From Selaginella moellendorffii (lineage: Eukaryota > Plantae > Lycopodiophyta), in assembly GCF_000143415.4 (NCBI RefSeq), contig NW_003314342.1, positions 206,074 to 270,073 of the forward strand: DNA of 64,000 nucleotides, given 5' to 3'. The position numbers were made by a program, and so were the translations under genes. Positions 1 through 64,000 of the stretch are shown here, piece by piece. The notes under the pieces are model-generated. The model made no database searches. It worked only from the letters and a program-made list of their open reading frames with translations, and was not told the DNA's origin. Position 1 is the first letter of the stretch, and each line of letters begins with the position of its first letter.

Positions 1-604
1 GTGAACAGAAGAATCATATTCTTATCAATATTTCTTCTTTCTGCTCCAAGTATTATAGGTCAAGTCGCGGAGGTAATGGAGAAGTTGGTTTGCCACGAGA
101 GACTTTTAATTCAAAGAGTGTTGGAAACAAAGGTATGCTCTCGATCTGCGTCCCAGTGATCGATTAGATCCAATCTTTTGTTAAAGTAAATATAATATAC
201 GACCATAATATTAACAGACTTCGTCAAATCGAGAAGGAAGAAAACAAGATTGGAAAGCTTTTTTTCCATATTACCTCGTCGTACTTAGGAAACCAAGTTG
301 TCAACGAATTTGATCCTTCCCAAGACCAAGTCTCCAAGTAAAATCCGCGCGTCAACCGCTGCCAAAAAACCACGAGGAAACTTTCTCGGTTGTTATAGAG
401 AGACTCCCTCTTCTATCCAGAGGATCCGCAAAGACTCGTTGTTCTTTTTACTTGCAGTAGCAGTGTGTTCAGAGGTAGGATCTGGTCCAGCTACAATTCG
501 GACTTATCTAAGTCTTGACGTGTACACAGTAGCACCCAGGAGGTAGTACCCAGGAGGCAGATTTGAATCTGATCTCTTTTCCAGACTAAGTCTAGCTAAC
601 ACGA

Positions 605-636
605 TTGCTCGGTCGTTGCAAGGGGCGTATATATAA
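605..636 (+). promoter_or_regulatory. Conserved CRP core promoter block (TTGCTCGGTCGTTGCAAGG + TATA)
   Basis: The same block precedes CRP-1, CRP-2 (about 1739-1765), CRP-4 (about 4313-4340) and CRP-5 (about 5667-5697). Confidence 0.6.
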
Positions 637-723
637 CGCGCCTCACTCGATCAAGACGAAATCACCACACTTTCACTTCTCTTATAATCCACAGGTTTTA
701 CTCTTAGAGTGGCAGCAATAGCG

Positions 724-918
724 ATGGACAAAATTCGTCTGGCTTGCCTTGGGCTTGTTGCCATGTTTGTGTTGCTCCTGGTAATGGGAGTGGACGTGGG
801 AGGAATCGCAAACGCTGCTGCCCAGCGCTGCCAGTCGGGGTGGTATTGGTATGACAATGGTTGCCACCGTTGCCCGAGGGGTTCGAGCTGGCGCAACAAT
901 CGCTGCTGGAGAAACTGA
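724..918 (+). CDS. Secreted Cys/Trp-rich peptide CRP-1 (64 aa, 2 modules)
   Basis: ATG 724. Hydrophobic signal peptide MDKIRLACLGLVAMFVLLLVMGVDVGGIANAAA, then QRCQSGWYWYDNGCHRCPRGSSWRNNRCWRN. TATA box at 628-636; several paralogues in the window. Confidence 0.85.
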   Translation: MDKIRLACLGLVAMFVLLLVMGVDVGGIANAAAQRCQSGWYWYDNGCHRCPRGSSWRNNRCWRN

Positions 919-1892
919 AGCCTCTGCTTTTAAGGGTAAGCGCAATTCTCAATTCAACTCGTAATCTCTATGAGTGCATTGCCAGGGTCTGGAAATAAGA
1001 ATAAAAGACACCGGACGGTAACATGTTTGTGTGGAACAAATAAAATTTTTTTTTGTCTTTTTCTTTCTTTTTTTTCTTTTTTGCTTCATCTCGAGAGTTT
1101 TGAGCTCCCGTGGCAATACTTCCTCATCGTCTAGCAACCTTTCTTCTTGGTTTACAAACTAGAAAATTAAGCTTTTTGGATCAATGGCTCATCTTCGTGT
1201 TGGGAATGGAACCCATGTTATGAGACAACCACATGATTTGCAGCTGGAAGTAACTCGCATGATGAAGGCGGCTACGAACGCATTATCGAGCAACATCAGG
1301 TTCGAGATAGTCGGAGGACCTCTTTCTTTTCGATTCGGTGCCACAGATAATCACGCAAGTAGCAGGATGACTCATGCCTCGAGGTGAGACAATCGATGCT
1401 ACTGGCTGATCGCAAATTGATCGACCACGTGGTAGAAGTGATTCCAAACACTCCAGCCAAATTTTCATTAATATCATATATTAAATCGACAATAAGAGCT
1501 GAGGGTGTCTATATACTCGAGCAACTATTGCCTGATAAATCTAACCAGAATTATATAACATTAAAATAGCATTAATAATGAAATTAACATTATATTATAG
1601 AGATATATGAGTGTATACTATTAAGTCGATGTGGAACGACGAAAAGCGTATTAGAAAACCAAATTGTCAATAAATCTGATCCTTCCCAAGACCAACCGAT
1701 GAGCCACAAAGTTACCCACAAACAATGCACGTGGAAACTTGCTTCGTCGCAAGGTGAGTATATAGATACCCCTCTCAGGAGAGGTTTCCACAATCTCTCT
1801 TCTAACAGATTCAGTGCTCAGAAGATCTTCGAAGAAGCTCTCTAATGCTTATTTGGTTTCTTGTTCTTTTCGCTTGCAATAGCGGTCCAGCG

Positions 1893-2099
1893 ATGAGGAA
1901 GAGTCAGTTGGTTTGCCTTGGGCTTGTTGCCATGTTTGTGATGATGCTGGCCATGGGAGTGGAAGGGGGAGGAAAGGTTGCTGCCCAGCGCTGCCAGAGA
2001 GGGTGGTACTGGTATTACAATGGTTGTCATGACTGCCCGAAATGCTGGTATTCCAAAGCGGCTGGAGCTGGGCCAATGGCCGCTGCTGGAAAAACTTAG
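1893..2099 (+). pseudogene. CRP-2, frameshifted copy
   Basis: Signal peptide and first module intact. Relative to CRP-5, a 25-nt deletion after TGGTATT (about 2052) shifts the frame; the shifted frame still reads QSGWSWANGRCWKN. Confidence 0.75.
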
Positions 2100-3406
2100 A
2101 TATCCGTAGTCATGCCAAAAGTCTATCAACATCATAATTCGGAAGGTTTTGTTTGAATGATGTAAGATCCTCCTAAATCCTAATTAGGATAAAACGATTG
2201 TTTGTGATCTGTTTAATTTCATCTGGAGTAGATTCTTGTCTCCAGTCACGGAGCTTTTCTTGCGTGGCAATTCTTTGGTTGTTATATAGCAAACAGAACA
2301 GCAAGAATTATGTTACTGATCTTTAAGTTTTTTGCGGTATTTGGCCAGCGCTGGTGTTCGGATAAGATAAGAATTGCCTGGTCTGCAAGCTCCAAAAACC
2401 GATCAAGCCAAGAGAATCTGGTGTATGTGGTTTTGTCCTTTAAAGTCCACAGGAATGTACTAACACGAACGCATGTTGTACAAGAGATCAGGCCAAGTTG
2501 GAACAAACGTATTACTAAAAACTATATGATTTATCGAAAGAGTGAACAGAATTACATAGCTAGCCAATGGTCATATTTTTATTCTTTCGTTGGTCCAAGT
2601 CAAACAGTGTAAAAGTCTGTAAAGAAAAAAACACATTGGTGGCAACACTGCTCTTCTCGACAAGCTCTCACAGCTCTACAGTCGCTTCCAACTGTAACAG
2701 CGTAAATTCCAGCACACCAGACTTTTCAAGGCCTGTGCGAATGCATTGAGAAAGAGGTCTCTGGAAACACCTGCAGTAACGAAGTAATTTAAGACTTTCG
2801 TGCGCTACCGTTTATGAGAAGCACAGCGAGCTCCATGAGCAGCAAAGGACCCCCTACAAACAAAGACATTGAGAAGATGGAAACAAAAACTAAGAGAGAA
2901 ATACCTGTGAGAGTGAGCTCATGCGAGACAAGCACCACAATCCTTCCACGCATAAAATGTAGGCCATGGGAAGGAGTATCGCGCCGCTCCCTCACTCACC
3001 AAAAGAAGCCCTAGAAATCCAAATGCCGCGACCCCCGAGCTTGAGAAGCGATCGCAATCCCACCTTGCGCTTGATCGCTCCTATTCCCGTCTAAAGAACA
3101 AAGAAAAAGATCTGCAATCCTGACCGTTCAAACTCAGCGTTGGCGATTATGCCAAGTGGCAACCGATTTTAACAAATGCAAACCTTAATTGAGTCTTTTC
3201 AAATGGTGGGCGCGAATTGTAATGAAAGACTTTGGCCTGGAGCCGCGCGGTCTTTGTATCTATCCACACACTCTCGACGCTATATAAACACCACATCTCT
3301 TACAATCCCCCACACTCTCTCTAGTGCTCCTTTGTTCTTTCGCTTTGGTTTGCTCTTTCTCTCTTCTCCAATTCCAATCAATCAATCAATCGATTGACCG
3401 ATTGCT

Positions 3407-3640
3407 ATGGCAAGCAGCAAGACTCGATTGGTGTGCCTGGGCCTGGTTGTGATGTTTGTGATGCTCCTGGCGGTGGGAGTGGAGGTCGGGGGGATCACCA
3501 AGGCGGTGGCGCAGCGCTGCCGCAGGGGATGGTACTGGAATGGATCTCGCTGCGTGCAATGCAATTGGTACTGGTATGACAACGGCTGCCATCGATGCCA
3601 GCGTGGGTGGCGCTGGAATGGCAGCCGCTGCGTCAATTAA
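3407..3640 (+). CDS. Secreted Cys/Trp/Arg-rich peptide CRP-3 (77 aa, 3 modules, middle one 12 aa)
   Basis: Signal peptide followed by QRCRRGWYWNGSRCVQCNWYWYDNGCHRCQRGWRWNGSRCVN. TATATAAA at 3281. Confidence 0.85.
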   Translation: MASSKTRLVCLGLVVMFVMLLAVGVEVGGITKAVAQRCRRGWYWNGSRCVQCNWYWYDNGCHRCQRGWRWNGSRCVN

Positions 3641-4373
3641 GGAAAGTTTGTGAGTGATCTCTGGGGCCTGGAACCATGGGAGCGAATGTCGAATGGGTGA
3701 AGAAGTACATAGAATAAAACTGTGGCTTCGAAACGGGAATGTTTTGGAGTCCTTGTGTGAAATCTATTCCGATGTTCAGGCTCTGAGATTATCAATGATA
3801 AATATGGTGTGTTTTCTGGAAAGTGGTTGTCGCAGTGTAACGTTCGCAAAATGCATGCATTTTTAATATATAACTTTGCATGCGATTTCATATATTCAGC
3901 CAACAAACTTTCCAACTGTGCAGAGAATGACCAAGAAAATCTTAACATTGACGTACACTAAAATAGAAAGAAAGCCAAATATTGAGATTGAAGAACAGGT
4001 GGTTCTTCAGAAATCTGGAATCAATCTATGCATGGATGTAAAGCGTCCAGCTTTCGGTAACATTATAAATGTAAACACAACAGTTCCAAAAGCAATATAA
4101 ATAGCTAAGTGTTTTTGTTTTGTCAATGAAAAGCTGTTTATTTTGTCCCGAGACTTTGCCATCCTAGTCTCGACGTGGAACTTAAAAGAAGATGCAAAAG
4201 CTCTGGCATGTGACACAGTAGTCAGGAGGCAAATTTGTCAACGAATCTGATCTCTTTTACAGACGAAGTCTAGCAGTTTTACCACATACGGCACAATTAT
4301 ACACACGGAAATTTGCTCGGTCGTTGCAAGGGACGTATATGAAACGCCCCTCTCAATCGAGACGAAATCATCA

Positions 4374-4548
4374 TTCGTCTGGCTTGCCTTGGGCTTGTTG
4401 CCGTGTTTGTGTTGCTCCTGGTAATGGGAGTGGACGTGGGAGGAATCGCAAACGCTGCTGCCCAGCGATGCCGGAGAGGGTGGACAAAGGTTGCCACCAC
4501 TGCCGAAAGGGTTGGAGCTGGCGCAACAATCGCTGCTGGAGAAACTGA
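4374..4548 (+). pseudogene. CRP-4, pseudogenised duplicate of CRP-1
   Basis: Near-identical to CRP-1 including flanks. The 5' UTR and ATG are deleted, and a 10-nt deletion (TATTGGTATG) frameshifts module 1. Confidence 0.8.
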
Positions 4549-5831
4549 AGTCTCTGCTTTTAAGGGTAAGCGCAATTCTCAATTCAACTCGTAATCTCTA
4601 TGAGTGCATTGCCAGGGTCTGGAAACAAGAATAAAAGACACCGGACTGATGTTTGTATGGAACAAATAAAATATATTTTTGTGTTTCTCTTTTTTCTGTT
4701 TTTTGCTTCATCTCTGGAGACACTGAAACTTCAGGTTTTAAGGGGTAAGTGCAATTCTCAAATCAACTCGTAATTTCTATGATTTCATCATGCTGCACTG
4801 TCAGGGTCTGGAAACAAGAATAAAAGACACTTTGTATCTTGCAGCAATAATAACATACATATAAAACTTTGCTTCATCTCGAGAGTTGTGAGCTCGGGTG
4901 GAATTACTTCGCAAACTTTCTTTGTTTACAAACTAGAAGATTAAGCCTTTTAGATCAATGTCTCATCTTCGTGTTGGGAATGGAACCATGAGATAAAGCC
5001 ACCTGATTTGCTTTACCGAGTAGAGCTTGCATGATGAAGCCGGCCACTGCATTATCGAGCAACATTGGGGGACCTCTTTCGTTTCGCTTGGGTGCCACAG
5101 ATAATCACACAGGTAGCAGGATGACTCATGCCTGGTATCACGAGAGACTTTGCATGATCCAAGTGGAAGGCATGCTTTCTATCTGCTGCGACCCAGCTCC
5201 TGCAAATTGATCGACCACATGGTAGAAGTGATTCCAAACACTCCAACATTATTAGTTGAAATTTCCATTAATATCACATACTAAATCGACAATAAGAGTT
5301 CAGGAACCTCTTGAGAGGGTGTCTATATACTCGCAACCGAGAAAGCATTTCCCGATCTAACTCGTACTTTACAGCAGAAGCAGCAGGGGCGATGAGCAAG
5401 ACCCTGATTTGTTGTTGCACCAAAAAGGTGCAGCAAATTGACTAACATTATATCAACGGCGCTCGTTTTGGAGCTTACTGCTACGACAGACTTTGTCAAG
5501 TCGTTGTGGAAGGACGAAAAGGTTATTTTTCCGTATTATTGAGAGTACTACGTACTTAGAAAATCAATTTGTCAACGGATCTGATCCTTCCCAAGACCAA
5601 GTCTAGCGAACGGCGCGCGTCAACCGATGGGACACAAAGTTATCCGCAAACAATGCACGCGGAAATTTGCTCGGTCGTTGCAAGGGCGAGTATATAGATA
5701 CCCCTCTCAAGAGAGGGTTCCACAATCTCTCTCCTGGCCATCATCCTGATTCAGTGCTCAAAGATCAGAAGAAGCTCTTTAATAGTTCTGATTTGGTTTC
5801 TTGTTCTTTTCGTCAGTCAAAGTATATAGCA

Positions 5832-6074
5832 ATGGCGATGAGCAAGACTCAGCTGGTTTGCCTTGGGCTTGTTTCCATGTTTGTGATGATGCTGGCCATG
5901 GGAGTGGACATGGGAGGAATCGCAAAGGTTGCTGCGCAGCGCTGTCCGATAGGGTGGTACTGGTATGACAATGGTTGTCACCCCTGCCTGAAAAACTGGT
6001 ATTGGTATGGCGGAAGCTGCCACCGATGCCAGAGCGGCTGGAGCTGGCGCAAAGGCCGCTGCTGGAGAAACTGA
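5832..6074 (+). CDS. Secreted Cys/Trp-rich peptide CRP-5 (80 aa, 3 modules)
   Basis: ATG 5832 (or 5838). Signal peptide followed by QRCPIGWYWYDNGCHPCLKNWYWYGGSCHRCQSGWSWRKGRCWRN; conserved promoter upstream. Confidence 0.85.
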   Translation: MAMSKTQLVCLGLVSMFVMMLAMGVDMGGIAKVAAQRCPIGWYWYDNGCHPCLKNWYWYGGSCHRCQSGWSWRKGRCWRN

Positions 6075-6854
6075 GGACTTTAAGCCCAAACACACCAAGT
6101 ATAAAAAGATATGATGCGATGTAAAAATGTTGTTATTAAACTATTTAACTCATCTCGAGAGTTTACTTAGATTCTTGTCTCCAGGCACTGAGCTTTTCCT
6201 GGATGGCAGTTCTTTCGCTCCTTATTTCATGTTGGTGTTGTTACGTAGCAAACGGAACAGCAAGAACAACAGATGCCGTAAACACAAAGATCAATTTACA
6301 GCATCAATTGTTGTCGTAGATCTATACCAGTCTTTTAGTTTTTTGGCGGTGTTTGGCCGGCGCTGGTGTTCGGATAAGATAGGAATTGCCTGGTCTGCAA
6401 GTTCCAAAACCCAACCTGATCAAGCCAAGAAGAAGCAATAATTTCGAGAGAGTCTAAAAGTAATGTATATGTTGTACCAGAGATCAGGCCAAGTTGTGTT
6501 GGAACAAACACAAAATTACTAAAAATTACATGATTCATCCACAGAGTGAACAGAAGAACACGGCTAGCCATATTCTTATCAATATTTCTTCTTTCCATTG
6601 GTCCAAGTCAAGAGCCGCTCAAACAGAAACAAGAGTCTGTACAAAAATCTCCCTGTATATACCGTGTATACACCGTGGCCACAAGTCTATTATAATTGAC
6701 TCTACATGTAATCTCTTCATACTTCTCGGCACTATAAATGCCTCCTCGGCCTTCATTGGCATCATCCATCCCAGAAATCAAAGCTTCTCACAGCAAACTT
6801 CTCTCCAAAATCTTTCTCATCTCACTCAACTCAATCAAGAAGAATTCTTCGCTA

Positions 6855-7226
6855 ATGGCAATGGTGGCGAGCTACTCTTCTCGCGTGGCCTTCATTGGAG
6901 TGGTAGTCGTGCTCCTCTTAATCGGCGTGGACGTTGGCAATGGCATCGCAAAGGCCCAGGCACAGAGCTGTCGGTCCGGTTGGCACTGGTCCGGTGGCAA
7001 GTGCATCCAATGCCCGGCCGGGTGGTACTGGTACAATAGCAGGTGTAACCAGTGCCTGTCCGGGTGGTACTGGTACAATGGCAAGTGCAACCAGTGCCAG
7101 TCCGGTTGGTACTGGTACAGTGGTAGCTGCCACCAGTGCCAGTCCGGTTGGTACTGGTACAACAACAGTTGCAACCGGTGCCCATTGGGGCGGAGCTGGA
7201 CTGGTACTGGCTGCTCCAAGAACTGA
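6855..7226 (+). CDS. Secreted Cys/Trp-rich protein CRP-6 (123 aa, 6 tandem 14-aa modules)
   Basis: ATG 6855, signal peptide ending GIAKAQA, six 42-bp repeats encoding CxxGWxWxxxxCxx. TATAAA at 6733. Confidence 0.85.
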   Translation: MAMVASYSSRVAFIGVVVVLLLIGVDVGNGIAKAQAQSCRSGWHWSGGKCIQCPAGWYWYNSRCNQCLSGWYWYNGKCNQCQSGWYWYSGSCHQCQSGWYWYNNSCNRCPLGRSWTGTGCSKN

Positions 7227-7624
7227 GGAAGAAATTTACCATTATTCCACATGGTAAAAAGAGATTATATGGTGTGTGCTTTGTTCTTTGTTTGTGTGAC
7301 TGGATTTCGTTTTTTTACTGTGTGTCGAAGTAAATAATGCCAAGGTTGTTTGGCAGAGTTTGATATCTTTTGTCTATTCGCTCTTTAAGAAATTTACCTT
7401 GTTTTATCCTTCGCGCTCTAAAGACGTAGACGATATCTTGGTAAATATTTCCAGGGTTTTTCGATGATGCTCGTCGAGGAGCGCCACTGGGAATCCGCGC
7501 GGCGCGGCGCGGCGAGCTGGATGCGCCGGATCGAGCGCCAGCGATTGATTCCCGTGGAATGCAGGTCCCGGGAGCTCGATCGGCTAATGCTGCCGGCAAC
7601 CCTAGGAGAGGGCGGTGATTTCAA

Positions 7625-10121
7625 ATGCGCTTCGCTCAATCATTCCACTCGAGAATCCTCCCGGCGATGAGCGGACACGATCGCAGATCTGGCGCCCAGG
7701 TGAGTGGAGTGAAAGCGAGTGCTATCTAGCCTGGCGCGTCAAAGTACTCGCTTGTCGTCGTGCTCTCCTGCTGTAGGGTTGTGCGCAGTCCTTGGCGATG
7801 GCGCATCGTCGTAGCTTCCGGGACGCTATCGAAATTCTCAATGGTCTAATCACCAAGAAGCGTGGAGGAGGGGGAGCAGTGGTGGATTTGGATCGTTCGC
7901 CAAGCACCCACGATAGCAGCCGATGGGAGAACCATTTCCAGCTCGTTGCTGACCATCTAAAGGTACCATTTTTTCTTCGGTTTTTGGTTTCTTCTCGAGC
8001 TTTTTTTTTTCCTCCTTCAGTTGCTCGGGTTGGAGGAGCCAGTATCGAAATTAAGCGTAATTCATGTGGCTGGAACCAAGGGAAAGGTACTCAAAACCAG
8101 TTTCTTTCTTTTTGACGAGCCTAGTCTGTGACAGGGTTCTACTTGTGCATTTGTGGAGAGAATTTTGCGAGCGTCTGGTTTCCGGACTGCTCTTTTCACC
8201 TCGCCTCATTTGCTAGACATTAGAGAACGATTTAGATTGAACGGGTAAGTGTTGTGATGGCATTATCAAGTTTACAGTGTTCGTTTAAATCAGGGAGGAG
8301 GTCTCCGAGGAGACTTTTAACAAGTATTTTTGGTGGTGTTGGGATCATCTCCAGGTTGGTTAACGCGATTTGTTCTTTTTATTTTGTAATTGATAGGCAA
8401 ATGCAGGCAAATGAGGCCGAGCAGGGGCTCCCTATGCCACGTCTCTTTCGGTTCCTCACAATTTTGGCATTCAAGATGTTTACGTCGGAGGATGTGAGAA
8501 AACTAGACTATGTTTTTTAATATTGCTTTACGGCTTAACTCGTGACCAACAGGTTGACGTTGCTATCTTGGAAGTCGGTTTAGGAGGTCGCTGTGATGCA
8601 ACCAATGTGGTAAGCAGCTCCGCTGCCGATGAAGTTGACTTGTCCTTTTGTTTCTCAGGTTCGAAATCCAGCCATCTGTGGAGTAGCATCACTCGGCTAC
8701 GACCATATGGAGATTCTTGGTTTCCTTTTTTTAATATCATCGTTCGCTTGCTGACGTGCTCGTTTGTAGGAAACACACTCGCGGAAATTGCAACGGAGAA
8801 GGCTGGGATTTTCAAGGTACTTGTATCTAGATTTATCTATTCTTCTTACGTCTTGGCACCGGTTGAAGGCAGGCGTACCAGCTGTTACAGTGCCACAGCC
8901 AGCTGAAGCATTGGAGGCTCTGAAGAAGCGTGCCTTGGAGCTAAATGTGGGCATTGTTTTTGTGTAAATCTAGGCCGAGCTGACGCATTCTTTGTGAGCA
9001 GATACCTTTGGAAATTGCTCCTCCTCTGGAAACTTATAATCTGGGAGACTTAAAGCTTGGACTGCAAGGAGAGCATCAACGGACCAATGCTGCTCTTGCC
9101 GTGAGGCTTTGCAGAGGCTGGGCGGAGAGATCCGATCACCAAGAGCACAAAGCAATCCTGAACGAGGTAAGCGTTTTAATTGTTCTTTTCTACTTGAGCT
9201 CCTTTTCTCGTTGCGAAGGCTCTTGAGCAAGGTCGTTTACCTGATTCATACATTAAGGGGCTCGTTGAAGTGCGGTGGGCAGGAAGAGCAGAGATTGTCC
9301 GTGAGAAGAAGCTAAGCTTCTACCTGGACGGGGCTCATAGCCCAGAAAGTATGGAAGCCTGTGCTAAGTGGTTTTCTTCCGCTGCTAGAGCCGACAACAT
9401 CCACAAAGAGAATGAAGAAATATCGGCATTCGATATTAAGCAGTTTTACACACCAACTTCGAACTCTAGACAGGTGAATTTTGTTGAGTTGGCTAACGAT
9501 ATCAGCGTTATTTGTCTGTGTAGATCTTACTCTTCAATTGCATGCCCAAGCGCGATCCCAACCTTCTATTCCCACCCTTGCTAGATATCTGCAAACAACA
9601 AGGTTTTTCGACTTGTTGAAGCAAAGCTCTTTGGCTGAAAGTTCATGTTTCTTGTTTGTAGATATTTCACTCGAGCTGGCGATATTCGTACCCCCGTACT
9701 CGAGCTACACGTCAATTGACAACACTCACGATTCTCCCGTTGATCCAGATCTCTCGTGGCAAAAGGTGTTACAGCAGCACTGGGAGTCCTTCAAGGAGAA
9801 AGGTAAAATATCGAGCTAGTTTTCCAACTGGAACTGCTTGCGAATTATCTTGCAGATTCGAAAGCCGAAGACTATCGTCGAGAGTTTCTTTCCGGCCTGG
9901 AAAACGGCTATAGCTCATGCCATTTTGGAGTTTCCAGTGCAGTGATGCCATCGCTACCAGCAGCCATTGATTGGCTGCGCTTTTGCTCAGCTCGCCATCC
10001 AAATCTTCATCTCCAGGTACTTGGTGAAAACTCTTTATGGCGTAAGCGGTTGTTTCTCTCTCAGGTTTTGGTGACTGGTTCTTTGTATTTGGTTGGCGAT
10101 GTTTTGCGGCTGCTCAAGTAA
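7625..10121 (+). CDS. FPGS: Folylpolyglutamate synthase, multi-exon
   Basis: Spliced exons give [62 protein letters not shown] and [18 protein letters not shown], with many introns of about 50 bp. Start is uncertain (in-frame ATGs at 7625, 7667 and 7798). Confidence 0.9.
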
Positions 10122-12499
10122 AAGCTTGGTGCCTGAAAGATTCCACGTTTGATGGCCAATCTCACCCGTTGGATCACACTTCCCATATGTTGATAACCCT
10201 GGAGGATTTGGTAGCATACAATTTCAACTGGAACCTGCAGAGGTTCTCGGTCCGCGAGGATGATGTGTTCTAAATTCCATTCTCTCATCACACTAATCTT
10301 TTTATAAGAAAGTCTTTCAAGCTGTTCTCACTTGTTGCATTTCTTCTTGTGGTTTTCGTTGGCTTCTTAAGTTGTGCTAGTGATAATTGTGATGGCTCTT
10401 TTTCTTGTGGTTCTGCAATGTCAAGTTACACCGATGGAACTATTTACAATGGATATACTTCTCTCGTTTCTGGTCACTGTACTGCCATCTTCACTTGTAG
10501 TGGAGCCTATCACAAGCAACAATTCCCTACACGTTTATAATAATCAGCCTAGTGAAAAATGTGGGAGTCATGTATTTTGTAAGTGCCAGGCTACCCTCAA
10601 CTATTCTGGAAATTGCAGAGACTCTGGGAATCCTAACTATGTCTCAAACTAAAGTCTCAAAACTGAAGTCTAATTTCTGATAATAATAAACTATATACTT
10701 TTAATGTTTATTTAGTAATTTTGTGTTTATAAAAAAATTACTGCAGTATGTTTCCTTTGCCTTGTTATATTCTTTTTGGATAAATCAATTATCCAGCTAT
10801 GATTCTCAAGCTTTACAAGCTCAACATCTCTCCTAAGTTTATTTCTTGGATATTACTTCCATGCAAATGCGCACCACTTATCCCACTTGTCAGTACACAA
10901 AAATTTATAAACAGATCTATATTGTCTAGTAAACTCTATTGTCACTACTTGGGGTTTGCAAAGCTAGGCTGATTCGTTGAAATATGAGAGCTAGTTTTCT
11001 GTATGCATAAGCATGGACATTTTTACAAAATTGTCACAGCTCAAATTCTGAATAGTAACACGAAAGAGAAAGAACAGTCAAGCTCTCTTGTGACGGTGTA
11101 TGAGACTTGTTGTCTAATAGGAAGGTATGAAACTCACTGCAACAAATTGCAGGAAAGTAAAAGAAATGGCAAAAAGCTCAAGTGGAGAAGAAAACTGCCA
11201 TAAGCCATGGATCTATAGGCTGAAATATCAAAATTCAAGTCACAAAAAGATTTCACAGCAGCATACCTTTTGCAAGCTGTGCACTGCTACCATTGCCACG
11301 ATGCCTAGCCAGTGCCTTGTCATCCCCCTCCCTTGCATTAGCTAGCACAAAACTAGTGCCAGATCTATCATGTAGTGTGCATGACCTTAAACTGTAATAG
11401 CTAAGTGCTACTCTTAAGCCTGAAAGAACAAATTGGGCTTGCAGCCAGCCTTCTCCCAATTCCACTAGAAATCCTGCCTAGGAACATGACCGTGAGGCAT
11501 TGTGTGGCACAAGACTATCTAGGTATGTTGTGTTTCCACAGCCAACCATGAGCTATGTTGGGATCTCTTCAATCCTCATTACAATCTGAGCTCTCACATG
11601 CTCAAACACTCAAGATCACATTTCTCTCTTAAGGAACACTCCAAGGACACTTTTGAACACTTTTAAACGCTTTTAATGACTGTAAGAAAGAGGTGAGGTC
11701 CCATGCTCCCAGCGAAATCTCCTCAAATTGAATCACAAATCCCAAATTGCAAAGGAATATCCTAATGAATCTCTGCTCTTTGCATTTACCTTTAACATTT
11801 TCTAGACATTAATATGTTACTCAACTCATAGATTCTGATGGATATAAAGCCAATTTTCCCTTGTGCCACCTTTTACTTCTCCTTGTGTCAACTTCTACTT
11901 CTCCTTGGATTTATTCTTCTTCAATCCCATCCCTTATTGACTTCACCCTAGCTTTTTTCGGCTGTTCTTTTTTGCTGGATACGTTGATTGTATCTCCTTC
12001 TGCATCTTGAGACTCTCTACATACATCCTCTTCCTACTATTTTATACACATACCTTGATTATTTAAGATCTTCTAGCTTCAGGGACAAAGTGAATATGAT
12101 AAACCTCCTTGAGAAGTTCATTTGGAAGCTTGATCACCACCATGCCACAGCCGTCCACCTGCAGTGTTTGTTGTGGAGCCTGGAAAGGCTTATAGGTGTG
12201 AAACACAACCTTCAAGAGTCATATGAAATTAAGCACCACTATCCAACCATAACACCTCTAGAGTAGGCACCAATGATAAATATTATCAACAACAAGTTGT
12301 TTTGAGTAAGTATATGCTGAGTGGCAGCCTTTTATGCATGGCATTCATGCTCCATATGTCCTGTCTTTCTATAATAATTGCAAAGACGCTTTTTCTTCTT
12401 AGAGAAATTATTTTTAGTGTTATAGAAGAGTTACGAGACCCACAGAAAGTGCCTCCTTTCTTCTACTCCCCATTTGACAATTACGTGGCAAGAAACAAT

Positions 12500-13060
12500 G
12501 CTTACTCACGTGCAATCTGAGGAGATCCTGAATTGCTAGCTCAGCAATCTTGTGCTCTTCCTCTAGAAGATTAGAGTAGAGCTAGGATAAATGAGAGCAT
12601 GGAGGATGATTATTATAACTCTAGGGAGACAGGGAAGCAAGAAAGCTTTTGCATAGTCATTTGAGACTACTTTGCCCACTTGCTTGAGCTGTTGCATGAT
12701 GCCCTTGAGCTTCTTGATGTATGCTGCCATTGTCTCACTGGGTTGCATGTGTAAGGAGAAACACTTTTGGGTGAGAACCAATTTAGTGTTAGCAGCTTTG
12801 GTTGCAAAGACTTGGGAGAAAGAATCTCAATTTTCCTTGGTTAATTTTTCCAGATCAAGAAGATGAATTAATTCATCTCCAAAACCTAGTCCAATCACTG
12901 AACAGGTTCAAGTGTCAAGAGGTCTCGCTTCAGTTCCCTTGACCAAGTCCCAGCAATCTTTAGCCATCAAAATTAACTAGACTTGAGCTTCGATATATTG
13001 TGAAGTTTTCACTTCTGAACTTCTGGAGCAACTTCTCCCATCCTGCATCCCAGCTGCCAG
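12500..13060 (-). mobile_element. Decayed Ty1/Copia gag remnant
   Basis: Fragments AKDCWDLVKGTEARP and QKCFSLHMQPSETMAAYIKKLKGIMQQLKQVG..AFLLPCLP resemble the Copia gag UBN2 region; many stops. Confidence 0.55.
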
Positions 13061-14678
13061 CCAAAGTGACTGCTAGGGTGGTTTAAGCCATTAGTTTCTA
13101 GAGAAAACTGCTAAGGAAAGCGAGGGAGAGGAGGTGGTGGGAATCTCTAGAAGGGATGCTTACACCCTGTGCATACAGAGCGACAATGAGGGTAGAAGGA
13201 TTGGGTTCACATTGTGCTCACTTGCATTCTTAGCAAAGATTGCAAGAGCCCTAGCACGTTCTTTCTCGTTGCATTGCTATGTTTACCAGTGTTTCACCAT
13301 CAGGATCAAAACAAACTTAATACCATGTAAATGTCTGGATTTTTGTATATGGAGTGCTCTCTCAACTTTATTGCTTTGCTGTAGTTATGTACATAATGGT
13401 ATGGGTGTGAACTTGGTGCTTGTTTGCTGATGTGGAGACTTGCTGTCACTCGTCTCCAGCAAGGGAAGGCACATGGCTCAGCTATGGTCTTGTCTGGCTT
13501 TATGATGTCAGAAACTCTCACTGACCAAGGCTAACATCAGCTTGGAGCAGACCAATTCAAGTGAAAAGCATCACTGACGTAAATTCTTTTTACGTTCAAG
13601 CGATGGCCACATCTTGCCTTCCCTTCAACAAGGTTCATCTTCAACACAACTACATTTAAGGAGTATCTAGAGCAGCAACATACATATAGAGGTTTTTTGA
13701 TCATTCGGTTCTTACATTTTCCTTTCCTTTCTAGTCAAACGTTTTGACATCAATTTTTTTTACACCATGCGGATATGTGTGCCTCCTGTCCTGGAAAGTC
13801 TCAAACAGAGCTTAAGCAGCCAACAAAAGGATCCATGCGTTTTTTCACATCAAAACATTTCCAACATTCTGCAGCAATGAAATACCTCTTCTTATTAGTA
13901 GATGGAGTAGCATACTGCTCCCCACAAAAAGCCAAGGAGAAGAGTGAGCTGGAGCAGCTTCTTCGTGTCTCGAACCAAATTACCTTATGACCAGGAAACT
14001 AGCTTTGAGCCACTACTCACCAAAGCCCTTCTTTCACAACATTGTTGCAGATAGAAATGATTTGAGGTGCAAACACCCCAAGACTGCCTTCCGAGCTTGA
14101 GGACGAGCTCCCCTAGTGTGTATAGGTGCCAAGTGAGGATATATTGGGATATTCCCTGGAGATGGTCTTTTTCAGCTCTCATCTTGGAGAGTCATCATCA
14201 TGTGCATATCCCACCACCCTCTGTGACAATTTATGCCGATGCCTTAAGGAAAATGCTGAGCGCCACAACTTATGAAACCACTTTGTCCTTTGATTTAGTT
14301 CGCTCTTCACAATATCTTCTTTCCATTGAGGGGAATTATATGAGAGACTTGGCAATGCCCACAATCATTCACTCATGACACCAGATCGTTGAAGTTGATC
14401 TCCTCTAAAATCCTTCTTGCATCATCTATGTCTGCATTTGCCTCTGTAAAAAGGTGGTCATTTCACCAATTTGAATGGAATTGTTTGGGTTAGTACTTAT
14501 CCACACTATGTTTTTCTAAACCCTTCTTCATATTTAGAATACACTAGCAATCCCTGAATCGTTCTTATTCATTATCTTTCATTTCGGCCATGCAACTCAG
14601 GAACACACTGTGAGTTATAGCCAAAAATTTGCAAAAGATCTCCAAAACCACCACACAGAGGAGCTTATAGCTCTCTGG

Positions 14679-14792
14679 TTATGACATATCAACGCCATTA
14701 TCGAGGGCATCAGCCATACCGTTGCGATTTCTCCCCACATCCACTCCCATGGCCAGCATCATCACAACAAACCATGGCCCCATGTTCTTCAT
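14679..14792 (-). pseudogene. CRP-7 relic (signal-peptide part only)
   Basis: Reads MKNMGPWFVVMMLAMGVDVG, then a 1-nt insertion and divergence. A family-type promoter with TATAAAT lies upstream (about 14867-14874, minus strand). Confidence 0.6.
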
Positions 14793-15252
14793 GACTTGCT
14801 GCAAAAACTAAGAGAAACAATCTCTAGTATACTGGAGAGAGGTGGTTTGATCTGTGATGCCCATCATATTTATAGCTCAAGACGCTAGAATGCTCTTGGG
14901 AAGGCATCTAGAATATTTGAAAGCTAGTTGTTCCGTGTTTGTCAATTCCTTCTCTTTTCTATAATGCTGGGTGGGGCATGCAACACGAAGAAGGAAGTAA
15001 AACTGCCACGCAAGAAAAAATCAGTGGGCAGGCCTGGAGTCAAAATGAAGTAAACTCTTGAAATGAAGCTGTGAATCCAGATGAGAAATAGAGAGAACAG
15101 ACATTTTTTGTCAAGGCCTGGACAGTTTATATATTATTGCTGGATCTCATGCAATGCCATACAGAAAACTATTCTTCTTTCCAGACCCTGGCACTGCAGA
15201 ATGATGAATTCAGAGGAACGATGCTGGGGTTGACCCCTTGAAACGGGAGGTT

Positions 15253-15450
15253 TCAGTTGTGCCAGCAGCGATTGTTGCACCAGACCCAACCCCTCTGGCA
15301 ACGGTGGCAACTGTTGTCATACCAATACCACCCCGACTGGCAGCGCTGGGCAGCAGCCTTTGCGATTCCTCCCACGTCCACGCCCATGGCCAGCACTATC
15401 ACAAACATGGCAAGCGCCAAAAACACCACCAAGAAAGCCTTGTTCTCCAT
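15253..15450 (-). CDS. Secreted Cys/Trp-rich peptide CRP-8 (65 aa, 2 modules); promoter inverted
   Basis: MENKAFLVVFLALAMFVIVLAMGVDVGGIAKAAA followed by QRCQSGWYWYDNSCHRCQRGWVWCNNRCWHN. Confidence 0.8.
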   Translation of the reverse strand: MENKAFLVVFLALAMFVIVLAMGVDVGGIAKAAAQRCQSGWYWYDNSCHRCQRGWVWCNNRCWHN

Positions 15451-16062
15451 GATTTGCTGCTCAGACTAAGATCAAGTAGGCTTGTAAATGCTAGAGTGAC
15501 TTTGGAGATAAGGATTTGAAGGATTGGAGAAGCATTATAGGAAAAAGAAGAATTGGCAAACACGGAACCACTTTTACTGGACTAACTTTCAAATATTCTT
15601 CCAGAGATAAGAAATAAGCGAAGCCGTCCCAAGACAACTGCCCAGCCACCATCTAAATTGTGCTGCCTCGAGCTATAAATACGAGCCCCTCCTGCCTCAC
15701 AGATCAAACCATTCCTCTTCTAGCTTTGCCAAAACTTTACAAGAGTTTGATTCAAAGTTCCATAGAACTTCCATGCTAATATAAACATGAACCTAATACC
15801 TTGTCTTCCGTTTCGACCACAGACTCAGTACGGCCGCTTCCAGTCACCCGCAACATTAATCAAAGTGGTTCGTCTTTTCTCACTGGCAGGCTCTTGACAA
15901 TCTCTTGGGCATTCTAGAGCAATCTGCAACAATTAATGGAAGTGATATCAATAATTATCAAGATTTTATTCATTAAAATTGTTTTTCTTATTTAATTTAC
16001 TTATAATTATTTTCTGTTATTCTATTAATTAAATGTTGTACTTGTTGACTCTTTAAATGGAC

Positions 16063-17424
16063 TCATGTGACGCAGCTGACATGAGCACGTAAAGCGCCAG
16101 AGTCCCCTGGTTTCATCTCCAAGAGTTTCTCTGCGGCACGAGCTGCAACATTGATGTTCTTGCCGTTACCACGAACTTTGCAAGCGCTGATGAAGCTCTT
16201 CCACGCGAGGAAATGCGGCTGGAAGGGCATCACCAGCAGCAGACCTTCGGCCTTGGCAACCAGCCCGGCCCGTCCCAGCACATCTGCCATCGCCTGGAAG
16301 TGAATCACATTTGGAGAAATACTGTACTCCGCCACCATAGATCGAAAGTAGTCGAGTGCCACACGGAGCTTCCCACCGTGATTGCAAGTCAGGAAAATCC
16401 CCTGGAAACTTATCTCGTTTCTCGCCTCGCCCTCCATCGCCATGCTGCCAGCAAACATCGCGCGCTGTGGCATCCGTGCAAACATCTTCCTGGCTTCTTC
16501 GAGGTGGCCGTGGTTGGAGTAGGCCAAGATCATGGCAGTCCACACCACGTCATCGTGATAAGGAGCTCGATGGAAGAGAATGCGAGCTTCTTCGAGCTGG
16601 TTTCTCTCGGCCAGTGCGGTGATCATTGTCGACCACGATGCAATGTTCCTCTGTGGCATGCCATCAAACAGAGACCTTGCTTCTTTCAGACTGGACGTTG
16701 CTGCTAGCATTGCGTTCCACGAGCTTAAGTCGCGGTGTGGCATTTTACTGAAAAGCTCTTTGGCTTTTTCCATATGCCCAAGCTGGGCATATGCAGTGAC
16801 AAGAACAGTCCATCCCAACTCGTTGGTTTCGGGGATTCTCATGAACAAATTTAGCACGTCGTTAAAAAATCTTTTCTGGAATACCCATTATACATAACAG
16901 TCCAAGAAACTAAGCATTCCATCAAAGATCTGGCTTGCTTGATCCATATGCCCCTTATGGGCATATGCTGTAAGTAGCGAGTTCCAGCAAACTACATCCC
17001 ATTCTAGAACACGATCAAACAATGCTTGGCACTCCTCCAAGTTTCCACGGTTTTCATGAGCCGTGAGAATAGAGACCCATGCAATAATATCTCTTTGTGG
17101 CAAACAGCTCTTTTGCTTCCTCAAGATCCGCATTTTGGGCATAAAGCGCCAAGCATCAAGTTCCAGGAGAATCTGTTGGGCTCATGGATGGCTGATAAAC
17201 ACCTGCCATGCTCGATCCCCGCGCTCGCACCTTCCTTAGAGCTGGATGAGAAGATTTGCGAGGTACCTGTTGGATTGGTGGTGAAGGATGAGCGCGTGGA
17301 GCCTGGCGCCATGACGCAAATCTCTTTTCTGGATGCAAGCTGCTGTGAGGAGTTGCGCGTAGTCGTCGTCGAGCGACAATGCACGCTGCTCTAGATCATC
17401 CACGGCCTGTTCTAGAGGCTTCAA
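16063..17424 (-). pseudogene. PLS/E-class pentatricopeptide repeat pseudogene
   Basis: PPR motifs (WNSLLTAYAHKGHMDQASQIFD, WTAMILAYSNHGHLEEARKMF) and an E-domain (MPFQPHFLAWKSFISACK) are spread over several frames with frameshifts and deletions. Confidence 0.8.
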
Positions 17425-17814
17425 TTGTTAGCAGCGAAGAGACACGGAAGAACTTTCTATGTATTTCAACTGTATATGGATGGTACATGTACATGGAAAC
17501 TACTGCCACGTGGGCATAATTACATGTCACATCATCTCTACCTCTAACATCAATCGGTACGTCTGCGTGGTAGTGATTCCTCTCATCGATGCTTTTACTG
17601 GCGTTTTCCTGGAATACAGTAAACTCTTTCGACTGACAAAATAGAGCTTTGATTTGTCAATGGCGAATAAGCGTTTCCAAAGGTGGCATTTCATATTGGA
17701 TTTCTGCTGTAAAAAGGAAATGGTGGTCACAGTGTGTTCCCTCAACTTGTTCTTCATATTTATCACAGTTTGAATTATACATTCAAAATTGCTAGATAAT
17801 CCCCGAGAGGAAAC

Positions 17815-17900
17815 TTATGATCCATACCAGCGCTATCCTCTAGGTGAGATTCCTCCCACATCCATGCCCATGGCAAGCATTACAAACATGACGAGCACCT
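17815..17900 (-). pseudogene. CRP-9 relic
   Basis: Minus strand reads MFVMLAMGMDVGGISPRG*RWYGS*: family signal peptide with a stop and lost modules. Confidence 0.55.
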
Positions 17901-18129
17901 AAAACAACAATCTTTTTGCTGCTAGTAAGCTTGTTATATACTAGGCTCATAGGGATGGCATCAGTTAGTTCTTATCTCTTTGAGTTCCGTGTTTGGGAAT
18001 TTCTTTTCTTTTTTTCTATAATGCTGGAAAAAAGAAGAAATTCCCAAACATGAAACTTGACGACAGAGTCCCAACACAACTTTATAGCTGCCTTGAACTA
18101 TAAATATGAGCCCTTTCTACTGTACAAAT

Positions 18130-20356
18130 CAAATTGTGCCAAGAGTGTGAGGAAAAGGGTACATACTTTGTTTAATTGACGATAGTTAATGTAGAAATAA
18201 ATACTCCTATCAAGCTTCATCACATGAGGTTCATATGCCTAAAGATTGCATGACTTTTGAATAACTCCATTTTCCAACATCTCCTTGACGTTTGCATATA
18301 AAATCTTGATCTTTTTGGGTAATTGACAACGAATAAAAACCTTAATTGAACAAGCATCCCCAGTTAGAATAAGATGATATGTTATAATCTTGGCTCTATA
18401 TGAGAAGTCAAATTCAAAGAAATTTGCATACTTCTCCATGAGTCGGTCAACCATTGCAATATAAAAACCGTCGGAGGGATTAGAAAAAGAAAGAGAGAAA
18501 CATAACAGAAACTTAGGAGAAAGTAATGGGGAGACAAAAGTGATGGAAGTAGAGGTAGAAGCAAAAGGACAAAGATGTATAAAAGTGAAAGGAATGGAAA
18601 AAATATCAAGAAGTATGAGACAAAAGGGAGAAACTTCAAATCATATTTGGCATGATTGTGCCACAACCAATTCATACTAATGATGAAGTCAAAAGCTTGA
18701 TTTAACACCACTTGCAATGACTATAACTCAAACTCGAAATTGCTTACATGCACAACTAAATCCGCTTCATCCCACACACATACATGTGTATGACCATTGC
18801 CATAAAGAATGAAAAATGGTTTTACCACATGACATAATGTAGATGGCAACGTGTGGCAACAAGTCAAGTAATAGAAGATAAACTTGAATCTATATTAACC
18901 AACACAAAAAGAATAATAAAAGACCTCTTGTTATAAAAACGAGTTTGGAAAATAAACATTGAATTAATTGGTGTTAAATGAACCCCTTAATGATACTCCT
19001 AAAAGAAAAATGGAAGGGTTATTGATTTATTTGTGCAATGTCCCTTTTGTTACTCACATGACTTTTGTTTTTCAAATGCATTTCAGTGTCTAGACCTTTC
19101 ACTACAGCAGTATCAACAAAACATTGTTGATGCTAATGTTGCAAATGTGACTTTAGGTGTCGAAAGTTACATGTTGGTTAGTCCTTTCAAATATTCTTTC
19201 CTTACTGCCATGACAATAGGAGGTCGGTATTGTTGGACCCTTTATTAGTCCTTCTTGTTCAAGTGTTAATAAACTAAACTTTGCATTTATATTTGGCCGG
19301 ATGAGCATAAGGATGGAATTCCTACATGTCTATTTAACTAAGTATATTTGGCCCGACTTGTTAGTTCTCTTTTGTTCTGTTTTATATTAGCTTGACAAGA
19401 ACCTTCGTGTATTGGGATTAGTCCCTCAATATTCATTAAATGATAACTTACCGTGTCTGCAAAACACCTTTACTATCATGCCCTTTGTATTAGTCTCATT
19501 TCGGTCCTAAATGCTATTTATAGAAAGTGTCTAGATTTACTCATTTGGTATAGATTGTCCTAAACATAATGGTGTTTATCCCATATCCAAATTCATAATT
19601 TAGGGACATTCCATATGTAATAAGTTTTAAACTTGTCCTAGAGCTTGTCCCAATCGTCAATATTTCCAAATGCACATTTGAAGACGTCCGGGAGAATACT
19701 CTAATCCTCATAAGTGGTTGTGCTCAAACCATTGTACCACTTTAGCATCATTGGAAACACACAGGAAACTCATGCAAATGTCAAATATCATCCCAATAAT
19801 GATATGCCCACAGAAGGAACTCTAGCCGAACTCGAGGATTGGCAGTAAGAGTAAGAAGAATTGCAAGCTACTATCAATTGAGTTTGGTTATTCAACTACA
19901 ATCATATAACATTGAACAATTGCACCAACTATTGCTCCAAAAACAAAGGAAGAGGAAATTGTTACTTTGCCATGAAGAGAGCAAAAGAAAAGAAATGGAA
20001 AAAGCTAGAAGGAAAAGGAGATCTAGACAATGCAAAAGCTAGATCTAAAAAAAAAGCAAAAGAAAAGAAATGGAAAAAACTAGAACAAAAGAGAGATTTA
20101 GACATTTCAAAAACTAAAACAAAAATCCCAAATCCAAGCACTCTTTAGGGACAATCAAAATTGCCCCTCATCTCCACCAATATGAGTGCATGGAACATAG
20201 AAAGAAAATATAAGAAATATACATATTAATTAACCCAGAAACCCTAGTTTATATACTGGAGTGAGTGGTCTAGATTGAAATCAATATGATATCTATCAAA
20301 ATCCCACTATATTAATATTAGTATACAGTATTGTAACTATATACTTGAACTTCACA
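18130..20356 (-). mobile_element. Truncated degenerate Ty3/Gypsy element with 176-bp LTR and tRNA-Ala-type PBS
   Basis: LTR 20181-20356 (TGTGAAG...CACTCATA on minus), PBS TGGTGGAGATGAGGGG, decayed gag, protease (FDFIISMNWL) and start of RT (VKEMLENGVIQKS). Confidence 0.7.
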
Positions 20357-21088
20357 AAACATTTTATAAAATTAATCTAAATGAGATGGTAAAATATCTG
20401 GGTATATTCTAGCTATATCCACTACCACAAAGGTTTTTTTAAGTAAAACAAAAATTGATAAATTTAAAACCATGATTCTATTTTATTAAAAGTTACATTA
20501 TATAAAATTAACTTTTTATTAAAGGTTCTTAATGAATTGTACCATATATGAGTTGAGACAATCCCATGTAATAATGAAAGCCCAATTTTGCCATCCATAC
20601 CATTTATCAGTTTGGAAAAATCTATATCTATTAAAAGTGACTTCTATAAAATAAGTTCTATGTTCTACTTTTAAAAGTTTTATCATAATGCCAAACAATT
20701 GCATTTCCATATTTATTACATACTTCAACTTCTGTTGTCATATCAGGAGCTCAGTCATAATCATCTAAATTGTTAGTTTGGTTCATATCAATGGTTATAT
20801 TAGTATTATTATAGAGCTGTGTATGAATAAATATACTGGAATAATTTAAGTGAGACTCCAAGCTATAAGAAAGCATGTAATGAAGTAATAGAAATGCTAT
20901 GAATTTTAACATTTTTGAAACATACACACATCTAGATTTAATTAGATGAGTTTTTATAGTGTCCATTTTTGTTTTTTACAGCATATTGATTATATGGACT
21001 ATGAGGTCAATGTATGAAGACAAACAGCTAGTAGTTATTTTAATTTGTCAGAAAACATGGAAAGAATAATTGCTAAAATAGCTGTTTG

Positions 21089-22187
21089 TCAACATTCTAA
21101 TGGTAGCCTCAAAAACCTCTTGAAGTCCTTGCAATAGTCATATATCATCCAATTATCTTTGACCCATTAAAGCTTGTGTGTGGTACCCTCATCCTTAACC
21201 AAAAACATTGGACTTTCCCACCACTTTGGAGGCCTCCTTGTCTTAGTGCAAGATCTTGGAGAACTCGATGACCACTTGCAAGCATCGATCCCAAACCCCC
21301 GAAAAGATGCCACAAATGGGGATTTGTTCCACTTGATCTTCTCTAATCCTCCACGAGTAGCCCAATCGTCCCCATTCCACAGGCTGGCGTAAACGCCCAT
21401 TGGTTTCGTGAGTGGAAATGGAACGCCAAGCTCCGCCATCTTGTTGGCAACACGCGGATTGGCACGTCGTCCACGTAGAGTCTTGTTGTAATGGCGAGAA
21501 AAAATAAATAAACATTCTGAAAAGAATCTTGGGCTTCTAGACTTACATAATTTGCGGACGGTTCCAGAGGATTGAGTACGTATGAAAGTCGGCAGTGGGA
21601 TCAACCAGAGATAGATCTGCTGCTCTCGATCACCTGTTCCGTTTGCAAAGATGTTGGTGTGGACAATGTAAGGTTGGCCGCTGGTGTTTCCCAAGAACTC
21701 AAAGTCAATCTCATCGTGGTCTTTGGATGGCATCTGTGAAGACATCTAAGAAAGTAAAGGAGCAAAATTCAACAAGGTTATCCCAGGATAGAATGGAGAA
21801 TAAGTTTTCTTACATAGAACGTTGTCACCGTCCCGGCGGATTCATTGGCGACGAGCTTGATTCTCATGCTCACATACCCAAAGAGATACTTGTTTTTGGA
21901 AGCAAATCCCGAGCCTCCTGTATGGAAGATTCATACAAAGAATGTTGATATCTCTCTTACATTTGGAAGAAGAAAATGATATGCTAACCCGTGTTGTTGG
22001 TGAGAAGGAGCTGGAGCTGTGATCCTAGATTCATCAGCCTGGTGTTGCTACTCCCCCAGCTGACCTGATAATTCCTGGCAAACTTGCAGTCGGACAACCT
22101 CCTGGGCGTTTGTTGGGTCGACACCAATGATCCCGCGATCATCATCATCAAACTTGTCATGGGCAATAAAACTTTGCGTGGATCCAT
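21089..22187 (-). pseudogene. XTH: Xyloglucan endotransglucosylase/hydrolase (GH16) pseudogene
   Basis: Four-exon XTH layout with catalytic HDEIDFEFLGN, LWNGDDWATRGG and C-terminal MIYDYCKDFKRF..EC. Two 1-nt frameshifts (about 21603 and 21448) and an in-frame TAA at 21167. Confidence 0.85.
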
Positions 22188-22310
22188 GGAGAGGTTTCAT
22201 ACAGGACGATCCTCCAAATCCTCTCCCACCCCAATTGGATTGACACTGGATCAAGCCTATAAGTTCTCGCGATCGAGATATTTTCTGATGAGATATACTA
22301 GCCCTAGCTC

Positions 22311-25300
22311 ATGGCCGATAGAGGTAAGAGGCAGCGGGAGGATTGGGGAGAGGATTCGGTAGAAGCCCGAAAGAGGAGACGGCAAGAAGAGATGGAGCAG
22401 CTGCGATTGCTACAAGAGAGGGTGCGATCGATGGAGATGAGCTATCGTGAATGCCCGGAGGACCTGTTCGATGATTTTGAAGGTTTCGATCCTGAGTGGA
22501 AGCAGAGGTATCTGGATCTGCTGCTTGAGAGTTGGGACAAGTTGTCGCCAGAGCAGCATGAAAAACACAAAGGCATCGGCCCACGGTATGTACTTGAAAT
22601 GGCGCTGCAACAAGTAGACAACAAGGCGCGGGAATCAAAAGTGAGAATGGTGTTGGAGAAGTACCCAGTGCTTCTTTTCGAATCTTGGGAGTGTGTCCAC
22701 AACAAGGTGAAGGGCGAGGAATGGCTTGATGAAATCTATAGAGCTTGCTGGTACAAGCTGACACCGGAGGAGCAGCAGCAGTACAAGGAATTCCGTCCAC
22801 AACATGGCATAGAGTTAACGGCGGCAAGTAAGTGCGTCAGTTTGCATGAATGTTTATGTTTGCTGCTGCTACAGGTCGAGCATTTGACATGGAGTATGAG
22901 GGCAGTGGAGTAGACTCGCTTTACGACGCCCTGAACAAGATCAAGAAGGAGACTGATTTTTCACGTATCGTTGGTCTCTTCCAGTCCAGCGGCTGGGGTA
23001 AGTCGAGGGTGGTTCGAGAGTTACATCGGAAACAGGTTTGGATCATTTACTTGTCGCTGGGTTCTGGCTCCTGTTATCCTCAGCCTTCATATTTTAGAGA
23101 TGTTTTCCTCGGCCGTGCAAGGCAGGCACTGGGAAATGGAGATCACGCAGGCCATCTCGCATGCATGACCTACTGTCTGGCTTATTGGATCGCATGCATT
23201 GAGGAGCTGGGTGGAGGACTAGCGAAAGAGGAGCCGTGGACGCTGCAGGTGTTTGCAAACATGATGACGGTAGATGGTGGAAAGGACTTTTGGCCCGGAG
23301 TGGAGAATCGGATTAAAAAACTGATAAGAAAACTTGACCAGGAACTTAAGCCTCGAGAGAAGATAAAGGCCAGTACTCAGTTGGAACTATGGACGACATG
23401 GGAGACTAAAGCCACTGATGTCTTCAAGAGGTATATTCGTGAGGTCCCTGCTTTGGAAATTGGTACGGAGACAACAGGCCAACCGTTGAAGCTGCTGTTC
23501 GTCTTCGATGAAGCCCGGTCGCTGTTACCTTCCAAAGATGGACGGGAAGAAAACGTGTACATCCCACTTCAAAGATCTACACGAGTGTTAGGTGGAACAT
23601 GTTTAACTCTGTTCATAGACACTACATCCAGGGTCGCCAATTTCTTAGAACCTGAGTGGTGCGATCCTTCTGCACGGAGTCGGAATCCGGTCCCTGGGTT
23701 TTTTCTTCCGTCTCCTTTGATTGCCTTCTTCAAGGGAGATATCGGGGAAAACAGCACACTTCTGCCGGCTACGTCTACACAGGGGAATTGTTTTGAGGAG
23801 GTGGTTAGTAACGAGTGGATGCTCAAGTATGGCCGACCGCTTTGGTGGTCTCTCTACCTGAGCAACCTTGCCAAGGATCCTGATGCATGTGAATCCTGCC
23901 AGGATCTTCACCGATGGCTTGAGAGTGCTACAGATGCAGATAAAGCAGAGGCGTTTCAAACGGTATTTGGAATTGCGCATTATAAGCTTACCTTGGTTAC
24001 GACTAGAGATATCAACCGGTACAGCGAGCATGCGCGCATTGCCATGTTGGGAGTCAGATACGGGATTTCCATAGATGCTTCGTCCAAACTCGTAGAGGAT
24101 TTGATTGCGAGTCATATGCTGACTGGATTGTACGTGACAAGTTGCCAATCCCGGTTGTTTGCTGCATGGGCAGCTGAGCCGCTTCTTTCTGAAGCTGCAT
24201 TGGTGTGTATCCAACAGTTCAAGGAGACACCAGATGGCTACAGGCTTCTGTTTAAGCCCTTCCAAACATTGTTGTCTGGGGGCATTGTAGACAAAGGTGA
24301 ACAGGGGGAGCTACTTTTAAGGATCATACTCTTGGAGGCAGTAGACAAGGCACGGGAAATGACTGGAGAAAAACGATCTTGGTGTACAGTGGACGAGTTT
24401 TGCTCTCAACTGGTGAAAACGCCACTCGGCGAGCTTGCGCAGCAGAAGAAGATGCCTCACCAGGAAAAGGTGCAAGCTGTCGCACAAGGCAAGATAAGTA
24501 TCAACTGCTTCCGCAGGATCTACAAAAACAAGACAGACTTGTCTGATCTCGTTGAGGCCTTTAAAAGGCGTTGTGGGCTAGTATGCTACCGTGGTGCGTG
24601 GGGTGTCGACATCTTAGTGCCCATTCATTTGGGAGATATGAAGGACAGGCTGAACTTGAGCGCGCTCTTCATTCAGGCAAAAGATATGAAGAGATCGTCC
24701 GGGCTGATTGCTCTTGCCAAAAACTCTCCACAGTTTTCAAGCCTCGGATGTTTGGACGAGTCACCATATCTGAGTTTATATATGAACCTCAATTCTGGTT
24801 CTGGGAATGTGAACAAAGTGGATATGGTGGCACCGGAGTGTGTTTGGAAAGCAGTTAGGAAATGTAAGGAGGCTCAGAAGGCAGTGCAGCAGCTGGGGTC
24901 TAAGGTGCATGAAATTCGGAAGAAGCTAAAACGGGAGGTTTGTGTAGGTACTTTTGTATCATCTCTTTTCTGATTTTTTCTTTATCACAGGGTGGATACC
25001 CAATGACAAGAGCGCGTAGGCGGGATGGAGGGGCAGCTCAAGAAGAACAGGTTCTTTTGGCGTTGTATCATCTCTTGTGTGACTTTTGTATTCTGGTGCA
25101 GTTTGAGAGAGAGTCGACAGCTGAACAAGAACAGGTTCTTGAAAATTGAGTAAATCCACTTTTGTATCTTTTCTGATTCTGTCTGTATGGTGCAGTATGA
25201 AGGGAAGAATCCAACTCAACAAGAACAGGTTCTCTTGGCATTGTATCATCTGTTTCTTTACTCTTGTATTCTGGTGCAGTCTCAGAGCGAGTTGGAGTGG

Positions 25301-25973
25301 ACATCTGTTCTTGAAAATCCAATAAATCCAGAAGAACAGGTTTGTGTAGGCACCTTTATATCTTTTCTGATTCTATCTGTGTGGTGCAGCATGAAGGGAA
25401 GAATCTAGCTCAACAAGAACAGGTTCTCTTCTCTTGGCGTTGTATCATCTGTTTCTTTACTCTTGTATTCTGGTGCAGTCTGAGAGAGAGTTGGGCTCTG
25501 AGTGGACAACTGTTCTTAAAAATCCGTTAAATTCAGAAGAACAGGTTTGTGTAGGCACCTTTATATCTTTTCTGATTCTTTCTGTGTGATGCAGCATGAA
25601 GGGAAGAATCCAGCTCAACAAGAACAGGTTCTCTTGGCATTGTATCATCTCTTTCTTACTTTGTTTTGTGGTGCAATCTCAGGGGGGGAAGGACGTAATG
25701 ATTCAGCATTGGAAAGAATGGATGACAGCAGACATAAAAAATCAGATCATAGTCAAAACCAGAGGGTTGGACTGCTTGTCATTGGATGCTGACTTGCTAA
25801 AGATTTTAGAGGCTATAAAGAACGTTCAGGTGTGGCCAGAAAAGATCGTTAAGATCATTCCAGAAGATGGCGCCAAGAGGCACCAGGCTATTAAGCAGAT
25901 TTGGGAAGTGCAAGACCCATTTCTGCAGGACATGTTTGGGATCTTGAACATTAATGACTTAACTCTAACGTGA
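22311..25973 (+). CDS. Crinkler-like P-loop NTPase + PD-(D/E)xK-fold nuclease protein (about 1060 aa if all exons are used)
   Basis: Exon 22311-22827 splices in frame (47-bp GT-AG intron) to exon 22875-24937, which has Walker A QSSGWGKS, Walker B LFVFDEA, YGRPLW, EPLLSEAA, KGEQGEL and GVDILVP...IQAK. Seven phase-0 micro-exons and a last exon 25683-25973 follow. Confidence 0.65.
24938..25682 (+). repeat. Tandem intron + micro-exon repeat array
   Basis: Alternating units ending GAAGAACAG/CAAGAACAG-GT and restarting after GGTGCAG; two intron types are repeated. Confidence 0.8.
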
Positions 25974-26289
25974 AGTGCAAGACCCATTTCTGCAGGACAT
26001 GTTTGGGATTAATGACTTAACTCTAATGTGAAGTGGAATAGTCACTGTAATTGTCTTGTTACAATTTTCCCAGAAACATAAGAGTACTGTTCATTACAAA
26101 TCTATATTACAACCTTGGTTTCAAAGCGTGGTTTCAGCAACCTTGGTTTCAATGCCTGGTTTCAGCAACCTTGTTATAAATGTAGAATTCACCAAAAATG
26201 ATAAAACTAAAAACACAAGAACAATGAAACTATGATAGTAAATATTTATTTTAATGCATAGACATTTTGCAATTGGGCAATAAAAGATT

Positions 26290-27700
26290 TAAAACAACCC
26301 CTTCTTGCATAAAGCTTTAGCAAGGGATTCTAGAGCTTTGAGGGTTAGGTTGCTCATACATGCTAAATGTGTAACAGCCCCAATATCTTTATGAGGTGGT
26401 GGTGTTAGGAGAGGATCTGGTAGAAAAGCCTCCAACCGTGTCTTAGGCTCATTCATAATAGCAATAAGGGTTTGCTCACTAGATGATGCAAAAGTGACCA
26501 CCAAAATGACTGGAGGAACTAGCAGTAGTGGTGTTGGTAGGAAAGTTGTATCACCACCAAGTGGAGGAGGCATTGCTCCTCTTGGAACAAGTTTCTTCTA
26601 AACTGCTGGTGCTAGAGGCTGGATTAACTCCTCATCCAGCATTAGGGACAAGTCCACCAGATTAGAATTGGAGGAAGCAATACCTTGAATATAGCAATAG
26701 AGTTCTTGCTTGTTAAGAGAAATATTTTAGCTGACCATGAGCTTTTTGAGAGCAAGATGCAGTAAGGCTTAAAATGAGCATAGTAGTCCACGATAGTCTT
26801 TTGGCTCATAAGCTCTAGTGTCTGCTGAATTGCATCTAGAATGTGAGTGTATATTGTACAGCCAAAGACTCTAAAGTGCCCTATTTGAGGGAGTTTCCCT
26901 TGTCAAAACATGATACAGAACCATGCTAGTGCTCCTTGTGGGAAGATGGTTGTGGATATAAACAATTATGTTGAAGTGTGATTAAGTTGCTCTGCCATGC
27001 CATTCTATTGGGGAGTATAGGCTGTTATATACTGGTGAACGATGCCAGCCTCAGGTAGGTAGCACACATCATTATAAACTAGATCCAACAAGTTTGTAGC
27101 TTGCTCCTCCATGGTTCTTGATATGAATGAAAGGCAAACTTTCATGCCAAGATGGCAAGCTTCACTCAGATGGCTGGTTAGGAGTGTGATGCCTTCAACA
27201 AGTTGGTTGCAAGCTAAGGCATGCAAATTTAGTTCATTGACATGCCCATACTAACATGCCACAGCTTGATGGTTTCACATGCTTGAAGAGTAAGCACTTG
27301 AGCTAGAAATACCAGTTCCATGTTTAAATGATAGAGAGTTTCATACTTGATGCCACTAGCCATATGAGTATTATAATAAGCATAAATTGTGCACCCTTCT
27401 ACCAAGAAAGTGGTGGTAAAGCTTTGATTTCAGCCTGCACCTATGGAAAAAACGGTTTACCATATTTGCAACTTCCTTTTTGTCCACTACTACCTTTGGC
27501 TTCTTTTCAAGCCCAATATCATTTTAATTTTTATCTTAAGTATACCTTTTTTCCCCAGCTCAAAAATCTTGGTGATCCTTTGGTGACTATTGTGATTGGT
27601 AAGTTCCCCATTGTGCTGGGTATTGGACCTGTTAAATTGTTCCCCCTCAAATCGTTCTAATTTACTCATATTGGAAATAGTTTCAAGAATTTCTCCACTC
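26290..27700 (-). mobile_element. Decayed Ty1/Copia internal region
   Basis: Fragments of gag start (LERFEGEQF), gag-pre-integrase (KLWH), integrase (ATNLLDLVYNDVC) and HFRVFGCTIY; heavily interrupted. Confidence 0.6.
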
Positions 27701-27879
27701 AACCTTTGCTACAATTTGCCAACAATTCTGGAATTGGTTAAATTTGAGAGGCAACTTTAACAGCTCACAATTTGAGAGAAGTGGAGGAATTTGGTCATTG
27801 ATTCTGTTGGATTAAAACCTTAGACATGATTTTCTTACCTAATTTCGGGATTTCATTCTCTCACTAAAGCAAAAATAAA

Positions 27880-28155
27880 TTGTTATGTGTTGCATGTAGC
27901 AACACTTGGTTTGTGCTATTCTTACTAATTGATCAAATAAAGTATAGTTATAAGCATGTTTATCAACAAAATAAAAAAGAATATACTAAAAAGGGTTTAA
28001 GAAAGTTTACAAATTATAAACATGTTTATACATTATAAATACAAAATTAATCTAAATAAATAACAACCATTAGATAGCAAAATATCCTAAGCATATTTTA
28101 AATATATTCACTACCATTTTAGTCCCACTATAGATTTGCTTAAGCAAACCAAAAG
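27880..28155. repeat. AT-rich dispersed repeat ending in the palindrome TTTGCTTAAGCAAA
   Basis: An inverted homolog with the same palindrome lies at about 55560-55830. Confidence 0.5.
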
Positions 28156-28323
28156 GAAACAATATCCCTTTAAACTTGAATGTACCTAATGTAATTTACA
28201 GTTCATCATCCGTCTCAGACCCAACTCACCCAACTCTTGAATCGCGGATTAAAAATAATATTGAGAGAAGCGAGAGAAAAAAAGGAAAAAGAGGAGAGAG
28301 AAAAGATGGCGTTCCTTCGACTC

Positions 28324-30036
28324 TCAGAGCTGGAAAATTGTGGTGGTGGAGCTGATCGCGTTGTAGATGAGCGTCCCCGCTGTGGGAGTGAACTGCTTGG
28401 TCACCAGCTTGATGGCTTCCTGCGACGCAATCCCCCCGACGACAGCGCCAACGCAGTGGATCTCCCCGCCTCCAAACCGGCAAAACTCGTACACGAGCTC
28501 CTCCGAGACGCCACCGTCCAGTCCAATCTCGCCCGCCAGTTTGTGCGCAATCGCCCCGACCTTGGCCGCGTCCTCCTCCACCGTCTCGTCCGCCATAGCC
28601 CCCGGGAACCTCCCAAACTCTTCGGCGAATCTGTCCACCGCTCGAAACATGAGGTAGATCGCGTAGTTTGTGTTGTCTCCCTCGAACGGGAGATACTTCT
28701 GGAGCTTGGCCCCGACCTCTTTCAAGCCCAGCTCCTCCGCCAGCGAGCGGTACCTCAGCACCCTCAAGTTCCTCGAGTTCTTGCAAAAGTGCTTGATCGC
28801 GGCCCTGGAGATGGAGTCCGGATCTCTTCCCAGCTGCGAGAGGATGCTCCTTACGTGGGCTTCCACGGCCGAGACATCCGACTCGGCCTTGGCCTGGTAG
28901 CAGCGCTGGAGGAGGATGTAGTACTCGGTGAAAGAATGCATGTCCGGGATGGCACCGTCGAGTGGAAACTCTCCGCCACCCTCCGAGGCCACGAATCTCT
29001 TGAGCGCCGCCACGAGTATCCAAAAGTCCGAGGAGCTAGAGTCGACGTCGGCAGCGCCGTCTTCCAGGATGGCTTTCACTTCCGAGCTCAGCGATGGCGG
29101 AGACCAGACTTTGCTCGCCGCCGCCACCGCCTCCTTGTAGTTGTCCTCGTCCTGTGCCTGCTTCTTCGACGCCACCAGGGACTTAAACTCGGATCTCTCC
29201 TTGGTGGTCGACGGGAGAGCGCCGCCGTGCTTGCTCCTCCACTCCTCACACACCTTGAGAAGGATGATCGCGAAAGGGATGTGCTTGTGGACGAGAGAGT
29301 CCTCGGTCTCCAAGTTAAACTCTTCGACGAACGTGGTGAGCTCCGGCCATGGCCTGTGGAGCCGGAGATCGCTCACGGTGTTGTCGGGCTTGCTCTCGAT
29401 CACCGCGTGCTCGCGGAGGCTGATCCTCACGTACCCGGTCAGTCCATAGGATCGCGCGACGAGCAGCATCACGGAGAAGCGCCGGCAAACCTCGTCCAGG
29501 ATCACCAAGCTCCTGTCACGCATCTGGGTGGCGATCACGAGCGTGAACCTCGCGAAGAATCCCGGGTCGGAGTCAAGCAGAGACTCGGGCGAGGCGTCGA
29601 TGTGGTCGATCAACACCGAGTCGTTCATCTCCTGGAGCAATGCGGCCATGCTCTTGGCTCGCGGCTGGCCTAGATTCTCGGCGCTGAGGAGGAAATTGTT
29701 GCCAAGGTCGGATTCATGGACCAATCCCCCGTCCACGGCCGTGACATTGCCAATCCCTCCCAGGACGAGATTCTTGAGCGCCTCGCTGCCCGTGGCTCCG
29801 CAATTCAAGAGGCAGACGCTGGCTTGCTCCAGCGCGCCCTGCCCGTGCTCGCCCCAAATCCGGAGCTGCCGATCATACTTGTTGCTCCTCGTCGCCGCCG
29901 CCGCCGCCGCCTTCTTTTGCTCGTCGCCGCTGCCGCCATTGGCGTGCGCCATCAAACCTGGGCAGTGGCGAATCGCAGCAGCCCCGTCGCGCTCCTCCTT
30001 GCCCGCCGCTGCTGCCTCCTCCCGCTCGCGTTTCAT
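28324..30036 (-). CDS. AXR1: NEDD8/RUB-activating enzyme E1 regulatory subunit (AXR1/NAE1), intronless
   Basis: KYDRQLRIWGEHGQ, LLNCGATGSEALKNLVLGG, HKHIPF, PLDGAIPDM and GGIASQEAIKLVTKQFTP in one 570-aa ORF. Confidence 0.93.
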   Translation of the reverse strand: MKREREEAAAAGKEERDGAAAIRHCPGLMAHANGGSGDEQKKAAAAAATRSNKYDRQLRIWGEHGQGALEQASVCLLNCGATGSEALKNLVLGGIGNVTAVDGGLVHESDLGNNFLLSAENLGQPRAKSMAALLQEMNDSVLIDHIDASPESLLDSDPGFFARFTLVIATQMRDRSLVILDEVCRRFSVMLLVARSYGLTGYVRISLREHAVIESKPDNTVSDLRLHRPWPELTTFVEEFNLETEDSLVHKHIPFAIILLKVCEEWRSKHGGALPSTTKERSEFKSLVASKKQAQDEDNYKEAVAAASKVWSPPSLSSEVKAILEDGAADVDSSSSDFWILVAALKRFVASEGGGEFPLDGAIPDMHSFTEYYILLQRCYQAKAESDVSAVEAHVRSILSQLGRDPDSISRAAIKHFCKNSRNLRVLRYRSLAEELGLKEVGAKLQKYLPFEGDNTNYAIYLMFRAVDRFAEEFGRFPGAMADETVEEDAAKVGAIAHKLAGEIGLDGGVSEELVYEFCRFGGGEIHCVGAVVGGIASQEAIKLVTKQFTPTAGTLIYNAISSTTTIFQL

Positions 30037-30158
30037 GCCTGGAGCATCGGCGCAAACCCTAGCCTGTCCCCGGAAGAACCCTAAAATGGTAAAGCCCTAG
30101 TACGCATCACCTTTTCAGCTGGCAAAAATACGAAGTAAATTTCGCACCCTAAAATCTT

Positions 30159-31901
30159 TTACCTGCCTTTCAGCTGATCGTAGAAAGTAACTACCTCGGG
30201 GTGAACTCGGATCTTGAGGGGATCGAATCCCAGTAGCCGCAGTCCGTGCAAGCTCCGTACTCTAGAGAGCGCGACGTACACCATGCCGTACTCAAAGGTC
30301 CTGGAGAGGTCCGTCTCCACGCAGTCGAGCGTCATCCCCTGGCACTTGTGGACGCTCAAAGCCCACGCCAGGATCAATGGAAGCTGCAATCTCTTGGCCA
30401 CTTCCACCTCGCCTTCCATGACGCTCCACGCCTCCGGCCGGATGATCCACTCGCTAGAACCCGAGTGATTGAATCGCACCACCGGGAGTCCTCCGCCTGG
30501 CGAGATCCGGAGCTCGCTCTTCTCCGGGGCCGTGAAGCCCACCACGATCCCGCGAGCTCCATTCACGAGCCCCTGCTCGGTGCCGAGGTTCTTGATGAGC
30601 ATCACTTGGGCTCCGATCGCGAGCGTGATCTCGGCTTCCGCGCGGCTGCCGTTGAGCATCTGTGTTCTTCCCGAGTCCTTGGCGGAGAAGGTGACGGACT
30701 TTGACGATGGGTTGAGTGACCGGAGCTTCTGCTCGTTCTCGCGGTCGACGTCGGCTCGCCGGGGATAGAGTCGCGTCGGCTCGATGCCTGGAGCAGTGGA
30801 GATGCTTGTGCAAGACTTGAGCCTCGTCTCGGTGGCGAAAGAGCACTCGCCGCGGCGGATCTCGTTGAGCATCCCGACGAACTCCCGATCAGACTGGCGG
30901 AAAACCTGTGTCAGCTCCATCTGGAGATCGAAGCATTCCTTCCAGCACTTCGCGTTGAAGACGAACGACTTGGTCTCTCCGGGCTTTTGAACTGGCGGGA
31001 GCTGAAAGAAATCGCCGGTGACGATCAGCTGCAAGCCACCGAAACGCTCTTTGCTCCTCCTCACGGCTCGCCCCACAAAGTCCACCTTGTCGAAGAGCTC
31101 CGCGTCGATCATGCTTATCTCGTCAATCACCAGAGCCGCAGCGTTGAGCCATCTCTGTTTCTTCTCCTTGCTTCTCATCACCATGTCGACAAGCTGCTCC
31201 TTCTTCGAGAGCCCAATGCCCACTCCAGCGAAAGCGTGAAAGGTAGTACCACCGATCGCGCACGCAGCAATCCCGGTTGACGCTGTCACGTAAACTGCCG
31301 ATGGATGGTAGACAGTCCTCAAAACTTGGATGGCTCTCTCGAGAATATAGCTCTTTCCTGTTCCAGCCGAGCCCGTCACAAAGACCGATTGCCTGTTACA
31401 CACAGCCTCCAAGACCCTGAGCTGCTCGGGAGAAGGAGTAGCCTCTTTCGTCTCAAAGTTGCCATTTTTGTTGCCAGAAGAAGTTCCTTCGTCCGCGGTG
31501 CCCATCTTCACTGCCTTGCAAGGACCAAAACTTTCTTTCTCGGGACTTGGCCGCTTTCTAGTCTCCCTCCAGCCTTCACTCTCCAAGTTCCTCACAAGAG
31601 TATCTTCTTTCCGGACGAGCGGCGGCGCTGGAATGCTGGGCTGAGCTCTGACGGTGGAATGGATAACTTCATCGTCCGATTCCCCTAGAACGATCACTTC
31701 CGGCTTCGATTTGGACGACTCACGAATGGGGCTGCTCGTAATATCGATCACTTCCTGCTGGGATGGTGTAGGAACCAGCGTACTACCTGACATTCTCGCC
31801 TGTCGCCGCGCAAGCGCCAGGTCCCTCTGCCGTAGGGCTCGATTTCTCTGCTGTTCCGTCAATACCCTCGACTGATCGTCTTTCAGCATGATCACATCCA
31901 T
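30159..31901 (-). CDS. PIF1: PIF1-family 5'-3' DNA helicase
   Basis: GSAGTGKS, TASTGIAA, DEISM, GDFFQLPPV, LVNGARG, LAWALSVHKCQGMTLD and YVALSR motifs. Probable 5' UTR intron at about 31910-31966. Confidence 0.93.
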   Translation of the reverse strand: MDVIMLKDDQSRVLTEQQRNRALRQRDLALARRQARMSGSTLVPTPSQQEVIDITSSPIRESSKSKPEVIVLGESDDEVIHSTVRAQPSIPAPPLVRKEDTLVRNLESEGWRETRKRPSPEKESFGPCKAVKMGTADEGTSSGNKNGNFETKEATPSPEQLRVLEAVCNRQSVFVTGSAGTGKSYILERAIQVLRTVYHPSAVYVTASTGIAACAIGGTTFHAFAGVGIGLSKKEQLVDMVMRSKEKKQRWLNAAALVIDEISMIDAELFDKVDFVGRAVRRSKERFGGLQLIVTGDFFQLPPVQKPGETKSFVFNAKCWKECFDLQMELTQVFRQSDREFVGMLNEIRRGECSFATETRLKSCTSISTAPGIEPTRLYPRRADVDRENEQKLRSLNPSSKSVTFSAKDSGRTQMLNGSRAEAEITLAIGAQVMLIKNLGTEQGLVNGARGIVVGFTAPEKSELRISPGGGLPVVRFNHSGSSEWIIRPEAWSVMEGEVEVAKRLQLPLILAWALSVHKCQGMTLDCVETDLSRTFEYGMVYVALSRVRSLHGLRLLGFDPLKIRVHPEVVTFYDQLKGR

Positions 31902-32027
31902 CTCTCGGCCTGCAGGAAAGAGTCTCGTTACCTAGAGGAGAGCGCAAGAGAATTCAATGATCATACCTCGCTCCACAAGCCCCAAAACGAACCGAATGAA
32001 GAACCCTAAGTGGGAAGAGTAGTCAAA

Positions 32028-32151
32028 GCGCGAAACTTTCAAAATTTGGGCGCGAAATAGGCGGCTGAGATTTAAAAAAAGAGAGTAAATGCCGTCGAAT
32101 CCTAAAAGAATATGCTTCGGCGTCGTTTGGAGCAAGGGAGAGCTTTGGCGC
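32028..32151. promoter_or_regulatory. Bidirectional PIF1/IPP-2 promoter with three E2F-consensus sites
   Basis: TTTCGCGC on the minus strand at 32028-32035 and 32050-32057; TTTGGCGC at 32144-32151. Confidence 0.55.
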
Positions 32152-32259
32152 ATTCCATCGCGGCGCGACGAGCAACCACGATCCCTGATCGATCATCCTA
32201 GGAGGCGGCGCTAGGATCGGGAGTTAGGGTAGATTAGGGCCGGCATTTCTCCCGGAGGA

Positions 32260-32868
32260 ATGAAGCGCGGCAACAGCCACAGCAGAGCGAGGTAAGATCG
32301 ATCAATCGATCGATCGATCGCGAGAGCGCATTTCTTCGTTGCTAATCTCTTTGCTCGTGATCGTTTCCCAGTTTCAGAGTAGCGTGGGACGAGAACAATC
32401 TCGACTATCTGGAGACGCACAAGACGCCCAAGCAGAAAATCGACGAGCCAAAGACGCCATTCCACGCGCCTGGTACGTCGAGATCTGGCCTTTTGCTCGC
32501 GATCCACCGAAATATTTCCCCCTCTTCAGAGAAATCTTTCTTCTTGGCTTGGCGCAGGAGATTTGTCGCCGATTCCCGACGACTCCAAGACGTCCGTGGA
32601 TCCCAATGTCCTCCGCCACGCTCTCGAGAACGTCGCCTCCTCCAGCAGCGATCACGGATCTAGCAGCAGTGCTAGCAACGGGAAATCGAGGCGCAAGAGT
32701 TTTGAGGATGTCCGGCGCGAGCACTACTCCGAGTTTAAGACGTCCAAGATGCTACTCCAGAATGTGAAGGATGAGGAGGATTTGGATCTGGACAGGAACC
32801 AATTGGCCGGCGGTGTTAGCGGGATTAGAATCGAGGAGAATAGCCAGGGATCATCCAAGTCGAGCTGA
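32260..32868 (+). CDS. Protein phosphatase 1 inhibitor-2
   Basis: Exons 32260-32291, 32378-32472 and 32558-32868 give RVAWDENNL, KQKIDEPKTPFH and FEDVRREHYSEF, the IPP-2 signature motifs. Confidence 0.88.
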
Positions 32869-33115
32869 GAAGAGCAAGCGATCTTTTCTTCTCTTTCTCT
32901 CTGGGAAGAACACACAGGGACAGGGAAGGATCCTCTCATCGGTTTTTTTGCCTCTCTTCTTTCTCTACATCATTGGGTGGCCGGGGACCTGGCCATTTCA
33001 TTGTTTGGCCGGGCAGGGGATTGGGCCACGTGTCCTATGCCGGAGACGTGGCAGTTTGATTAGTTTGGCCGGACAGGGGGGGTTGGGCCACGTGGCAAAA
33101 CCCTATTTCTAAGCG

Positions 33116-33908
33116 ATGGTGAAGCTAGCAGCCCGTGTGATTTCTTCGCTGTTCTCGCGGGCTACTAGTGGGAGATGGAGGCTCAGTGCAAGTGTTGGGC
33201 GCTACTATCTCATGGGGAGGACGAGTCGGGGCTGGAATTCCACCGGGAGCTCTCGCTTGGCGGAGGCGAGAGGATTTCACTCGGCCGGGGCATGGTATGG
33301 AGCTCAAGAGGGCTCGAATGGCACTGCCACAGTCGACTATAGGTATGTAAGAACTCATCTATGATTCGATTTGCTGATTTCTTTCCTTCGTTCCAGCTCT
33401 CAATTGCCCGAGAAAGAGTTCCACAGTGTTGCAAACGAGACGCTCCACCGTTTGCAAGAGAAGATCGACGTAAGTGTGAGAATGCGAGCGGTGGAAAGAT
33501 CCATTCTAACTTTGTGTTGGGCGAACAGGAATACGGGGAGAAGCTCGCGATTGATGGCTTCGACACTGACTTCGCTGTAAGCTAAGCCGCTGCCTTGATC
33601 TTCTTTTCCTCCTAGCGCTGTGGTTCTTCTTTCCAGGAGGGAGTTCTCACTGTTCGTCTGGGTGATCTGGGAACTTATGTTATCAACAAGCAAACTCCAA
33701 ACCGGCAAATCTGGCTCTCATCTCCTGTGAGGTATGATCTTCCACTCGCATTTTTCGATCGATCTCATGGTTTTGGAACAGTGGCCCGGCGAGATTCGAC
33801 TGGCAGGATTCACAGTGGGTCTATCGACGCACGAAAGTGGAGCTCCAAAGCTTGCTAGAAAAGGAATTGAGTGAACTCTTGGGACACTCCATCGATCTGG
33901 GAGAATGA
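33116..33908 (+). CDS. FH: Frataxin, mitochondrial (5 exons)
   Basis: Arg/Ser-rich transit peptide, then [39 protein letters not shown]. Confidence 0.93.
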
Positions 33909-34201
33909 AAAGCTCCTTTAAGCCCTAACCCTAAAACCAGAGAGAGAAAGGTAACGGATAGTAGAAACCAGGTAACTGTTACTACGTTTGCGATTTGTCC
34001 GCCGGTAGGTTCTGGCGAGAGTGCACTGGGCAATAGCCTTATCCGCCGGTCCATTCAATGAGGAAGAGAATGTGGCTATGGCGATATTTGAGCTCCATTT
34101 GGCGGTGTCGCGGAGCTAGGGTTTTGTGCGGCAGCGAGGCTGGACGGATCGAGCGCTCGAAATCTTCAATCGACTGAGCATGCAGCGCGCTTTGATCTGG
34201 T

Positions 34202-37200
34202 ATGGATGATGCCGGAGCTCCGGATTCCTCTTGCATTGTAGATCGCGAGCAGGGAGGAATCGGTCAAGAGAATGGCGCGGCGGCAATGCAGGAGGAGCGA
34301 TCGGGCGGCGAACCAGCTACCGATGTTCCAGAGCTTCCAGAGATCGTCTTGACCAAGGCGCTGTGGCGGCAGATTAGGAGCTTGCAAGAGACCGAGAAAG
34401 AGGTACAAGAGAGGCTAGAGAGGCAGAGGGTCCAGCAGCTGGTCGACAAGGTAGAAGACGAGGTGGAGTATGAGGGAATTCTGGACGATGTGTGCTCGAG
34501 GATTAGAGCCGAGGAGGAGGCCATGGAGGTGGAGCGACGAGAGCGTGAGTGGGAGCTCGAGCGTAGAGAGGAAGAACTGGAAGAACAGGTGGAAGTGTTG
34601 AAGGATAGAGTTAAGAGATTGGAGGAAGAGCTTAGAATGGCACAGCTTGAAAGTACGCCGGCCGACGTGATGCAGAAGATGCTCTACGAGGGGGATGGAA
34701 ATCAAGCTCTGATGATCGAGAATGTGGTGCCGAAAGATATCGAAGTGCTCGATGGTGGTGGTGGTGGTGATGGCGATGGTGGTGACAAGCCGCTGCCAAA
34801 TCCCACCCACGACATCCTCGTCGCGTTTGAGGACATGCTCAAGGAGGCGGACGAGCGGCACGATCGAGAGAAGAAAGCTATGGAAGATACCATTCTCGAG
34901 AAAGAGAAGACCGAGAGAAAGTTTCGGCACGAGCGGTATGAATGGCGTGCTCGTCTCAAGCAGATGGAGAGCCAGATGCTGGCGATGGAGAAAGAGATTG
35001 GACGCGCTTCCGGACTGCTGAAGGAAAGAGATTCTGTCGTGGCGATGGAGAAGGAGCGGAGACTGGCCGCGGAGGAAGCGGCTGCAAAGTTTTCTAGTCT
35101 GCTCAAGGATGAAAGGTTGGCGCACAAATTTGCGACGGTAAAGCTCAAGAAGGTCGAGAGTTTTTTCAACAAGCTGAAGGACAGGATAGCGAGAGAGAAA
35201 GCTGGGAATGCCAGCAGTGCCTTCCTCACGGAACTTGAGAAAGAAGTTGGGAGGCTCTCGTCGATTTTCAGCGTGAAAAAAGACTTGCACAAGGCGATGG
35301 AAGGCGAGCAGTTTGAAGCGTTGAAGAAGCAGCGTGACGCAGCCGTGGCCGAGAGAGACAAGCTCGAAGAGAAACTTAACCGGTTGCTAAAGAGGTCTAG
35401 GGATCGAGAGGCAGAAATCGATGCGATGTGGCTTGAACGGGAGAAGTTACTTATCGAGAAGGTGACTTCACTGGAAGAGAGGACGGAACGGTATGAAGAG
35501 GATATTGCGTCGGAGAAAAGATCGCGGAGACAAAATGCCGGAGAGCACCGGAAGGATTGGGATAACGAAAAGAGTGCGCTGGAGGAAGCCGTTCGGGATA
35601 GAGAAAATGCTCTAAAAGCACAGAGAGAGGAGACTCAACGTCTTATAGAAGAGAAGGACCGAGAGCTTCATACGCTTAAAACGGTGCACCAACAGCTGCT
35701 GCGCGACCTTGCTCTGTATAAGAAGCACACGAAGCAGGACCTTGAAGAACGAACCGACTCTTCTCAGGATACCAGGCCGGAACAAAGTGTCGACCAAAGT
35801 GGCGATACAATGGCTGTGGACCTTGAGAGACATTCAGAAGGAGCTTCAAACAGATCGGACAGCGTGGGAACAGAGAAGGCGAGTTCCGAAAGAAGCGAGC
35901 TGGAAGAGAAAGTTATTGACACACTATCGCTGGTGGAGGAGCTGAAAAGCAAAATGAACGAGAAGGAAAGCCAAATGCAGTGGGAAAGAAAGCAAATGGA
36001 GACCATCGTAACCAACAGGACTGCTGAAGCCGAAAGCCTGAGGAGACAGCTCGAGTCAAAGGAGCTTGAGATGGAAACTCGGGTCGACAAATTCCGGAGC
36101 GAAATGCAGCTTATGGAACGGGAGCTTGAGAAGGAAAGACTGGAGAGAGAAAGTGTCCTTGCATCGAAGGGGAAGCTAGTGGCAGAGGTGCAGAAGAGAG
36201 TGAACGAGATGGTGCAAGAGCTGTCAAGTTTGAGGTTGGAGTTGCGCAAGAAAACGGAGGAGCTTGATTGCTTGAAAAGAGAGAAAAGGATGGAAGAAGC
36301 TCGCATTTCGAAGGTGCTTGTGGTCCAGAAAGAGCTCGAAGACGAAGTCTCAAGGTTGCAGCACGAGAACGCGGAGCTAAGTTTTGCAGTAGCAGCTCCA
36401 GAGAACGGCATGGACAGTGAACGAACAGGAGACACAAGCAGCAGTTCCGGTGACAAGAGACACGAAGAGTGGCAATTTGCTCTGGAGAAGGTTGCCGTAT
36501 TCGACAAGCAGATTAGCGAGGCAATGCTTGCGATACAAAACCTGCGGGAAGAGCTGTGCGTGAAGGAGGCTGAGCTACAAAAGGCCAGGAGTGAACCCGA
36601 ACTGGAGCTAGAAAGACGGGAAGAAGCGTGGACGCAAGAACGAGAACGCCAAGAGGCAATGTACGCACAGAAGGTGGAAACTTGGAGGAGAACGGAGCAG
36701 AAAATTCTGGCCGAGAAGACGGAGCTGCTAAAGGTGCTAGAGACGGAGCGCTCTGAGAGCTCCGATGCGATCGCGCTCTTAAACGGGACCATCAGAGAAC
36801 TGCAGTGGACTTTGATGAGGAAAGCTCCGGGCGAGAGCGTGGATCACTTGTTCAAGAGCACGCCAAAAGGTGAAATGGTTAAAGTTCACGCTTCTCACTT
36901 GAACGAGGTGGATCAGTACATATATGAGCTGAAAGGCAAGGTGGTGGAGCTGGAGAGATCGAAAGTGAAGAAGCCAACGAGAGAGGAAGAGCTGGACGAA
37001 GCCTTGCTTCATGTGGAGAAGGAGATGCTGAGCGTTTCTCCGGATAGGAGGTCTAGGCTGATCAAATATGGTTCTCCGCCGTCAGTGCGACCGCGAGCAG
37101 TCGAGAGAAGCCTCACGAGCTTGATGCTCCAACCGGGAACTTCGAGTGATCGATCATGGAATCCTCTAAGGTACTCGAAACTTTTTTCTTTCTGTTTTCT

Positions 37201-37726
37201 ATTCTCACTGTTGGAGATTTTAGCTGCGTGTCCAGGGATAACACGATCGAGGACCGATGGACTCATGAATTGCCGGCTCCGGAAGCTCTTTCTCTGGCAG
37301 TACCACCGCGGCAGCAGAAAAAATGGATAGTTGACACTTCCTGGCTCGATCAAGTGCGAAAGGTACACAAACTTTGGCAGCACTTCATGCGAAGCTTACA
37401 TACTCTTGACAGGAGCACTCGTTTCTAACACAACAGCTTGCTTTAGAGCGTCAGAGACTCGCAGCTCTTGGCCAGGTGATTGAATTGACGCTCGTAGATT
37501 TTGATGCTAGCTGCAACGATGCTCGTCTACACAGGTCGAAGCTGAGAATCACTGGATGGAGGCGATGATGCTGAGAGCCTTGGAGCAAAAGAAAGAATGC
37601 GAGCACAAGCTTTCACAGCTTCAAGACAAGGTCAGTGCAGTGAGATCTTAGATTTCCAAGCTCAAGGAGCTTTGTCTGCGTTGGTTCTTCCAGATTTCTC
37701 CTTGGAGCCAGAAAAGAGCGAGCTAG
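34202..37726 (+). CDS. Long Glu/Lys/Arg-rich coiled-coil protein of unknown function
   Basis: First exon of about 990 codons with heptad composition, then several short GT-AG spliced exons ending ISPWSQKRAS*. The 3' structure is inferred. Confidence 0.7.
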
Positions 37727-37881
37727 AATCTCTGGGAAGGTCGAGGAATTTTTTTCTTCCTTTAAATGCGTAGAATATTCTCTCTTCCTTACGTGGCTTC
37801 CAAGTTTTAGGGTTTATGGCGTTAGGGTGTGGTGCTACACGAGCTCCGTGATCGACACCGCGACTCTAGGTCGCATTGACG

Positions 37882-40850
37882 ATGTTGCGTAGTGTTGACC
37901 AGCGCAGGCTTGCGAGGAGATTCGTCGTGCCTCGGCTGCATTCTTTCCATTCCTTTTCTTTCCTCCATCAGAATGCTCCTGCAGGAGAAGCCGCGACGCC
38001 GAGCTTCGCCCCCGATCATGCGCTCCAGGATCGCAAGGCCGCGGCATTTCGAGGATTGGGGCCTTTTGGCGTCGTCCAAGGATTGGCGGAGGAGAAATTT
38101 CAGGCCAGCGCTGGAGCGAAATCCAGGTTTCTGTCTAGCTCCACCAGGTTTCCTTGCGCGCCATCGCGCTCGTCGGCAGTCCAGGTCGATGAGGACGAGC
38201 CGGAAGAAAAGCCGGCCAAGCACGATCCATCTCCGGAGGAATGCGACCAGGCAGTGGAAGGATTGAGCTCCGCCAAGGCCAAAGCGCTCACCAAAGAAGC
38301 TCCAAAGAAAGTTAGCGTTGTGACAAGGGTGTGGAACGCTCTGATCGGGATTGGACCAGCGCTCAGGGCCATCGCTTCTATGAGCAGGCTAGTATTTCCT
38401 TCTTCTCTTCCAGGCAGAAAAATCGAACACTCGTTTTTTAATTTTTAATTTTTTTTTCTTGTAGAGCGGACTGGGCTGTGAAGATCAAAGGGTGGTCGAA
38501 GTCTCTCAAGGAAACTCTGCAGCACTACTGGCTCGGGACAAAGCTCCTGTGGGTTGACGTGAGGATCTCGTCGCGGCTTTTGTTAAAGCTTCTCCGGGGA
38601 CAGACTTTGTCTCGCCGCGAGAGGAAGCAGCTGACGCGAACAGCGGCCGACATTTTCAGATTGGTCCCGTTTGCGGTGTTCATCATCGTCCCTTTTATGG
38701 AGTTCCTTCTCCCGGTGTTTCTCAAAGTCTTTCCCAACATGCTGCCATCGACGTTTCAAGACAAGATGAAAGAACAGGTAAGCTGTTTGCTACCTTCTAG
38801 GATCACGTACAACGATCTTTGTTTCCTTGCTGTAGGAGAAGCTGAAGAAGAGGCTGAATGCACGCATGGAGTACGCGAGGTTCTTACAGGAGACAGTGGA
38901 GGAAATGGCCAAGGAGGTAAAGACAAAGAGTAACAGCAGCGACGTCCAACGGACTGCCGAGGACTTGACTGAGTTCTTAGTGAAAGTAAGTCCCGCAACA
39001 TGCTTTGCAACCAGCTTTACTCGTATGTTTGGCTACTTTTCTAGGTTCGAACTGGTAGGAGAGTCAGCAACGAGGACATACTTGCATTCGCAAAGTTTTT
39101 CAACGACGAGCTGACACTTGATAACATCTCCAGGTTTGCCTCGAGTATGAACAAATGATAACATTCTTTTTGTTTTCTACTACTACTACAGGCCCCGGCT
39201 TTTAAACATGTGCAAATACATGGGAATTCAGGCGTATGGAACTGACGCGTACTTGCGGTACAGCCTTCGTCAAAAGTTGGCCCGGTAAGTTTACTTGCTA
39301 CTTATCTATTCGTTTTCAAGAGCTCTAAACGTCCGAGATTTATAGTATCAAAGCCGATGATATAATGATTCAAACCGAAGGCATAGATTCTCTATCAGAA
39401 CCAGAGCTGGTGTCAGCGTGTAGAGAACGAGGAATACTTGAAATCACTTCTGTTGACGAGCTAAAACAACAGGTATGCTGGTTTTAGGGAATACCTTGTC
39501 AGGCTCAATCAATGTTTCTGGCAGCTACGCAACTGGCTCGATCTGTCTTTGAACCATGCTCTTCCCTCTTCACTGCTTATTCTCTCGAGGTTGGTTGCCG
39601 TTGTTCTAGTGCTGCTTTAATCTAACCTGAGCTTTTGTTAATTTTTTTTCCAAGGGCGTTCCTCTCTGGCAACCTGAAGCTCGAAGAGGCAGTCCAGGCA
39701 ACGCTGCTTTCTTTGCCTGATGAGGTCGTGGAATCCGTCGGTGTGACGGTCCTTCCGAGCGAAGATGCTCTGGAAGAGCGGCTACGAAAGATAGAGTACC
39801 TGCAATCGCAGGAGGAGTTTATCAAGGCATGCAGAGTTTATATTCCTCTTGTTTCCTGACTGGACTCATGTTTTGTCGAAGCAGGAAGAGGCAGAAGACG
39901 AGGAAGAAGAACTGGAGAGACGACGCAAGCAAGAGGCAGCTGAACAAGTTGACAAGGCACTATCAGAGATGAAGGTGTCTACTGCGCAGGAGGCTGTAGA
40001 GCTAGCAAGGGAGAAGCGAAAAGAGCAACAGGACAGACTGTGCAAGCTCAGTAGCGCACTTGCTGTCCTGGCCTCGGCATCCTCTGTCAGCAAGGAAAGG
40101 GGAGAGTTCCTCCGGCTTGTCAACAAAGAGGTACGACAGTGTTTGTGCTACGCTTGACTAAGCTGCGCGTTTTCCAGATTGGAATCTACAATAGCATGCT
40201 GGAGGACACAGGCGCGGAAGAGGCGAAAAAGGCATATCAGGCCGCAAGAATGAAGGACAAAGAGGAGGACAAAGACGACGCGTCTGCTGGCACGAAGATC
40301 TCACAGGCCTTGATTTCGAAGGTGGAGAAATGCTTTTCACATCCATGTTTGACTGACAAGAGAGAGCCTTTCGTTTGTTTCCAGGTTGACAGAATGCTCC
40401 ATAAGCTGGAGAAGGAGATTGACGCTGTGGATGCCGAGATTGGAGACAAATGGAGAATCCTGGACAGGTTTGGTTTCGATTCACTCGTCCTCGATGGATT
40501 GTTTTCTCACATTTGATCACTTCAGAGACTCGGATGGTAAAGTCACAGCCGAGGAGGTGGCCGCGGCGGCGATGTTCCTGAAAGACACCCTGGGCCACGA
40601 GCCTGTCCAAGAGCTCGTTAGCAAGCTCGCGAAAGATCCGGGTAAGCTTTTGTGGAAAAAGCAAACTCTCGCGTTTCGTGCTAAGTTTTCTCGGTTTTCT
40701 CCAGAGGGAAAAATTCTAGTGGAGGACATTGTGAAGCTTGGCACCACGGCGGACTCGGAAGTTCTAGCGGATGAGTTGAATGAAAGCGCGAAAAAGAAGA
40801 AGCAGAAGCAGCAGCAGGAGCAGCAGCAGCAGCAGCAGCAAAAGAGCTGA
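37882..40850 (+). CDS. LETM1: LETM1-like mitochondrial inner-membrane protein with EF-hand
   Basis: HYWLGTKLLWVD, LSRRERKQLTRTAADIFRLVPF, FPNMLPSTF, LTLDNISRPRL, EF-hand DRDSDGKVT and a poly-Q tail; multi-exon. Confidence 0.92.
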
Positions 40851-41004
40851 AAAATTTTTGATCCGAGAAGTTCTAAATTTTTTCTTTTTCTTCTTTCCTC
40901 CAGAGTGAGAAAGAACGAACCGAGTGAGCTCGTTGTGTATAAAATGGAGAAGAGATATTGTTACCTATAGCCACATTTTTAGGTCTAAGATTTTGGGTTT
41001 CGCG

Positions 41005-41944
41005 ATGGACCGCGGTCCCTCCGGAGCCAACGAGATCGTCGCGATCCTCCAGAGAGCGCGCAGATTGATCAGCGAGGGGAATCCGGGCCTCGCGCTGCAA
41101 GCGGTGAGTGATTTCTTCGCGCATTGTATCGTTTCCTTGCTGCTGGCTTGCCCTAAGCGATTGTCAGTGTCGCTCGTTCTTTTGGCTACTTTGGAGTTTG
41201 TAGCTCGGCAACTATGAACAGTTTTCGTTTCATCCTTTCTTTGGTTCTCTGGTGGTCTGACTGTTTTCTCCTAGATTGTTTGTTTGCGTTCCATAGTTTT
41301 TTTCCGAGGATTGATTGCCGCAACCTGTGAAAATCTCTCTAGGTGGTGTTTTTTCCAAGGATTGCTTGCCGACACAACTTTGAGAGCTTTTCTAACATCT
41401 GTGGAAATCGCTCTAGGTGGTGACTGCGTTAAGGATCTCCGCAGGCGAGGCAGAAATAGTCCCGGCCTTGAGACGAGCACACGAAGAGTACCTCAGCCAA
41501 GCCAAAGCCGCCGCGGTTGCCAGCGATCTCTCAGCGTTGTTTGCCGAGGCTTGCGCCATTGCGGAAGAAGCCTCTCAAAAATCCCGCAACAGCAGCGATC
41601 AGGCGGCCACCACCTCGACGCCGACTTTGGCACCCACGGCAGCGGGCATGGACTTTGCGATGACGGAGAATGGATCATCCTCGTCGTCGTCCCAGGATCA
41701 TCACTCCCACTCCGCGCCGGACCTCGTCCCGATCCTCGCCGAGAGTGGAAGGATGCAAGTGGTGGTGGACGCGTCGGCCGATGGAAGCAGCTTTGTGTGC
41801 CGCGACTGCGGTGGATTGGTGAGCAGCGCTCGACGAGACGAGCATTTTGCGTTTTGGTGCAGCAGCCTAGAGCCAGGATCCAAGCGATTTGGATCTGGCA
41901 GCAACGATCACAACGACGAGAACGAGAACTATATGCATTGCTGA
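41005..41944 (+). CDS. Plant protein with C-terminal C2HC-type zinc finger
   Basis: Exon 41005-41103 joined in frame to 41417-41944; ILAESGRMQVVVDASADGSSFVCRDCGGLVSSARRDEHFAFWC. Confidence 0.8.
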
Positions 41945-44914
41945 TGGTTTCTTGTCCATCCAGAGGCTATAAACGATAAACAGCTCAACGCTCTCTCTCT
42001 CGGAGAATGAGAACTACATGCATTGCGACGGCTGCTAAGAAATTATAAACGAAGCTTTAAAAATCGTCAGTATGTCTGTCTGAAATGGTAATTTATTATA
42101 ATCGCTAGTACGTTATTAATTTTTAACTGAAAACTAAAACTATGTTAAATTTAAATTCAAGAAATTAAAAACTTAAGCTTGAGATTAAGAGAAATTTAAT
42201 TTCTATAAATATAATTTTTAATACATTATATTATACATATCAATTAGCCCAAAAGCCCTAGTTTATATACAAGAGTGAATAGAAACTAATTTGACAACTA
42301 CTAAAATCCCACTACGCTAATATTAGTATATGGCATTGTAGTTGTACACTTGAATCTCATAAAACCATAAATTTTTATATTATATAAAAAAGATTTTCTA
42401 TATTCCCTTTCTATATTCTATGCACTCACATTAGTGGAGTTAAGGGGCATTGTTAATTGTTTTTGAAGAGTGCTTGGATTTGGGATTTTGGTTTAAATCT
42501 AGCTTTTACCATTTCCTTTCTTTGTTCTTTCTTTTCAGGATTTTAATTTAAATTTAGTTTTTGCATTATTTAATCTCCATTCCCTTCTAACTTTTTTCAT
42601 TTCTTTTCTTTTACTCTTTCCTTTTTATTTATCTTCATGGTAAAGAAATAGTCTCCTCCTCCTTTGACTATGGAGTAGCAATTGGTGCAATTACTTGATG
42701 CTATGCATTTGTAATTTAATAACTAAACTTAGTTGATGGTGGCATTCACGGCACGTGGTACAGCTCCTCTTACTTTTTGTGCCAATCCTCGCGTTCCACT
42801 AAAGTTCTTTCGTGGGAATCCTGAGGATGATGTATACCATTGGTTCGATCACTTCACAATGATTGCCACATATCATTTTTGGGATGATGCTCGATATTCG
42901 TGTAAGTTTCCCATGTGTCTCCAAGGGACGGCATTGTAGTGGTACAATGGTTTGAATGCAGCCACTTGTGGGGATTGGAGTGTTCTCCCAGATGTCTTCA
43001 AATGCGCATTTGAACATGCTGATGATTGTGATGATGCTTTCCAAAAATTGCATCATCTTCGTCAAAGGCTATCTAAGTCAGTGATGCAATTTGGCGTTTG
43101 TTTCCGAAGCCTCTTGCTTCATGCAGAGCCAAATATGTCAGAGCGGATCAAACTAGGAATGTTGTGGCTAACACTTCATCAAGATCTTGTCGAACTTGTG
43201 CATGCACTTGCTTTAGCCACTCTTGACGATGCTTTTCACTTTGCATAATGTTATGAGACATCGCCCCTTCCACTTCTCATTACACCTCCTTCAACTTCAC
43301 TTCTTGTGGGCAATGGTCCTGTTCTAATGGAGGTTGATGTTACTGTGACTCGAGTCCAAGGACAAGGGCAAGGATATAGTCGTGGCTGTGACATTCACTG
43401 CTGGGCATGTGATGAAATTGGTCACACTTATCGGCATTGTCGGCATTTTCTGGATTGGCAACCTTCATTTCTTAGGTGGAGACCTTAGCATCAACAATGT
43501 ATTATTAGTGATGCTGCAGTGGAAGGTCTCGACATCGAGATGCATTCGGGAAATGAGGAGTCACGTGAGTAATAGAGGGACTTTGTGCGAATAAATGAGT
43601 GACCCTTCCATCTTTTGTTCGGGAGTATCATTAAGGGGTTCACTCGGCACTAGTTCATCTAATGTTTACTTTCCAAACTCATTTTTATAATAAGAAGTCT
43701 CCTATTATTCTCTCCATGTTGGTTGATACAGGTTTGACTTTATCTTCTATTGCTTGACCTATTGCCATATATTGTTGTTTACACTTGCGTCATATGGCAG
43801 AGCCAATTTTCATTCTTTATGGCAACAACTGTACACATGCATGTGCGCGGGATGAGGCAGATCTAGTTATGCATGTCGGCAATCTCAAGCTTGAGTTATA
43901 ATCATTGTGGGTGGTGCTAAGTCAAGCTTTTGACCTCATTCTTGGTATGGATTGGTTGCAACGCAATTATGCCAAGTGTGACTTTGAGGCTTCTCCTCCT
44001 TGTCTGATACTTCCTTATATTTCATCCATTTTTCTCACTTCCGTACCTCTTCATCCCTTTGCTTCTACCTCTGCTTCTATTACTTTTGTCTCCCTATTAG
44101 TTCCTCCTATGTTTTCATTTTGTTCTACTCTTCCCTTTCAGATCCTTTCAACAGTCTTTGTGTTGTAGCGGTTGACCGGCTTATGAAAGAGTATGCTGAT
44201 CTCTTTGAATTTAACTTGTCATTTGAGGGCCAAGATTGCCACATATCATCTGATTCCAATTAGGGATGCTCGTCCAATCAAAGTTCTTATTCGTCATCGG
44301 TCACCTAAAGAGATCAAGATTTTAAGTGCAAATGTCAAAGAGATGTTGGAAAATGGTGTTATTTGAAAGTTGCGGAGTCCTTGGGCATGTGAACCTCATC
44401 TTCTGATGAAGTCTAATGGGAGTATTAATATCTATATTGACTATTGTTTGTTAAACAAAGTGACGATCTTGGATGTATACCCTCTTTCTCACATTGTTGA
44501 TCTTTTAGATCGTCTGGGGAGAAGTCATCGGTTCACCAAACTAAATCTTGCTTCTAGGTACTGGTAAGTGTTGATGGCTAAAGAAGATATTCCTAAGACT
44601 ACTTTTCGTACACTGTTTGGTTTGTACGAGTTCTTGGTGATGCCCTTTGGTTTAAACAATGCTCTAGCAACTTTCTGGTGGATGATGGATGAGGTTCTTT
44701 GTGATATGCCAGAGGTGACTATTGATTGATGATGTCTTGATCCACTCGAAAGGGACGTAGGAGAAACACGTCTATGATGTTTGTAAAGTGTTGGATCAGC
44801 AACGGGATATTGATTTAAAGTTGAAGCGGTCGAAGTATGGATTTAGGTCTCAAGACATGCTTTATCTTGGGTACCATATTTCTCGTGATGTTTACAAGTG
44901 ATCATACAACTTGT

Positions 44915-45708
44915 NNNNNNNNNNNNNNNNNNNNNNNNNNNNNNNNNNNNNNNNNNNNNNNNNNNNNNNNNNNNNNNNNNNNNNNNNNNNNNNNNNNNNN
45001 NNNNNNNNNNNNNNNNNNNNNNNNNNNNNNNNNNNNNNNNNNNNNNNNNNNNNNNNNNNNNNNNNNNNNNNNNNNNNNNNNNNNNNNNNNNNNNNNNNNN
45101 NNNNNNNNNNNNNNNNNNNNNNNNNNNNNNNNNNNNNNNNNNNNNNNNNNNNNNNNNNNNNNNNNNNNNNNNNNNNNNNNNNNNNNNNNNNNNNNNNNNN
45201 NNNNNNNNNNNNNNNNNNNNNNNNNNNNNNNNNNNNNNNNNNNNNNNNNNNNNNNNNNNNNNNNNNNNNNNNNNNNNNNNNNNNNNNNNNNNNNNNNNNN
45301 NNNNNNNNNNNNNNNNNNNNNNNNNNNNNNNNNNNNNNNNNNNNNNNNNNNNNNNNNNNNNNNNNNNNNNNNNNNNNNNNNNNNNNNNNNNNNNNNNNNN
45401 NNNNNNNNNNNNNNNNNNNNNNNNNNNNNNNNNNNNNNNNNNNNNNNNNNNNNNNNNNNNNNNNNNNNNNNNNNNNNNNNNNNNNNNNNNNNNNNNNNNN
45501 NNNNNNNNNNNNNNNNNNNNNNNNNNNNNNNNNNNNNNNNNNNNNNNNNNNNNNNNNNNNNNNNNNNNNNNNNNNNNNNNNNNNNNNNNNNNNNNNNNNN
45601 NNNNNNNNNNNNNNNNNNNNNNNNNNNNNNNNNNNNNNNNNNNNNNNNNNNNNNNNNNNNNNNNNNNNNNNNNNNNNNNNNNNNNNNNNNNNNNNNNNNN
45701 NNNNNNNN
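44915..45708. other. Assembly gap (N run)
   Basis: 794 N bases inside the RT region. Confidence 1.
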
Positions 45709-46444
45709 GGGATCATCTTTCTATCACACTACACCATTGCGAGCATTACTAAAGTTATTAACATCGTCTTTCACTTGGTCTTTGGACTGTGAGCGAGCGT
45801 TCATGAATCTCAAAGAGCTATTGACGACTCCTCCGGTTTTAGTGTATCCTAACTACACTTGGTTTTTCATTTTGCACGTGGATGCTTCTGATATTGGTTT
45901 TGCAAATTTGTTGATGGAAGAGAGCTCAAGTGTGGCTGATTAGTGCTATCCTATTGCATACATCAACCGTACATTACAACCGGTGGAAGTGAACTACTCC
46001 ACGACAGAGGAGTGCTTAGCAGTAGTTTAGGGTTTCGAGAAACTTCATGCATATCTATATGGTTCTCGAATGTTACTACAAAGTGATCATGCTGCCATTA
46101 CTTCATTATTAAAGCGGAAGAACCTAGTTGGTTATACTACTCAATGGGCTTTGAAGTTTCAAATATATGATTTTGATACTATTCATCGCTTGGGGAATTT
46201 TAAGGCTAATGTTGATGCTATTTCTTAAGCTCCTCTTCCTTCTTTGCTCTCTTCTCATGTTTATGATGAGCTTGTTGTTCCAGCATCTGTGGATTTTCTA
46301 GATGAAGATTCTGTGCCATCAGTGGTTACTGTACTTGATATTTAGTGTCCACAAGGTGCAGAGCAAGATTTACCTTCTCTTGATGAGGTTTGTGAGGCTC
46401 AAAAGATTGAGTTGTGGATTCAAAGGATTCGAGAAGGACCCAAG

Positions 46445-46710
46445 AAGGAGTTCGAGATAGAGTCTGAGGTGGAGTCTGAGATGGAGTCTGAGGTGGATCT
46501 GAGATGGAGTCCGAGATGGACCTGAGTGGAGCCCGAGATGGACTCGAGATGGAGCCCAAAATGGAATTGAGATCGAGACTGAGATCGAGACCAAGACTGA
46601 GACTGAGACTGTGAGACCGAGACTGAGATCGAGACCAAGACTGAGACCGAGACCGAGATCGAGATCAAGTCCGAGTCCAAAACTGGGACCAAGATCGAGT
46701 CTGAGTCCAA
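46445..46710. repeat. Degenerate 6/12-bp tandem repeat (GAGATGGAGTCT then GAGACTGAGATC)
   Basis: Visible periodic GAGAYY units within an insertion between RNase H and integrase. Confidence 0.8.
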
Positions 46711-48699
46711 ATATTAATACAAGTTGTTTGGTGAAAGCCCAAAGTGATCATCCTCCAAGGGGGGTGGCTGCTGTTGCAAAGGGTTCCAAAACTATAGTAG
46801 GGAGAGTGTGGGGGTTGCATCCTAGTGGAACCAGTTTGGCAAGGAAAGGCTAGTGTAATCCAAGAAGGTTATACTTAGGTGTTGGGTGAGGATATATCCA
46901 CTGAGGAGTCGAACGCTAGAGTGAATATAAACTGACAAGCGGGGTAGCTTGGTGAAGTGTTCAAAAGCTAACTTTAGTTCCCTCGAGAGATCGAATGGTC
47001 GATGCTCCCAACCCAAGTGTGGGTGGTATTACCTACTTGGATACTTGGCGTGGCTCAATGGAACTTTGCTCTAAGCCCATGGCTAGAGCACCCAAAGGTG
47101 GAAGGTAGGGAGAGTACCTATGAAGCTTGCATAGGGCCACAATGTTCCGAAATGTTGTCCCAAAGTCCCAGACTATGGAAAGGAAAAGAGGTAATCCTCT
47201 AGTGAAGTGACCAAAGTTACGGTCATATGGTGTGAAAGTCCCAAAGAATAATGGGACTTAATGGTTGGGCCTATGGGCCTTGACCTAGTGGCAGTATCAA
47301 CAAACATGGCCATGGACAAAAAGGGACTTGGTGGGGACTGAAGAAGGGATGTTGAGGAAGGCTATTCCTCACATATAGATTTTGATCATTTATGGTTGGT
47401 GGTACTTTCAATATTTATTCCACGGTTTCTCCATGCCTACCATAATTTTCCTATTCTAGATGGGTATATGGGACATTGTTATGTGATCGAGAAGCTGCAC
47501 AAGTCTTTCTATTGGCCAAAGATGCGCCATGATGTTATCTAGTATGTGTGTACCTGCATTTGGTACCAAGCTCGTAATACTCCCCCTCGTGTTATGGAAG
47601 GACGGTTGGAATCAATTGTAATTTTCTATCCATTTGAGTTGGTGGCGTTTGATCTTATGGGACTTTTTCCATGATCGACTATTTGCAATGAATGTGTTAT
47701 TATTGCTTCTGACTACTTGACTCATTGGGTGGAAGTTGGTGCTCTTGCTAGTGCCTTTGCAACTACTATTGGATACTTCATCCTCAATTGAGTGGTGTTC
47801 CAGATTTCTTGTTTGGAGCGGATTCTTTTGGATAATAGTCCCACATTTATAGCTAAGGCATTTCATGTTTTGACGTCTTGGTTATAGATATGCCACACTT
47901 TCACAAGTGCTTATCATCTGCAATCAAATAGTTTGGTGGAACAGCTCATTTGGACATTCAAAGGGATGATCACAAGTACCACAAGGTTACTACCTTGTCC
48001 ATGCCGTCTCTTTGGTATTCATATGTCACAGGGGTGCAGAGTTCTATTGGTGCTTCATCATATAAACTCCTATATGGTCATGATCCAATATTATTAATAG
48101 AGCTAAGTTTACTTTCACAATTGCCACGAGCTGCCAATGCTAGGTCATGGGATCAATATTTGACGAGCATTTTTCCATTTGTCTAAGCAGAGTCTGCTGA
48201 ACACCTAAGCCACGTACAAGTGGGACAACAACAGCACTACAACTCCCATCATCGTCCACCTACAAAGTACAAAGTGGAAACGATTGTATCGGGTGTTGCG
48301 GCAAGTTGGACCACAAGTTTATGAGATTTGGCATGACATCCAGCAAGCCAATCCTCCAAAAATTGTGCATGTGTAGCAGTTGAAATATTTTGTACAATTG
48401 ATACCACCTACAAATCCATCAATGCCTCCTCTTGATGTTCCACCAGATCCCGGCCTATCTAAAAGAGAACCCTGATAGTCTTCCATTATTCTGAGAAGAG
48501 GGGACGATGTGAGGTCCAAGTGTACGGTTACAATGCTAGCCATGAAAATTTACTAATATTAACATAGTGGGATTTTGGTAGTTGTCGGATTGGTTTCAAC
48601 TGAACTAACACAAGGTGCATAATAGCGAGGGTATTTGGCAGATATAATAAGCTATCATTTAGCCAATACGTAACTTTCAATACCTGCAGTCACATTTGC

Positions 48700-50360
48700 G
48701 ACACTGTCCCCGCCCTTAGGGAAGATTAACGTCCTTGTCAATGCATATTCTAGTCTAGAGCATTACTAAGGAAACAACTCTAGAAAAAGTTCACAATGTT
48801 TACATCATATGAGACTTAAATGAGTTAGGGTAATCTCTTTGTTTAACATGGATATGCTACTAAGTCAAACACCTTCCGGCCGTTGTCGATAAAAAAATGA
48901 CCAATAGAGTTAGCCACCCTTGTTGTTCTGGGTGTCACTCAGCTTACAAAAGTGTGATACACCTTTGCCTGTAGGGACATATAAAGAAAAGCTAGAGGCT
49001 CTAACCCTCATAAGCAAAGAAACCAAACCTGTTGGTAAGGTTTAGATAGACTACTATAAATAGGCAGTTAGAGTTATTTACACAGTCACACCCTTTTAAC
49101 GAAATAAAGAACATCGAGAGAGAGGCAGATGATGTGACTAGTTGACAGTATCTACCCCATGACTAAAGATTTCACTATGCACATGAAGTGCCAAAGCCGA
49201 TCTACCTATACTGGCCCAAACCCAAAGATCAATAGATGAACAATATCAAAGTCATAGACAATGATATATGAGATACTTAATTATCAGTGAATGAATCTTA
49301 GATTATAACACAAAAGTATTCTAAGTAAGTTATTGTTCGATAAACTAGTATTAGAGTATAAGAACCACCAAGATCATTATAATTAGAAAACATAGGATTC
49401 ACCATCCAACAAAATTCAATAGCCAGTGTATCATATAAAACACTCAATGATAAAACTTCACTATCAAAGATTGTAAATAGCATGCTAAACAACTTATGTA
49501 AGATAACTGAAAGAACACAAAATATTATTGACTGACAAGCAAAATGCTCGCAAATATACCACCTAAAGGAAATATCATCCAATCTATCAAAACTAACTAT
49601 AACAACAATTAACAGAACAAAATTAATGTGGCAAGATCAACAAACATAATGTTCATGCTAAGTATCACACTAGCTAATCTGAATAAATCTCAGTCAACAA
49701 TATGAAGGAACTCAAGTTGCTTAAACAAGCGTCAGCAACATCTTACCGAAGTCTCAGACCCAAGAAATTAATCCCAAGAAAACCACAAAAACATGTGGTA
49801 TTGTGAAAAGCTAAAAACCATCAAAGAAAATAATTAACTATCATGAAAGATCATCAATCATCCCATTATTAGAGAGATGCATAATCATCATTGAAAAAAG
49901 AATCCACTATCCCAAAGAATAACAAATCATTTTAAACCAATAATAATCAAGCAAAACCTTTGACAAAGATAATCAACTATCCTAAATGATAGTCGATCAT
50001 CACTAATTATTGTTAGATGCGAAGGCTAATTTCAACATCGAAGTTAATAAGTCAAAATGTTTTCCCTAACAACTCTTTACAAATGGAATAATGAGCATAA
50101 AAACTCAAAAAACCAAAAACTCAAAGAAGTATATAGCTAAGTCATGCCTAATAATGATTATGAGTCTTACATACATTAATTTCAATGTTAAAAAGAAAAT
50201 CATGGTACAACCCACAATATCCTCCTCAACACATTTATAAGCTAAACTTCATAATACAAAACTAATGAAGAGCATTTTTACATCAATCCAAAAGCTAAAT
50301 ATAACAAAGCTATACTCAATAACTGACTACCCAACCGATCCTCTATGTGTTGTGGGGGGT
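48700..50360 (-). mobile_element. Non-coding retroelement-derived repeat (second copy at about 60107-60875)
   Basis: 48700-49460 aligns by eye with 60107-60875; purine tract on the minus strand at the left end. Confidence 0.5.
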
Positions 50361-50364
50361 TCCA

Positions 50365-51407
50365 ATCTCTAGTATACTAGCGAGAGGTGGTTTGATCTGT
50401 GTTGCCCATCATATTTATAGCTCAAGACACTAGAATGCTCTTGGGAAGGCATCTAGAATATTTGAAAGTTAGTTGCTCTATGTTTGTCAATTCCTTCTCT
50501 TTTCTATATTCCTGGGGCCGCTGGGGCATGGATGAAGTTTGCAACACGAAGAAGGAAGTAAAACTGCCACGCAAGAAAAACTCAGTCAGCAGGCCTGGAG
50601 TCAAAATGAAGTAAACTCTTGAAATGAAGCTGTGAATCCAGATGAGAAATAGAGAGAACAGACATTTTTTATCAAGGCCTAATTGTTGGATCTCATGCAA
50701 TGCCATACAGAAAACTATTCTTCTTTCCAGACCCTACTGCAGAATAATGAATTCAGAGGAACGATGCTGGGGTTTACCCCTTGAAACGGGAGGTTTCAGT
50801 TGCGCCAGCAGCGATTGTTGCACCAGACCCAACCCGTCTGGCAACGGTGGCAACTGTTGTCATACCAAAACCACCCCGACTGGCAGCGCTGGGCAGCAGA
50901 CTTTGCGATTCCTCCCACGTCCACGCCCATGGCCAGCACCATCACAAACATGGCAAGCGCCAAAAACATCACCAAGAAAGCCTTGTTCTCCATGATTTGC
51001 TGCTCAGACTAAGATCAAGTAGGCTTGTATATTAGAGAGAAATGGTTTGATCTGTGAGGCAGGAGGGGCTCGTATTTATAGCTCGAGGCAGCACAATTTA
51101 GATGGAGGCTGGAGAGTTGTCTTGGGACGGCTTCGCTTATTTCTTATCTCTGGAAGAATATTTGAAAGTTAGTCCCGTAAAAGTGGTTCCGTGTTTGCCA
51201 ATTCTTCTTTTTCCTATAATGCTTCTCCAATCCTTCAAACCTTATCTCCAAAGTCACTCTAGCATTCCTCTTCTAGCTTTGCCAAAACTTTACAAGAGTT
51301 TGATTCAAAGTTCCATAGAATATAAACACGAACCACTTTGATTAATGTTGCGGGTGACTGGAAGTGGCCGTACTGAGTCTGTGGTTGAAACGGAAGACAA
51401 GGTATTA
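50365..51407. repeat. Segmental duplicate of 14818-15873
   Basis: High identity over about 1 kb including the CRP gene and flanks, apart from two inverted blocks. Confidence 0.9.
50796..50993 (-). CDS. Secreted Cys/Trp-rich peptide CRP-10 (65 aa, 2 modules)
   Basis: MENKAFLVMFLALAMFVMVLAMGVDVGGIAKSAA followed by QRCQSGWFWYDNSCHRCQTGWVWCNNRCWRN. Correctly oriented TATAAAT at 51074-51080. Confidence 0.85.
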   Translation of the reverse strand: MENKAFLVMFLALAMFVMVLAMGVDVGGIAKSAAQRCQSGWFWYDNSCHRCQTGWVWCNNRCWRN

Positions 51408-51899
51408 CAAGAACAACACTGATTTGCTTGTTGTGGCATAAGCTTTGGCATCCTTGACTCTCATGTAGGCATACTTCAAAGAGCTGGTATTCCAAAGATT
51501 GAGATGATTTTGATGAGTGCTAATGACAAGCTAATGAATACCTCATACATTACAAGCATTACAAGTGATGTTGGTGGTGTTCATAACTAACATACGGGTG
51601 TATTTGCATACATTAAACTCTTTAGCTTTTTCTTATGAAGCTTAGTTTCTTGTGAGCGTCGAGAGTTGAAGTGGCTACTGGGTAGCGCCACAAACATCAC
51701 CCAATTACTGCTCTGTCCCCCTAAGCTTGGGATACAGTTGTGAACTCAGAGGGATCTTCCGTGACTGGAATTCTACTTGGAGTGGTGATTGTCAGAAAGC
51801 CACTTCCACTACACTCTGGTTTATGTACTGATCGATGCTCCTCAGCGGCGCAGTGGGAAGCATCTCTATCTCGGGCAAGCACAGGATCATTGCCCACAC

Positions 51900-52170
51900 C
51901 AAGGTATGCAACACGGTGCATGTATGGCCGCTGCGACCATCTCACCCAGGCTTGCTCCTGGAACAGCATGATCACTGCATATGCCCGAAATGGGCATCTG
52001 GAGGAGGCCGAGAAGATCTTTGATTCCATGCCCGTGGCAATGTTGTGTCCTGGACTACCGGGAACTTGCAGCATGGCAAATCCTCCCAAGCATTGCAATT
52101 CTTCCGGAGGATGATTCTAGTCAAACCAAGGTGACCCTCCTCGTGATCTTGGACACATGCTTGAGCTTTT
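51900..52170 (+). pseudogene. PPR gene fragment
   Basis: MYGRC...SWNSMITAYARNGHLEEAEKIFDSMP, followed by frameshifted sequence. Confidence 0.6.
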
Positions 52171-53629
52171 TGCCATGGCTACTTCCAGGACAACAGCGCG
52201 CCGGTCAATGCCAGCTCCTTGACATTCGGAATGGGAGCACAACAATGTGTTTGGCCATTGCAAGAGGAAGTTTTGTTTTTCTCTGTGGTTTATATTTGGA
52301 GCTGCCACTTGGATCATTTAGACGATCTGGCCATTTTCTCTTGGGTGGGATCGCATGTTTGGTGTAGCAAAACATCAATAATGGTGAAATTATTAAACTT
52401 TAGCATGTTTAAGTTTTAAAATTTTAAAATTTTAAATTTTAAATATAGAAACCTTAAGATTTATTAAAACAGTGTTATGTTAATAAAATTTTGGAAAATA
52501 TTACGTTAAAAACATTAATATGAATATTTTTTTTAGACCTTGACATTTTTAAAATTGTAAAATATAACATTTCACTTTAAGTTATAATGAGTTTGAAAAA
52601 AGCTAATTTTTTCTTTTGTTCAAAATCTCTATATAATTAGATAGAAAATTTTCATTCTACTCCACAATTTTCTTTGTAATAAAGAAAGTGCAGCTTTTAA
52701 GTACATTAAAATATGAAAATATGATGATGTTGAAAAAAAATACATGCCACACCTCTAGAAGCTCGTGTACACAATCATCTTTGACCTGTGAGATCACATA
52801 GTCAGAACAAATGCACCAGAAAAGGTGATAAGAGCTTACATTTATGGGACAAACAGATCATGTGGACAATATAGTACCAGTCGAAAGGTTTTTCATAGAA
52901 CTTCTTGATCAAAGATCATCCTCAACACCCTTCTTTTCGGCTTTTTAGTCACCTCACAGAGCTAGTGATTGTCTAGAGCAGCATTTTTATCAATCCCAGG
53001 GTAGTCTCCAACACTCACTAACTTCTCCTATATTGCATGGTCAATTTCTTGGTGCACTTCAACATGACAAAGGGTATTTTCCACTTTAACATAGGCAATG
53101 GAACATCATTTTCTGCTACTTAGCTTGCTATTTCCAGTGTCAAAGTGTTCTTGCTAGTGGATGGATGGCCTCACTCATCTTAATCTAGTGTCTGACAACA
53201 AACTGGACGATCTCATTCTAGCTAAGCTACTTTCATTGTAGTCCATGGAATTACACAAGCTATGCAATCAATCACAATACCATTTGATGAGCAATAGAGC
53301 TCAAGAAAGACTTGCATCGCTAATGGAGTTCCGGCTAGCCAATTGCAACTGTGCAGCATATGGGCACACATCAAGAAGATCCAAGCCATAAATCTGCCAA
53401 TGAGCATCTATCACACAAAAATGCATTCAAATATACTACTACTATTAGTATTATATATCATCCTAAGCAACACCTTGGGATAACATTTCCAAGGGATCAT
53501 GCTCACACACAAAGTCTCACTTGTTTGCTTTTCCATCACTTGTTTGCTCTTCCATTGCCACATTTGTCATTGGCACTGTGAGGGCCATACTAGCAAAAAG
53601 ATCTTGACCATACAACAATGGCCTCACAC

Positions 53630-53631
<2 letters not shown>

Positions 53632-53703
<72 letters not shown>
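53632..53703. repeat. (AG)36 microsatellite
   Basis: Perfect dinucleotide run. Confidence 0.98.
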
Positions 53704-53706
<3 letters not shown>

Positions 53707-53959
53707 CCCAGCTCAGAATCTGTGTGATCACTTGGCACAAGAGCAAACAACAAAGACGCGATGTAAAAAATTTTTATATGAAGTAGAAAGGATTTCCACT
53801 CTGCAAAGCAATATAGGAACATAATAAAAGCTCAAGATTTAGTAAAGGAATTTTTGCAATACATTTCTTTTTAGAATATTATCTAGAAATATACTTTTGA
53901 TCTAATGTTTGAAATTTGAAAACATCAAATAGACAGCATAGATTAAACCCAATGATTGA

Positions 53960-54780
53960 GGATGGCCTCAACCTTGTATTCTTCCTCCCTTTGGATAACC
54001 TCGAGTAAAGGTTTCATTTGGTTTTTGTAAGCAAATCCTCAAAGTATAACTTAATTAAGTTCATGTAGAACACAAAGTGCATCTTCTCCATTTCCTTGGA
54101 AAGTTAGAGGCAGTAACCCACTTCACCAATTTTGAGCCTCAATCTTATAAAGTGTTGCGAACCTACTTAAGAAACTCAAGATTAATTCATTTTCAAGAAT
54201 ACATGCATTTTACCTTTGGGTCAACTTTTGACTAATTCCACTTGGTAACCTCAGATTCTTGGTGTTCAGCTACACCTCTCCCCAAGTTGGAACTCTATGT
54301 CTTGGTGCTTTTGGTTTGCATATTTCATTTGTCTTTATTGTGCTCGTTCGAAGGAATCCCTCACTAAAGTCCAAATGTTGAGTCTTTCCGCCGTGAACTT
54401 CTTTACTGTGGGTAACTCTCTATAATACTCAACCACACTGAGTTCTCCAAGACCTTCAATGGCTCGCCCATTGATGACTTCCCATGAACTCACCCCGATA
54501 TTTAAATGTGGTGAGTTGTTATAGCACATTTCCATAAGTCCCAAATGACTTACCTAATTAATCTAGTTTCTGGAGATATAGCATTGCAAATAATCCTCCA
54601 ACTACTTATTCACCCTTTTTTGTTTGTCCATTTGTCAAGAAGTGTTATTGCCATTATGCTTCACTGAATACTTAATACATGTCTGTGAGTGATAGGCTAT
54701 GCTAAAATTTAGCTTAGTACAATATTATTCTAGGAGAGTTCTCTAGAACCTACTAGTGAAGATCTTATCTCAATTTGACA
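53960..54780 (-). mobile_element. Gypsy integrase remnant
   Basis: TKLNFSIAYHSQT, EMCYNNSPHLNIGVSSWEV and LVRDSFERAQ resemble integrase core and C-terminal regions. Confidence 0.6.
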
Positions 54781-54783
54781 TAA

Positions 54784-55309
54784 TGTAGCAAACATGGATT
54801 TTACCCTTTATCCTATAGTGATTTACCATAGAATAATCACAAAGTACAACCTAAACCCTCCATGTGCCACGTGTTATATGCCATGTGCCACATGCCACGT
54901 GTTTAAAGGACAGCGGAGCAGAACTTGAGTTTCAAGGCATTGGGCCACTGAATGAAGGAATGGAGCCAAACTCCTAAGCATAAAGCTAAGGAGTGACAGC
55001 ATTGGAACACGGAATGACTTTCGAGCATACAGCCCAAGAAGCGAAGGGACAAGAGCACGGAGTGACTTGGAACAATCCTAGAGAAACCAACATCCCAATG
55101 CCAGAACCAACACACAAAACGAAGCCAAACAAAGTCTGGCACTATTTCAACATACTGATAGCCTAACGTGAAGATATGGGTACTCCACTAGTTAATATGG
55201 TGTGGAACTCCAAGCCGAACACAGAACAAAAACAGTTACGTAAGCAGAAGCTAGACTATGATTCAGGTTAATTAGTTATGCCTAACCTACCCACTATCCC
55301 TACTATACA
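54784..55309. mobile_element. LTR-like repeat of about 525 bp (second copy at about 60878-61370)
   Basis: TGTAG...TACA termini and a C-rich tract (minus-strand PPT) adjacent at 55320-55350; homologous copy downstream. Confidence 0.6.
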
Positions 55310-57658
55310 TTTAGAACCCTCCACAGCCCACACCCTGCCCCTCCCCCAAGGCACTAGATTGCAAATTTGAACACAGGATAAACATTATTGTGTTCAAAAC
55401 AAGCAAATCTAAACACTTTCCATAAATAGCAATTGGGACCAAATCCAAACCACTCACTCCTATATATAAGCTAAGGTTTTTCGGCTAATTGATATATATA
55501 TTTTCTGTATTCCCTTTCCATATTGTATGCACTCATAGTTTCAAATAAATAAATATTTTAGTTTTTGGTTTGCTTAAGCAAACATGTGGACTGGGATGGT
55601 ATTGAATATACCTAGAATATACTTGGATATTCTAGGATATTTTACCATCTAACAGTTATTATTCATTTATATTAATCTTGTATTTATAATTTATAAACTT
55701 TCTTAAACACTTTCTAGTATATTATTTTTTATTCTACCATCTAATAGTTGATAGACAATAAGATTAATATTAGATTATAAACATGTTTATAATTATAAAA
55801 TTTAATTTTGGATTACTAAGTAAGAATAACACTACTATTAAGCAAACCAAATGTTGGTTAGCTTAGACTTAATATAAACAAATTAAACACCTTCACTTCC
55901 AATACATTTATTAATACACAGCTCTATAATAATACTAATATAACCATTGATATGAACCAAATTAACAATTAAAATGATTATGACTGGGCTCCTGATATGA
56001 CAATAGAAGTTGAAGTATGTACTAAATATGGAAATGTAATTGTTTGGCGTAATGATAAAGTTTTTAAAAGTAATATATTTTTTAAAGAATGTTAATTTAT
56101 ATTACATGGAACTTATTTTATAGAAGTCACTTTTAATAGATATGGTTTTTTCCAAATTGATAAATGGTATGGATGGCAAAATTGAGCATTTATTGGTACA
56201 TGGGATTGGCTCAACATATATATGGGACAATTGCATTAAGAAATTTTAATAAAAATTTAATTTTATATAATGTAATTCAGTAAGTAACTTTTAATAAAAT
56301 AGAATCATGGTTTTAAATTTATCAATTTTTGTTTTACTTTAAAAAATATTTGTAGTAGTGGATATAGCTAGAATATACCTAGATATTTTACCATTTCATT
56401 TAGATTAATTTCATAAACATGTTTTATGAGGTTCAAGTATACAGCTACGATACTATATACTAATATTAGTAGACTTTAGAATATATCGGATTGATTTCAA
56501 TCCAGACCATTCACTCCAGTATATAAACTAGGGTTTTTGGGTTAATTGATATATATATTTCTTATATTTTCTTTCCATATTCCATAGAGGTGAGGGGTAA
56601 TTTTGATTGTCCTTAAGGAGTGCTTAGATTTGGGATTTTTTAGCTTTTGAATTATTTAGATTTTTCTTTTACTCTAGTTTTTTCCATTTCTTTTCTTTTG
56701 CTTTTTTTTTAAATTTAGCTTTTGCATTGTCTAGATCTCCCTTTCCTTCTACCTTTTTCCATTTCTTTTCTTTTGCTCTTTCCTTTTCATTCATCTTCAT
56801 GGCAGAGTAACAGTCTCCTCCTCCTTTACTTCTAAAGCAATAGTTGGTGCAATTGCTCAATATTATGTGATTACAATTGAATAACCAAACTTAGTTGATG
56901 GCAGCTTTCATAGCGCATGGTACAATTCTTCTTGCTTTTGGTACCAATCCTTGAGTTCGGCTAGAGTTCTTCCGTGGGAATGCTAGGGATGATGTGTACT
57001 ATTGATTCAATCACTTTACAATGATTGCCACATATCATGATACTTGACATTTGCATGAGTTTTCAATGTGTCTCCAACAATGCTGTAGTGGTACAATGGT
57101 TTGAGCACAACCACTCATGAGGATTGGAGTATTCTCTCGGATGTCTTCAAATGTGCATTTGAATATGTTGACAATTCGGATAAGCTCTAGGGCAAGCTCA
57201 AAACTTACTAAATATGGAATATCTTTAAATCATGAATTTGGACACGGGATAAACACCATTGTGTTCAGGACAATCTCTATATTTTGTAGATATACCAAAT
57301 GACCAAATTTAAATATTTTCCACAAATAGCATTTGGAACTGGAATGAGACTAATACAAAGGGCATAATAGCGAGGGTGTTTGGTAGACACAGTAAGCTAT
57401 CATTTAGCAAATATTAATTGACTAGTCTCAATACATGAGGGTTTTTGTCAAGCCAATATAAGACAAAGCAAAAGAGAACTAACAAGCCAAACCTCTTACC
57501 GTCATGGCAGTAAGGAAAGAATATCCTGACATGTAATTTTTGATATTTGAAGTCACATTCGCAACATTGGCGTCAACAATGTTTTGTTGATGTTGTTGTA
57601 GTGGAAGTCTAGACACTGAGATGCATTTGGAAAACAAAGAGTCATATGAGTAGCAAAG

Positions 57659-59207
57659 TGTAGCATATCTTATTTCTCTCCCCTTAAGCCAATTGGAAAA
57701 AGGGCAATTGCTTGATGAGAGAGCCCTTAGTAGCTATTTTATCCCCATTTATCCCCCAAGGTTCCAAGGATCCACGGTGATAATATATCCAAATCTCATC
57801 CCATGATCACATGCACTACACTCACCCCCCCTTCAGAGATGTCAATGTCCTTATTGACTATTGACTAACAACCCCTATTGAGCCAAGGGGAACCAACAAC
57901 TCCATTTCTGCACTAAATCTACTAATCCTTCCATTGTGTAAACCAGCTATTCCATGTGAGGCAACTAGTCATCCACCCGTACCACAGTCTCACGGTGGAT
58001 ACCTTCGTCTGGGATGCTCCACAAGAGGAAGGACGTACACATGGATGCCCAATACATACGATTTTCAAATTTAGGGGTAGGAATATACCTTGCTCAAGGG
58101 TATATTATATTTTAGGTAGCTGTAAGCAACCAAAGAGAACGACTTAAGATGCAATCCATAGGGTTCAAATATAGAGGGAAAGGGCCCATGAACAAGAGTG
58201 CACCCCCTTTTCCAATCGGTCAAGGGTCTTGGGATAGTTGGAGTTAAGCGTCCTTGGGTTTGAATAGTACTGGGCTGGGTAACCTCCCGGGAAGTCCAAA
58301 CTCAGGAGCTTACATTTGGTATCAAAGGGGGGTCTTGGGTCCGACTCTGTTGGTTTGCTTATGGGAATCACACCACATGTTGATTGACATCTGGCTGGTC
58401 CAGTTTGCTCTCTGTTGGTTGGCTTAGGGGAATCACACCACATGTTGATTGACATCTGGCTGGTCCAGTTTGCTCCCGCTGGGCTCGACCCAAGGCGTAG
58501 GGTGTCAAGAGAGCGAGGCTCTTAGGAGAGCTGCGGCTCTCAGCTTCCGTTCACGAGGGTGTGAACTTGCAGGGAAGCGTGGTGGATTGTAAGCAACCAA
58601 AGGGAACGACTCGAGAGATGATCCATGGGGTTCAAATATAGAGGGAAAGGGCCCATGAACAAGAGTGCACCCCCTTTTCCAATCGGTTAAGGGTCTTGGG
58701 ATAGTTGGAGTTAAGTGCAAGAGAGCGAGGCTCTCGGGAGAGCTGCGGCTCTCAGCTTCCGTTCACGAGGGTGTGAACTTGCAGGGAAGCGTGGTGGATT
58801 GTAAGCAACCAAAGGGAACGACTCGAGAGATGATCCATGGGGTTCAAATATAGAGGGAAAGGGCCCATGAACAAGAGTGCACCCCCTTTTCCAATCGGTT
58901 AAGGGTCTTGGGATAGTTAGAGTTAAGTGTCCTTGGGTTTGAATAGTACTGGGCTGGGTGACCTCCCGGGAAGTCCAAACTCAGGAGCTTACAGTAACCA
59001 CTAATCAATGGGAATTGAATCCGTGCCATTTTCTCTGATACTAACTATAGCACACCTTATCTCTCTCCCCTTAAGCCAACTGAAAAATGGGCAATTACTT
59101 GATGAAAGAGCCTTTAGTGGCTATTTTATCCCCATTTATCCCCCAAGGTTCCAAGGATCCACGGTGACAGTATATCCAAATTTCATCCCATGATCACATG
59201 CGCTACA
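57659..59207 (-). mobile_element. TRIM with 162-bp LTRs (about 670 bp without the nested insert)
   Basis: Direct repeats 57659-57820 and 59046-59207, minus-strand PBS TAGTATCAGAG (Met type) and PPT GAAGGGGGGGTGAG, TSD CAAAG/CGAAG, no coding capacity. Confidence 0.85.
58121..58993 (+). mobile_element. Cassandra-type TRIM carrying a 5S rRNA-derived domain in its LTRs
   Basis: 194-bp LTRs 58121-58314 and 58800-58993 (TGTAAG...CTTACA), PBS TGGTATCAAAG, PPT-like GGGAAGCGTGGTGGAT, TSD GTAGC/GTAAC. Each LTR contains AGTTAAGCGTCCTTGGG...AGTACTGGGCTGGGTGACCTCCCGGGAAGTCC, matching the 5S rRNA A-box/IE/C-box. Confidence 0.9.
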
Positions 59208-61379
59208 CGAAGGGACATTGCACGAATAAAGCAATGACCCTTCCATCTTTTTTTGGGAGTTATCAAGGGGTTCACTTAGCACCAGTTCATTTAGTGTTTA
59301 CTTTCCAAGCTCATTTTTATAATAAGATATCTCCTATTATTCTCTAATACGGGTTTGAGTTTATCTTTTATTGCTCAACCTGTTACCACATGTTGCCATC
59401 TACATTTATGTCATATGGCAAAGTAGGTTTTCATTCTTTATGGCAATGGCTGTACACACGCATGTGTGCGGGATGAGGCAGACCTGGTTGTATGTAGGTG
59501 ATCTTGAGCTTGACTTGTAGTCATTGTAGGTGGTGCTGAGTCAAACTTTTGACCTCATCATTGGTATAGATTGGTTGCGGTGCAATTATGCCAAATGTGA
59601 TTTTGAGGTTTCTCCCCTTTGTCTCATATTCCTTCCATTCCTCTCACTTCTATACCTCTTCGTCCCTTTACTTCTACCTCTGCTTCCATCACTTTTGTCT
59701 CCCCCTACTTACCGACTTATGGAGTATGCCGATCTCTTTGAATTTGACCTATCATTTGAAGCTAAGATTACAATATATCATCCTATTCCAATTGGGGATG
59801 CTCGTCTAATCAAGGTTTTCATTCTTCGTCAGTTACCCAAAGAGATTAAGATTTTACATGCAAACGTCAAGGAGATGTTGGAAAAGGGAGTTATTCAAAA
59901 GTCATAGAGTCCTTGAGCATGTGAACCTCATCTTGTGACAAAGCTTGATGGGATTATTCATTTTTGCATTGACTATCATTCATTAAATGAAGTGTGTACC
60001 CTTTTCCTCACATTACTGATTTCTTAGATCGTTTGGGGAGAAGTCATTACATCACCAAGTTAGATCTTGCTTTTGGGTACTAGCAAGTACTAATGGCTGA
60101 AGATCGACACTCTCCCCTCTTTAGGGAAGATCGACATCCTTGTTGATACATACTCTAATCTGATCACCATAAAGGAAACAACTCTATTAAAACTGTATGG
60201 TGATCACACTATGTGAGAAATGTACTAACTTAAATGAATTAGGGTAACCTCTTTGTTTAACAAGAATGCGCTACCAACTCAGACACCTTCTGGCTATTGT
60301 TGATAAGGAAATGACAAACAAAGTTAGCCACCCTTGCTACTTAAGGTGTCACTCAGCTTATAAAAGTGTGATACACCCTTGCTCGCAAATGGCATAAAGA
60401 GAGAAGCTAGAGGCCCCAACCCTCATGAACAAAGAAACTAAACCCATTGGTAAGGTTTAGATAGACTACTGTAAATAGGTAGTTAGAGTTGTTTACAAGG
60501 TCACGCCCTTTTAACAAAATAAGGAACACCAATAGAGAGTCGGGTGATGTGACCAGTCAACAATAACTACCCCATGACTAAAGATTTCACTATGTATATG
60601 AAGTGCCGAAGCTAGGCTGCTTATACTGGCCCAAACCCAAAGATCAAGAGATGGACAATATCAAAGTCATAGACAATGATATCTTAGAGACTTAATTATC
60701 AGTGATTAAATCTTATATTAGAACACAAAATTATTCCAAGTAAGTTATCATCTAATAAACCAATATATTATAGTATAAAAATCATCAAGATTATCATAAT
60801 TGGAAAACATAGGATTCAACATTGCACAAAATTCAATAGTCAGTGTACCATCAAGAACACTTAATGAGAAAACTTAATGTAGCACACATGGTTTTTACCC
60901 TTTATCCTATGGTGATTTACCATAGGATAACCACGAAGAGGAACCTAAACCCTCCATATGCCACATGTCATATGCCACTTGTCCAAAGGACAGTGGTGTG
61001 AAATCTGAGTTTTAGGGCCTTAGGCCATTGAATGAAGGAACGGTGCCAAACTCCAAGTATAGAGCCAAGGAGCAATGGCATTGGAGCATGAAACGACTTC
61101 TGAGTGTATAGCCCAATGAGTGAAAGGATAGGAGCACGAAGCAACTTAGAACAGTTCTAAAGCATCTAACATCCCAATGCTAGGACTAACATGCAAAACG
61201 GAACTAAATAGAGTTTAGCACTATTTTAACATACTGGTGGGGTACTCCACCAGCTAATATAGTGTGGAACTTGTGCTTAAACCCAAGTCAGACGCAAAAC
61301 AAAGACAAACACGCAAGCGGGAGCTAAACTATGCCTTATGTTAGTCGGCCATGCCTGACTTACCCACTATACTCTTTCA

Positions 61380-64000
61380 ATACCCAAAGTCACATTTGTG
61401 ACATTGGTGTCAACAACATCCTGTTGATGTTGATGTAATGGAAGGTCTAGATACCGAGATGCATTCGGAAAACAAGGAGTCATACGAGTAGTGAAGGGAC
61501 ATTGCATGAATAAATCAGTAACCCTTCTATCTTTCTTTTAGGAGTATCATCAAGGGGTTCATTCGGCACTAGTTCATTCAGTGTTTACTTTCCAAGCTCA
61601 TTTTTATAACAAGAGATTTCCTATTATTCTCTCCATGTTAGTTAATACAAGTTCAAGTTTATCTTCTATTTCTTGACCTGTTGCTACACGTTGCCATCTA
61701 CATTTATGTCGTGTGGCAAAGCCAATTTTCATTCTTTATAGCAATGGCTGTACACATGCTTGTGCGTGGGATGAGGCAAATCTAGTTATGCATGTAGGCA
61801 ATCTCAAGCTTGAGTTGTAGTCTGAGTCAAGCTTTTGACCTTATCGTTCGTATGGATTGGTTGGGGTGCAATCATGTCAAATATGATTTTAAGGATTCTC
61901 TTTTTATCTTATACTTCTTGATATTTCTTCCATATATCTTTTTGAATTTGACTTATCATCTGGAGCCAAGATTACAACACATCATCCTATTACAACTGGG
62001 GATGCTCGTCCAATTAAGGTTTTTATTCGTCATTGGTTACCCAAAGAGATCAAGATTTTACGTGCAAACGTCAAGGAGATATTAGAAAAGGGAGTTATTC
62101 AAAAGTTGCAGAGTCCTTGGGCGTGTGAACCTCATCTTGTAACAAAGCCTAATGGGAGTATTCATTTTTGGATTTACTATCATCCATTAAACGAAGTGTG
62201 TACCCTTTTCCTTACACTAATCTCTTGGATCGCATGGGAAAAAGTTGTTGGTTCACCAAGTTAAATCTTGCTTCTAGGTACTGGCAAGTACTAATTGCTA
62301 AAAAAAATATTCTTAAGACTACTTTTCGTACACCATTTGATTTATATGAGTTGTTGGTGATGTTGTTTGGTTTAACCAATGGTTCAGAAACTTTTCAGCG
62401 AATGATGGACAAGGTTCTTTGTGATATGCCAAAGATAACTACTAACTTCATCAATAATATCTTAATCCACTCAGAAGGAATATGAGAGGCACATGTTTGT
62501 GATATTCATAAGGTGTTAAAGTTGAAGCAGTCGAAGTGCACGTTTGGGTCCAAAGACATGATTTATCTTAGTACCGTATTTCTCATAAGGGTTTGCAAGT
62601 TGATCCTAATAAACTTGTGGCTATTCTAAAGTTTCCTACTCCGAAGTGTGTGAATGATGTGCAACACTTCCTGAGTAAGGTGCAGTATCTTAGTTGTTTT
62701 GTTAATTATCTTTCTGATCGCATTGCACCATTGTGAACATTGCTAAAGTTGTCAACAACATCTTTCATCTAGTATGTAGACTGTGAGTGGGCATTTACGA
62801 ATCTCAAAGAGCTGTTGACGACTCCTTCAATTTTGGCATATCCTAACTACACTCGACCTTTCATTTTACACGTGAATGCTTTTGATATCGGTCTTGAAGG
62901 TGTGTTGATGCAAGAGAGCCCGAGTGTGCCTAGTCAATGCCATCTCATTGCATATATCAATTGTATATTACAACCAGCGGAGGTGAATTACTCCATGATA
63001 TAGAAAGAGTGTTTAGCAGTAGTTTGGGGTTTTGAGAAACTTCATGTATATCTACATGGTTCTCAGATGTTATCATAAGGTGATCATGCTACAATTACTT
63101 CATTATTAAAATGGAAGAACTTGGTTAGTCATACTACTTGCTAAGCTTTGAAGTTTCAAATATATGATTTTGATATTCATCACCCGAGGAGTTCCATGGC
63201 TAATGTTGATGCTCTTTCTCGAGCTCCTCTTCCTTTTTTGTTCTCTTCTCATATTTCTGACAAACCTATTATTTTAGCATCTGTGGATTTTTTGGACGAA
63301 ACTTCCATGCTGTCAACAGTTGCTATACTTAATTTGCCACAACACTCGATATGGACCTTTCCACTTAGCAAAGAGCCCCTTAGATAAACCACATACCATA
63401 TGATGGGGAAAACGGACTAACACGAAGTCATCCACTTTGTACTCTATAGGTGGATGATGATAGGAGTTATAGCGCCATTGTTGTCCCACTTGTATGTGGC
63501 CCAAGTGTTCAATAAACTTTGCTCGGACAAGTGGAAAAATGCTCTTCAAATATTGATCCCATAACCTAGCATTAGCAGCTCACAGCAATCAAGAAATTAA
63601 ACCCAACTCCATTGGCAGTATTGGATAATGATCATATAGGAGTTTATATAATGAAGCACAAATAGAACTCAAAGTTCACGTACTTCATGATCATCCTTTT
63701 AAAGGTCTGAATGAGCCATTCCACCTAACCGTCTAACTGTGGCTGATAAGCACTCATGAAAGTGTGGCATATCCCCAATCGAGATGTTAAAACATGAAAT
63801 GCTTCAGCTATAAACGTAGGACTATTATCTGAAAGAATTTGCTCCGGACATGAATGTTGGAACACCACTTGATTGAGGAGGAAGTATCCAACAACAGTTG
63901 CAGACGTGCAGCAAGAGCACCGACTTCCACTCAACGGGTTAAGTAATCAAAAGCAATAATAACATACTCATTTCCAGCAGTCAATCATGAAAAGTCTCAC
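61380..64000 (+). mobile_element. Degenerate Gypsy pol region (protease-RT-RNase H on plus; integrase inverted on minus)
   Basis: FTKLNLASRYWQV, FGLTNGSETFQRMM and FILHVNAFDIG on plus. Integrase motifs (PEQILSDN, SAYQPQLDG, KWKGPYRV) are on minus from about 63340. Confidence 0.85.

What the first reader, a model, noticed from the sequence alone, without database searches (positions are those of the whole stretch)
724..7226. Tandem cluster of an apparently unclassified modular secreted peptide family (C-x2-G-W-x-W-x4-C repeats)
Seen: six tandem genes, plus four dispersed copies, share a signal peptide ending G-I-A/T-x-A/V-x-A. The mature part starts with Gln and consists only of 2, 3 or 6 copies of a 14-aa module (C-x10-C, CxxC junctions, GWxW core); every intact copy ends in Asn. 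Known: this Cys spacing does not fit the classic plant CRP classes (defensin, thionin, nsLTP, hevein, knottin, snakin, alpha-hairpinin, RALF). Inference: each module may form a disulfide-closed beta-hairpin with an aromatic face and Arg/Lys charge, like cationic Trp/Arg hairpin antimicrobials or carbohydrate-binding minidomains. That would make it a lineage-specific defence or signalling peptide system whose valency is tuned by repeat number.
Basis: partly seen in the sequence, partly recalled or inferred. Interest (0 to 1): 0.9.

Follow-up and report, generated by a model that had tools for sequence, protein, structure and literature searches.

The report
Unannotated spikemoss Trp/Cys hairpin-repeat peptide genes
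A spikemoss (Selaginella) genome carries a cluster of tiny, unannotated but transcribed genes for secreted, positively charged peptides made of 2, 3 or 6 copies of a 14-residue tryptophan/cysteine unit. The family is undescribed, its fold is a shrunken version of a known cysteine-rich repeat, and its job (probably defence or wall binding) is untested.

Summary
The window has ten copies of one gene type. Six are intact: 2, 3, 3 and 6 modules in the tandem array, plus two dispersed 2-module genes. Four are dead: two frameshifted and two fragments. All intact copies share a hydrophobic leader ending G-I-A/T-x-A/V/S-x-A, then Gln, then only 14-aa modules, and all end in Asn.

Stranded RNA-seq covers the intact genes and not the spacers. 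The transcripts are single-exon, about 400-600 nt, each behind a TATA box. Old gene pairs give dN/dS of 0.13-0.27.

No annotated small-protein relative exists among 5.8 billion protein clusters, no Pfam family is reached, and I found no paper on the family. The fold, however, is not new. AlphaFold models (pLDDT 82-83) give a ladder of beta-hairpins, and three independent structure searches all return ephrin-receptor-like/TNFR-like cysteine-rich repeats. The best solved match is the Chlamydomonas mastigoneme protein MST1.

So this is a new, lineage-specific secreted-peptide family on a known scaffold. A defence, wall-binding or signalling role is inferred, not shown. The scan had already found the same family in two other arrays of this genome.

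The parts
724..918 (+). g1: intact 64-aa precursor with 2 modules (mature 31 aa, charge about +5). A TATATA box lies at 628.
   Evidence: RNA reads cross-mapped on g4 carry loose ends identical to window 703-732, so g1 is transcribed.
1893..2099 (+). g2: pseudogene of the g5 type. It has a 6-bp deletion in the leader and a 25-bp deletion in module 2 that shifts the frame.
   Evidence: Raw-read depth is about 0-0.4.
3407..3640 (+). g3: intact 77-aa precursor with 3 modules (the middle one is C-x8-C). It has two N-G-S sequons. TATA box at 3281.
   Evidence: Stranded RNA depth reaches 34-50, and transcript contigs span 3328-3807.
4373..4548 (+). g4: pseudogene of the g1 type. The start codon region is lost and module 1 has a 10-bp deletion.
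   Evidence: Reads laid here are 95-99% alike and carry loose ends from paralogues.
5832..6074 (+). g5: intact 80-aa precursor with 3 modules. A TATATAG box lies at 5691.
   Evidence: RNA contigs span 5735-6128. The AF2 model of the mature part has pLDDT 82.
6855..7226 (+). g6: intact 123-aa precursor with 6 modules (mature 87 aa; 12 Cys, 11 Trp, 8 Tyr). TATAAAT box at 6733.
   Evidence: RNA contigs span 6792-7381, and raw reads are present in run X15 only. The AF2 model has pLDDT 83.
15253..15450 (-). g7: intact 65-aa precursor with 2 modules and a fifth Cys (GWVWCNNRC).
   Evidence: It lies in a 0.67-kb duplicate of the g10 locus, and its upstream 236 bp is inverted.
50796..50993 (-). g10: intact 65-aa precursor with 2 modules and a fifth Cys. 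A TATAAATA box lies upstream.
14694..14767 (-). g8: leader-only remnant.
17818..17940 (-). g9: degenerate remnant with stop codons.

Best explanation
These are single-exon, TATA-driven genes of a spikemoss-specific family of secreted cysteine-rich peptides.

Shown: the ORFs are conserved, transcribed on the sense strand and evolving under purifying selection.

Inferred from sequence: a 33-36-aa N-terminal leader is removed, most simply after the A-x-A. The leader has a short positively charged start and an 18-residue hydrophobic core. The product then starts with Gln and ends with Asn.

Predicted (AlphaFold): the mature chain is a rigid ladder of 2, 3 or 6 beta-hairpins, each built as strand W-x-W-x, a two-residue turn, then strand x-C-x-x. 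Each 14-aa period is probably stapled by its C-x10-C pair. This is a minimal form of the ephrin-receptor-like/TNFR-like/furin-like cysteine-rich repeat.

Inferred function: a thin ladder has no core, so the Trp and Tyr side chains (about 20% of residues) must lie on its faces. Together with a net charge of +3 to +7, they would form a sticky aromatic-cationic surface whose length is set by module number. I take the peptides to act outside the cell by binding microbial envelopes or wall polysaccharides, most likely as defence peptides. Birth-and-death turnover in tandem arrays is typical of plant antimicrobial CRPs.
For: - Ten copies with invariant Cys/Gly/Trp positions.
- Stranded RNA-seq covers g3, g5 and g6 at depths of about 5-50, with zero depth in the spacers. 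Transcript-sized contigs appear in two further studies, no intron joints are seen, and g1 is covered by inference.
- A TATA box lies 45-60 nt upstream of each contig start.
- dN/dS is 0.13-0.27 for pairs with saturated dS and 0.45-0.71 for younger pairs. Modules 2-5 of g6 differ more at synonymous than at non-synonymous sites.
- The hydrophobic leader reaches a Kyte-Doolittle mean of 2.6-3.4 over 15 aa, followed by A-x-A|Q.
- Mature pI is 8.8-9.7.
- AF2 pLDDT is 83 and 82 with regular hairpins.
- Fold matches all point to one class. Foldseek on PDB gives MST1, ELAPOR1, EphA2 CRD, TNFRs and CaSR CRD. VIA-align gives Z 4.6 over 89 residues of MST1. All ten ESM Atlas rows carry Ephrin_rec_like or TNFR_ELAPOR1, with TM 0.56-0.66.
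- phmmer finds 220 Cys-repeat proteins at E<=1e-3. Of the ten I scanned against Pfam, three carry Ephrin_rec_like or VSP.
- Four of the ten copies are dead, and there are block duplications.
Against: - No functional data of any kind exist here.
- The cleavage site was not run through a signal-peptide predictor. V-M-G| or V-G-G| are also possible, and the strongly conserved G-V-D-V-G-G-I-A stretch hints at more than a generic leader.
- The disulfide pairing and the exposure of the aromatics could not be read, because model coordinates are not returned.
- The structure matches are weak in absolute terms (E 2e-3, Z<5), as is usual for small disulfide-rich folds. The alignments used for folding contained ephrin-like repeats, which may bias the models.
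- Tissue or stress specificity is unknown because run labels are coded.
- g7 and g10 have an odd number of Cys.
Confidence: 0.5

Rival explanations
1. The peptides are lectin-like or CBM-like binders of the plant's own cell wall. The aromatic ladder would dock on cellulose, pectin or other polysaccharides, and multivalent forms would cross-link or coat the wall or target wall enzymes. The role would be structural or regulatory rather than antimicrobial.
For: - Trp/Tyr rows on flat beta surfaces are how type A carbohydrate-binding modules work (established knowledge).
- The one annotated relative, P0046 = XP_024531936.1 of S. moellendorffii, joins the same leader and one module to an acidic linker and a pectinesterase domain.
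- A GH16 wall-enzyme gene lies in the window.
Against: - The pectinesterase fusion leaves three Cys in the peptide part and breaks module 2. It may therefore be a merged gene model, and its locus could not be fetched.
- CBM14 appears only at Z 2.2.
- Rapid gene death and relaxed dN/dS in young pairs fit defence better than housekeeping wall roles.
Confidence: 0.2
2. The peptides are signalling ligands for receptor kinases, like EPF, RALF, LURE or SCR/SP11, acting in development or reproduction.
For: - Small secreted CRPs in tandem arrays are often such ligands (established knowledge).
- Expression differs between samples. g6 is present in run X15 and absent in X14, and seven runs with the same species label hold none of the words.
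Against: - Copies varying between 2, 3 and 6 near-identical modules with about 20% aromatic residues are unusual for a specific ligand.
- No receptor gene is linked in the window.
Confidence: 0.15
3. The genes encode polyprotein precursors that are cut into single 14-aa hairpin peptides, as with the Impatiens Ib-AMPs or multi-domain cyclotide precursors.
For: The precursors carry repeated, near-identical modules.
Against: - Modules abut through only two residues (C-x-x-C), with no spacer, acidic propeptide or dibasic site.
- In the models the junction lies inside a beta-strand.
- The terminal Asn is the last codon, so no tail is available for asparaginyl-endopeptidase cyclisation.
Confidence: 0.03
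4. The ORFs are non-functional: chance ORFs in a repeated or transposon-derived segment.
For: Four of the ten copies are broken, and the copies lie in duplicated blocks.
Against: - Six ORFs stay open at dS>1, with dN/dS 0.13-0.27 and invariant Cys/Trp.
- Sense-strand transcripts are confined to the genes.
Confidence: 0.03

Closest known systems
Ephrin-receptor-like cysteine-rich repeats (Pfam PF07699 Ephrin_rec_like/GCC2_GCC3). The best solved example is the 'Sushi'/ephrin-CRD-like domains of the Chlamydomonas mastigoneme protein MST1 (8tx1, 8wa2), which PMC10602792 says resemble the ephrin receptor cysteine-rich domain.
   Same: - Extracellular ladder of disulfide-stapled beta-hairpins with the pattern C-x-x-C-(P)-x-G-aromatic.
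- All ten ESM Atlas structure rows and the top PDB rows belong to this class.
- phmmer hits carry this domain.
   Different: - The Pfam score is 16 bits against a cut-off of 23.1.
- The period is 14 aa with a single Cys pair instead of about 45-aa units.
- Trp takes the place of the usual Tyr/Thr.
- The peptides are free-standing, 31-87 aa, not domains of large surface proteins.
TNFR-type cysteine-rich domains (A1 modules, C-x2-G-x-Y/F-x4-9-C), class C GPCR NCD3G domains and the TNFR-like domain of ELAPOR1.
   Same: The single-disulfide 'finger' module has Gly and an aromatic residue in the same places. TNFRs, CaSR, mGluR and ELAPOR1 recur in the structure searches.
   Different: Only sub-threshold Pfam hits are found (TNFR_ELAPOR1_6th E 0.17-0.29). 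The VIA-align Z is 2-4.5. TNFR domains alternate A and B modules with three disulfides per roughly 40 aa.
Furin-like repeats of R-spondin and EGFR-type receptors.
   Same: Beta-hairpin units of the form C-x-x-C-x-x-G-aromatic-Y...C. The best, non-significant, PDB sequence match is R-spondin-2 (E 0.32). Furin-like_2 gives E 0.014.
   Different: The hits are below every threshold, and furin repeats are longer and irregular.
Plant secreted cysteine-rich peptide families in tandem arrays (defensins, thionins, snakins/GASA, hevein-likes, DUF26/Gnk2).
   Same: Leader plus small cationic Cys-rich product, tandem arrays with birth-and-death turnover, and genes often missed by annotation.
   Different: No Pfam hit to any of them at E<=10. 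The strictly periodic 14-aa module and variable module number are unlike them. DUF26 has one C-x8-C-x2-C motif per roughly 100-aa alpha/beta domain.
Unnamed 14-aa repeats in microbial proteins: P0002 (a 728-aa protein of a bacterial metagenome genome, with C-N-R-C-P-x-G-Q-H-Y-Y-N-x-R repeats), P0048, and the small membrane proteins P0152/P0153 on virus-like contigs.
   Same: Identical 14-aa period, CxxC junction, Gly and aromatic positions. P0152 contains A-G-W-Y-W-Y-D-N-A-C-H-R-C, almost the g1/g5 module.
   Different: The organisms are unrelated, the plant leader is absent, and the repeats sit in large or membrane-anchored proteins. Shared descent as opposed to convergence of a simple motif is undecided.

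Membership tests
Pfam PF07699 Ephrin_rec_like | Score at or above the Pfam gathering cut-off (23.1 bits). | tested here: not met
   The best score is 16.0 bits, E 0.011, for g6 only. The other copies give no hit.
Pfam PF07699 Ephrin_rec_like | Fold: elongated stack of disulfide-linked beta-hairpins, as in the Eph receptor CRD and the MST1 Sushi-like domains. | tested here: met
   The AF2 models have pLDDT 83 and 82. Foldseek gives TMq 0.52-0.59 to MST1. VIA-align gives Z 4.6 over 89 of 90 residues. Ten of ten Atlas rows match at TM 0.56-0.66. The scores are weak in absolute terms, and both sides of the Atlas comparison are predictions.
Pfam PF07699 Ephrin_rec_like | Disulfide connectivity of the domain. 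| not testable with these tools
   Model coordinates are not returned. Disulfide mapping or NMR is needed.
TNFR cysteine-rich domain (PF00020 TNFR_c6) | A roughly 40-aa CRD with six Cys (A1+B2 modules) that reaches the Pfam cut-off. | tested here: not met
   There is no TNFR_c6 hit at E<=10. The modules carry two Cys per 14 aa. TNFR structures reach only Z 2-2.8.
Furin-like repeat (PF15913 Furin-like_2) | Score at or above the Pfam cut-off (28 bits). | tested here: not met
   The score is 16 bits, E 0.014. R-spondin-2 gives E 0.32 in the PDB sequence search.
Classic plant CRPs (defensin, thionin, nsLTP, hevein, snakin/GASA, RALF, DUF26) | Family-specific Cys spacing recognised by the Pfam model. 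| tested here: not met
   None of these families is listed for g1, g3, g5 or g6 at E<=10.
Secreted cysteine-rich peptide (generic class) | N-terminal hydrophobic signal sequence with a small-x-small cleavage motif. | tested here: inconclusive
   A 15-aa window has a Kyte-Doolittle mean of 2.6-3.4, and A-x-A precedes Gln in all six intact copies. No signal-peptide predictor was available, and other cleavage sites are possible.
Secreted cysteine-rich peptide (generic class) | Small mature product with an even number of conserved Cys, and a gene that is expressed. | tested here: met
   Mature peptides are 31-87 aa with 4, 6, 6 and 12 Cys (g7 and g10 have 5). Sense-strand RNA was detected.
Cationic beta-hairpin antimicrobial peptides (tachyplesin, protegrin, arenicin) | A single 17-21-aa amphipathic hairpin cross-braced by 1-2 disulfides, with demonstrated membrane activity. 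| not tested
   Only the charge (+3 to +7) and aromatic content resemble them. The architecture is a multi-hairpin ladder, and no activity data exist.

The most novel reading that the evidence does not exclude
A land plant has cut the ephrin-receptor/TNFR-type cysteine-rich fold down to a free-standing 14-residue, single-disulfide hairpin. It uses strings of 2-6 such hairpins as a new class of multivalent aromatic-ladder binders, for example a new carbohydrate-binding or microbe-binding peptide type, with affinity set by module number. The same minimal unit would have arisen independently, or been exchanged, in bacterial and viral surface proteins.
Probability: 0.2. Interest if true: 0.7.

Novelty: new variant of a known kind. 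Interest (0 to 1): 0.45.

Why it matters
- The result adds an unannotated, expressed gene family to a model lycophyte genome and shows again that small secreted peptide genes escape annotation.
- The peptides would be about the smallest stand-alone form of the ephrin-receptor-like/TNFR-like cysteine-rich scaffold.
- They come as a natural series of 2, 3 and 6 modules, which is a convenient system for testing how valency affects binding or antimicrobial strength.
- The peptides are short enough (31-45 aa) to synthesise.
- This is not a surprise in kind. Lineage-specific CRP families are common in plants, and the fold class is known.

Tried and rejected
Sequence searches:
- Word-indexed homologue searches with g5 and with the family profiles A2 and A3 found no plant relative. 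They returned only two small membrane proteins from virus-like contigs.
- Exact look-ups of the six precursors and of six neighbouring ORFs found nothing. The organism name therefore rests on the scan notes and on the Selaginella paralogue P0046.
- Encoding contigs for P0046 and g6 were not on record. The pectinesterase fusion could therefore not be checked.
- The protein-language-model atlas gave no usable hit.
- PDB sequence searches with the profile and with g6 gave nothing significant.

Literature:
- Six full-text searches found no description of the family.

Readings considered and rejected:
- DUF26/Gnk2. It shares a C-x8-C-x2-C motif, but that motif occurs once per roughly 100-aa alpha/beta domain, and there is no Pfam hit.
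- AEP-type cyclisation. The Asn is the last codon, so there is no tail to cleave.
- C-mannosylation. The motif here is W-x-W, not W-x-x-W.
- Processing into single modules. There are no linkers between modules.

Limits of the reads work:
- The g7-g10 pair shows 6 non-synonymous and 0 synonymous changes, which is too few to claim positive selection. The CDS has 3.0% substitutions against 5.3% plus indels in the 3' flank.
- Read laying was given 5,651 letters.

Full report
**What is there**

A six-frame pattern search and tblastn with the four obvious ORFs found ten copies of one gene type in the window.

Six copies lie head to tail on the + strand between 724 and 7226:
- g1, 724-918: 2 modules.
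- g2, about 1893-2099: broken.
- g3, 3407-3640: 3 modules.
- g4, about 4373-4548: broken.
- g5, 5832-6074: 3 modules.
- g6, 6855-7226: 6 modules.

Four copies lie on the - strand further on:
- g7 (15253-15450) and g10 (50796-50993): intact, 2 modules each.
- g8 (about 14694-14767) and g9 (about 17818-17940): leader remnants.

DNA alignment shows how the two tandem pseudogenes are broken. g2 has a 6-bp deletion in the leader and a 25-bp deletion in module 2. g4 has lost the start codon region and has a 10-bp deletion in module 1.

Self-BLAST shows that a two-gene block was duplicated: 565-1500 matches 4243-5298, and 1647-2603 matches 5551-6611. g7 and g10 sit in a 0.67-kb duplicate that is 91.7% identical. 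A scan note says the array continues to the left of the window.

**The protein pattern**

Every intact precursor has the same layout:
- a short start with Lys or Arg;
- an 18-residue hydrophobic stretch (Kyte-Doolittle mean 2.6-3.4 over 15 aa);
- the conserved stretch G-V-D/E-V/M-G-(N)-G-I-A/T-x-A/V/S-x-A;
- then Q-R/S-C and nothing but modules.

In 17 full module cores, C1, W7 and C12 are invariant, G4 is present in 16 and W5 in 15. Modules are joined by two residues, giving C-x-x-C. All six genes end three or four codons after the last Cys, and all end in Asn.

The putative mature peptides are 31, 42, 45, 87, 31 and 31 aa long. Their pI is 8.8-9.7 and their net charge is +3 to +7. Trp plus Tyr makes up about a fifth of the residues.

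The middle module of g3 is two residues short. Three modules lack the full GWxW. g10 has Ser at the fifth leader position. g7 and g10 carry a fifth Cys.

**Are they genes?**

I laid window 1750-7400 (5,651 letters, within the operators' limit) against two raw stranded RNA-seq runs and two sets of contigs from other studies.

- Depth is confined to the genes. It reaches 34-50 on g3, about 2-6 on g5 and about 5 on g6 (run X15 only).
- Depth is zero in the spacers.
- The first mate lies on the - strand, which in the usual stranded libraries means the RNA is from the + strand.
- A separate patch at 2506-3072 has the opposite orientation, so the libraries are indeed stranded.
- The contigs are transcript-sized: 3328-3807, 5735-6128 and 6792-7381.
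- No GT..AG joint lies inside or between the genes. The listed joints carry foreign letters and are cross-mapping paralogues.
- Reads laid on the pseudogene g4 have loose ends identical to window 703-732, the 5' end of g1. g1 is therefore transcribed.
- Other loose ends belong to a g7/g10-like paralogue that is not in this window.
- A TATA box lies 45-60 nt upstream of each contig start.
- The reads differ from the window at a few sites, as expected for another haplotype or accession.

**Constraint**

Whole-gene Nei-Gojobori estimates give dN/dS of 0.13-0.27 for the old pairs (dS above 1) and 0.45-0.71 for the younger pairs with dS 0.3-0.5. Modules 2-5 of g6 differ more at synonymous sites (17-60%) than at non-synonymous sites (10-16%).

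g7 and g10 differ by six non-synonymous and no synonymous changes. This is too few to interpret. Their coding sequence has 3.0% substitutions and no indels, against 5.3% plus 34 gap positions in the 3' flank.

None of them is met.

**Organism**

The neighbours are plant genes: PPR, GH16, and ThiF and PIF1 ORFs. The only annotated protein with the same leader is XP_024531936.1 of Selaginella moellendorffii (P0046). Its stretch G-V-D-V-G-G-I-A-N-A-A-A-Q is identical to that of g1. Scan notes name the genome as S. moellendorffii. I could not confirm this independently by exact look-up.

**Relatives by sequence**

None of the six precursors is in the 15-billion-protein collection. Word-indexed searches with g5 and with two family profiles found no plant relative.

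An exhaustive phmmer search with g6 found 220 proteins at E<=1e-3. Almost all are large proteins in which the query matches several repeated stretches. I scanned ten of the hits against Pfam. Three carry Ephrin_rec_like, TNFR_ELAPOR1, NCD3G or Giardia VSP domains. One is the pectinesterase P0046, one has only a weak DUF4813 hit, and five have no Pfam domain.

One hit, P0002, is a 728-aa protein of a bacterial metagenome genome. It has about 14 repeats of exactly the same 14-aa period. P0152 and P0153 are small membrane proteins on virus-like contigs that contain an almost identical module.

Pfam itself gives only sub-threshold hits: Ephrin_rec_like at 16 bits against a cut-off of 23.1, Furin-like_2 at 16 against 28, and TNFR_ELAPOR1_6th. 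No classic plant CRP family appears at E<=10. PDB sequence searches are not significant; R-spondin-2 and the EphA2 CRD are the best hits.

**Fold**

AlphaFold2 models of mature g6 (pLDDT 83) and mature g5 (pLDDT 82) show a regular ladder of hairpins: strand W-x-W-x, a two-residue turn, then strand x-C-x-x. The hairpin therefore spans the CxxC junction. The C-terminal C-W-R-N forms the last strand, which explains why every gene stops where it does.

The structure searches agree with each other:
- Foldseek against the PDB lists the Chlamydomonas mastigoneme protein MST1, then ELAPOR1, thyroglobulin, the EphA2 CRD, many TNF receptors and the CaSR cysteine-rich domain.
- The Foldseek-independent search gives MST1 residues 1662-1768 as best, with Z 4.6, 89 residues aligned and 27% identity.
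- All ten rows of the ESM Atlas search carry Ephrin_rec_like or TNFR_ELAPOR1, with TM 0.56-0.66.

The MST1 paper states that these MST1 domains resemble the ephrin receptor cysteine-rich domain (PMC10602792).

There are three caveats. The absolute scores are low. The folding alignments included ephrin-like repeats. I could not read the disulfide pairing or side-chain exposure.

**Interpretation**

Shown: this is a real, expressed and constrained gene family that is unannotated and, as far as six literature searches go, undescribed.

Predicted: the product is a minimal ephrin-receptor-like/TNFR-like hairpin ladder.

Inferred: the peptides are secreted and start with Gln. They display Trp/Tyr and positive charge on the surface and bind something outside the cell. 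I favour defence (0.5 for the whole statement), because of the cationic and aromatic character and the birth-and-death pattern.

Wall or polysaccharide binding is the main rival. It would gain weight if the pectinesterase fusion in XP_024531936.1 is real. That model keeps only one and a half modules and three Cys, so it may be a merged gene model.

Processing into single modules is unlikely because there are no linkers. AEP cyclisation is unlikely because Asn is the last codon.

**Standing**

The scan had already met this family in two other arrays of the same genome (s1-434241 and s1-431115), with the same conclusion. This window adds a third array and two dispersed copies. I rate it a new family on a known scaffold, of moderate interest.

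Noticed in passing
window 15487-15722 versus 51033-51266: Directly upstream of the otherwise collinear g7 and g10 duplicates, a 236-bp segment is 97% identical but inverted. g10 keeps a TATAAATA box about 70 nt before its ATG. g7 has only a weak TATAAT there, so g7 may have lost its promoter.
   Followed up: partly
P0046 (XP_024531936.1, S. moellendorffii 'putative pectinesterase 11'): The annotated protein begins with the family's leader and one and a half modules, then continues into a poly-Asp linker and a pectinesterase domain. It is either a real domain fusion or a merged gene model. The locus could not be fetched.
   Followed up: partly
L002 5014-5268 and L003 2624-2875 (P0153, P0152): Small 83-84-aa proteins on densely packed, one-strand, virus-like contigs. 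They carry a two-module ectodomain (C-x-x-A-G-W-Y-W-Y-D-N-A-C-H-R-C-...) almost identical to the plant module, followed by a membrane helix.
   Followed up: partly
L001 3001-5187 (P0002): A bacterial metagenome genome encodes a 728-aa protein with about 14 tandem 14-aa C-N-R-C-P-x-G-Q-H-Y-Y-N-x-R repeats. No Pfam model recognises them. The gene lies next to pilin-like and housekeeping genes.
   Followed up: partly
window 7140-7203: Three RNA reads and one contig join 7140 to 7203 with CC in between. This is an in-frame loss of 20 codons with no intron ends. It would give a g6 variant with four full modules and a short C-P-G-T-G-C loop, probably an allele or paralogue.
   Followed up: partly
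window 2506-3072: There is a low-level transcript of the opposite orientation between g2 and g3 (depth 1-3, first mate on +). Its nature is unknown.
   Followed up: no
window 16063-16857, 21167-21745, 28324-31901: The neighbouring ORFs are a PPR protein, a GH16 (xyloglucan-transferase-like) fragment, and adjacent ThiF-family and PIF1-helicase ORFs. The last two lie in a 57% G+C block that may be a mobile element.
   Followed up: no
window 18144-18452; also 44170-44461, 59711-60012, 61941-62218: A dispersed repeat of about 300 bp occurs in four copies at 79-83% identity. An assembly gap of 794 N lies at 44915-45708.
   Followed up: no

Follow-up and report, generated by a model that had tools for sequence, protein, structure and literature searches.

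Where closely related genomes differ by small inversions, inverted repeats of 3–75 nt regularly flank these, and for repeats that are short or imperfect the authors of that work favour microhomology-mediated break-induced replication over classic template switching (PMC8755829). A four-point template-switching model yields an inverted duplication at the junction, which plain cutting and rejoining does not (PMC5453318). The locus described here is like these template-switch mutations and microinversions in its in-place reversal, its short and imperfect boundary repeats, its junction by-products and its fixation in a lineage (PMC5453318, PMC8755829). However, the microinversions that separate human and chimpanzee measure 17–33 nt (PMC8755829), whereas the present case concerns 227 bp in plant paralogues, includes the core promoter and is one of three clustered events. 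A length of 227 bp is far above that of both these microinversions and the short template switches (PMC8755829, PMC5453318). The class of mutation is a known one, and here it is clustered within one promoter family.

Bacterial invertible promoters, such as fimS and the phase-variable invertons, are also similar in that a promoter segment of a few hundred base pairs is bounded by short inverted repeats and is found in orientations towards and away from a gene. Unlike fimS-type systems, the locus is eukaryotic and nuclear, has no recombinase in the ORFs scanned, has lost one of its repeat arms and presents its two orientations at two diverged loci. A eukaryotic parallel is the mating-type flip-flop of methylotrophic yeasts, in which the choice of the expressed gene depends on an inversion between inverted repeats. 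That system relies on homologous recombination between identical repeats of kilobase length, spans about 19 kb and shows both states within one strain, whereas the repeats considered here are imperfect and only 12–13 nt long. We know of no working invertible promoter for plant nuclear genes. Inverted duplications and palindromes that arise by fold-back replication of the ODIRA type (PMC10766183) are resembled by the third paralogue (CRP-9), where an inverted arm abuts a forward arm with a short spacer, and by an inverted duplication at one of the blocks described below (D); here, however, tens of nucleotides rather than kilobases are involved, with no amplification.

The CRP-8 and CRP-10 cassettes

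The window, by which we mean the whole stretch of 64,000 nucleotides that was analysed, is plant nuclear DNA, with large ORFs that match PPR repeats, a PIF1-type helicase, ThiF, a retroelement RNase H and a GH16 fragment. A tblastn search with the CRP-8 peptide identified six family members on the plus strand at 0.7–7.2 kb and, on the minus strand, CRP-7 (ATG at 14791), CRP-8, a remnant of CRP-9, and CRP-10 (ATG at 50993). The CRP-8 ORF (15253–15450, minus strand) is intact, as the first-pass annotation had stated, and runs from an ATG at 15450 through 65 aa to a stop codon, encoding a Trp-rich peptide with six cysteines behind a signal peptide. Its duplicate, CRP-10, is found about 35 kb away, is near-identical and has an equally intact ORF (50796–50993, minus strand; 65 aa plus stop).

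The two cassettes were compared by self-BLAST of the window. Positions 14818–15486 were collinear with 50363–51029, and 15487–15722 matched 51266–51033 on the opposite strand (97.0 %, E 2e-110). The segment immediately upstream of CRP-8 (B′, 15487–15713, 227 bp) is the reverse complement of 51041–51266 upstream of CRP-10 (B, minus strand), with 97.4 % identity. In global alignments of the core of B, 214 of 223 columns were identical in the inverted orientation as against 116 of 239 in the forward orientation, indicating that B is not simply a palindrome. By these two methods, the reversal between collinear flanks that had been claimed for this segment proved exact to the base.

Block B ends in AATG (15487–15490 and 51041–51044) and CATT (15710–15713 and 51263–51266). 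On the gene side, the CRP-8 leader (15451–15486, minus strand) is collinear with CRP-10 at 50994–51029, and its first 32 nt (15451–15482), when aligned apart, are identical to CRP-10. The following 11 nt of CRP-10 (51030–51040), located at the gene-side junction and homologous to the CRP-7 leader, are missing from CRP-8. Both the AATG/CATT breakpoints and the loss of about 11 bp at this junction, which the first-pass annotation had also described, hold exactly at the two copies. The imperfect inverted repeat seen earlier at the CRP-10 breakpoints was recovered as well. It has a gene-side arm at 51030–51044 and a distal arm, CATTCCTCTTCTAGC, at 51263–51277, with 11 matches, one mismatch and one gap; this repeat of 12–13 nt, which flanks B in the CRP-10 arrangement, was equalled by 0.3 % of 39,363 equally spaced pairs from the window. 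In CRP-8 the gene-side arm is destroyed and only AATG (4 nt) is left.

Beyond B′, segment C (15714–15793) is collinear with 51267–51334 and has the repeat arm AAACATGAACC at its distal end (15783–15793). A 12-nt insertion in this part of the CRP-8 upstream region (15768–15779) resembles the preceding TTCCATAGAA copied in tandem by slippage. Self-BLAST detected a second inverted block, D′, 80 bp further upstream than B′, with 15794–15877 matching 51407–51324 at three mismatches in 84 positions. D′ ends in a right repeat arm, GGTTCGTCTTT (15867–15877), which is complementary to the left arm AAACATGAACC at 9 of 11 positions; 2.7 % of random pairs were as good as the two arms that bound D in the CRP-8 cassette. 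The left arm (11–14 nt) occurs collinearly and again inside the inverted match, and so constitutes an inverted junction duplication. Neither the inversion of D nor the rearrangement of CRP-9 had been part of the first-pass annotation.

In the CRP-10 cassette, the outer end of D (51324–51407) is the precise limit of homology. The cassettes share no homology beyond D and their outer flanks are unrelated on both sides, which indicates that the copies represent a 1.06-kb dispersed duplication and not alleles or a haplotype artefact. Alleles, or a homology that resumes past TE insertions, were rejected as no further homology was found. An origin of D as part of a larger inversion that included the PPR gene was rejected because the right flanks share only generic PPR-motif similarity. 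A PPR-like ORF fragment is present to the right of the CRP-10 cassette (51740–52114, plus strand) and has only a generic motif likeness to the PPR ORF at 16063–16857. A single inversion of B and D together, between two copies of AAACAC(G)GAACCACTT, was rejected since the order that it predicts does not match the one observed. When D was considered as the relic 5′ end of another CRP gene, a stretch at its edge that is like the distal promoter motif scored 31 against a null of 19.4±3.3, and the leader-like part of D did not stand out when tested as the start of a relic CRP gene. On these scores D is at most a weak candidate for such a relic.

Promoter orientation and TATA elements in the family

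The promoter and leader of CRP-7 (14792–14990, minus strand) served as an outgroup. They are in the forward orientation and collinear with the CRP-10 promoter through the TATA element, CACAGATCAAACCA and the leader. The conserved blocks CATTATAG, AAACACGGAAC, TTTCAAATA, GAGCTATAAATA and CACAGATCAAACCA are all in the same order in the two promoters, and the collinearity runs into the leader and includes the 11 nt that are missing from CRP-8. This alignment across the junction supports the orientation in CRP-10 as the norm of the family, in agreement with the polarity implied by the first-pass annotation, and the orientation in CRP-8 is most likely the derived one. The inverted TATA half of CRP-9 leaves room for a history in which the segment has flipped back, and the window contains no outgroup for C or D. 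No inversions were found among the promoters of CRP-1 to CRP-6.

Each cassette also carries a forward promoter of the CRP-7 type behind CRP-8 or CRP-10. In the CRP-8 cassette the leader and ATG of CRP-7 follow directly on this promoter. In the CRP-10 cassette, the corresponding forward copy (50365–50535, minus strand) includes the TATA element and has no gene behind it, being cut off at 50363. This orphaned promoter identifies the CRP-10 cassette as the one that was truncated.

CRP-9 is a decayed paralogue with a coding remnant at 17845–17910 (minus strand) and a promoter at 17952–18140. A stop codon lies within the remnant of its signal peptide. The TATA half of the promoter (18087–18133, plus strand) has the inverted orientation seen in CRP-8, the distal half (17952–18027) is forward, and the halves abut in a 75-nt palindrome (17983–18057). 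The inverted arm ends within a few nucleotides of the CRP-8 boundary. Beside the promoter, at 18144, begins a repeat that is common to 59.7–62.2 kb. CRP-9 is about 20 % diverged and its alignment is thin.

The first-pass annotation had described a TATA element that points towards the gene in CRP-10 and away from it in CRP-8, and this opposition was confirmed. In CRP-10 the family TATA box GCTATAAATA is on the minus strand at 51073–51082, with its T 87 nt before the ATG; in the CRP-8 flank the same motif is on the plus strand at 15672–15681 and faces away from CRP-8. The distal promoter motif AAACACGGAAC (15558–15568, plus strand) is inverted along with B′. After the flip, CRP-8 shows TATAATG, a conserved but weaker TATA-like motif, at −89, and thus at about the original spacing from the ATG, in place of the TATAAATA of segment B, the T of which is at −87 from the CRP-10 ATG; the TATA-like motif of CRP-7 is at −83. 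The candidate substitute TATA of CRP-8, TATAATGC (15532–15539, minus or gene strand; its T 89 nt before the ATG), is the reverse reading of the CATTATAG block. This block is common to four of the five promoter copies (P10, P8, P7 and the forward arm of CRP-9), with the orphan copy reading AATATAG.

These positions put the strong TATA, and with it the presumed start site about 27 nt downstream, at −225 and aimed away from CRP-8. The relocated TATA points to the 3′ end of the minus-strand PPR ORF (16063–16857), and antisense transcription into this ORF is possible. TBP binds the TATA element with only modest polarity, and direction is influenced by the order of the upstream elements and TATA. 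With TATAATG at −89 and an intact ORF, silence of CRP-8 cannot be assumed, and the ON and OFF states that the first-pass annotation read from the two orientations are hypothetical. As judged from the arrangement of motifs, CRP-8 is more likely to have been re-wired or weakened than cleanly switched off, and its expression could be weakened or altered and need not be silent. A base-resolved inversion that moves a whole core promoter between near-identical young paralogues amounts to a natural experiment on the effects of TATA position and promoter orientation. Continued expression of CRP-8 would mean that strict TATA polarity matters little once a reverse TATA-like motif is present, whereas silence would make the inversion a one-step route to pseudogenization in a defence-type peptide family.

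Origin of the inversions

The reading that we favour, with a probability of about 0.7, is that these are fixed small inversions, bounded by inverted repeats and generated by replication template switching or break repair, with CRP-10 representing the norm and CRP-8 the derived state. Blocks B (227 bp) and D (84 bp) would have been reversed in place after, or partly during, duplication of the cassette. In a template switch, the growing strand would jump to the complementary strand at one repeat arm, copy backwards and then return. The 11-nt loss at B and the 11-nt inverted duplication at D would be expected by-products of such a switch, as the four-point model would give a loss at B with point 1 ahead of point 3, and an inverted duplication at D with these two points in the opposite order. 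Duplication would have produced the CRP-10 cassette, probably together with the flip of D, as the outer edge of D is precisely where the copy ends, and B would later have flipped in CRP-8 with loss of the 11 nt. The one-off template switch that was initially put forward as the most likely origin fits the in-place inversion between short repeats, the junction deletion and duplication, and a divergence equal to that of the flanks.

Substitution divergence was 2.6 % inside B (6 of 231) and 3.5 % in the flanks (23 of 651; Fisher P=0.67). This equality indicates that the flipped block and the remainder of the cassette are of the same age and that the block is not undergoing homogenization, and it argues against B′ having been copied from CRP-10 recently. 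When both regions were folded as single-strand DNA, their stability did not exceed that of shuffles (z +0.8 and +1.7), suggesting that no strong hairpin drives the events; a stable hairpin or cruciform was likewise unsupported by this comparison. An Rfam search gave no match.

Two inversions within 400 bp and a third rearrangement, of inversion type, in CRP-9 are many for independent rare events, which suggests either that the site is unusually prone to inversion or that its history differs from the one proposed. The three inversion-type rearrangements in one promoter family point to a promoter that may be locally inversion-prone, and they suggest that regulatory change in this plant may arise to a notable extent through template-switch mutation. 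Taken as a single locus, this is an ordinary kind of mutation.

The inversions might instead have been fixed after one-off mis-repair of two double-strand breaks, in which end joining put the fragment back in reversed orientation, or after microhomology-primed break-induced replication, and not through a switch at the fork. Exact sharing at the B breakpoints is limited to 4 nt (AATG/CATT) and 11 nt were lost, as is typical of end joining, and microhomology-mediated break-induced replication is the route preferred for short or imperfect repeats (PMC8755829). The inverted duplication of the left arm at D, however, is not produced by simple re-ligation, and two flipped fragments around one that is not flipped are an improbable outcome of random re-joining, so that this origin appears unlikely overall.

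A little less probable again is a history in which the inverted state was ancestral to CRP-8 and CRP-9, CRP-10 regained the normal orientation in an error-prone duplication with template switches at both repeat pairs, and the 11-nt loss in CRP-8 came later. The TATA half of CRP-9 is inverted like that of CRP-8 and ends close to the same boundary, and CRP-9 would require one more inversion from a CRP-8-like state as against two events from a forward promoter. The halt of homology at the outer edge of D points to a flip of this block in the course of the duplication, and the count of events is about four under either history. However, this history would need both an exact reversal that restores collinearity with CRP-7 and, independently, the deletion of 11 nt in CRP-8. 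The repeat from 18144 masks the CRP-9 junction on the upstream side, so no shared junction can be demonstrated, and the comparison rests on the thin alignment of this diverged paralogue. Fixed inversions with CRP-8 as the derived copy are preferred because they need no exact reversal.

More doubtful is the idea that the promoter is a quasi-symmetric module, bounded by inverted repeats, with a record of repeated flips in CRP-8 and CRP-9 and perhaps, in the reverse sense, in CRP-10. The strong TATA would be near one end of the module and the conserved reverse TATA-like motif near the other, and each flip would swap them. If true, the module would act as a toggle, recurrent in evolution or even somatic, by which a fast-evolving family of secreted peptides diversifies its expression.

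It is very improbable that the CRP-8 flank is an assembly or cloning artefact and in truth collinear with CRP-10. No direct point speaks for this; the sole run of N in the window, a gap of 794 bp (44915–45708), is located between the two copies but is remote from every junction, and the junctions themselves are in continuous sequence. The inverted block has its own substitutions, its 11-nt loss and a nearby 12-nt insertion, the unrelated cassette flanks argue against collapsed or duplicated alleles, and an assembler would have had no reason to flip 227 bp between repeats of 4–13 nt, twice.

The least probable reading is a working invertible promoter, to which the first-pass annotation had seen a resemblance: the segment would flip in living plants and set CRP expression ON or OFF, as a promoter-bearing segment with a 12–13-nt inverted repeat in the CRP-10 arrangement and inversion-type changes in three related promoters might suggest, but the gene-side arm in CRP-8 is gone apart from 4 nt, the orientations are at different loci, B (2.6 % against 3.5 %) is as old as its cassette, and a Pfam scan that covered part of the coding potential of the window, in nine ORFs comprising the longest and some shorter ones, detected PPR, PIF1 helicase, ThiF, RT/RNase H and GH16 domains and no recombinase. 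Nothing suggests that the segment still flips, and a programmed switch is highly improbable.

Coding sequences and other features of the window

The coding sequences of CRP-8 and CRP-10 differ at six nucleotides, all of which are nonsynonymous (6 of 6, with no synonymous differences), and all cysteines are kept. This number is too small for a test (0.75^6, about 0.18) and fits diversifying or neutral evolution. When the differences were polarized against CRP-1, at least three of the six amino acid changes were assigned to CRP-10 and at least one of the six to CRP-8, with no excess decay in CRP-8. An exact-sequence look-up in a protein collection found neither the CRP-8 nor the CRP-10 protein, a word search for protein relatives found no homologue, and a metagenome scan with the conserved start of the coding sequence gave no match. 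CRP-7 (14680–14791) is a 37-aa ORF that has a signal peptide and lacks the cysteine-rich part. Immediately behind …AACG (about 14720) is a GT that might act as a splice donor, so that CRP-7 may be a spliced gene or a pseudogene.

Two further regions of the window were recorded in the course of the analysis. An uninterrupted ORF of 1042 aa (34202–37330, plus strand) matched no Pfam family even at E=1, with the exception of a chance-level match to CW_7. At 28324–31901 (minus strand), between the CRP cassettes, a 570-aa ORF with a stretched ThiF-family match adjoins a 580-aa ORF for a PIF1-type helicase, and this region may be a Helitron with a captured E1-like fragment.
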